DNA of 34,571 nt from Betaproteobacteria bacterium (GTDB taxonomy: Bacteria > Pseudomonadota > Gammaproteobacteria > Burkholderiales > Burkholderiaceae_C): assembly GCA_009923895.1 (NCBI GenBank), contig RFSP01000001.1:1-34571 (forward strand), read 5' to 3'. Positions 1 through 34,571 of this stretch are shown piece after piece. Position numbers and translations under genes: made by a program. The notes beneath the pieces were generated by a model. The model ran no database searches. It saw nothing but the letters and a program-made list of their open reading frames with translations, and had not been told where the DNA came from. Numbering within the stretch: the first letter of the stretch is position 1; every line of letters starts with the position of its first letter.

Positions 1-201
1 AGCACGATCGCCTTGCCCTGTGAGCACCACGGCGCGAATTTGCGGGTCTGCCTCCAGGGCCTTGACCACCGCGTCCAGACTCTGCGCCAATTCCGCGTTG
101 ACCGCATTGCGCGCCTCAGGTCGATTCAGCGTCACCACGGCGACATGCTCGGTGGGACAACGCAGCAAGACCGCCCCTTGATGAATTTCTGTGACTTTCA
201 T
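1..201 (-). CDS. Enoyl-CoA hydratase/isomerase (crotonase) family protein, N-terminal part (runs off window)
   Basis: Own translation from ATG at 201: MKVTEIHQGAVLLRCPTEHVAVVTLNRPEARNAVNAELAQSLDAVVKALEADPQIRAVVLTGQGDRA. VTLNRP..RNA and RAVVLTG are typical crotonase N-terminal motifs. ATGA overlap with the upstream gene's stop. Confidence 0.9.
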   Translation of the reverse strand, partial: MKVTEIHQGAVLLRCPTEHVAVVTLNRPEARNAVNAELAQSLDAVVKALEADPQIRAVVLTGQGDRA

Positions 202-1082
202 GCAGCAAGGTCTCTCAAACTGGCGCACCCGTTTCCCAAGACCTGAACATCACGTTCCAACACCACGGCGCGGAAAGCCCAGTCTCGATCTCCCGTGCGC
301 CACAGGTCCACACGCAAGGTCTCGCCCGGGAACACTGGAGCGGTGAGCCTCGCACGAATCGAAGCCAGTTGCTTGGGATCATCGTCGCAGACTTTGTGCA
401 CCAATCCATAGCATGCCATCCCAAAGGTGGCCAATCCGTGCAAGATGGGACGTGCGAATCCCGCTCGAGCGGCCACGTGGGGATCGACATGCAGAGGATT
501 GAGATCGCCGCTGAGTCGGTAGAGCAAGGCTGCATCGGGGCGAATCGGCCACTCCCACGTCAGATCGGGTGCACTGGTGGGTGTGGCCGGCAAGGGCGAA
601 GCGGGCGGGTCTGTGCGTCCGCCGTCTTTTGAGAATCCGCCATCGCCCCGCAAAAACAGCACCTGCTCGGCCACCGCCACGAGCCTGTCGGTGCTCTCAT
701 CGTGCAAGGACTTCTCGACGTGCATGAGGGCACCCTTGCCCTCGCCCTTGTCCACCAATCGCAGCACACGGCTGCGACCAATTAACGTGCCTGCGCAAGG
801 CAAGGGCTCATGCACCGTGACCGACTGCTCTCCATGGACCAACTTGAGGTAGTCGATGCCCAGATCGGTACGCTCTTTCATCCAAAATCCCGGAGACGCC
901 AAGACCGCAGCCAGGGTGGGCAGGGCTTGAAGATCTTTCTCGTAGGTCAGACGCAATTGAGCCGGATCCAAAGGGTTGCGCCCCACCCCCAACCCCAAGG
1001 CATACAAGATGGTGTCTTTGGCCGTGTAAGAGTGGCGCACGTCGCCGCTGCGCCAAGCCAAGGTTTTTTCGTAGTCGATCAT
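198..1082 (-). CDS. MaoC/MFE-2 hydratase-2-like (R)-enoyl-CoA hydratase (double hot-dog fold)
   Basis: Hydratase-2 motif YRLSGDLNPLHVDP...ILHGLATFG; N-terminal LYALGLG and LVHGEQ. Confidence 0.9.
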   Translation of the reverse strand: MIDYEKTLAWRSGDVRHSYTAKDTILYALGLGVGRNPLDPAQLRLTYEKDLQALPTLAAVLASPGFWMKERTDLGIDYLKLVHGEQSVTVHEPLPCAGTLIGRSRVLRLVDKGEGKGALMHVEKSLHDESTDRLVAVAEQVLFLRGDGGFSKDGGRTDPPASPLPATPTSAPDLTWEWPIRPDAALLYRLSGDLNPLHVDPHVAARAGFARPILHGLATFGMACYGLVHKVCDDDPKQLASIRARLTAPVFPGETLRVDLWRTGDRDWAFRAVVLERDVQVLGNGCASLRDLAA

Positions 1083-1115
1083 GAAAAGTGTGGTGGGCGA
1101 TGGCCATCGCCGCGT

Positions 1116-2123
1116 TCACTCTCCTTTGATATTGGCTTCCTTCACAATCACCCCCCAGCTGGCGTATTCCTCGGCCAGTCGAGCGGCAAATTGCTCCGGC
1201 GTGCTGGGCGTGGCCGCAGCGCCCGCCGACTCGAACTTGGCTTGAACTTCGGGCATGGCCAAGACCTTGGTCACGGCGTCGTTGAGTTTGGCAATGACCT
1301 CTTTGGGTGTGCCTGCAGGGGCCAGCAAGCCAAACCAGACTTCTGCATTGAACCCAGGCAGCGTTTGAGCAATGGGCACCGCACCCGGCGCCAAAGGGGA
1401 CGGTTGCGGTGAAGCAACCCCCAACAATCGCATCTTGCCTTCTTTGATGAAACCATTCATCTGTGATGACGTGGTGCTCAAGAGCAACTTGACTTCACCC
1501 GTCAATACCGCTTGCGCTGTGGGCGCCTGCCCTTTGTAGGGAATGTGGTTCATCTGCAAGCCCGCACGCTTGGCGAACAGTTCGGTGGCCAAATGTCCAA
1601 ACGAAGCCGGGCCTGCCGTGGCGTAATCGACCTTTCCCGGATTGGCCTTGGCCCAGGCGATGAACTGCGGCACAGTCTGCGCAGGCACGGCAGGGTTGAT
1701 GACCATGACCATGGGCTGCAGGGACAGCATTGAAACGGGCGCGAAGTCTTTGAGTGGTGAGAATCCTGCGTCCTTGGTCACATGCGGTGAAATCACCAGT
1801 CCGTTGTTGGGCATGACCAAGGTGTAGCCGTCGGCCGGCGCTCGAGCCACCAGCCGTGTTCCCAGAAGCGCCGAAGCGCCGGGCTTGTTGTCCACCACCA
1901 CCTGCTGGCCCAAAATCTTTTGCATGGGCTCTGCAATCACCCGTGCCAAGACATCGGTGGTGCCCCCGGCCGGATACGGAACGACAATGGTCACTGGCTT
2001 GTTCGGGAAAGATTGCGCGCCCGCACCGAGGACCACACCAGCCAACAAGAGGCCCCAAGCCCACCGAGCCTTCTTGAGCGCGCCAGCGACATGATAAATG
2101 CGGCCAGGAATCTGAATGTGCAT
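1116..2123 (-). CDS. Bug/TctC family tripartite tricarboxylate transporter substrate-binding protein
   Basis: FPNKPVTIVVPYPAGGTTDVLAR, VVVDNKPGA, HIPYKG; signal peptide; AGGAG upstream of ATG 2123. Confidence 0.92.
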   Translation of the reverse strand: MHIQIPGRIYHVAGALKKARWAWGLLLAGVVLGAGAQSFPNKPVTIVVPYPAGGTTDVLARVIAEPMQKILGQQVVVDNKPGASALLGTRLVARAPADGYTLVMPNNGLVISPHVTKDAGFSPLKDFAPVSMLSLQPMVMVINPAVPAQTVPQFIAWAKANPGKVDYATAGPASFGHLATELFAKRAGLQMNHIPYKGQAPTAQAVLTGEVKLLLSTTSSQMNGFIKEGKMRLLGVASPQPSPLAPGAVPIAQTLPGFNAEVWFGLLAPAGTPKEVIAKLNDAVTKVLAMPEVQAKFESAGAAATPSTPEQFAARLAEEYASWGVIVKEANIKGE

Positions 2124-2152
2124 GAGATGTCTCCTGATGTGGTTGGTTGTCT

Positions 2153-3346
2153 TCATGAAGAACGCTTGACGAACAGCGTACCGGCTGCCAACGCCTCTTG
2201 AACGGCAGCTTCATCACAACCGAGTGTACGCAGCAAGTCGGGCCCGTCTGCGCCCAGATCGGGGACCCGGTTACGGGCTTGAGCCACCGTGCGCTGGAAT
2301 CGAAATGCCGGGTTGGTGACTTTGAAAGGGCCCGAGCCATCGTCAATCGACTGCAAGACGTCTCTCTCGACGATGGGGGGTGCTTGCATGGCTTCTTTGA
2401 TCGTGAAATACCTCGAACAGGGCACACCCCCCTGGTTCATGATGGCCTCACATTCTTCGGCACTGCGATCACCGGCCCACTCATCCAGCAGCGCCATCAA
2501 TTCACCCCAGTGGTGCTCACGGGCATGCACATTGGCAAATCGATCGTCGCTCAACCACTCGGGGTGACCCACTGCACGCGCCAAAGCCTCAAAGTTATTT
2601 TGGCTGACAGGTGCAATCAGCAAGAACCCATCGCGGGCCTTGGTGGGCTGATACAGAGGCCGGCGACGCTCCGCAGGAAATTGGGCTTCTTGGCTCTCAT
2701 ACACCAGCAGGCCCAGCATGGCGTCCATCAAGGACACATCCACATGATCGCCCTGCCCTGTGCGGGCTGCCCGGTAAAGAGCCGCCTGAATCGCCCCAAA
2801 AGCAAGCGATCCACCCAACACATCTGCCACAAAGATCCCGTTCTTCAAGGGCCTCTCAATGCCGTCTTGATAGTGCAAATTGGCCAGATCAAAGCCGCTG
2901 GCCGCATGCAGCACCGGCGCGTAGGCGCTACGTCCTGCCCAAGAGCCTGTCTGTCCAAATCCGGAAATCGAGCAATACACCAACTTGGGCTGCAGTGCCG
3001 CCAAGGTGTCATAGTCCAGCCCCAGGCGTTTCATCACGCCGGGTCTGAAGTTCTCGACCACCACGTCGGCGGTGCTGACCAATTGTTTGATCAATGCAAT
3101 CGCCTGCGGCTTCTTCAGGTCCAACGCCAAGCTCTTCTTTCCACAATTCAACTGCGCAAAGTAAGTGCTGCGACCTTTGCGGCTTGGCGGTCGAGAGCGA
3201 ATGTGGTCGCCCGTGGGTGACTCAATCTTGATGACTTCGGCCCCCAAATCTGCCAGCAGCCGAGTGGCGTAGGGACCGGACATCATGGTGGTGAAGTCCA
3301 GGACTCGCACGCCATCGAGCGCGCCCGGACGTTGAGGCGTATTCAT
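2153..3346 (-). CDS. Family III CoA-transferase (CaiB/BaiF)
   Basis: LDGVRVLDF..MSGPYATRLLADLGAEVIKIE, VVENFRPG, SISGFGQTG, catalytic-Asp region FVADVLGG; start trimmed to MNTPQRPG. Confidence 0.93.
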   Translation of the reverse strand: MNTPQRPGALDGVRVLDFTTMMSGPYATRLLADLGAEVIKIESPTGDHIRSRPPSRKGRSTYFAQLNCGKKSLALDLKKPQAIALIKQLVSTADVVVENFRPGVMKRLGLDYDTLAALQPKLVYCSISGFGQTGSWAGRSAYAPVLHAASGFDLANLHYQDGIERPLKNGIFVADVLGGSLAFGAIQAALYRAARTGQGDHVDVSLMDAMLGLLVYESQEAQFPAERRRPLYQPTKARDGFLLIAPVSQNNFEALARAVGHPEWLSDDRFANVHAREHHWGELMALLDEWAGDRSAEECEAIMNQGGVPCSRYFTIKEAMQAPPIVERDVLQSIDDGSGPFKVTNPAFRFQRTVAQARNRVPDLGADGPDLLRTLGCDEAAVQEALAAGTLFVKRSS

Positions 3347-3356
3347 GCGGTCGGGC

Positions 3357-4244
3357 TCAAACCAAAGTGGATTCAGACACGGCCAGGCTGGCCAATTGGC
3401 CGCCGCCCAGAGCGTCCAGATAGTCTGTCTGGGTGGGTGCCCCATGGACATACTTTTGCAGATAGGCCGCAAAACCCGACTCGGTGGCACTGGCTTTGAC
3501 GTATTCAGCCAAATGACGCTCATCCGATCGATAAGCCGTCGGCGATGCCGTGGGGTGTGCCCCCCACGGCACCTCCACCACCGCATCCACCATGGCCGCT
3601 GGCAATTTGGTGAGATGGTTTTGTCGGCGTATGGTGTCCGTAGAGACGATGCGATCGACCTGCACGATCACGCGCTTTGACGCCTGCGCCAGCATCGCAT
3701 CAAAGAAAGGCGAGGCCAAATGTTGCACATTGCCGAATTCGTCTGCCTGTTGGGCGTGGATGAAACACACGTCCGGCCGGATGGCTTTGGCCGCCAACAT
3801 CTTGCGCTCGCCCGCCACGGCCGGGATTTCAAGATAGTAGTCAGGCGCATGTTTGGGCAGATCGGTGCCCAGGTCCGGTATGGGGTTCCAAGGCAAGTCG
3901 CAGATGGCGGCTCGCAAGCCACCGGCGATGGCGGGGCCGTCGAGGTCGACCACCTCCAGCGTGCCCGCTTCTGCCCTGCGGCGGAAATGGGGTGCCAGGC
4001 CAAATTGCTCAAAGCTGATGAACACACACGCAGTACGCCGCACGCACCCCGCGCCGATGAGCATGTCTGGCGCGATGGAGCTGGGTGCCGGAATGAGATC
4101 CAGATTGCGCGCGCCCTTGCGAATGAGCGCCCGCACCAGGGCCATGGGCTGGGCATTGAAGATCCAGCCCCCCAACCCCAGAGAAGCACCGTCCGGCACA
4201 CTGGCCACGGCCTCCTCAATGGAAACAATTTTGTTGTGACTCAT
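3357..4244 (-). CDS. Class I CoA-transferase-like subunit A (GctA/IpdA-like)
   Basis: KIVSIEEAV, LGLGGW...PMALVRALIR, PDVCFIHAQQADEFGN, VDAVVEVPWGAHPT. Confidence 0.85.
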   Translation of the reverse strand: MSHNKIVSIEEAVASVPDGASLGLGGWIFNAQPMALVRALIRKGARNLDLIPAPSSIAPDMLIGAGCVRRTACVFISFEQFGLAPHFRRRAEAGTLEVVDLDGPAIAGGLRAAICDLPWNPIPDLGTDLPKHAPDYYLEIPAVAGERKMLAAKAIRPDVCFIHAQQADEFGNVQHLASPFFDAMLAQASKRVIVQVDRIVSTDTIRRQNHLTKLPAAMVDAVVEVPWGAHPTASPTAYRSDERHLAEYVKASATESGFAAYLQKYVHGAPTQTDYLDALGGGQLASLAVSESTLV

Positions 4245-4258
4245 GGGGCTCGATCCTG

Positions 4259-5071
4259 TCAGGGAAACTTGCGTTGCAAGGTGCCGCGTACATCCACCCG
4301 CGTGCGCAAGAGATTCAATTCTTGTTCGGTGGGCCACATCGTCACGGGGGGTGTGCCCTTCACCAACAGATCAAACCCTGTGGCGTCTTGCACCTGTTGC
4401 AGACTCACCCCGGGGTGCAAAGACCGAATCCGCATGGCTTTGCTCTGAGGCTCAAAGTCAAACACACCCAAGGGCGAGACGACGAGCTTGGGTCCCCCGG
4501 GGGGCAGGCCCGCCCGCTCTCTCGAGTCGCCCCCTTGCAAGTGACCCGCGCCGCAGATGAAGTCCACCCGCGGACGAAACGCACTCTTGTCATGCCGTGT
4601 CAGCACCACATAGAAGCGCTTGGCCAGTCCGCACAGCGCACTGATGCCGACCGTTCCAGGTCCACGCACCTTCGGTCGCGCACGATCACCCACCACCACA
4701 GTATTGATGTTGCCAAAGCGGTCCACCTGGAGCGCCGACAAAATGGCGAAATCAAAGAAGTGGATCTTCCAGTCGATGAAGTCGATCATGTTGGGAAGAT
4801 CCATCCATGACTCTGACGACTCGATGTTTTCAAAGTCCGCCGTGGACAACAAGTGATCGCGCTGCGGGTTGACCATGCCCCCGGGCCCTGAGACCCACCA
4901 AAGGCGAGGGGCCTGCATTTGGCGGGCCAAATTGCAAGCCGCCAATTGGATGTCGGAGTTGGTGCCGATGATGACTTTTTCACCATCGGCCATGTCGCGC
5001 GCCAACAAGACCGCCAAAGTCTCTCCGAGAGCAGGGGCCGAGGCTGCGGGTGCGATATTTGGTTGAACCAT
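4259..5071 (-). CDS. Class I CoA-transferase-like subunit B (GctB/IpdB-like), apparently lacking the catalytic Glu
   Basis: QVDRFGNINT, F..RVDFI, GPKLVVSPLGVFDF, SLHPGVS..QVQDATGF. The position of GctB 'IIVESG' reads 'WWVSGPG'. Confidence 0.85.
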   Translation of the reverse strand: MVQPNIAPAASAPALGETLAVLLARDMADGEKVIIGTNSDIQLAACNLARQMQAPRLWWVSGPGGMVNPQRDHLLSTADFENIESSESWMDLPNMIDFIDWKIHFFDFAILSALQVDRFGNINTVVVGDRARPKVRGPGTVGISALCGLAKRFYVVLTRHDKSAFRPRVDFICGAGHLQGGDSRERAGLPPGGPKLVVSPLGVFDFEPQSKAMRIRSLHPGVSLQQVQDATGFDLLVKGTPPVTMWPTEQELNLLRTRVDVRGTLQRKFP

Positions 5072-5072
5072 T
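5058..5072. promoter_or_regulatory. Candidate FadR-subfamily operator (TGGT-N3-ACCA)
   Basis: TTTGGTTGAACCATT with palindromic core TGGTTGAACCA (5060-5070). It resembles PdhR/LldR-type boxes and lies next to a FadR-type regulator gene. Confidence 0.55.
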
Positions 5073-5077
5073 GGGCA

Positions 5078-5107
5078 ATGGTACGCGTTGCCCCCCGACC
5101 CTGTCAA
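5078..5107 (-). promoter_or_regulatory. Sigma70-type promoter for the CoA-transferase operon (probably leaderless)
   Basis: Minus strand TTGACA (5107-5102), 18-nt spacer, TACCAT (5083-5078), 6 nt, then ATG 5071; no Shine-Dalgarno. Confidence 0.65.
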
Positions 5108-5136
5108 CCCGGTCGGACTCGCAGTTGCGGCCGCTG

Positions 5137-6012
5137 TCAGGCCTTGGCCAACGCGCTGGACTTGGCGCGGGCTCTGGGCCGGGTCCCAGACGCCCCCCTG
5201 ACTGGTGCTTTGGCCTTTTTCGACGCGGCCAGCTCGCTCTCCACCATGGACAGGTAGCTGCGCTGCAGCCGCTTGAGGCTGCTTTCCATTTCAGCCACAG
5301 CACCTTCCACATCACCCGCTTCCATGTGCTTCATGAAGCGACGCCGAGAAGGCAACACATAGGCATTTTGGTAGTCGCCGATGGAGCGAACAAACATCAG
5401 CAACACCGACAACACGCCATCCATCACGATCACCATGATGGGATTGCCCGTCATGCGGGCCAGGATGCGGTGAAAGTTCAAATGCTGCTCAACGCGGCTG
5501 TCAAAGTCGCCCCGCTCAAACGCCGCCTGCGCTTCGTCGATGTTGCGGTGGAGTTCCGCCAAATCTTCGGCGGTGGCCCGGCGGCAAGCCTCACGCACGA
5601 TGATGGACTCCAGCCAAATTCGCGCCTCTGTCAGCTGCGCGGGGTGAATGGAGCCCACACGATACAAATCCAACAAGCCGTTGACGATGGCCTCGCCGCT
5701 TCGCTCACTGATGAAGGCCCCACCGCTGGCGCCTTTTTGCAGCCGAATCAGCCCGGCATGCTCCAATGACCGCAGGGCCTCTCGCAAAGTGTTGCGCGAA
5801 ACGCCAAATTGCTCCGACAGCGCACGCTCCGAAGGCAGGCGGCTGCCCACTTTGAGGCGGCCTGCGGCCAATTCATTGCGGATCTGCGCGGCGATCTCTT
5901 CAAACGCCCGTGCCGAGCGGATGGCCTGAAATCCGACCGAAGCCGACCGAGACTCAGCGCCCACAGACCGTTCAGGGGTGCGCAGCAACGTGCGCGTTGT
6001 GCGTTCAGCCAC
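5137..6012 (-). CDS. GntR family, FadR subfamily transcriptional regulator (HTH + FCD)
   Basis: RLPSERALSEQFGVSRNTLREALRSLE HTH; FCD motif FHRILARMTGNP; AAGGAG before the GTG start. Confidence 0.93.
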   Translation of the reverse strand: MAERTTRTLLRTPERSVGAESRSASVGFQAIRSARAFEEIAAQIRNELAAGRLKVGSRLPSERALSEQFGVSRNTLREALRSLEHAGLIRLQKGASGGAFISERSGEAIVNGLLDLYRVGSIHPAQLTEARIWLESIIVREACRRATAEDLAELHRNIDEAQAAFERGDFDSRVEQHLNFHRILARMTGNPIMVIVMDGVLSVLLMFVRSIGDYQNAYVLPSRRRFMKHMEAGDVEGAVAEMESSLKRLQRSYLSMVESELAASKKAKAPVRGASGTRPRARAKSSALAKA

Positions 6013-6082
6013 CGGAGTGCTCCTTCAATCCCATGATGCACAAGAGGGTGACCCAGATGATACGCCTGCGACAATACGGTCC

Positions 6083-6835
6083 ATGCTCCACCATCCAGAC
6101 CGCGTCATTCCCCTCTCCGGAGCCACCAACTTTCGTGACCTGGGTGGCTACAGCGGCCTCCAAGGGCGCCGTGTTCGTTGGCGGCGATTGTTTCGCTCCG
6201 ATCATTTGGCCGGTCTGAAGTCCGATGACCATGACACCCTCTATCGCCTGGGTCTGAAACGGGCCTTCGACTTTCGAGGCGTGAGCGAAAGGGCGCAAGC
6301 GGCCTATGAGGTGCCGGGTCTCTCACAGGTCTCTTTGGCCATCGAGCCTGCCGTGGTTCAAAAAATGCAGGACGTGGCGGCGGCCGGGAAGACGCTGACA
6401 GGACCGGTGGTGACCGAGTTGATGAAAGACCTCTACCGAGGTCTCGCCGCAGAACGCATGACCGCCTTTGCGCAACTGTTTGAGCATCTGCTGGCGGTCG
6501 ATGAGCCGGCCGTCTTCCATTGCACAGCCGGCAAAGACCGAACCGGATTTGCCGCCGCTTTGATCTTGGAGGCCTTGGGCGTGTCCCGCGAGGACATCAT
6601 GCAAGACTACCTGCTGACCAACACCTTGTACCGCCACCCCATCCCGGCAGAATCAAAAACGCCGGCAGAGGCCTTGGCCGTGCTGTGGACCGTGCAGCCC
6701 GGGTTTTTGCAAGCGGCGTGGGACACGATCGACCGCGCTCACGGCGGATTTGACAACTTCCTGCACCGCCATTTGGGCGTGAGCCCCAGTGCGCGCGAAC
6801 TGCTTCTACAGAGGTATCTGGACCCCCTCGCTTAG
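6083..6835 (+). CDS. Protein tyrosine/serine phosphatase, PtpB/IphP-like
   Basis: GATNFRDLGGY, LFRSD, DFRG..E, P-loop FHCTAGKDRTG, IMQDYLLTN. Confidence 0.9.
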   Translation: MLHHPDRVIPLSGATNFRDLGGYSGLQGRRVRWRRLFRSDHLAGLKSDDHDTLYRLGLKRAFDFRGVSERAQAAYEVPGLSQVSLAIEPAVVQKMQDVAAAGKTLTGPVVTELMKDLYRGLAAERMTAFAQLFEHLLAVDEPAVFHCTAGKDRTGFAAALILEALGVSREDIMQDYLLTNTLYRHPIPAESKTPAEALAVLWTVQPGFLQAAWDTIDRAHGGFDNFLHRHLGVSPSARELLLQRYLDPLA

Positions 6836-6843
6836 CGGCTCGG

Positions 6844-7029
6844 CTAGAGCAGCAGGGCCAGTCGCTCCAGGATGAGCACCGCAAAAAAGCCCAGGGCAGC
6901 GATGACCGTCCATTTGATGACAATGAATCCCCACTGGCGCCACTGAGGGGCACCGGTGGAGACATACATGGCAAAACACAGCACCCCTGCCACCATCAAC
7001 AAGCCAAATACCAAGCGCAGTAGCAACAT
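6844..7029 (-). CDS. Small hypothetical inner-membrane protein (61 aa, two hydrophobic helices)
   Basis: Fills the gap 15 nt downstream of lpxC on the same strand; two TM-like segments separated by TGAPQWRQWG. Confidence 0.7.
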   Translation of the reverse strand: MLLLRLVFGLLMVAGVLCFAMYVSTGAPQWRQWGFIVIKWTVIAALGFFAVLILERLALLL

Positions 7030-7044
7030 GGGCAGGGGGCCAGG

Positions 7045-7980
7045 CTACCAGGCCGGCGCAAGCTCAGCCAGCCCCGGTGGGGCCAGCGTCTCGTCTTCGA
7101 AGGTCGTCACTTCGTAGGCGGATTCGTCGGACAGCAGCTTTCTCAAAAGCTGGTTGTTGAGGGCATGTCCACTCTTGAACGCCGTGTAATGCGCCAGCAT
7201 GGGTTTGCCCGCGATGTGCAAATCTCCAATGGCATCCAGGATCTTGTGCTTCACAAACTCGTCGTCGTAGCGCAGGCCTTCGCTGTTGAGCACCCGATGC
7301 TCATCGACCACGATGACGTTGTCCATGCTGCCGCCCAACCCCAGCCCGCGTGCACGCATCATTTCCACGTCTCGCGTAAAGCCAAAGGTTCGTGCGCGGG
7401 CAATGTCACGCTTGTAGCGCCCTGACCCCATGTCAAAGGTCACTCGCTGACCTGTGGCGTTGAGCGCGGGGTGGTTGAACTCAATTTCAAAGGTCAAGAC
7501 ATAGCCGTCGTGGGGCTCCAACCGCGCCCACTTTAGCGAGGGGCCCTCGCCTTCGCGGACCTCCACGGTCTTTTTGACGCGCAAAAACCGCTTGGGTGCT
7601 TTTTGCAATTCAATGCCTGCGCTTTGCAGCAAAAATACAAAGCTGGAGGCGGATCCATCAAGAATCGGAACCTCTTCGGCCGTGATGTCGATGATGAGGT
7701 TGTCAATGCCCAAGCCGGCACACGCAGACATCAGGTGCTCAATGGTCTGCACCTTGGGCGCATCGGGATCCCCCTGCGGGCTGATGGTCGAGGCCATTCG
7801 TGTGTCGCTGACCGCGGTGGCCTGCACAGGAATGTCCACCGCACTGGGCAGGTCCACGCGACGAAAAGTGATGCCGCTGTCGGGCGGCGCGGGGCGCAAG
7901 GTGAGCTCCACCTTTTGTCCGCTGTGCACGCCCACACCCACAGCACGGGTCAGGCTTTTGATGGTGCGCTGCGCAATCAT
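7045..7980 (-). CDS. lpxC: UDP-3-O-acyl-N-acetylglucosamine deacetylase
   Basis: [52 protein letters not shown]. Confidence 0.98.
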
Positions 7981-7984
7981 GGCG

Positions 7985-8779
7985 CTATTGTCCTCGATCC
8001 AGATCCCACTGGCTGGGATGCCATCCGCCCAACGCCCACTTGGCCAAGGCCGACGTGGTCAAAAAGAGCAGGACACCCGTGACCGCAATCAGGGTCAGGG
8101 CCGCAAACATGCGGGGAATGTTCAATTGGTATCCCGACTGCAGAATCTGGTAGGCCAGGCCCGTGCCCGCCCCTCCAGCACCCGCCACGAATTCCGCCAC
8201 GATGGCCCCAATGAGCGACAGTCCAGCACTGATGCGCAAGCCGCCAAAGAAATAGGGCAATGCCGACGGAATGCGCAAGCGCCACAGCACCTGCCAGCGG
8301 GAGGCCCGCTGCAGACGGAAATAGTTCATCAACCCCACGTCCACACTGCGCAAGCCCAAGGTGGAGTTGGAAATCACGGGAAATATGGCGGCCAGGGTGG
8401 CACACCACACCAGTGCCCAGGTGGTGTCCTTCACCCAAATGATCACCAAAGGCGCCACGGACACGATGGGGGTGACTTGCAACAACACGGCATACGGGAA
8501 GAACGCCCGCTCCAGCCAGCGGCTTTGCACAAAGGCCAGCGACACGCCCACGCCCAACACCGTGGCCACGGCCATGGCCAGCAAGGTGATGTGCAGGGTA
8601 TTGCGCCAAGCAGCCACCAAGATCGGCCAGTCCTGCACCAAAGCCTCCACCACGCGTTCGGGAGAAGGCACGAGATAGACGGGAATCTCCCACGCCAAGA
8701 CGGCGGCTTGCCACAGGCCCAGCAAAGCCATCCCCACCAGCACCGATGGGCCCACACGGCGTGCGAGGTTCATGACCAT
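7985..8779 (-). CDS. ABC transporter permease, NitT/TauT family
   Basis: [47 protein letters not shown]. Confidence 0.92.
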
Positions 8780-8795
8780 GGTCCAGCGAGGCCGT

Positions 8796-9581
8796 TCAAG
8801 CCAGGGCCATTTCTGGCCCGCCCACGCTCGCCTCCAGCAAAAGATCTTGCAAGCGTTTGGCCCAAGCGTTGAATTGCGGTGTCATGCGAAATGAGGGGTC
8901 CCTGGGGTATGGCGCGTCCACCGCAACCTCGGCCACCACGCGGCCCGGGCTGGCCGCCATCACCACCACCCGCTGCGACAAGTACACCGCCTCGACAATC
9001 GAGTGGGTGACAAAAAGAACCGTGAGCTTTCTGGACGACCACAACTGCAGCAATTCGCTGTCCAACCGAGATCGGGTGATCTCGTCCAACGCAGAAAAAG
9101 GTTCGTCCAACAGCAGCAAGGTCGGGTCGGTGGCCAAGCTGCGCGCGAGTGACACGCGCATGCGCATGCCGCCGGACAGCTCGTGCGGTCGATGGCGCGC
9201 AAAGGCCTCCAGCCCCACGCCTTTCAATGCGGCTTGCACACGGGGTTGTGATTTTTCTCGGGGCATCCCCGCCAGGTCCAGCGGCAGCCTCACATTGGCT
9301 TGAACGCGTGCCCACGGCATGAGGGTGGGCTCTTGAAACACAAAACCCAAGCGTTGATCTGATCCGACCTCCACTTGGCCCTGGCTCGGCGAAAGCAGAC
9401 CGGCCACCATGTGCAGCAAGGTGCTCTTGCCACATCCGGAGGGCCCCAGCAAGGTCACAAATTCGCCCGGCGCCACCCGCAAGTCCACAGGCATCAGCGC
9501 TTGTGTGCCGTTGGGGTAGACCTTGGCAGCCGAAGTCACGCGAATGGCCGCGGCGCCGTCTTCCTCCCCCCGATCGATCAC
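8796..9581 (-). CDS. ABC transporter ATP-binding protein, NitT/TauT family
   Basis: Walker A GPSGCGKST, FVFQE, LSGGMRMR, Walker B LLLLDEPF, FVTH. Confidence 0.95.
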   Translation of the reverse strand: MIDRGEEDGAAAIRVTSAAKVYPNGTQALMPVDLRVAPGEFVTLLGPSGCGKSTLLHMVAGLLSPSQGQVEVGSDQRLGFVFQEPTLMPWARVQANVRLPLDLAGMPREKSQPRVQAALKGVGLEAFARHRPHELSGGMRMRVSLARSLATDPTLLLLDEPFSALDEITRSRLDSELLQLWSSRKLTVLFVTHSIVEAVYLSQRVVVMAASPGRVVAEVAVDAPYPRDPSFRMTPQFNAWAKRLQDLLLEASVGGPEMALA

Positions 9582-9597
9582 CTTGCGATCCTCCCGC

Positions 9598-10584
9598 TCA
9601 GGGCATGACCTTGAGATTTTTCACAAATTCGAGGGTGTAGGTCCGCTTGAAGTCCACTTTGGTCGGATCCAAGAGCTTCAACGACACCATGATGTCGTAG
9701 GTCTTCTTCAGCCGCTCTTCGGTCATGACCCCAATGCCCAACTTGGCGGCATCGCCCCCCGACACCAGCCCGGTCTCGTTCATCATCTTGATGCCATGAG
9801 CGATGAGATCGTCAGTCATGTTGGGGTTGTCTTTCTTGATCAGCGCGTTGGCAGCCGAAGGGTCCCCTTTGAGATAGCTCTTCCATCCTTCCATGCTGGC
9901 TTTGACAAAGGCCGCCACCGCTTTGGGACGCTTCTTGATGGTGTCTTCCATGCACACGATGGTGGTGGAATAGGGGGGCCACCCATGGTCGGCCATCAAG
10001 AGCGCTGTGGGCTTGAACTTGGCCTGCTTTTCAATGGCGTACGGCTCGCTCGACAAATACCCCTGTTGCACGGTATTTTTGTCAGCAATGAAGGGCTGGA
10101 CGTTGAAAGTGTAGGGGCGCACCTGCGAATCGGACAACCCGTAGACGCTTCGCAGCCAAGGCCAGAAATTGGTGTTGGCGTCAGAAGAGATCAAAATGGT
10201 TTTGCCCTTGAGGTCTTCCATTTTCTTGAAGACCTCGGGGTGACCAATCATGACCTCGGGGTCTTTTTGGAAGGCGGCAGCGACGGTCACGGCACGCACC
10301 CCTTGCTCGTGCACCTTCATGGTTTGCACGTCGTAACCCATGTAGCAATCGGCCTGGCCCGCGGCCAGCAACTGCAAGCCATTGACCTGCGGACCGCCCA
10401 TGCGCAAGGTCACATCCAGTCCGGCTTTCTTGTACAGGCCTTGGGCCAAAGCTTGATAGAAGCCGCCGTGCTCGGCTTGCGCAAACCAATTGGTGAGATA
10501 GACGAACTTTTCTTGGGCAAGGGCAGCCGAGGAGAGAGAGGCTGAAAAAGCCGCCACGAGACCGATGAAAAAGGGGCGATTCAT
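9598..10584 (-). CDS. ABC transporter substrate-binding protein, NMT1/THI5-like
   Basis: Signal peptide; TNWFAQAEHGGFYQA...GLYKKAGLDV, GGPQVN, FQKDP, QQGYLSSEP. Confidence 0.88.
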   Translation of the reverse strand: MNRPFFIGLVAAFSASLSSAALAQEKFVYLTNWFAQAEHGGFYQALAQGLYKKAGLDVTLRMGGPQVNGLQLLAAGQADCYMGYDVQTMKVHEQGVRAVTVAAAFQKDPEVMIGHPEVFKKMEDLKGKTILISSDANTNFWPWLRSVYGLSDSQVRPYTFNVQPFIADKNTVQQGYLSSEPYAIEKQAKFKPTALLMADHGWPPYSTTIVCMEDTIKKRPKAVAAFVKASMEGWKSYLKGDPSAANALIKKDNPNMTDDLIAHGIKMMNETGLVSGGDAAKLGIGVMTEERLKKTYDIMVSLKLLDPTKVDFKRTYTLEFVKNLKVMP

Positions 10585-10643
10585 GATGCTGAACCTCAAC
10601 ATGCGTGGGGGACGCATTGTGCCCAATTTCAGAAAAGTTCGCC

Positions 10644-10672
10644 GAAGTTCGCTGCAAATTGCAGCGAACTTC
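10644..10672. terminator. Perfect inverted repeat just downstream of ftsZ; candidate terminator or mRNA-stabilising hairpin
   Basis: GAAGTTCGCTGCAA-A-TTGCAGCGAACTTC (14-bp arms), 19 nt after the ftsZ stop; followed on the minus strand by GGCGAACTTTTCT. Confidence 0.55.
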
Positions 10673-10691
10673 CCCCTAGATATTGAAATCC

Positions 10692-11927
10692 TCAGTCTGC
10701 TTGCTTGCGCAGGAAGGCGGGAATTTCAATCTCGTCCATGCCGCTGTTGGCCAAAGTCTCCACTTTGGTGCGTGCATTGCGCCACACACTGGGTGTTTGA
10801 AGACCTTCATAGCTTTGCGCGGGCATGACCGGGGCGGCGCCGGAACCCGCCGGCGTCGCGCCCATCATCGCCGCGCCTCCCATGACAGGCATGGCGTCGC
10901 CAGTGCCCGTGGCCAACATGGGCTGGGCCATCGGGTTGCTGACCACCGTCAACGGGGCTTGCATGCGACGTGCGCCAGAGGACAGACCGGTGGCAATCAC
11001 GGTCACGCGCAGTTGATCGCCCAGGCTCTCGTCAAATGCGGCGCCGTAGATCACGTGGGCATCATCGGCCGCATACAGGCGGATGGTGTCCATGGCGACC
11101 TTGCTCTCGCGCAACTTGAAGGTGTCCTTCGTCGCTGCAATGAGGACCAGCACGCCGCGAGCACCGGAGAGGTCGATCCCCTCAAGCAAGGGGCAAGCCA
11201 CAGCGGCTTCGGCGGCCTTCTTGGCACGGTCAGGTCCGGTGCCGGTGCCGGTGCCCATCATGGCCTTGCCGGGTTCGCTCATCACCGTCTTGACGTCTTC
11301 AAAGTCCACGTTGACCAATGCATCCATGTGGATGATGTCGCTGATCCCGCCCACCGCATTTTTCAGCACGTCATTGGCGTGGGCAAAGGCGGCCTCCTGG
11401 GTCACGTCGTCTCCCATGACTTCCAACAGCTTCTCGTTGAGCACGACGATGAGGGAGTCCACATTGGCCTCCAACTCCGCCACGCCTTGGTCGGCCTGCT
11501 TGCGGCGCCGGGGTCCTTCAAAATCGAAAGGCTTGGTCACCACGCCCACCGTCAGAATGCCCATTTCACGGGCCACGCGAGCAATGACTGCGGCAGCGCC
11601 GGTGCCCGTCCCACCCCCCATGCCAGCAGTGATGAAGAGCATGTTGGCCCCTTCAATGGCGCCCCGGATGTTCTCTACGGCATCTTCCGCAGCGGCCCGG
11701 CCCACTTCAGGTTTACCCCCGGCACCCAGGCCTTTGGATCCCAGCTGAACCAAAGAAGTCGCGCTGCTGCGATTGAGCGCCTGCGCGTCGGTATTGGCCA
11801 CGATGAAGTCCACCCCTTCAACGCCCTGGTCGATCATGTGCGCCACAGCGTTGCCACCGCCACCGCCCACACCGATCACCTTGATCGTTGTTCCTTGGTC
11901 GAACTCTTCGATCATTTCGATTGCCAT
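10692..11927 (-). CDS. ftsZ: Cell division protein FtsZ
   Basis: IKVIGVGGGGGNAV, tubulin signature GMGGGTGTG, VNVDFED, C-terminal peptide EIPAFLRKQAD. Confidence 0.99.
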   Translation of the reverse strand: MAIEMIEEFDQGTTIKVIGVGGGGGNAVAHMIDQGVEGVDFIVANTDAQALNRSSATSLVQLGSKGLGAGGKPEVGRAAAEDAVENIRGAIEGANMLFITAGMGGGTGTGAAAVIARVAREMGILTVGVVTKPFDFEGPRRRKQADQGVAELEANVDSLIVVLNEKLLEVMGDDVTQEAAFAHANDVLKNAVGGISDIIHMDALVNVDFEDVKTVMSEPGKAMMGTGTGTGPDRAKKAAEAAVACPLLEGIDLSGARGVLVLIAATKDTFKLRESKVAMDTIRLYAADDAHVIYGAAFDESLGDQLRVTVIATGLSSGARRMQAPLTVVSNPMAQPMLATGTGDAMPVMGGAAMMGATPAGSGAAPVMPAQSYEGLQTPSVWRNARTKVETLANSGMDEIEIPAFLRKQAD

Positions 11928-12018
11928 CTCTCTCTCCTTGTCTTCAGCAGTTGCCATTCAAAGTTACAAAAACCGGTGATTTCGCGCCGTCATTCGACGT
12001 TGTCACAGCCATCACCCT

Positions 12019-13251
12019 CTAGAAATTCCCCAAAAACCAATCTTTCGCACGAGACATCACAGTCTTCATGGACCCAGCCTGTTGCGCCGCCTTCACGCCT
12101 CGGCTGCGTGCGATGCGCGCCTCTTCAAGCAAACCCATGACCGTGGCCGACCGCGGATTGGCCACCATGTCATAAAGCGCTCCTGCGTAAGTGGGCTGCC
12201 CCGTTCGCACGGGCTTCAAGAAGATGTCTTCACCCAGCTCGATCATCCCAGGCATGGTGGCCGAGCCACCCGCCAGCACGATGCCGCTGGACAAACGCTC
12301 TTCAAAGCCACTGTCGCGAATGACTTGGTGCACCAGCGAGAAGATTTCTTCCACCCGCGGCTCGATCACGCCCGCCAGGGCCTGCCGACTCAACAGGCGC
12401 GGCGCACGGTCGCCCAGACCCGGCACTTCGACTTGCTCTGCGGGGTCGGCCAAGAGCTGTTTGGCCACGCCGTACTCCACCTTGATTTCCTCGGCGTCTT
12501 TGGTGGGCGTGCGCAAAGCCATGGCAATGTCGCTGGTGATGAGGTCTCCCGCAATGGGAATCACCGCCGTGTGTCTGACCGAGCCTTCGGTGTAAATCTG
12601 AACGTCAGTCGTCCCTGCCCCAATGTCCACCAGGGCCACACCCAGTTCTTTTTCGTCGTCGGTGAGCACGGCAGCCGCGCTGGCACTGGGATTGAGCACC
12701 AGCCGCTCGACCTCCAGTCCGCATCGGCGCACACACTTGACAATGTTCTCAGCCGCGCTTTGAGCTCCGGTGACGATGTGGACACGCACCTCTAAACGGC
12801 TGCCACTCATGCCAATGGGCTCTTTGACTTCGTGACCGTCGATGACGAATTCTTGCGGCTCCACCAGAAGGAGACGCTGGTCGTTGGGAATGTTGATCGC
12901 CTTGGCGGTTTCCACCACACGGGCCACGTCGGTCGTTGTGACTTCGCGATTGTCGCGCACGATGACCATGCCCGTCGAGTTTTGTCCGCGAATGTGGCTG
13001 CCCGTGATGCCGGTGTACACACTGGCAATCTTACAGGCCGCCATCATCTCCGCCTCTTTCAAGGCCTGCTGAATGCTCTGAACGGTGGCATCGATATTGA
13101 CCACCACGCCCCGTTTGAGGCCGTGGCTGTTGGCCACGCCCAAGCCGGCAATCCGCAGTTCTCCCCCGGCGACGACTTCTCCCACCACCACCATGACCTT
13201 GGAGGTGCCGATATCAAGTCCCACAACGAGGTCTTTGTATTCCTTGGCCAT
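12019..13251 (-). CDS. ftsA: Cell division protein FtsA
   Basis: VVGLDIGTSKV, GLKRGVVVNI, VDIGAGTTD, AEEIKVEYG, C-terminal amphipathic KDWFLGNF. Confidence 0.99.
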   Translation of the reverse strand: MAKEYKDLVVGLDIGTSKVMVVVGEVVAGGELRIAGLGVANSHGLKRGVVVNIDATVQSIQQALKEAEMMAACKIASVYTGITGSHIRGQNSTGMVIVRDNREVTTTDVARVVETAKAINIPNDQRLLLVEPQEFVIDGHEVKEPIGMSGSRLEVRVHIVTGAQSAAENIVKCVRRCGLEVERLVLNPSASAAAVLTDDEKELGVALVDIGAGTTDVQIYTEGSVRHTAVIPIAGDLITSDIAMALRTPTKDAEEIKVEYGVAKQLLADPAEQVEVPGLGDRAPRLLSRQALAGVIEPRVEEIFSLVHQVIRDSGFEERLSSGIVLAGGSATMPGMIELGEDIFLKPVRTGQPTYAGALYDMVANPRSATVMGLLEEARIARSRGVKAAQQAGSMKTVMSRAKDWFLGNF

Positions 13252-13337
13252 AAGCGTCAATCTCCTCGTGGCAGCAGGCAGGGGGACCCTGCCAGATCTG
13301 CGCCGATATTGGAAAAAATAAGGATCCAGCGATTCAT

Positions 13338-14132
13338 TCAGGGGCTCCTGCGCAAGCCCGACGGGGGCACTTGGGTGGTCACGCCTTGCATTCGAACAGC
13401 ATACCCTTCAGGGTGACGCAAATCTGCCGACACGAACCGGCTTCGAAACTGGCGCGTCACCTGGGAAATGGTGCGGACAAAGCGATGGGTGCGCGACACC
13501 ACTTCCTCGTCAGAGCCGCGTCCCAATTCAATGCTTCCGCCGCCGTCCAAGTCGATTCGCCAGGACCCCCGTCCCGACAAGGCCAGACGCTCAACAGACC
13601 GGTCCAACTTGCTCATGAGGGGCTTGAGCTGCTGAAACATGGCCCACATCCGGGGCGCGGTGCCCTCTGGCCCAGACAGCAAGGGCAGGCCTTCGTCTTC
13701 CACATCGCCCACATTGGCTTGAAACACCTCGCCAAAATTGTTCACCAAGCGGTCGTCGCCGTTGTCGCTCTCCCACAACGCCACCGCGCGGTGCTCTTCA
13801 AGCCGCGCTGCCAAGGCGTGCGGCCACACCCTGCGCACCACCGCCGTACGGACCCAAGGCACCCCTTCAAAAGCCTTTTGCGCGGCCTGCAAATCCAAGG
13901 TGTAGAAGTTCCCTGAAAGCTTGGGCATGACCACGGCCCGTACGGTGGGCACACTGCTGCGCGCGAGCTCACCTTCGAGCTGAATGCCCCGCACTGCAAA
14001 CCACGGTGCTCTGACCAGCCAAGCCAGACCGGCGGCCACCAGAACCGCAGCCAGCAGTCCCAGCACGGCAGCAGAGACCCCGTTCATCAGGCGAATGTCC
14101 AAGGGCACAGACGGACGGCTCAAGGTGACCAT
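13338..14132 (-). CDS. ftsQ: Cell division protein FtsQ/DivIB
   Basis: Single TM helix, POTRA domain (GNFYTLDL..VPWVR.AVVRRVWP), DLRHPEGYAV; TGATG overlap with ddl. Confidence 0.95.
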   Translation of the reverse strand: MVTLSRPSVPLDIRLMNGVSAAVLGLLAAVLVAAGLAWLVRAPWFAVRGIQLEGELARSSVPTVRAVVMPKLSGNFYTLDLQAAQKAFEGVPWVRTAVVRRVWPHALAARLEEHRAVALWESDNGDDRLVNNFGEVFQANVGDVEDEGLPLLSGPEGTAPRMWAMFQQLKPLMSKLDRSVERLALSGRGSWRIDLDGGGSIELGRGSDEEVVSRTHRFVRTISQVTRQFRSRFVSADLRHPEGYAVRMQGVTTQVPPSGLRRSP

Positions 14133-15118
14133 CAGGACTGTCCCCCGTGCGAGGCGTGGTGGGCGGGGTGATCCAAAGCCGCATCGGCCAGCAATCGCAG
14201 GCACAGTTCTTCGTAGCTGATACCCGCCGCCTTGGCCGACATCGGAACCAGCGAATGGCTGGTCATCCCGGGAGACGTGTTCATCTCCAGAAGGAAGGGC
14301 TTGCGATCGGAGGCCCTGACCATCAAGTCGGCCCGGCCCCAACCCCGACAGCCCAGGGTTCGATACGCCGCCAAAACCAAGCGCTGTATCTCGGCCTCTT
14401 CTGTGGCGCTGAGCCCACTTGGGCAGTGATACTGCGTCACGTCGGTGAAGTACTTGTTTTGGTAGTCGTAGGCGCCTTGAGGCGCGACGATCCGCACCAC
14501 CGGCAGGGCTTGCGCTTGGGCGCCCGTGCCCAAAACAGGGCACGTCACCTCGTCGCCTTCGATAAATTCTTCACACAACACTTCGGTGTCGTAGCGTGCG
14601 CTCAGGGCCACCGCCTCGGCCATCTGGGAGTAGCCTTCGACCTTGGTCACACCGATCGAAGATCCTTCGTGAGGAGGTTTGACGATCAGCGGCAACCCCA
14701 AGGCGTCAGGCACGGTTCTGACCACCTCTTGCGTCTGTCGTTCGGCAGCCAAACAGATCCAGCGAGGCGTCGACAAGGATTCCGATTGCCACACCCGCTT
14801 GGTCATCACCTTGTCCATGGCGATCGCGCTGGCCATCACCCCAGAACCTGTGTAGGGGATGCCCAACCATTCCAATGCGCCTTGGATCGAGCCGTCCTCG
14901 CCATAGCGCCCGTGCAAGGCGATGAAGACGCGGTCAACCCGCTCCTGCTTGAGGTCTTCCAAAGGCCGCTGGGCAGGATCAAAAGCCATGGCCTTCACGC
15001 CCGACGATTGCAGGGCCGCCAACACGCCTGCCCCCGACATGAGCGACACCTCACGCTCGGCACTGAGCCCGCCCATGAGCACGGCCACTTTGCCCAGGCG
15101 AGCCACGTCGATGCTCAT
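14132..15118 (-). CDS. ddl: D-alanine--D-alanine ligase
   Basis: [56 protein letters not shown]. Confidence 0.98.
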
Positions 15119-16188
15119 GCGCGCACCCACCTTTCCAGCTCGTCAGCCACGCGTTCAGCGGCGTGCGGCTTGGCCAGGGCACGGGCACATTCAGCCATCG
15201 TCAACAACTGATTTCGACTCCAGCCTTCCATCAGTTCGCGCAAGGTCTTGGGGGTCAGTTGGTCTTGGGGCAGGTGAACGGCCGCGCCGTGCCGTGCCAT
15301 CCACAGGGCGTTGTCTCTTTGATGAGACGTGGTGCTCACCACCAGCGGCACCAGGACCGAAGGCACCCCTGCAGCGCACAATTCACTCACCGTGACAGCG
15401 CCTGCGCGGCAGATCACCACATCACAGTCCGCCAAGGCCTGCGCCATATCGTCTATGAAGGGCCGCACATCGGCTTGCACTTGGTGCTGCTCATAGGCCT
15501 GGCGCACCTGATCGGCGTGGGCCGAACCGGCCTGGTGCAACACCCGGGGGCGCGCCCGCTGCGACATTTCGGCCAGGGCGGCGGGCACGACGTCGTTGAG
15601 CGCCTTGGCCCCCAAGCTTCCGCCCAGCACCAGCAACTTCAGGGGGCCTGATCGGGCCTCCCACCGCGACTGCGGCGTCGGGATGGCTTCGATTTCTTGA
15701 CGCACCGGGTTGCCGGTGACGATGGCCTTGTCCACCCGCTGAGAGACGGCGCCTTCAAATCCAAACACCACCCGTTGAGCCAGCGGCATCAAGGCGCGGT
15801 TGGACAACAACAATCCGGCATCGGCATTGACCAAGACCAAGGGCTTGCGCAGCAACGCGGCCATGAGCCCTCCGGGAAAGCAGACGTAACCGCCCATGCC
15901 CAGCACCACATGGGCCCCGCGTCGCCGCAGCACCTGAAAGCAACGCACCAGCGAGGCCAGCAACTTGAAGACGCCGGTCACGGTGTGTCGCCATCCTTTG
16001 CCCCGCAAGCCTGAAAAGTCCACCGTGTCCATCTCAATGCCCGTGGGCGGCACCAAGCGGTTTTCCATGCCATGGCGGGTTCCCAGCCAGCTCACGCTCC
16101 AGCCACGGCGCTGCATTTCACGCGCCACCGCCAAGCCCGGGATGATGTGTCCCCCAGTTCCTGCGGCCATGACCACCAAATGACTCAC
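15115..16188 (-). CDS. murG: Undecaprenyldiphospho-muramoylpentapeptide beta-N-acetylglucosaminyltransferase
   Basis: [46 protein letters not shown]; GTG start overlapping the ftsW stop. Confidence 0.98.
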
Positions 16189-17468
16189 AGTCGCCCCCCC
16201 CTCATCAAGGAGCGATTCTCCATGTCGGCCCGCACCACAATGGCCACAGCCACCAAATTGAGCAAGATGGCTGAGCCGCCGTAACTCATCAAGGGCAAAG
16301 TCAGTCCTTTGGTGGGGAGCACGCCCAGGTTGACGCCCATGTTGATGAAGGACTGAAAGCCAAACCACACCCCAATGCCCTGCACCATCAGGCCTGCAAA
16401 GACGCGGTCCAGTGCAATGGCCTGACGACCGATGGCCACAATGCGGCGGGTGAGCCAGAAGAAGGTGATGATCACGGTGGCCACACCGATAAAGCCCAGC
16501 TCCTCACCAATCACAGCCAAGAGGAAGTCGGTGTGGGCCTCGGGCAGGTAATGGAGTTTCTCCACCGAAGAACCCAAGCCTTGACCGAAGATTTCACCGC
16601 GTCCAAATGCAATCAACGAGTGCGTCAATTGATAGGCCTTGCCCTGTGCATAGGCGGGATTCCAGGGGTCCAAATAAGCCAAGATGCGGGTGCGTCGCAA
16701 GTCATCAAAGGCAATGATCAGCGCAAAGGCGCCAATGGCCATGGCCGCGATCAAGAAGAACATGCGGGCGTTGACGCCTCCCAAGAAAAGCACCGCCATG
16801 GCGATCGTGGCAATCACCAAGAACGCGCCCATGTCAGGTTGCCGAAGCAGCAAGACGCCCACAAACAACACAGCCAATGCCATGGGCCAGACCGCTCGAA
16901 CAAAGTTCTCACGGGCCTCCATCTTGCGCACCATGTAGCTGGCTGCATACATGGCAATGGCCAACTTGGTGAACTCAGAAGGCTGGAAATTCATGATGCC
17001 CAAGGGAATCCAGCGCCTCGAGAAATTCACCACCTTGCCAATGAAGGGGATCAACACCACGATCAACAGCACGATGGAAATGAGAAAGACAATCCGGGCG
17101 TGCTTTTCCCAAAACGAAATGGGCATCTGCACCACCGCCAAAGACACCACCGATGCCAAAGCGATGAACAGGACATGCCGCGATAGGAAATAAGTGGGAG
17201 CGTATCGAGAGAACTTGGGGTTGTCGGGCAAGGCCACCGAGGCCGAATACACCATCACCACACCCAACATGACGAGTGCCACCACCACGCCCACCAAAGC
17301 CTGGTCAAAACCGGCCATGCGGGTCACACGGTCGGTGGCGCGATCAAGGCCATCGCGCACCGGTGCCGCTCCATGGACCTCCGATGCACGATTTCGCGCA
17401 TCCCACCAGGACTTCAAGCCTTGAATCGACAAGCGAGTCGACAAGCGAGAGGTCAACGACGCGCTCAT
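16185..17468 (-). CDS. ftsW: SEDS peptidoglycan glycosyltransferase FtsW
   Basis: [50 protein letters not shown]. Confidence 0.98.
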
Positions 17469-18175
17469 GCGGCCTCGCTCGCTTTCGCACTGCCACGTGC
17501 ATCGCGCAGGGCGTGCAGCATCGGGGCCAAAGGACAGCCCAACACACTGCCCAAGGTCAATGCCGTCAAGGCAGACAGCACCGTCGCCGCCTGTTGTTGC
17601 GAATCGTCCGTCCAGCCCGACAGGGCCTGCGAAGGCATCAATCGCTGCAAATGGATTTCAGAGGCCTCGTCCTTGCGCTTTCGCAGGCCGTCATCATCGG
17701 AGATGGCCCGCACCAACCACCGCATACCGCCTTCGGTGACCTCTCCCCAATCGCCCGATCTCGTGGGCGCGTCCAGGCCCACCCCAACTGCCACGCGCGG
17801 TGCGACTTTGACAGCGTGACGAGGGCTCCGCCCAGCGGGCACGGCCGTGGGAGCCAAGGCCGCAACGGCCTCGACATCTCGGCGCAAAATCATTGCCCCC
17901 GAGGTGCCCAGAAAGCTCCCAGCCTGCGAACCGACGGCGTCCAACACGGCCACAGCCGATGGATTCCAATCAGGACTCCATGTCAGATGGGACGCTTCCT
18001 CATCGGACAGACTCCACACCACAATGTCGGGGCCCGATTGCTCAGGCGTGGGAGGCGCCGTCTCACCACGCACGCAGGTCACGGTTCTGCCCGCTCGGCT
18101 CAAGAGAGCCGAGGTCACTCCCGCTGCCTGTTCAAGCAAACGGGTAGAGGCCACGATCAATACCACTTGACTCAT
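17465..18175 (-). CDS. murD: Degenerate, truncated MurD-derived protein (236 aa, central domain only, catalytic motifs lost); pseudoenzyme or open-frame pseudogene
   Basis: Occupies the murD slot between mraY and ftsW with ATGA overlaps at both ends. Residual similarity to recalled Burkholderiales MurD ([44 protein letters not shown]). No GTNGKTT, ELSSFQL, DHLD, or N- and C-terminal domains. Confidence 0.8.
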
Positions 18176-19353
18176 CGCAACTTCAAACTGGCCAGTCCCA
18201 CCAGACACAACAACATCGTGATGATCCAGAACCGAACGACCACTTGGGTCTCGGTCCAACCCTTTTTCTCGAAATGGTGGTGCAAGGGCGCCATCAAAAA
18301 GATGCGGCGCCCCTCGCCGTAGCGTTTGCGGGTGTATTTGAACCAGCTCACCTGAATGATCACGCTCATGGCCTCGGCCACGAAGATGCCCCCCATGATG
18401 GCCAGCACAATTTCCTGTCGGGTGATGACCGCCACCGTCCCCAAGGCACCGCCCAACGCCAGGGCACCCACGTCTCCCATGAACACCTGCGCCGGGTTGG
18501 CGTTGAACCACAAAAATGCGAGCCCCGCTCCCGCCATGGCGGCACAAAAGATGAGCAGTTCGCCCGAGCCCGGAATGTAGGGAAACAGCAGGTACTTGGA
18601 ATACACCGAACTGCCCGTCACGTAAGCAAAGATGCCCAGGGCCGACCCCACCAACACCACCGGCATGATGGCCAGTCCATCCAGGCCATCGGTGAAATTC
18701 ACGGCGTTGCTGGCGCCCACAATGACAAACCAACTCATGGCAATGAAGCCATACACCCCCAAGGGATAGCTCACCGACTTAAAAAACGGCAACATCAAGT
18801 CTGCCTTGGGTGGCAGCTCATTGGAAAAGCCGCTGGTGATCCACCGCAAAAACAACTCCAGCACACGCAGATTGGTGTTCTCCGACACGCTGAAGGCCAA
18901 ATAGGCCGCGGCCAACAATCCAATCAAAGACTGCCAAAAGAATTTTTCTCGCGATCGCATCCCTTCGGGGTCTTTGTAGACCACCTTGCGGTAGTCATCG
19001 ACCCAACCGATGGCGCCATAACCAAAGGTGACCAGCATGACGACCCACACGAATCGGTTGGACCAGTCAAACCAGCACAGCGTGGACACCCCAATGCCGA
19101 TCAAGACCAAGACGCCACCCATGGTGGGGGTCCCTCGTTTGCCCAAGTGGGACTGCACACCGTATTCGCGAATCGGCTGGCCGATCTTCATCTGCGTGAG
19201 CCGACGGATCACCCAAGGACCAAAGGCCAAGCCAATCAGCAGCGCGGTCATGGCAGCCAACACCGCTCGGAAAGTGATGTACTGAAAGACCCGCAAGAAG
19301 CCCAAGGCTTCAGGGCTCAATGACATCAACCATTGGCTCAGGCTAAGCAGCAT
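18172..19353 (-). CDS. mraY: Phospho-N-acetylmuramoyl-pentapeptide transferase
   Basis: [46 protein letters not shown]. Confidence 0.99.
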
Positions 19354-20761
19354 GTTGTCTTCCTTGCGAGGTCAAAGCCTGGACCACACGCTCCATGGCC
19401 ATGAACCGTGAGCCTTTGACCAGCACCGATTTCACCGAGGGCATGTTCAGGGAGTCTTGACTCAGGGCCTGCACCAGGGTCATCGTGTCAGCAAACCAAC
19501 GCGCCTTCGGACCAAAGGCTTGAGCAGCCGCCTCACACAAAGTCCCGGCACACCACAGGTGCTCCAGACCCTGCTCGCGCGCATACGCTCCCACTTCTGT
19601 GTGAAAGGCAACGCCTTGATCGCCCACCTCTCCCATGTCTCCCAAGATCAACCATCGAGGTGCGGGCAGCTCGGTCAAGACGTCAATGGCCGCCCGAACC
19701 GAATCTGGGTTGGCGTTGTAGGTGTCATCAACGAGCGACACCGATGCAGCCGCTCCACCCGCCAGGTGGCATGCCATCAAACTCGAGCGCCCTTTGACGG
19801 CCCGAAACGCATTCAACCCGGATTCGATGGCCTGCATGGGTGCTCCGGCGGCTACAGCGGCAGCCGCCGCGCCCAATGCGTTCTTGACGTTGTGACGGCC
19901 CGCCATGTGCAAGACAAAAGACAGAGGTCCCGCCGGCGTGGTGGCTTGTACCTGCCATCCTTGGCCCTGCCATTTCGAGCGACCGAGCACATCGGCCTTG
20001 ACCGCGTCTGCTGCCGAAGTGTCGCGGGCCAAAGCAAAGGTCATCGTGCGTCGAGCGCCGGCCAGCTCACGCCACAGCGGGGCGTACGCATCGTCGGCTG
20101 GAAAGACAGCGGTCCCGTCGGGCGGCAAAGAGGCAATCACGGCGCCGTTTTCTTCGGCCACCGCTTTGACTGTGGCCATGAACTCCTGATGCTCACGCTG
20201 GGCGTTGTTGACCAGAGCCACGTGTGGGGCAGACATGGCCGCCAGTCCTGCAATCTCGCCGGGGTGATTCATGCCCAGCTCCAACACCGCCGCCTCATGG
20301 TGCGCACGCAATCGCAGCAAGGTCAAGGGCACACCGATGTGGTTGTTGAAATTGCCTTCGGTGGCCAAGGAGCGATCTGCCTTCCAGGCCCTCAATATGG
20401 CCGCAATCATCTGCGTGACCGTGGTCTTGCCATTGCTGCCGGTGACGGCTATCACGCACAGTTGCAGCTGCTGCCGCCAGCCGGCCGCCAAGGTTTGCAG
20501 GGCCCACAAACTGTTCGGCACCTCAATGCCAGGCAAGTCGCTGGCCTGCAGTCCCCGCTCGGCTACAGCGGCCAACGCCCCTGCTTTTTTGGCCTGCGGC
20601 AAGAAGTCATGGGCATCGAAACGATCCCCACGCAAGGCCACAAAAAGATCGCCCGGCCGCAAGGTCCTCGTGTCGGTATGCACCCGCTGCACACGCAGTG
20701 CCCCGTCCCCCAACAAGACGGAGCCGGGCAGCAGGGCGTGGGCTTGTGACAAGGACAGCAT
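19343..20761 (-). CDS. murF: UDP-MurNAc-tripeptide--D-Ala-D-Ala ligase (stand-alone, not a MurE-MurF fusion)
   Basis: [68 protein letters not shown]. Confidence 0.97.
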
Positions 20762-22548
20762 CAAAAGCTCTCCTGTTCTGCAGGGCCCGGTTGCACGGCG
20801 ATTTGCGGCTTGAACTCAATGTCAGGGGCCACATTCATCATGCGCAAGGTTTGCTGAACCACTTGCGCGAACACCGGGGCGGCCACGTCACCGCCAAAGT
20901 AGATGCCTTTGCTGGGCTCATCCACCATGACCGCCACCACGATTCTGGGAGCACTCACGGGTGCGAGTCCCACAAACCACGCGCGGTATTTGTTGGATGC
21001 GTAAGTCTTGCCTTCCTGCTTGTGGGCCGTCCCGGTCTTGCCACCCACCGAATAGCCCATGGCTTGGGCCTTGGGAGCGGTACCTCCTGGCCCCGCGGCC
21101 ATTTGGAGCATCTTGCGCACTTCTTGCACCGTTTTGGCTGACAGCACACGCACGCCTGCAACCGGCATCGGCTTGCCGTCGGGCCCTTTCGCACTGGAGT
21201 CCTGGCGCAGCATGGTCACGGGAATCAATTCGCCATCCCGCGCAAAGACGGTGTAGGCGCGCGCCATCTGAAACAGCGAGGCCGAGAGCCCATAGCCATA
21301 GCTCATGGTGGCCTGCTCGATGGGCCGCCACGTCTTGAAAGGGCGCAAACGGCCCGTCACGGTGCCAGGAAACTCCAGTTGGGGCTTCTGACCAAAACCC
21401 ACCTGAGAGAAAAGCTCCCACATCTCGCGGGGCGCCATCTGCATGGCCATCTTGACCGTGCCCACGTTGCTGGATTTTTGAATCACCTCCTGCACGGTCA
21501 ACACGCCGTGCGGGTGCGCATCTTTGATGGTCGAGCCGGTGATGTTGATCGCCCCTGGCGCGGTCTGTATGGGGGTCTGCGGGGTGACACGGCCGGTCTC
21601 GATGGCCAGCGAAGCCACAAAGGGCTTCATCACCGAACCGGGCTCAAAAATGTCGGTCAACGCCCGATTTCTCAATTGAGCGCCCGACAAGCCTTGGCGG
21701 CTGTTGGGGTTGAAGCTGGGGTAATTGGCCAGGGCCAAGACTTCACCCGTCACCACGTCAAGGACCACCACGCTACCGGCCTTGGCGTTGTGTTCCATGA
21801 CCGCATCGCGCACGCGCTGCCATGCGAAGAACTGCACCTTGCTGTCAATCGACAACGTGATGTCACGTCCATTGACGGGCTCCAAGCGATCGCCAATGTC
21901 CTCCACCACCCGACCCAGCCGGTCCTTGACCACGCCGCGGGATCCGTCCTTGCCCTTCAAGTGGTCTTGAAAGGCCAACTCGATGCCTTCTTGTCCCGCC
22001 TCCTCAACGTTGGTGAATCCCACCACATGTGCAGCCGCCTCGCCCTCCGGGTAGCTGCGACGGAATTCAGGGACTTGGTACACACCTTTGGCGCCGACGG
22101 ACTTGACCTGTTCCCACACCTCGTTGTCCACCTGCCGACGCAACCAAGCGAACTCCCCACTGCCTTCGGTGCGCGACTGAAGCTCCGCAGCCGACATGCC
22201 CAACAACTGCGACAGCGCCTTGCGTTGGGCCACGTCGGCCTCGAAGTCCTTGGGGATGGCCCACACCGAGGGCGTGGGCACACTGGTGGCCAAGACGACG
22301 CCATGGCGATCAAGAACCCGCCCCCGGCTGGCCGGCAATTTCAAGGTGTGCGCGTAGCGCTTTTCACCCTGCTTGAGGTAAAAGTCTGCACCCACGACTT
22401 GGATATAAACGGCCCGACCAATCAACAGCAAGAAAGCCAGCGCCACCATCACCACGACGAAACGCGACCGCCAAGGTGGCGTCTTGCTGGCCAGCAACGG
22501 GCTGGTGGCGTAATTGACCCCTCGTGCTGCGGTGGCCGGGCGCATCAC
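20761..22548 (-). CDS. ftsI: Penicillin-binding protein 3 (septal D,D-transpeptidase)
   Basis: N-terminal TM, RGRVLDR, SxxK (GSVMK), SxN (SSN), KTG; start is GTG 22548 or ATG 22545. Confidence 0.97.
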   Translation of the reverse strand: MMRPATAARGVNYATSPLLASKTPPWRSRFVVVMVALAFLLLIGRAVYIQVVGADFYLKQGEKRYAHTLKLPASRGRVLDRHGVVLATSVPTPSVWAIPKDFEADVAQRKALSQLLGMSAAELQSRTEGSGEFAWLRRQVDNEVWEQVKSVGAKGVYQVPEFRRSYPEGEAAAHVVGFTNVEEAGQEGIELAFQDHLKGKDGSRGVVKDRLGRVVEDIGDRLEPVNGRDITLSIDSKVQFFAWQRVRDAVMEHNAKAGSVVVLDVVTGEVLALANYPSFNPNSRQGLSGAQLRNRALTDIFEPGSVMKPFVASLAIETGRVTPQTPIQTAPGAINITGSTIKDAHPHGVLTVQEVIQKSSNVGTVKMAMQMAPREMWELFSQVGFGQKPQLEFPGTVTGRLRPFKTWRPIEQATMSYGYGLSASLFQMARAYTVFARDGELIPVTMLRQDSSAKGPDGKPMPVAGVRVLSAKTVQEVRKMLQMAAGPGGTAPKAQAMGYSVGGKTGTAHKQEGKTYASNKYRAWFVGLAPVSAPRIVVAVMVDEPSKGIYFGGDVAAPVFAQVVQQTLRMMNVAPDIEFKPQIAVQPGPAEQESF

Positions 22549-22883
22549 GGTTTTCCTCTTGCGGCAGGAGAAGCGGCAGAAGTGGAAGAAGCAGCCACTG
22601 CCGCCGAAGCCGCTTCAGCGGCGGGATCCACGGCATAGACGATCACACCGGGCAAGGGTGTTCGCATGTGCAACTTCTCGCGGGCTACCTTTTCGACCCT
22701 CAGGTGAGTGGCCTGGGCCTGACGGTCTGCATCGAGGCGCTTGAACTCCACATCCAGCGCACGCTCTTCGCTCTTGGCTCGGTCAATGGCTGCAAAGAGC
22801 CGGCGCGCGTCATAACTGGTGCGCACCAGCAAGAGACAACTGCCCATCAACAACACCACCATAAGCAGGTGCAGACGGGTCAC
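22545..22883 (-). CDS. ftsL: Cell division protein FtsL
   Basis: TM plus coiled coil, [12 protein letters not shown]; located between rsmH and ftsI; Ala/Ser-rich tail. Confidence 0.92.
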
Positions 22884-23818
22884 GCCGCCACCTCGGTGCG
22901 CTCAGCCACACGCAAGATGGCCGAGCGTGAGCGGGGGTTCGCAGCCACCTCGGCTGCTGACGGCCTGATGCGACCCAGCGCCTTCAATTTCAGCGCACGC
23001 GGGGGGGCGAAGGGCGCGCGCCGATCCACCTCATCGCGGCTTTCGCGCGCAATAAAAGTCTTGACGATGCGATCTTCGAGCGAATGAAAGCTGATCACCG
23101 CCAATCGTCCCCCAGGCACCAGCAGCGCGAGCGCTGCCTTCAGCCCCTGTTCGAGCTCTTCAAGCTCGGCGTTGATGAAAATCCGAAGAGCCTGAAATGT
23201 GCGCGTTGCAGGGTCCTGGCCCGGCTCGCGGGTTTTGACCGCACCAGCCACGACTTGGGCCAACTCTCCTGTGGTTCGAACAGGATGCCCGCCCTGCCTG
23301 CGAGCCACAATCGCCTTTGCAATCGAAACAGCAAACCGTTCTTCGCCATAGTCACGAATCACCTCCGCCAGTTGGCGCTCATCGGCACGTTGCAAAAAAT
23401 CCGCGGCCGTTTCGCCACGGGTGGTGTCCATGCGCATGTCTAAGGGCGCATCGAATCGAAAGCTGAAGCCGCGCGCCGGGTTGTCGATCTGCGGGCTGCT
23501 CACCCCCAGGTCCAACAAGATCCCATCCACTTGGGCGATGTGCAAGGCGGACAAGGCATCGCGCATGGTGGAAAACGCCGCGTGCACCACGGTCAATCGG
23601 GGGTCGTTGAGCGCCTGTGCGGCCACCCAGGCCTCTGTGTCGCGATCGAAGGCCACCACCTGGGCCTGGCTGGACAAGCGGGCCAACAAGGCCCGCGTGT
23701 GCCCCCCTCGGCCGAAGGTGCCATCCACGTACACGCCGTCGGGTCGGGTGACCAGGGCCTCCACGGCTTCGTTCAACAAGACCGTGGTATGCGTCCATGC
23801 CTCGTCAGTCCCGCTCAT
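22880..23818 (-). CDS. rsmH: 16S rRNA m4C1402 methyltransferase
   Basis: [54 protein letters not shown]. Confidence 0.98.
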
Positions 23819-24258
23819 CCGATGAAAAGACCGGACAGCTGGGCACTCATGTCCCCAGTGAGCACATCGGCTTCGTGCGCGTCATAACGGGCCTTGTCCC
23901 AGATCTCAAAGCGGTTGCCCAAGCCCATGAAGACCACTTCGCGCTCCAGGCCCGCCCAGGCGCGCAACTCTGGCGGCAGCAACACGCGCGAGGACGCGTC
24001 GATGGCCACCTCGGTGGCGCTGCCAATGTATAGACGCCGCAAACCATCAGCAGAAGCGGGCAGCGTATTGAGGCGACTCTCAAACTGCTCCCACACCGGA
24101 CGCGGAAACAGCGACAAGCAGCGCACGTGACTCTTGCTGACCACCAATTGGCCTTCCACAGCGGACATCAGGACGTCGCGATAACGAGAAGGCACGGTCA
24201 CCCGACCCTTCCCGTCCAACGTCAACAGCGGACCACCCTTGAAAGCAAAAGAAGACAC
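23815..24258 (-). CDS. mraZ: Division/cell-wall cluster transcriptional regulator MraZ
   Basis: [38 protein letters not shown]; start uncertain (GTG 24258 chosen). Confidence 0.95.
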
Positions 24259-24288
24259 AAAAACCCACCAAAGTGCACGAATCTGCAC
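24254..24288 (-). promoter_or_regulatory. Candidate MraZ-binding repeats (GTG every 10 nt)
   Basis: Minus strand GTGCA (24288), GTGCA (24278), GTGGG (24268), GTGTC (24258), an exact 10-nt period; a further GTGGG at 24310. Confidence 0.55.
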
Positions 24289-24342
24289 TTTAACGGAGTT
24301 TGTGCCCCACGGTCAATGCTCAAAGTAAAGAAAATTCAATGG

Positions 24343-24355
24343 AATCAAGCACTTA
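24343..24355 (+). promoter_or_regulatory. Candidate IHF binding site upstream of the dcw cluster
   Basis: AATCAAGCACTTA matches WATCAANNNNTTR exactly, with an A-rich tract 5' of it; a one-mismatch copy AATGAAGCACTTG at 24398-24410. Confidence 0.55.
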
Positions 24356-24480
24356 GAAACCATGCTTCACAAACTTTGGCGTGAAAAAACTGTTCTAAAT
24401 GAAGCACTTGTGCCAAGTAATGAAACTGGTTTCTTAGCAACTCATCGCAAACCTGGGGGTTTCCCTCAGGCGGGCCCGGG

Positions 24481-25692
24481 TCAGGTCGGGGCCAAACGCC
24501 CCCGCACCCACAGCCAGGTGGTCAAGCCCACAACCCACATAGCCGCCGAGCCCCACGCCAGGGTCATGGTGGAGTGCATCACCCAGGGGACCAACACCCC
24601 GGCGACCAAACCGTTCCCCGTGGAGCCGATGAAGGATTGCAAAGACGACGCCATGCCGCGTCGTTGCGGCACCAAGTCCATCAACAGCAGCGTCACGGCC
24701 GGTGCCGACAAAGACCAACCAAAGAAATAAGCCGCCACCGGGAACAAGGCCCAAGACACATCGGGGACCCACAGGGCATTGAGCACCAGGTTGACGACGG
24801 AGGAAGCCCCCATCACCGCAAACCCCAGCATGATCTGCCGGTCCGGAGAAATGCACCCGGCCAGTCGGCCGCTGAGCGCTGCGCCCGAGGTCATGCCCAA
24901 GACACTCACCACAAAGAACCAGAAAAACTGGGTGGGCTGCAAGTGCAGATGGTCACCCAGCCAGGCCGGCAGAGCCAGCACATAGATGAACATGCCGTTA
25001 AAGGGCACCCCGCTGGACAAAGCCAGAGCCAAAAAGCGCGGGTCTCGGGCCAACTGCGCATAGCCCCTCATCAGGGGCTTCAGCCCCAATGCTTGGCGAT
25101 GATCTTCATGCAGACTCTCGGGCAGCAAGCGCCACATCGTCCAGGCCAAGGTGAGTCCCGCGAGCGCCAAGAGCCAGAAAATGGCGCGCCAATCTATCAG
25201 CACCACCACCCAGCCGCCCACCAGAGGCGCCACCACAGGCGCCAAACCAAAGAAGATGGTGACCTGGCTCATCACCCGCTGGGCCTGGGCCTGGGGATAC
25301 AAGTCACGGATGATGGCGCGTCCCACCACCATGCCCGCACCCGCTGTCATCCCTTGAATGGCACGCCACACCACCAGCCAGCCAATGTTCGGACTCAGTG
25401 CGCAGCCCACACTGGCCACACTGAACATCATCAACCCTGCGATCACCACCGGACGGCGGCCCAAGCTGTCGGACAGCGCCCCATGAAAAAGGTTCATCGC
25501 TGCGAAGGCAAACAGATAGGCCGACAGGGTTTGCTGCATTTGCAGCGGTGTGGCCTGCAGCGAGCGGGCCATGTCTGAAAACGCGGGGAGGTAGGTGTCG
25601 ACGCTGAACGGCCCCAGCATGCTCAGCCCGGCCAGAAGCAGAGCCAAAGACCAGTGAGAACCGCGCCACAACGACTGCGCTTGAGGATGCAT
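24481..25692 (-). CDS. Bcr/CflA family multidrug-efflux MFS transporter
   Basis: MLGPFSVDTYLPAF, MFS motif A GALSDSLGRRPV, RAIIRDLY, APVVAPLVGG, LLPESL. Confidence 0.93.
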   Translation of the reverse strand: MHPQAQSLWRGSHWSLALLLAGLSMLGPFSVDTYLPAFSDMARSLQATPLQMQQTLSAYLFAFAAMNLFHGALSDSLGRRPVVIAGLMMFSVASVGCALSPNIGWLVVWRAIQGMTAGAGMVVGRAIIRDLYPQAQAQRVMSQVTIFFGLAPVVAPLVGGWVVVLIDWRAIFWLLALAGLTLAWTMWRLLPESLHEDHRQALGLKPLMRGYAQLARDPRFLALALSSGVPFNGMFIYVLALPAWLGDHLHLQPTQFFWFFVVSVLGMTSGAALSGRLAGCISPDRQIMLGFAVMGASSVVNLVLNALWVPDVSWALFPVAAYFFGWSLSAPAVTLLLMDLVPQRRGMASSLQSFIGSTGNGLVAGVLVPWVMHSTMTLAWGSAAMWVVGLTTWLWVRGRLAPT

Positions 25693-25720
25693 GAGCCCTT
25701 TCGAAATCGGCAAAAATTGT

Positions 25721-26046
25721 GAAGCAAGCCGATAGGCCGGATTCTGTGCGGCAAGTTTCCCCGCCGTGACCGCCATTCCTCTGGGCCGGGGGTCGCCCAC
25801 CCGGCTCGGTGCCACCTACCCGCCGACTCCGCGAGACCACGTCAACGTCGGCCTACTTGGTGTTGCTGCGCGTAGAGATTGCCCGTTTCACCCTGGGAAA
25901 GATCGCTCTTGCCCAGACTCGTCTCTGTTGCTCTGATCCTCGGCTTGCGCCGGGCAGCCGTTAACTGCTACGCCGCTCTGTGCAGTCCGGACCTTCCTCC
26001 AGCGCCGTGTTTCCACGATCGCGCCAGCGGCGGTCTGGCTTGCTTC
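25721..26046 (-). ncRNA. rnpB: RNase P RNA, bacterial type A
   Basis: Minus strand: P1 GAAGCAAGCC...GGCTTGCTTC; GAGGAAGGTCCGGACT; AGAGCAACAGAGA; GGGTGAAACGGGCAATCTC; 3' ACAGAATCCGGCCTA. Confidence 0.95.
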
Positions 26047-26092
26047 ACGCACGCATTGTCCCATTCTTTGGGACGTGGTTGGGGGAGGCGGT

Positions 26093-26297
26093 AGATTGCT
26101 TCGCTTCGCTCGCAATGACGCAAAACCGCCCTTGCAAGGAGGCCGTAGGCCCAGGCCCCCGTCATTGCGAGGAGGCCAAAGGCCCAGGCCCCCGTCATCA
26201 CGAGGAGACCGAAGGCCTTGGCCCCCGTCATTGCGAGGAGGCCAAAGGCCCAGGCCCCCGTCATTGCGAGGAGGCCAAAGGCCGACGCGGCAATCTC
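26093..26297. repeat. REP-like palindromic element with a 33-bp tandem amplification (5 units) and one inverted copy
   Basis: Units GTCATTGCGAGGAGGCCAAAGGCCCAGGCCCCC start at 26128 (degenerate), 26161, 26194 (variant), 26227 and 26260 (ends ..GACGCGGCAATCTC); inverted copy AGATTGCTTCGCTTCGCTCGCAATGACG at 26093-26120. Confidence 0.9.
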
Positions 26298-26317
26298 GGG
26301 GCCTTCAGCCCTCTTCT

Positions 26318-27190
26318 TCACCCCTGTTGCAACGCCCGAATCCGCTCCTCGATCGGAGGATGGCTGGAGAACAGCGCCATGAGACCGTTGGATCCGCCCG
26401 CAATCCCCATGGTCTTCACCGACTGCGGCAGCTCGCCACCTTGCAAACTCCCCAGACGCGCCAGGGCGTTGATCATGGGCTCACGACGACCCATGAGCTG
26501 GGATGCACCTGCATCGGCACGGAACTCTCGCTGACGCGAAAACCACGCCACGATGATGGCGGCCACCAGCCCAAATACGATGTCAAGCACGATGGTGGTG
26601 ATCATGTATCCCAAGCCCGGGCCTTCACGGTCGTTGCGCAAGACCACCTTGTCCACAAAGTAGCCAATTGCGCGAGACAAAAACACCACGAAAGTGTTCA
26701 TGACGCCTTGGATGAGCGTCATGGTCACCATGTCGCCATTGGCCACGTGGGCCACTTCGTGCCCAATCACCGCTTCGACTTCTTCGCGGGTCATGTTTTC
26801 CAACAAGCCGGTGGACACCGCCACCAGCGCCGAGTCCTTGAACGCCCCCGTTGCGAAGGCGTTGGGCTCGCCCTCGTACAAAGCCACCTCGGGCATCTGC
26901 ACGCCGGCCTTTTGCGCAAACTGAGACACCGTGCGCACCAACCACTGGTGTGTGGGGTCGGTCGAATCATTGATGATCACCGCCCCGGTGGACCATTTGG
27001 CCATGGGCTTGCTCATCAGCAGCGAAATAAACGCGCCGCCAAACCCCATGACCGCGGCAAACCCGAGCAAGGTGCCCCAATTGAGCCCGCTTTGCGACAG
27101 GTAACGGTTCACGCCCAACAGCGATGCCGTGATGCTCAGCACCACCATGACAGCCAGGTTGGTCAAGACGAAAAGGACTATGCGTTTCAT
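26318..27190 (-). CDS. htpX: Membrane zinc metalloprotease HtpX
   Basis: [55 protein letters not shown]. Confidence 0.98.
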
Positions 27191-27235
27191 GTGTGCACCG
27201 CCGGATGTCCGGCGCCCCAAGTGGATCCAGACGCG

Positions 27236-27265
27236 AAATGTGAGGCCTTTGCCGCCAGTTTCAAG
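27236..27265 (-). promoter_or_regulatory. Candidate sigma32 (RpoH) promoter of htpX
   Basis: Minus strand CTTGAA-N16-TCACATTT versus consensus CTTGAA-N13-17-CCCCATNT; htpX is an established RpoH target. Confidence 0.45.
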
Positions 27266-27325
27266 CGGCCCGGCTCAACACCCCTGAAGGATCCAGGGTT
27301 TTCTCACGCGGCCTTCAAGACATTC

Positions 27326-28357
27326 TTAAGACACCAGACGCCAGCTCAGCGTCTCCCCAGCGCGCAAAGGCTTGATCCATGCGTCGCCAAAGGGCAGTGT
27401 TTGCGGCAAGGTCCACGACTCACGCCGCAGGGTCACTGTCCCGCCATTGCGGGGCAAACCGTAAAAGTCGGGCCCATAAAAACTGGCAAAACCTTCCAGC
27501 CGGTCCAATGCGCCTGCGGCTTCAAAAGCCTCCGCGTAGAGCTCCAATGCCGAAGGAGCGGTGAAGCAACCCGCCCCGCACACCGACTGTTCTTTCAATG
27601 CAGCCGCATGGGGCGCGCTGTCGGTGCCCAAAAAGAATTTGGGGCTGCCCGAAGTCGCGGCCTCGATCAGCGCCAGGCGATGCGCCTCCCGCTTGAGCAC
27701 CGGCAAGCAGTAAAAATGCGGGCGCAGCCCTCCAACGAACAAAGCATTGCGGTTGTAGAGCAGATGATGTGCCGTGATGGTCGCTGCCGTGAACGAGTCA
27801 GATTGCGCGACGTACTGAGCGGCCTCGCGGGTGGTGATGTGCTCAAACACCACTTTGAGTGCCGGGAAATCCTTGCGCAAGGGCGTCATGACCCGGTCAA
27901 TGAACACCGCTTCACGGTCAAAGATGTCCACTTCCTGATCTGTCACCTCCCCGTGAACCAACAGCAACAGTCCATGCCGTTGCATGGCTTCCAAGGTTCG
28001 GTAGGTCTTGCGTATGTCGGTCACCCCTGCATCGCTGTGGGTCGTGGCACCGGCGGGGTAGAGCTTGAGAGCCACCACGCCAGCCGCCTTGGCGCGTGCG
28101 ATTTCCTCCACAGGCGTGTGGTCCGTCAGGTACAAGGTCATCAGCGGCTCAAAAGTCGACCCTTCTGGCAAGGCCGCCAAAATACGATCGCGGTAGGCCG
28201 TGGCCTGATCGGCGGTCGTGATGGGCGGCTTGAGGTTGGGCATGACCACCGCGCGGCCAAATTGTGCGGCGGTGTGCGGCAGCACGGCAGCCAGGGCTGC
28301 GCCATCGCGCAGGTGCAAGTGCCAATCGTCAGGGCGTGTGAGAGTCAGAGCATTCAT
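27326..28357 (-). CDS. pyrC: Dihydroorotase (E. coli-type homodimeric)
   Basis: [55 protein letters not shown]. Confidence 0.98.
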
Positions 28358-28359
28358 GT

Positions 28360-29124
28360 TCAAAAACGGTAGCCAAGTCGGCCAGACACCGTGCGCAGGT
28401 CCGAGCTTCGATCGGCCTCCAAGGTGACATCAAAAAGGCCAAAGTTCAGATGCGCTCCGGCAAAGAGGCGCGAGGTGGAGAGATTTTCACCGGCCAATGC
28501 CGTGGACACCTGCGCGGTGGCGGCCGTGCGCAAGGCCCCTGCACCGATGTAAGGCGTCACCAGGGCAAATCCCTTGGACAAGGTCACGTCAAAGCCTGAA
28601 GTCCCCAAAGACAGCTGCTTCACGCCCGACAACCTTGTGGCATGCAAACGCAAACCCAACGCAGGCGTCACCGGTCCGCCCTCTATCAAGGCCCACCGCA
28701 ATTCCGCTCCCGACAATTGCGCGCCGGTCGCAGGCACCGTGCTCGCCATCACGCCCACATCCAGGCCCCACGGCCCTCCCTTGGCCAATCGCAAAGCCGG
28801 CACCGGCACCGCAGACGGAGATCCCAATCCGGCAGCCGCCTTGTTCCACACCTCGCGGTGCGCCAAGGTGGACCAGGACAAGGACGTGGCCACATCAAAA
28901 CCCGTCACGCCCAAAGGCGTGGCCGAAGCCAATCCTTTAAAGCTGGCAATGCCGCCCAGGTCTTGCGCCAACTGGCGGAATTCTGACTGGCTGAGCAATT
29001 GCAATGAGCTCAGATCGGCAGCCGATGCGGGGGATAAAACACCTCCCGCGACCCATGCGGTAGACAGGACACACACCGCAGAAGGTACGAAGCGGGCCCA
29101 TGGGCCCCGCGACATGCGTTTCAT
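28360..29124 (-). CDS. Hypothetical exported protein, probable outer-membrane beta-barrel
   Basis: Signal peptide ending ASA|AD; alternating hydrophobic beta-strands; C-terminal RLGYRF; ATGA overlap with the LysR gene. Confidence 0.7.
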
Positions 29125-30047
29125 AAGGACTCCTTGTCTGCTTTGAGAAAGTTCCACAACGACTCGGCCACGGGTTTGACGTGCCGAGCCGATTCGGATT
29201 TTTCGCGATAAACGCGGATTTCCATGGTCAGCTCATGATGGCCCGCAGCCGAAGCGGGCACCAAACGACGTGATTTGAGCTCTTTGCGCACCGAACTGAA
29301 AGGCAAAAACGCCACGCCGTGCCCCTCCAAGGCCATGGCCTTCAAGCCCTCGGCCATGTCGGTCTCATAGATGGGATCCAAGGGGGGCATGTCTGGCGCT
29401 TGTTTGATGAGCAAATCCACCAGCCGGGCCATGTAAGCGCCGGCTGCAAACCCCAAAAATGGAACGGGCTGGTCCGAAGGACCATCCAGTCGAAACAGAG
29501 GATGGCCCGCATCATCGCCCCTCGCGTAAGGGGCCAAGGTCTCCCTGCCCAGGCTCAGCATTTCATAGCGCTGCGGGCTCAATTGCAGAGGCTGGCTGGC
29601 GTGGTGATAAGAGATGAGCAAATCACAAGCCCCTTCCACAAGGTGCAAGACGGCGTCATGCACGTTCAGCGCAATGAGCCGGCTCTTCACAGGCCCAAAG
29701 CCGGCCTTGAGCTCCATGAGCCAGTGGGGGAAAAAAGTGAATGCCAAGGTGTGGGGCACGGCAAAGTCAATCATGTCCAGCCCCCCCACCTGGTGGCTGC
29801 GCATCATGTTTCGGCTGGCCTGCAGCGCTGCCAAAATTTCAAGCGCCTGGGCATGCAAGGTTTCTCCGGCCGCTGTGAGCCGCGTCGGGTAGGAAGATCG
29901 GTCCACCAAATCCGTACCCGCCCACGCTTCCAGAGCCTGAATGCGGCGCGAGAAAGCAGGCTGGGTCACATGACGCAACTGCGCAGAACGCGAAAAACTG
30001 CGCGTCTCCGCCAAGCTGACAAAGTCTTCAAGCCACTTGGTTTCCAC
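29121..30047 (-). CDS. LysR family transcriptional regulator (HypT/YjiE-like)
   Basis: METKWLEDFVSLAETRSFSRSAQLRHVTQPAFSRRIQALE HTH; YETDMAEGLKAM. Confidence 0.93.
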   Translation of the reverse strand: METKWLEDFVSLAETRSFSRSAQLRHVTQPAFSRRIQALEAWAGTDLVDRSSYPTRLTAAGETLHAQALEILAALQASRNMMRSHQVGGLDMIDFAVPHTLAFTFFPHWLMELKAGFGPVKSRLIALNVHDAVLHLVEGACDLLISYHHASQPLQLSPQRYEMLSLGRETLAPYARGDDAGHPLFRLDGPSDQPVPFLGFAAGAYMARLVDLLIKQAPDMPPLDPIYETDMAEGLKAMALEGHGVAFLPFSSVRKELKSRRLVPASAAGHHELTMEIRVYREKSESARHVKPVAESLWNFLKADKESL

Positions 30048-30050
30048 AGC

Positions 30051-31859
30051 TCAAAGTGTAGCGGTGCGCTGCAAGGCCCACATCTGTGCATAACGCCCCC
30101 CCATGGCCAACAGCTGGTCATGGGATCCTTGCTCCACCACGCGGCCTTGCTCCAAGACCACGATCTGGTGCGCATCCACCACGGTGCTGAGTCGATGCGC
30201 AATCACCAAGGCCGTCTTTCCTTGCGCGGCGCTGCGCATCTCGGCTTGAATGGCCCGTTCATTGGCCGAGTCCAGCGCGGACGTCGCTTCATCAAAAATC
30301 AAGATGGGTGGGTTCTTCAGCAGCGTGCGTGCGATGGCCACCCGCTGCTTCTCTCCCCCGGACAGTTTCAGGCCGCGCTCTCCCACCATGGTGTCGTAGC
30401 CTTTGGGCGTTGAGGCAATGAAGTCGTGAATGTGCGCCGATCGTGCCGCTGCCTCCACTTGCTCTTTGGACGCCTCGGGTTGGCCATAGGCGATATTGAA
30501 TTGCACGGTGTCGTTGAAGAGCACGGTGTCTTGCGGCACGATGCCAATAGAGCGCCGCAAGCTGGCCTGCGTGACCTGTCGGATGTCTTGACCGTCGATG
30601 GTGATGGCGCCCGCCGTCACGTCATAAAAGCGATAAAGCAGCCTGGCAAGCGTGGACTTCCCAGCGCCCGATGCACCCACCACGGCCACCGTCTTGCCCG
30701 CAGGTATTTCGAAGGTGACCTCATGCAAAATGGGTCGAGCAGGGTCATAACAAAACGAGACCGACTCAAATCGCACCGTGCCTTGCGACACCTGCAATGC
30801 CATGGCTTGGGGACTGTCGTCCACCTCGCGCTCACGCTCCAAAAGGCCAAACATCTTGTCAAGATCGGTCAAAGCCTGCTTGAGCTCCCGATAAATCACC
30901 CCCAGAAAATTCAAGGGGATGTACAGCTGAATCATGAAAGCATTGATCATGACCAGATCACCGAGCGTCATGTGGCCCTGCACCACCCCCAGTGTGGCTC
31001 GCCACAGCATGGCCACCAAAGCCGCCGAGATGATGAGTTGCTGACCCGTGTTGAGCAAGCTGAGTGTGGTTTGGCTTTTGAGGGTGGCCTTGCGAAGCTT
31101 TTCCAGGCTCACGTCGTAACGGCGGGCCTCGAAATCTTCATTGTTGAAGTACTTCACTGTCTCGTAATTCAACAAGGAGTCCACCGCGCGCGCATGCGCC
31201 ACGGAGTCCAACTCATTCATGCTGCGCCTGAATTGGGTTCGCCACTCGGTGACCGTGATGGTGAACGACACGTACACCACCAAAGCACAAACGGTGATGC
31301 CCGCAAACCAGATGTCAAATTTCCAGGCCAACAAGCCCAAAACCATGCCCACTTCGATCAAGGTGGGAAAAATGCTGTAAAGCGAGTAAGAGATGAGGGA
31401 TTGGACGGCGCGCGTCCCGCGCTCAATGTCGCGGGTCATGCCGCCGGTTTGTCTCTCCAAATGAAACCGCAGACTCAGCGAGTGAAGGTGTCGGAACACC
31501 TCCAAGGAAATCGTGCGAGACGTCCCCTCCGTGGCCTTGGCGAAAGTCAACTCACGCAATTCGGTGAACAACGAGGTGCAAAGCCTCAGCCCCCCATAAG
31601 CCACCAACATGCCCACAGGCACCACCAGCGCCACCATGGGGCTTCCTGGCGGGATGGACAAACTGTCGACCAACTCCTTGAGCAACAGCGGCACACTGAC
31701 ATTGGCCACCTTGGCGCCCAACAGAAACGCCATGGCCAAGCCCACGCGCCAGCGATAGCGCCAAAAGTACGGCAGCAAGCGGCCCAGCGTGTGCCAATCG
31801 GAGCGTCGAGGATCTGCATTCGATGACAGCAGGGGCGGGCGTTGTGTGTGTGATCTCAT
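30051..31859 (-). CDS. Atm1/ABCB7-like ABC exporter (fused TMD-NBD)
   Basis: LSLRFHLERQTGG, DSLLNYETVKYFNNE, PLNFLG..YRE, GASGAGKST, LSGGEKQR, IFDEATS. Confidence 0.93.
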   Translation of the reverse strand: MRSHTQRPPLLSSNADPRRSDWHTLGRLLPYFWRYRWRVGLAMAFLLGAKVANVSVPLLLKELVDSLSIPPGSPMVALVVPVGMLVAYGGLRLCTSLFTELRELTFAKATEGTSRTISLEVFRHLHSLSLRFHLERQTGGMTRDIERGTRAVQSLISYSLYSIFPTLIEVGMVLGLLAWKFDIWFAGITVCALVVYVSFTITVTEWRTQFRRSMNELDSVAHARAVDSLLNYETVKYFNNEDFEARRYDVSLEKLRKATLKSQTTLSLLNTGQQLIISAALVAMLWRATLGVVQGHMTLGDLVMINAFMIQLYIPLNFLGVIYRELKQALTDLDKMFGLLEREREVDDSPQAMALQVSQGTVRFESVSFCYDPARPILHEVTFEIPAGKTVAVVGASGAGKSTLARLLYRFYDVTAGAITIDGQDIRQVTQASLRRSIGIVPQDTVLFNDTVQFNIAYGQPEASKEQVEAAARSAHIHDFIASTPKGYDTMVGERGLKLSGGEKQRVAIARTLLKNPPILIFDEATSALDSANERAIQAEMRSAAQGKTALVIAHRLSTVVDAHQIVVLEQGRVVEQGSHDQLLAMGGRYAQMWALQRTATL

Positions 31860-31900
31860 AGACGAAAGGCAGACTTCGAAGGTTTGGAGGACAATGGCAC

Positions 31901-32341
31901 ATGCCTCAAGATTCCGCCTCCCCGCAAAGCAGCTTGATGTCTCCGCTGCGATTGCCCGACGATCGGGAACTCGTGTTGCGCGTCATGCCCATGCCTGCCG
32001 ACGCCAATGCCAATGGCGATATCTTTGGTGGCTGGATCATGGCACAGGTGGACTTGGCCGGTGCGGTGTTGCCCAGTCGCATTGCCAAAGGCCGCATCGC
32101 CACAGTGGCTGTCAATGAATTCTTGTTCAAGCAACCCGTGTCGATTGGGGATCTCTTGAGTTTTTATGCCAAGGTCGAGCGCGTGGGCACGTCCTCGATC
32201 ACGGTCGATGTGGAAGTGTTTGCCGAACGCAATCCAGAGGCCCTGCGGGTGGTCAAAGTGACCCAAGCCCGCGTCACCTATGTGGCCATCGACGCCGAAG
32301 GCAAGCCGCGGCCTATTCCAAACCAAGGGCCAAAGGGCTGA
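31901..32341 (+). CDS. Acyl-CoA thioesterase (YciA-like hot-dog fold)
   Basis: MPADANANGDIFGGWIMAQVDLAG, F.QPV.IGD, VGTSS, TYVAID. Confidence 0.93.
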   Translation: MPQDSASPQSSLMSPLRLPDDRELVLRVMPMPADANANGDIFGGWIMAQVDLAGAVLPSRIAKGRIATVAVNEFLFKQPVSIGDLLSFYAKVERVGTSSITVDVEVFAERNPEALRVVKVTQARVTYVAIDAEGKPRPIPNQGPKG

Positions 32342-32370
32342 CAGCCGCCCAGAAGCTCCCCCCAAGCCAT

Positions 32371-33153
32371 TCAAAATTGGCTGAAGTCGGGTTTTCGCTT
32401 CTGGAAGAAGGCCTGGAAAGCCTCTTGGGCCTCCGGGCTGCGAAGCCGAGCACCGAAGAGCGCGCCTTCCTCGCGAATCGTCTTGAGGACGGCCTCTCGC
32501 TGCGGCGCGCGCATGAGTTGCTTGGCTTCGCGCACGGCCCCAGGCGGTAATGCGTTGAAGCGCAGTGCCACGCGACGGGCATGGTTGACCACTTCTGAGG
32601 CCGGCAGCACGGCATTGGCAATGCCACATTCCACGGCTTGCTCGGCGGTGAAAGGGTCCCCCAGCAGGAGCTTCTCAGCGGCCCGTCGATGCCCCATGAG
32701 TTGTGGCACCACCAGGCTGGACGCGAACTCGGGCACGAGCCCCAAGGACACGAAGGGCATGGCCAAACGTGCTTCATCGCTGACGTACACAAAGTCGCAA
32801 TGCAGCAACAAAGTGGTGCCAATGCCAATGGCGGCCCCAGTCACCGCGGCAATCACCGGCTTGTCACAAGACAACAGCGCTTGCATGAACTGGAACACAG
32901 GAGAGTCCATGGCATCGCTGCCTTGTCCTGGCGGACGGCTCATGAAGTCTTCAATGTCATTGCCAGAGGTGAAGATGCCAGGCTGGCCCGTGATGAGCAC
33001 CGCCCTGACTTTGCCCTCGGCCTGAGCCTCTTTCAGGGCCTGCGCCATGGCCGAGTACATCTCACGGGTGAGTGCGTTTTTCTTTTCTGCTCGGGCGATT
33101 TCTATGGTGGCCACACCGTCCAAGACAGCGAATCGGATATGGGGGCAAGTCAT
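32371..33153 (-). CDS. Enoyl-CoA hydratase/isomerase family protein
   Basis: KKNALT, FTSGND, KPVIAAVTGAAIGIGTTLLLHCD, PFVSLGLVPE. Confidence 0.93.
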   Translation of the reverse strand: MTCPHIRFAVLDGVATIEIARAEKKNALTREMYSAMAQALKEAQAEGKVRAVLITGQPGIFTSGNDIEDFMSRPPGQGSDAMDSPVFQFMQALLSCDKPVIAAVTGAAIGIGTTLLLHCDFVYVSDEARLAMPFVSLGLVPEFASSLVVPQLMGHRRAAEKLLLGDPFTAEQAVECGIANAVLPASEVVNHARRVALRFNALPPGAVREAKQLMRAPQREAVLKTIREEGALFGARLRSPEAQEAFQAFFQKRKPDFSQF

Positions 33154-33186
33154 TCGGTCTCCTTACACAATGAGGGGGCCTGCACT

Positions 33187-34386
33187 TCAAACACGCTCGA
33201 ACAGGCCGGCTGCGCCCTGGCCCATGCCCACGCACATGGTGAGCATGCCGTACTTGAGCTGATGGCGATGCAGCGCATGGACCACCGTGGCGGCGCGAAT
33301 GGCGCCTGTCGCTCCCAAAGGGTGCCCCAGTGCAATCGCGCCTCCCATGGGATTGACCTTGGACGGATCGAGACCCACGGTATCCATCACCGCCAAGGCC
33401 TGCGCGGCAAAGGCTTCGTTCAACTCCACCCAACCGATGTCATTGAGTGTCAACCCGGCGCGTTTGAGCACGGCAGGAATCGCCTCGATCGGCCCAATGC
33501 CCATGATTTCCGGTGGGACGCCTCGCACCGCAAATCCCACAAACCGGGCCAGAGGCTTCAAACCAAAGGTCTTCACCGCCTGTTCACTGGCGAGAATCAA
33601 CGCCCCTGCACCGTCGCTGGTTTGCGAGCTGTTGCCTGCGGTCACTGAGCCCTTGGCTGCAAACACCGGCTTGAGTTTGGCAAGGCCGTCCAATGAAGTA
33701 TCGGGACGCGCGCCCTCGTCGAGGTTGACCGTGCGTGTCTTGGTGATCACCTCTCCCGTGGCCAAATTGGGCAAACGGTCCAGCACCGTGACCGGGGTCA
33801 TTTCGGCGGTGAAGTGCCCATCGGCCATGGCCTTCAAGGCCTTTTGGTGCGATGCCAGCGCAAAGGTGTCTTGACGCTCGCGGGTGATCTTCCACTGCTG
33901 CGCCACCTTTTCTGCCGTCAAGCCCATGCCATAAGCAATGCCCACGTTTTCGTCGCGCGCAAACACCTCGGGATTGAACGAGGGCTTGTTGCCGCCCATG
34001 GGCACCATGCTCATGCTCTCAGCGCCGCCTGCAATCATCACATCGGCCTCGCCCACACGGATGCGATCGGCTGCCATCTGAATGGCCGTGAGGCCCGAGG
34101 CACAAAAGCGGTTGATGGTGACGCCGCCCACGGTGTGCGGCAGCCCCGCAATCACCATGGCCGCACGGGCCATATTGATGCCCTGCTCAGCCTCCGGAAA
34201 GCTGCAACCCACCACGGCATCTTCGATGGCTTTGGGGTCCAGGCTCGGCACTTGAGCCAACGCGCTGCGAACCGCAGCCACCAACAAATCATCAGGCCGG
34301 GTGTTTTTAAAGTAGCCCCGGCCCGACTTGCCGATGGGGGTGCGGGTGGCTGCGACGATGTAAGCGTCTTGTACTTGCTTGCTCAT
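33187..34386 (-). CDS. fadA: Acetyl-CoA C-acyltransferase (3-ketoacyl-CoA thiolase)
   Basis: INRFCASG, NEAFA, GAIALGHPLGATG, TMCVGMGQG. Confidence 0.95.
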   Translation of the reverse strand: MSKQVQDAYIVAATRTPIGKSGRGYFKNTRPDDLLVAAVRSALAQVPSLDPKAIEDAVVGCSFPEAEQGINMARAAMVIAGLPHTVGGVTINRFCASGLTAIQMAADRIRVGEADVMIAGGAESMSMVPMGGNKPSFNPEVFARDENVGIAYGMGLTAEKVAQQWKITRERQDTFALASHQKALKAMADGHFTAEMTPVTVLDRLPNLATGEVITKTRTVNLDEGARPDTSLDGLAKLKPVFAAKGSVTAGNSSQTSDGAGALILASEQAVKTFGLKPLARFVGFAVRGVPPEIMGIGPIEAIPAVLKRAGLTLNDIGWVELNEAFAAQALAVMDTVGLDPSKVNPMGGAIALGHPLGATGAIRAATVVHALHRHQLKYGMLTMCVGMGQGAAGLFERV

Positions 34387-34415
34387 GAATGTTTCTCCAC
34401 GCTCGATGTCCAGAC

Positions 34416-34571
34416 TCAATTGCGCACCGGCTTGCCGGTGGACAGCATGCCCATGATCCGCTCCTGGGTCTTGGGGTGTTCCAGCAGCGCACAAAAGCGC
34501 TCGCGCTCCAGGGCCATGAGATATTCCTCGTTGACCAAAGATCCCGCATCCACATCGCCGCCACACACCAC
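34416..34571 (-). CDS. 3-hydroxyacyl-CoA dehydrogenase/enoyl-CoA hydratase (FadN-like), C-terminal end (runs off window)
   Basis: Own translation VVCGGDVDAGSLVNEEYLMALERERFCALLEHPKTQERIMGMLSTGKPVRN*, a typical FadN-type C-terminus directly upstream of the thiolase. Confidence 0.85.
   Translation of the reverse strand: MVCGGDVDAGSLVNEEYLMALERERFCALLEHPKTQERIMGMLSTGKPVRN

What the first reader, a model, noticed from the sequence alone, without database searches (positions are those of the whole stretch)
14132..22548. dcw cluster missing exactly the three ligases that build UDP-MurNAc-tripeptide (murC and murE deleted, murD inactivated)
Seen: the order is ftsI-murF-mraY-[236-aa ORF]-ftsW-murG-ddl, every junction overlaps, and there is no room for murE or murC. 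MurF, Ddl, MraY, MurG, FtsW and FtsI keep their catalytic motifs, so lipid II-pentapeptide is presumably still made. Known: the canonical proteobacterial order is ftsI-murE-murF-mraY-murD-ftsW-murG-murC-ddl, and MurC/D/E are normally essential. Inference: three separate losses at non-adjacent loci, hitting three consecutive pathway steps, suggest the whole L-Ala/D-Glu/mDAP sub-pathway became redundant here. Candidate explanations: (a) Mpl, which ligates preformed L-Ala-gamma-D-Glu-mDAP to UDP-MurNAc and bypasses exactly MurC+D+E, fed by scavenged tripeptide or by an unknown tripeptide synthetase; (b) a replacement ligase set elsewhere, possibly acquired and with a non-canonical stem peptide, by analogy with the MurD2/MurL route of Xanthomonas; (c) simple relocation of the native genes.
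Basis: partly seen in the sequence, partly recalled or inferred. Interest (0 to 1): 0.93.

Follow-up and report, generated by a model that had tools for sequence, protein, structure and literature searches.

The report
MurD split into enzyme and pseudoenzyme
The cell-wall genes murC, murD and murE are not lost in this river bacterium but sit together in a second small operon, while a catalytically dead middle piece of MurD stays conserved in the old cluster, which suggests that MurD likely has a second, non-enzymatic job.

Summary
The gene order is as described, but the genes are not lost. Contig C115 of the same genome carries the murE 3' end, murD and murC; near-identical contigs from other metagenomes supply full murE with the DAP-type DNPR motif. 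Trees place this cassette at the genome's own vertical position. Mpl also occurs in relatives with normal clusters, so no bypass is needed. Two related species (G217, G225) share the split; 62 other genomes examined keep murE in place.

The new part is the 236-aa ORF. It is MurD's central domain alone, without P-loop or other catalytic motifs, yet it is under purifying selection (dN/dS about 0.28) and length-stable across seven species-level variants. It keeps a beta-hairpin/loop region that is as conserved as the active site in relatives' MurD, and the relocated catalytic MurD has deleted or degraded exactly that region. Best reading: duplication of murE-murC, reciprocal gene loss, and partition of MurD into an enzyme and a likely non-catalytic scaffold (partner unknown). 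One sister species has an in-frame MurE-MurD fusion, a type not among the published chimera classes I read.

The parts
20761..22548 (-). ftsI (class B PBP)
   Evidence: Pfam Transpeptidase + PBP_dimer
20761..20764 (-). ftsI/murF overlap: empty murE slot, no scar
   Evidence: bridged in 4 of 4 runs
19343..20764 (-). murF
   Evidence: TIGR01143 392.6 bits, cut-off 288.6
18172..19353 (-). mraY
   Evidence: Pfam Glycos_transf_4 + MraY_sig1
17465..18175 (-). 236-aa MurD central-domain-only protein; P-loop, ELSSFQ, DHLDWH and RGRHN motifs lost; likely non-catalytic
   Evidence: alignment; model pLDDT 88.9; best fold matches are MurD; dN/dS about 0.28
17621..17797 (-). conserved core, residues 127-185: hairpin with WLVRA, basic RK loop and HLQRLMP; the region deleted or decayed in the relocated catalytic MurD
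   Evidence: 22 of 33 invariant positions among 7 variants, Fisher p 4e-8; region identities
16185..17468 (-). ftsW
   Evidence: Pfam FTSW_RODA_SPOVE
15115..16188 (-). murG; the only resident gene of six with a long stem branch in the split clade
   Evidence: TIGR01133; stem/reference 0.48 vs 0.11-0.20
15115..15118 (-). murG/ddl overlap: empty murC slot, no scar
   Evidence: same adjacency in G217 and G225
14132..15118 (-). ddl
   Evidence: TIGR01205 327.7 bits

Best explanation
murC, murD and murE form a separate murE-murD-murC operon elsewhere in this genome, likely made by duplication of the murE-murC stretch followed by reciprocal gene loss, and the 236-aa ORF left in the cluster is MurD's central domain without its catalytic motifs, likely kept for a non-enzymatic binding or scaffold role. 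Shown: the second operon, its intact motifs, the shared split in three species, selection on the ORF, and the mirror-image conservation between the two MurD copies. Inferred: (1) duplication, because the cassette keeps the dcw order E-D-C and murD exists in both places; (2) a standard L-Ala-D-Glu-mDAP stem, with D-Glu probably from D-amino-acid transaminase; (3) ancestral MurD of this group had two jobs, catalysis and a job of the hairpin/loop region, which the two copies divided; (4) that job is most likely docking the Mur pathway at the membrane, with MurG the leading candidate partner (untested, about 1 in 4).
For: Cassette on C115. Full murE, and a link to the genome's contig C164, in 98-99% identical contigs L049/L052/L050. 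Cassette and cluster occur at similar contig depth in 3 DNA runs, e.g. X2 about 6 vs 5-8 (depth is not copy number). Same split in G217 (cassette on a 71.6-kb contig) and G225. Cassette tree matches resident tree; cassette MurD nests among insert-bearing MurDs, 98-99 support. ORF G000 vs G225: pN/pS 0.54 (0.45-0.64), codon-position identity 0.56/0.69/0.38. 14 of 15 cluster members are 236 aa. Identity to full-length MurD, ORF vs cassette: P-loop 0.25 vs 0.63, ELSSFQ 0.17 vs 0.84, WLVRA 0.73 vs 0.33, IHLQRLMP 0.68 vs 0.33; the loop is covered 8% in the cassette. DHLDWH-RGxHN spacing is 78-85 aa in 8 of 8 cassette rows and 99-147 in 60 of 60 others. Mur-Mur binding via central domains and MurG scaffolding are reported in Bordetella (PMC10214165, PMC6420597; passages read).
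Against: G000 itself holds only the last 83 codons of murE; the rest comes from conspecific contigs. C115 is GC-rich for the bin (rank 112 of 115 contigs of 3-5 kb; tetranucleotide distance rank 90 of 115). AU tests do not reject distant donors for the cassette (p 0.15 and 0.20). ORF and cassette MurD are not sisters in the best domain-2 tree; sisterhood is only not rejected (p 0.44). dS is near saturation (1.9), so dN/dS is rough, and the ORF is the fastest-changing gene of the cluster (G000 vs G217: 29% identity, pN/pS 0.63-0.86). The hairpin strands may be conserved for folding alone. Expression is not shown: an RNA-library contig spans most of the ORF, but contigs cannot prove transcription.
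Confidence: 0.6

Rival explanations
1. Same relocation, but the ORF is a slowly decaying spacer, kept open only to couple translation of mraY to ftsW-murG-ddl-ftsQAZ; the insert loss in the cassette is plain streamlining.
For: ATGA overlaps at both ends. One promoter drives mraZ-ftsZ in Burkholderia cenocepacia (PMC7761207, passages). The ORF evolves fastest in the cluster, and the G217 copy is shorter (209 aa) on a branch of 2.16.
Against: murE and murC were deleted cleanly with new overlaps, so a spacer was not needed there. Conservation is concentrated in one block (p 4e-8) and mirrors the cassette's losses. pN/pS is below 1 with the interval excluding 1; 12 of 20 listed strain variants are synonymous.
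Confidence: 0.22
2. The second copy came by transfer of a dcw segment from a close relative (same genus or neighbour) rather than by internal duplication; reciprocal loss followed in the same way.
For: The cassette follows tRNA-Arg in G217 and tcuAB in G000/G225. Cassette domain 2 groups with G185/G170 (96/86). Long stem branches; AU tests inconclusive.
Against: Full-length trees leave the cassette at the vertical node. GC3 matches resident genes. Best hits outside the clade are 48-53% identical MurDs, named Rubrivivax/Ideonella/Sphaerotilus/Burkholderiales where named.
Confidence: 0.14
3. Mpl bypass or a non-canonical stem peptide.
For: mpl is present (pieces on C358 and C87). No MurI over the cut-off in 5 of 5 genomes.
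Against: Intact MurC, D and E with HRYTR, DSKGTN/GGDGKG/SPACAS and DNPR motifs. mpl is also in canonical relatives G018 and G187, and MurI is also missing there, so neither tracks the split. dapF and a D-amino-acid transaminase-like gene in the dacA-dat-lipB position are present.
Confidence: 0.03

Closest known systems
Canonical betaproteobacterial dcw operon (e.g. Bordetella murE/F-mraY-murD-ftsW-murG-murC, PMC10214165 passages; B. cenocepacia, PMC7761207 passages)
   Same: All genes are present in the genome, and the relative order is kept in both fragments.
   Different: The murE-murC block is divided into two complementary sets: F, Y, D-remnant, W, G in place; E, D, C elsewhere.
MurD (TIGR01087; E. 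coli central domain about residues 94-295, PMC4816537 passages)
   Same: The ORF aligns to and folds like the central domain (Foldseek E 2.4e-10 to 7sir).
   Different: No N- or C-terminal domain, no P-loop; no Pfam or NCBIfam hit; keeps two inserts absent from Pseudomonas MurD 7sy9.
Plastid MurE-like PAP11 (PDB 8qma/8r5o, seen; its structural role in plastid RNA polymerase is recalled, not checked)
   Same: A Mur ligase derivative reused outside catalysis.
   Different: Eukaryotic organelle, MurE-derived and long; here a bacterial MurD single domain stays in the dcw operon.
Mur chimeras MurE-MurF, MurC-Ddl, MurC-MurB, MurG-MurC, MurD-FtsW, MraY-MurG (PMC10214165 passages)
   Same: G225's cassette encodes a fused Mur pair.
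   Different: It is MurE-MurD (981 aa), not named in the passages read; the paper's supplement was not opened.
Mpl recycling ligase; Xanthomonas MurD2/MurL route
   Same: mpl is present.
   Different: Not needed as a bypass; MurL not found in 5 genomes (the control rang nowhere, so weak).

Membership tests
MurD (236-aa ORF) | three-domain architecture | tested here: not met
   central domain only
MurD (236-aa ORF) | P-loop GxxGKT, ELSSFQ, DHxDxH, GxHN motifs | tested here: not met
MurD (236-aa ORF) | homology and fold of the central domain | tested here: met
   (the model used MurD rows in its alignment, so the fold match is not independent)
pseudogene (236-aa ORF) | neutral decay: frameshifts, dN/dS near 1 | tested here: not met
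MurD (cassette) | TIGR01087 cut-off and catalytic motifs | tested here: met
   342.9 vs 211.95
MurC (cassette) | TIGR01082 cut-off and HRYTR motif | tested here: met
   535.5 vs 335.1
DAP-adding MurE (cassette) | TIGR01085 cut-off and DNPR motif | tested here: met
   met in conspecific L049; G000 contig starts at NPR
vertically inherited cassette | same tree position as resident genes | tested here: inconclusive
   best trees agree (99/97) but AU does not reject distant donors
Mpl bypass | murC/D/E absent from the genome | tested here: not met
MurD2/MurL route | murL present | tested here: inconclusive
   0 of 5 genomes, but no control rang
scaffold pseudoenzyme | expressed, and binds a cell-wall protein | not testable with these tools
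   needs proteomics and binding assays

The most novel reading that the evidence does not exclude
MurD in a large part of the Burkholderiales is a two-function protein: besides adding D-Glu, its conserved hairpin and basic loop anchor the Mur ligase pathway to a membrane or division partner. This river clade split the two functions into separate genes, leaving the first natural stand-alone scaffold module of the long-proposed Mur complex.
Probability: 0.4. Interest if true: 0.78.

Novelty: new variant of a known kind. Interest (0 to 1): 0.52.

Why it matters
Whether Mur ligases form a real complex in the cell, and why dcw gene order is so conserved, are open questions. Here evolution has separated MurD's catalytic part from a part that had to stay in the operon, which names a 60-residue region to test. 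That region is as conserved as the active site in relatives (0.86-0.88), and a similar insert occurs in 8 of 23 MurDs read from other families of the order. The case also shows three consecutive ligases working outside the dcw operon, and a MurE-MurD fusion. The originally proposed new wall pathway is not there.

Tried and rejected
Loss of murC/D/E, Mpl bypass and an altered stem peptide: rejected. Misassembly: rejected. Cassette MurD from a short-domain family of the order: not supported by the best tree. Complex prediction of the ORF with MurF and MurG: never ran because the queue was full; no result either way. Junction pattern search over 222 genus genomes: uninformative, 2 matches outside G000, not examined and taken as chance. 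ESM Atlas: only weak leads, one cluster with 47% Mur_ligase_M. MurC-only quick tree: position unresolved. FastTree cassette tree: position inside the group unresolved. Within-species depletion of changes in residues 127-185: 2 of 59 vs 20 of 177, p 0.076, not significant. Patchy cassette cover in RNA run X7 (19 of 30 bins) was not interpreted. Nine literature searches showed no listing that describes this split, a MurD central-domain pseudoenzyme or a MurE-MurD fusion; 'MurE-MurD' occurred once each in 2 papers that I saw as listings only. The library lacks most subscription papers. Earlier-findings look-ups gave nothing on this locus and two unrelated relocations.
Full report
Observation. The cluster reads mraZ-mraW-ftsL-ftsI-murF-mraY-ORF236-ftsW-murG-ddl-ftsQ-ftsA-ftsZ on the minus strand, with overlapping junctions throughout. 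Contigs from four other runs bridge the ftsI-murF, mraY-ORF, ORF-ftsW and ftsW-murG junctions. The genome is a 2.14-Mb, 412-contig bin, 80% complete. Named best homologs are Rubrivivax, Ideonella and Sphaerotilus, so I take it as a Rubrivivax-like member of the Burkholderiales (inference). Of 20 runs holding the stretch, 16 are labelled river or freshwater and 4 are unlabelled.

The missing genes. A Mur-ligase search of the genome found four matches: murF, two on C115 and mpl on C358. C115 begins with the last 83 codons of murE (NPR...IAGKGHE), then murD, murC and a converging D-amino-acid dehydrogenase-like gene (label recalled). Metagenome contigs L049, L050 and L052 are 98-99% identical, supply a 524-aa MurE with DNPR, and join C115 to the bin's contig C164 (tcuAB-like genes, label recalled). 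All three ligases pass their NCBIfam cut-offs. mpl is present in 5 of 5 genomes tested, two of them with normal clusters; dapF in 5 of 5; MurI over cut-off in 0 of 5, including a complete genome. A D-amino-acid transaminase-like gene lies between a D-Ala carboxypeptidase-like gene and lipB-like genes and is the likely D-Glu source. The pathway is therefore ordinary in chemistry.

Distribution. Among 221 other genus genomes searched with the cassette MurD, two stood out (69% and 59% identity). Both G225 and G217 have the same split cluster with a MurD remnant (240 and 209 aa) and the cassette elsewhere; in G225 the contig ends 67 codons into murC. They are small (2.8-2.9 Mb) and form a clade with G000 (support 100). 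In 62 of 62 other genomes whose dcw stretch I fetched (chosen by similarity, some cut by contig ends), murE lies next to ftsI and/or murF, and murD and murC are in place wherever the stretch covers them. The cassette follows tcuAB in G000 and G225 but tRNA-Arg in G217.

Origin. The careful tree of MurE+MurD+MurC (25 taxa, conspecific MurE used for G000) puts the clade with the G185 and G018 groups at 99/97, as the resident genes do. Cassette MurD nests among insert-bearing MurDs and away from the short-domain MurDs of other families, so its short domain is a secondary loss. AU tests do not reject distant donors (p 0.15, 0.20), so vertical descent is the best estimate, not proven. The E-D-C order and two murD descendants point to duplication of at least murE-murC with reciprocal loss. 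Why C, D and E ended up together is not shown. One guess is that extra copies of the membrane-linked genes mraY, ftsW and murG were purged first, after which the redundant murE and murC left the cluster. Stem branches are long for the cassette genes (stem/reference 0.41, 1.31, 0.76) and for MurG (0.48), against 0.11-0.20 for five other resident genes.

The 236-aa ORF. It starts at the strand before the P-loop and ends just before the hinge HR motif, i.e. the central domain (E. coli boundaries from PMC4816537, passages). P-loop, ELSSFQ, DHLDWH and RGRHN are gone. Six 90%-identity clusters of 236-249 aa exist, plus the G217 form; 14 of 15 members of its own cluster are full length. Against G225, pN/pS is 0.54 (0.45-0.64) and dN/dS about 0.28, with dS near saturation. 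12 of the 20 listed strain variants in the ORF are synonymous; the table showed 40 of 96 sites. The model is confident (pLDDT 88.9) and matches MurD structures best, though MurD rows were in its alignment. The key result is the mirror pattern: the ORF lost the catalytic motifs and kept WLVRA and IHLQRLMP, which are 86-88% conserved in 21 full-length MurDs; the cassette MurD kept catalysis, degraded those motifs and deleted both loops. 22 of 33 invariant ORF positions fall in residues 127-185. This is what division of two ancestral functions predicts. In Bordetella, Mur ligases bind each other through central domains (PMC10214165, passages) and MurG acts as scaffold (PMC6420597, passages); with MurG's acceleration this makes MurG my leading candidate partner, untested. 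The spacer reading stays open because the ORF is the fastest-changing gene of the cluster and expression is not shown.

Fusion. In G225, murE and murD are one frame that hits both family models. Its cluster has three 981-aa members differing by 10-20 residues, with identical junctions, from Logan and NCBI, so it is unlikely to be a single assembly slip. MurE-MurD is not among the chimeras named in the passages of PMC10214165 that I read; its supplement was not opened.

Papers. I read passages only of PMC10214165, PMC7761207, PMC4816537 and PMC6420597; all others were seen as listings.

Verdict. Observation confirmed; the exciting reading (a new route to the tripeptide) is refuted. What remains is a real, clade-wide split of the dcw operon with a selected MurD pseudoenzyme. 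New variant of a known kind, interest 0.52.

Noticed in passing
L163:10626-13565 (G225:C9): In-frame MurE-MurD fusion of 981 aa, three strain variants; a chimera type not named in the survey passages read.
   Followed up: partly
G000, G217, G225, G018, G187: No glutamate racemase over the cut-off in 5 of 5 genomes, one of them complete; a D-amino-acid transaminase-like gene (G000:C140:1544-2458) may supply D-Glu in this genus.
   Followed up: partly
L160:6949-7025 (G217:C11): The cassette starts directly after tRNA-Arg(ACG), behind hemC and neighbouring hem-like genes; a different site from G000/G225.
   Followed up: partly
window 7985-10626: An NMT1-type ABC transporter (three genes) lies between ftsZ and lpxC; G217 and G225 show ABC genes at the same place.
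   Followed up: no
L224-L253, L031-L048, L196-L215: A MurD central-domain insert ending in LMPxDAL marks one branch of the order (8 of 23 order-level MurDs read, 60 of 60 mostly family-level rows); no paper on it was found.
   Followed up: partly
G000:C358:19336-20070 and C87:3929-4438: mpl is broken across contig ends at nearly the same place in G000 and G225 (model position 244).
   Followed up: no
L184 and L193 (G135): Two similar dcw clusters in one bin (7% contamination), probably mixed strains.
   Followed up: no
window 198-6012 and 32371-34566: CoA-transferase, MaoC, TctC and GntR genes at one end and enoyl-CoA hydratase/thiolase at the other; ordinary catabolic genes.
   Followed up: no

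Follow-up and report, generated by a model that had tools for sequence, protein, structure and literature searches.

MurC, MurD and MurE together make the product that Mpl salvages, and the P-loop, ELSSFQL, N..DHLD and RGRHN motifs of MurD have catalytic roles. Proteins that have lost such motifs may still be of use: pseudoenzyme adaptors arise by duplication, degeneration and complementation. Any structural role that Mur ligases play together with the membrane steps is hard to test, because catalysis and binding reside in one essential protein. There are nonetheless hints of such roles. The main text of a survey of Mur chimeras puts MurD-FtsW fusions at 3% of the total and gives a KD of about 0.8 uM for the binding of B. 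pertussis MurD to MurE-MurF (PMC10214165), and MurG and MreB have been described as scaffolds (PMC6420597, PMC4929429). I consider here a stretch of 34,571 nucleotides (the window) from a 2.14 Mb genome that is 80% complete (G000), in which catalysis and binding of MurD have apparently been separated by evolution.

A MurD remnant between mraY and ftsW

The dcw cluster of the window lies on the minus strand and cleanly lacks both murE and murC: ftsI adjoins murF through a TGATG overlap (20759-20764) and murG adjoins ddl through an ATGA overlap (15115-15118). Between mraY (18172-19353) and ftsW (16185-17468) is an ORF of 236 codons that starts with ATG at 18175, ends with TGA at 17465 and has no internal stop. 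A preliminary description of the window had called attention to this uninterrupted frame and its overlaps with both neighbors. The overlaps are real, and both are ATGA, the ORF's own ATG meeting the mraY stop and its own stop meeting the ftsW ATG. The ORF and ftsW occupy separate frames and do not encode one polypeptide, as a MurD-FtsW chimera does. The surroundings have their own peculiarities. An ABC transporter group (8000-10626) sits between ftsZ and lpxC; MraY has, near its residues 157-176, an insert specific to the lineage, which most genomes of other families lack and at which their matches break; and an ORF of tandem repeats of about 11 codons (AFGLLAMTGAW-like; 25968-26321), with no credible Pfam match, lies upstream of an MFS transporter.

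Searches of Pfam, NCBIfam and PDB sequences with the product of the ORF (17465-18175), which I call the remnant, gave no match. A search of 5.8 billion proteins gave 67 hits in all, among them MurD proteins with E down to 2e-26, and six short orthologues (236-249 aa, 47-96% identity) that rank above ordinary MurD fragments. Identity to the corresponding parts of MurDs of the family is 35-50%. A profile search of 1.84 billion representatives added one further remnant type (P0072) and one fragment, while the ESM Atlas matches were unnamed clusters and a weak Mur_ligase_M lead. No remnant-like score appeared in 300 family genomes drawn (best E 8e-45, vs 2e-113), 30 of whose loci were read. The fold agrees with the matches: AlphaFold2 run on ten remnant sequences alone gave a mean pLDDT of 80, and the best Foldseek match to that model is MurD (E 2.7e-9). 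A second model, partly circular as a test of the MurD fold since its alignment included full MurDs, reached a pLDDT of 84.5 (VIA Z 20.2, rmsd 3.5, 191 aligned, P. aeruginosa MurD 108-325). MurD homology, claimed in the preliminary description, is thus borne out by the protein matches and by the model built from remnants only.

What has been lost is equally clear from the alignment to MurD. The remnant begins at the P-loop strand and stops at the EPHR hinge, so that both outer domains are gone. Where the P-loop reads ITGTNGKTT, residues 7-15 (18131-18157) read IVASTRLLE, and GxNGK[TS]T is missing from all aligned remnants. ELSSFQL has become SLSDEEA (residues 55-61; 17993-18013), the N..DHLD segment is deleted, and the stretch that replaces RGRHN (residues 186-200; 17576-17620) is 0% identical to the canonical consensus. 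The alignment therefore confirms what had been said of the erased motifs, of the absent N-terminal domain and of an end before the PHR hinge and D-Glu domain. Judged as a MurD, the remnant has the central-domain fold and the descent, and lacks GxHN, the PHR hinge, the N- and C-terminal domains and a score above the TIGR01087 cut-off. By its sequence, then, it is a catalytically dead derivative of MurD and, since every catalytic feature fails, falls outside the MurD enzyme family. A database entry may bear the name MurD, as P0004 does, and yet be a dead copy.

Selection on the reading frame

One might suppose that this is a pseudogene in slow decay after the enzyme moved elsewhere. The remnant is indeed the fastest-evolving gene of the cluster, 49% identical between G000 and a second genome with the same arrangement (G225), as compared with 73-98% for nine neighbors; it matches no family model; and a few 86-aa database entries, known as protein entries only, begin at an internal Met. 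The frames are nevertheless open in G000, G225, a third such genome (G217) and a further locus (L109), despite near-saturated synonymous divergence. In neutral simulations 0.5% of copies were stop-free at 0.5 changes per site and none of 2000 at 1.9. Against L109 the remnant's dN/dS is 0.35 (Nei-Gojobori; 11 changes at 521 nonsynonymous and 11 at 187 synonymous sites; p 0.023), and rough values, dS being near saturation, are 0.27 against G225 and 0.35 against G217. Fourteen of the 15 members of its database cluster are 236 aa long. Contigs of four river RNA runs, in which carry-over of DNA is possible, span most or all of the ORF, one of them reaching from mraY into ftsW; they differ by 14 synonymous and 11 nonsynonymous changes and by no indel in the ORF. 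Slow decay is thus very improbable and already largely refuted.

The same numbers support purifying selection on the remnant at the level of protein, and neither its frame nor its dN/dS is that of a pseudogene. Selection on the ORF, which the preliminary description had surmised, has held up under comparison of orthologues. The constraint is weaker than in the neighbor genes, whose dN/dS is 0.02-0.19 in distant pairs (up to 0.32 for murF in the close pair), and it is uneven. Among 13 cluster members of the same length, 2 of 59 sites vary within residues 127-185 and 20 of 177 elsewhere. Within those residues pS is 0.69 and 0.64, so that synonymous sites are near saturation and the constraint must be on protein rather than DNA. 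Constraint at the DNA level was rejected as the reason for conservation: amino acids are conserved and bases are not, and a scan of 17300-18400 for a sigma-70-like consensus found no site, where 0.2 would be expected, though a short promoter off the consensus is conceivable. Two other genes of the cluster also diverge much faster in the remnant clade than do FtsI, MraY and FtsA (96-98% identical to G225), namely those for MurF (19343-20764; 73%) and MurG (15115-16188; 76%).

A second murD and the division of conserved residues

A contig of the same genome (C115) carries in a row the 3' end of murE, a full murD of 479 aa and murC. This relocated MurD scores 343 bits against TIGR01087, whose cut-off is 212, and the whole murD and murC of the contig both score above NCBIfam cut-offs. 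G225 and G217 share the arrangement, each with a remnant between mraY and ftsW (240 aa in G225, 207-209 aa in G217; 207-249 aa across orthologues) and a separate murE-murD-murC group. From these sequences, the D-Glu ligase job is done by the second, full-length murD of that relocated group. The possibility that these bacteria have given up de novo tripeptide synthesis and rely on Mpl was rejected, since murE, murD and murC are all on C115; the start of an mpl-like gene is on another contig (C358). Nor has the elongation machinery evidently been lost: mreB is found in all three genomes with the split, and a second SEDS gene turned up in G225 and in G217 but not in the 80% complete G000.

The split is rare and is sampled from one evolutionary origin only. 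A high-scoring MurD without inserts was found in just these three of 222 genomes of the genus (14 without a match, the rest judged by score and by fetched loci, with the unpublished G099 counted here only). A candidate intermediate with two murD genes (G233) was rejected when its extra match proved to be ordinary murC. The sequencing runs that contain the stretch are labelled mostly as river or freshwater metagenomes, and the genomes are small, 2.8-2.9 Mb for G217 and G225, where most of the genus has 3.5-6 Mb.

The relocated groups differ in their surroundings. The group stands behind hemX-hemY in G217 and behind tcuB in G225, and in G000 it converges on a D-amino acid dehydrogenase gene. In the one G225 assembly, a single ORF of 981 aa that passes both family cut-offs joins murE to the relocated murD (contig C9; L105:11626-14571); the chimera survey makes no mention of 'MurE-MurD' in its main text (PMC10214165). 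Moving murE-murD-murC may allow separate regulation. No match to glutamate racemase (murI) was found in any of four genomes, G000, G225, G217 and the canonical G018. A gene like that for D-amino acid aminotransferase, below cut-off, occurs in G000, G217 and G018 and is likely, from its sequence, to be the source of D-Glu in these genomes.

Did the second murD come from outside? The trees and the nearest database relatives reject a horizontal origin. In the tree from well-filled columns, the six relocated MurDs group together (100/100) on a stem of length 0.77, nested among MurDs of the same genus (93/90) with G018 as sister (87/86). The MraY tree gives ((G000, G225), G217) at 100/96, again with G018 as sister (91/87), and relocated MurC also falls among MurCs of the genus. 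The relocated MurD, then, follows the species tree, as a duplicate should. Monophyly of the remnants is neither recovered nor rejected (p-AU 0.31), in trees based on 138-147 columns. These trees show, within the reach of sequence data, that both copies stem from a single murD, which became two in the common ancestor of G000, G225 and G217. Because murE, murD and murC follow one another in the relocated group as they did ancestrally, the simplest history would be a segmental duplication and then reciprocal loss. Nothing of murE or murC is left in the cluster, whereas murD survives there, cut down to its central domain and under selection.

The two copies differ in what they retained. Canonical MurDs of the group bear two inserts in the central domain; the remnants keep both and the relocated enzyme has lost both. 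The spacing from DHLD to GxHN reflects this: it exceeds 100 in 199 canonical MurDs, as against 84-89 in the relocated copies, and other families have 85-90. Insert 1, a basic loop rich in Pro and Gly (residues 107-127; 17795-17857), is about 21 aa long in remnants and canonical MurD, with 4-5 K/R and under 1 acidic residue, and about 6 aa in the relocated enzyme. Insert 2, a mixed-charge loop of low model confidence (residues 158-174; 17654-17704), is about 19 aa in the remnants and about 2.5 aa in the enzyme. It forms the tip of a hairpin between the strand GGMRWLVRA (residues 149-157; 17705-17731), 89% identical to the canonical consensus, and a return strand (residues 175-185; 17621-17653) that is 82% identical. 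The loop itself is 35% identical, its RK being invariant in all 10 aligned remnant sequences. The charged insert (17634-17756) had been described beforehand as the best-preserved part; this is true of the flanking strands and of the RK, and not of the loop between them. Residues 140-181 as a whole are 64% identical, equal to the C-terminal helices (residues 201-225; 17501-17575), in which L216, A217, M219 and H221 are kept by the remnants and lost by the relocated enzyme.

Could the old cleft have acquired a new ligand or a new catalytic activity? The fold is retained, as that would demand, yet the remnants agree least in the half that once held the active site (17-37% for residues 1-100), and part of that half is deleted in the G217 type. 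I find a new activity there hardly credible.

A wider comparison took in the 152 columns that show 80% conservation or more across 147 non-redundant canonical MurDs, read in 7 remnants and 6 relocated enzymes. The enzyme alone keeps 57, including those of the P-loop, ELSSFQL, N..DHLD and RGRHN motifs; the remnant alone keeps 23; both keep 22, neither keeps 19, and 31 are intermediate. Of the columns kept only by the remnant, 18 are lineage-specific and 2 universal, vs 17 and 37 of those kept only by the enzyme (Fisher p 1e-5, the columns not being independent). Taken over the lineage-specific columns, 59 in all, the share kept is 0.42 for remnant and enzyme alike, so the partition is regional, the N-terminal half kept by the enzyme and the hairpin and C-terminal helices by the remnant. 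These counts show, at the level of sequence, that the two copies lost largely complementary residues, although a branch as long as the enzyme's (0.77) could lose residues with no function passing to the other copy. Two marks of a subfunctionalised pair, common descent from one native gene and complementary loss, are found in the sequences.

A proposed binding role

I propose that the remnant is a non-enzymatic binding adaptor, subfunctionalised from MurD, that works through the hairpin face and the two surface loops lost by the relocated enzyme. I hold this to be somewhat better than an even bet. The main evidence that MurD had a second job is that the relocated copy lost the inserts that the remnant keeps, and when a dead domain retains surface loops that its active twin has discarded, a binding job is most likely what was kept. 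MurD of this family would have two jobs, ligation of D-Glu and docking by way of the WLVRA/RK/HLQRLMP hairpin and neighboring helices. After duplication each copy would have retained one, the relocated enzyme catalysis and the remnant binding. That a dead MurD derivative is under purifying selection upholds one half of the earlier surmise of selection for a non-catalytic role; the scaffold role is the inferred half.

It may be objected that the remnant is a folded spacer, an ORF whose use is to time the passage of ribosomes from mraY to ftsW, its amino acids constrained only so that the unavoidable product folds harmlessly. This would account for the ATGA that the ORF shares with each neighbor in G000, for a dN/dS above that of the neighbors, for the intact predicted fold, and for the many kept residues that belong to core or turn, including the 22 columns kept by both copies. 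But the two sibling deletions, of murE and murC, were healed by direct overlaps, and for this reason the spacer is the less likely reading. A spacer in small genomes (2.8-2.9 Mb) would also be expected to shorten, and lengths stay at 207-249 aa; nor would one expect disordered or low-confidence loops to keep their length, their charge and an invariant RK, as these do. I consider a spacer rather unlikely. Translational coupling into ftsW as the sole reason for the ORF, one of the roles first suggested for it, is weakened by the same new overlaps and by the conservation of amino acids.

To what, then, would an adaptor bind? The existence of MurD-FtsW chimeras and the binding of MurD to MurE-MurF, as far as the survey's main text describes them, support FtsW and MurF as candidates. 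Of these, the N-terminal tail of FtsW would tentatively be the likeliest partner, with MurF or MurG as second candidate. The cytoplasmic tail is encoded by the next, overlapping gene, and its P[VI]R motif (PVR, FtsW residues 36-38; 17355-17363, minus strand), a candidate binding site, would pack against the hairpin. Docking of the remnant on the tail would help to bring FtsW to the division site, or to stabilise or regulate it there.

P[VI]R stands within a variable tail, and still it is present in FtsW of the three split genomes and in all 134 distinct loci that have a canonical murD and a tail. It occurs in 27 of 29 further family loci. Divergent genomes of the family with atypical inserts have P[VILM]R in 3 of 7, three more having given no FtsW tail. 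In other families the motif is absent from all 3 genomes with insert 2 only and from all 25 without inserts. Four of 29 loci were dropped from the comparison: two without a MurD motif, one without FtsW, and the unpublished G545. Since the FtsW motif and the inserts are each traits of a lineage, finding them together does not count as independent evidence: kinship alone could produce the pattern. Two features of the tail deserve mention in their own right. Residues 36-56 (17301-17363) vary across the genus and adjoin a divergent N-terminus, yet are nearly identical in G000, G225 and G217 (20 of 21 residues between G000 and G217), and at 17425 river strains show an in-frame expansion of a 12-base repeat at the FtsW N-terminus.

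Alternatively, the basic loops might bind anionic membrane lipid or nucleic acid, or the remnant might tune the Mur complex by competing for the partners of MurD. Insert 1, with its several K/R and scarcely an acidic residue, and the invariant RK would suit the former, and the chimera survey's account of Mur-Mur contacts involving the central domains of MurE and MurF (PMC10214165) would suit the latter. The strongest conservation, however, is in hydrophobic and polar strand residues (WLVRA, HLQ.LMP, LAPMLH), not in the charged loops, and I regard these ideas as quite unlikely.

The adaptor model can be pushed further. It is possible, though I would not wager on it, that MurD of Comamonadaceae/Sphaerotilaceae moonlights, its lineage-specific hairpin docking on P[VI]R of FtsW so as to link precursor synthesis with septal polymerisation, and that the present clade split the jobs, leaving a stand-alone FtsW-binding pseudoenzyme. 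If true, that protein would be a new divisome component derived from a Mur ligase. In any event the pair names residues to mutate (WLVRA, RK, HLQRLMP, LAPMLH), the relocated MurD offers a natural insert-less form, predicted to be active, for swaps, and the FtsW motif offers a candidate partner site. Insert 2 is also present in other Burkholderiales families, so what holds for these three uncultured genomes could hold far more widely.

How does all this compare with what is known? Like the MurD enzyme, the remnant has the fold of the central domain and a place between mraY and ftsW; unlike it, the remnant has no P-loop, ELSSFQ, DHLD, GxHN, outer domains or TIGR01087 match, and a full-length paralogue exists elsewhere. 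The MurD2/MurL pathway, as far as its published descriptions go (PMC8788868, PMC5808125), is similar in that an atypical MurD occurs in genomes without a glutamate racemase match (0 of 4 here). It differs in that the relocated MurD nests among canonical MurDs of the genus, that the canonical G018 also lacks a murI match, and that no gene, and hence no murL, lies between the relocated murE, murD and murC. A long third insert of low complexity, Ala-rich and acidic, precedes LPEVWVLELSS in L108:9706-11445 and many other family MurDs, and brings many canonical MurDs to 550-700 aa.

The Mur chimeras and the proposed Mur complex likewise speak for non-catalytic contacts of Mur ligases (PMC10214165, PMC6420597, PMC4929429). 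There, so far as these sources describe them, the proteins are active enzymes or fusions, whereas the surface proposed here belongs to a dead gene that stands alone; no fusion was seen among the remnant's 120 best longer matches. Searches of the main texts of freely available papers gave no account of a dead Mur paralogue or of a split between remnant and enzyme.

There are also the adaptors born of duplication, degeneration and complementation. The remnant likely works as an adaptor pseudoenzyme of this known kind, arisen by subfunctionalisation, for which the same literature yielded no case among Mur ligases. As in those systems, a dead duplicate stands beside an active copy and the losses are complementary. 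What distinguishes the remnant is that the partition runs within a single domain and includes the reciprocal loss of inserts.
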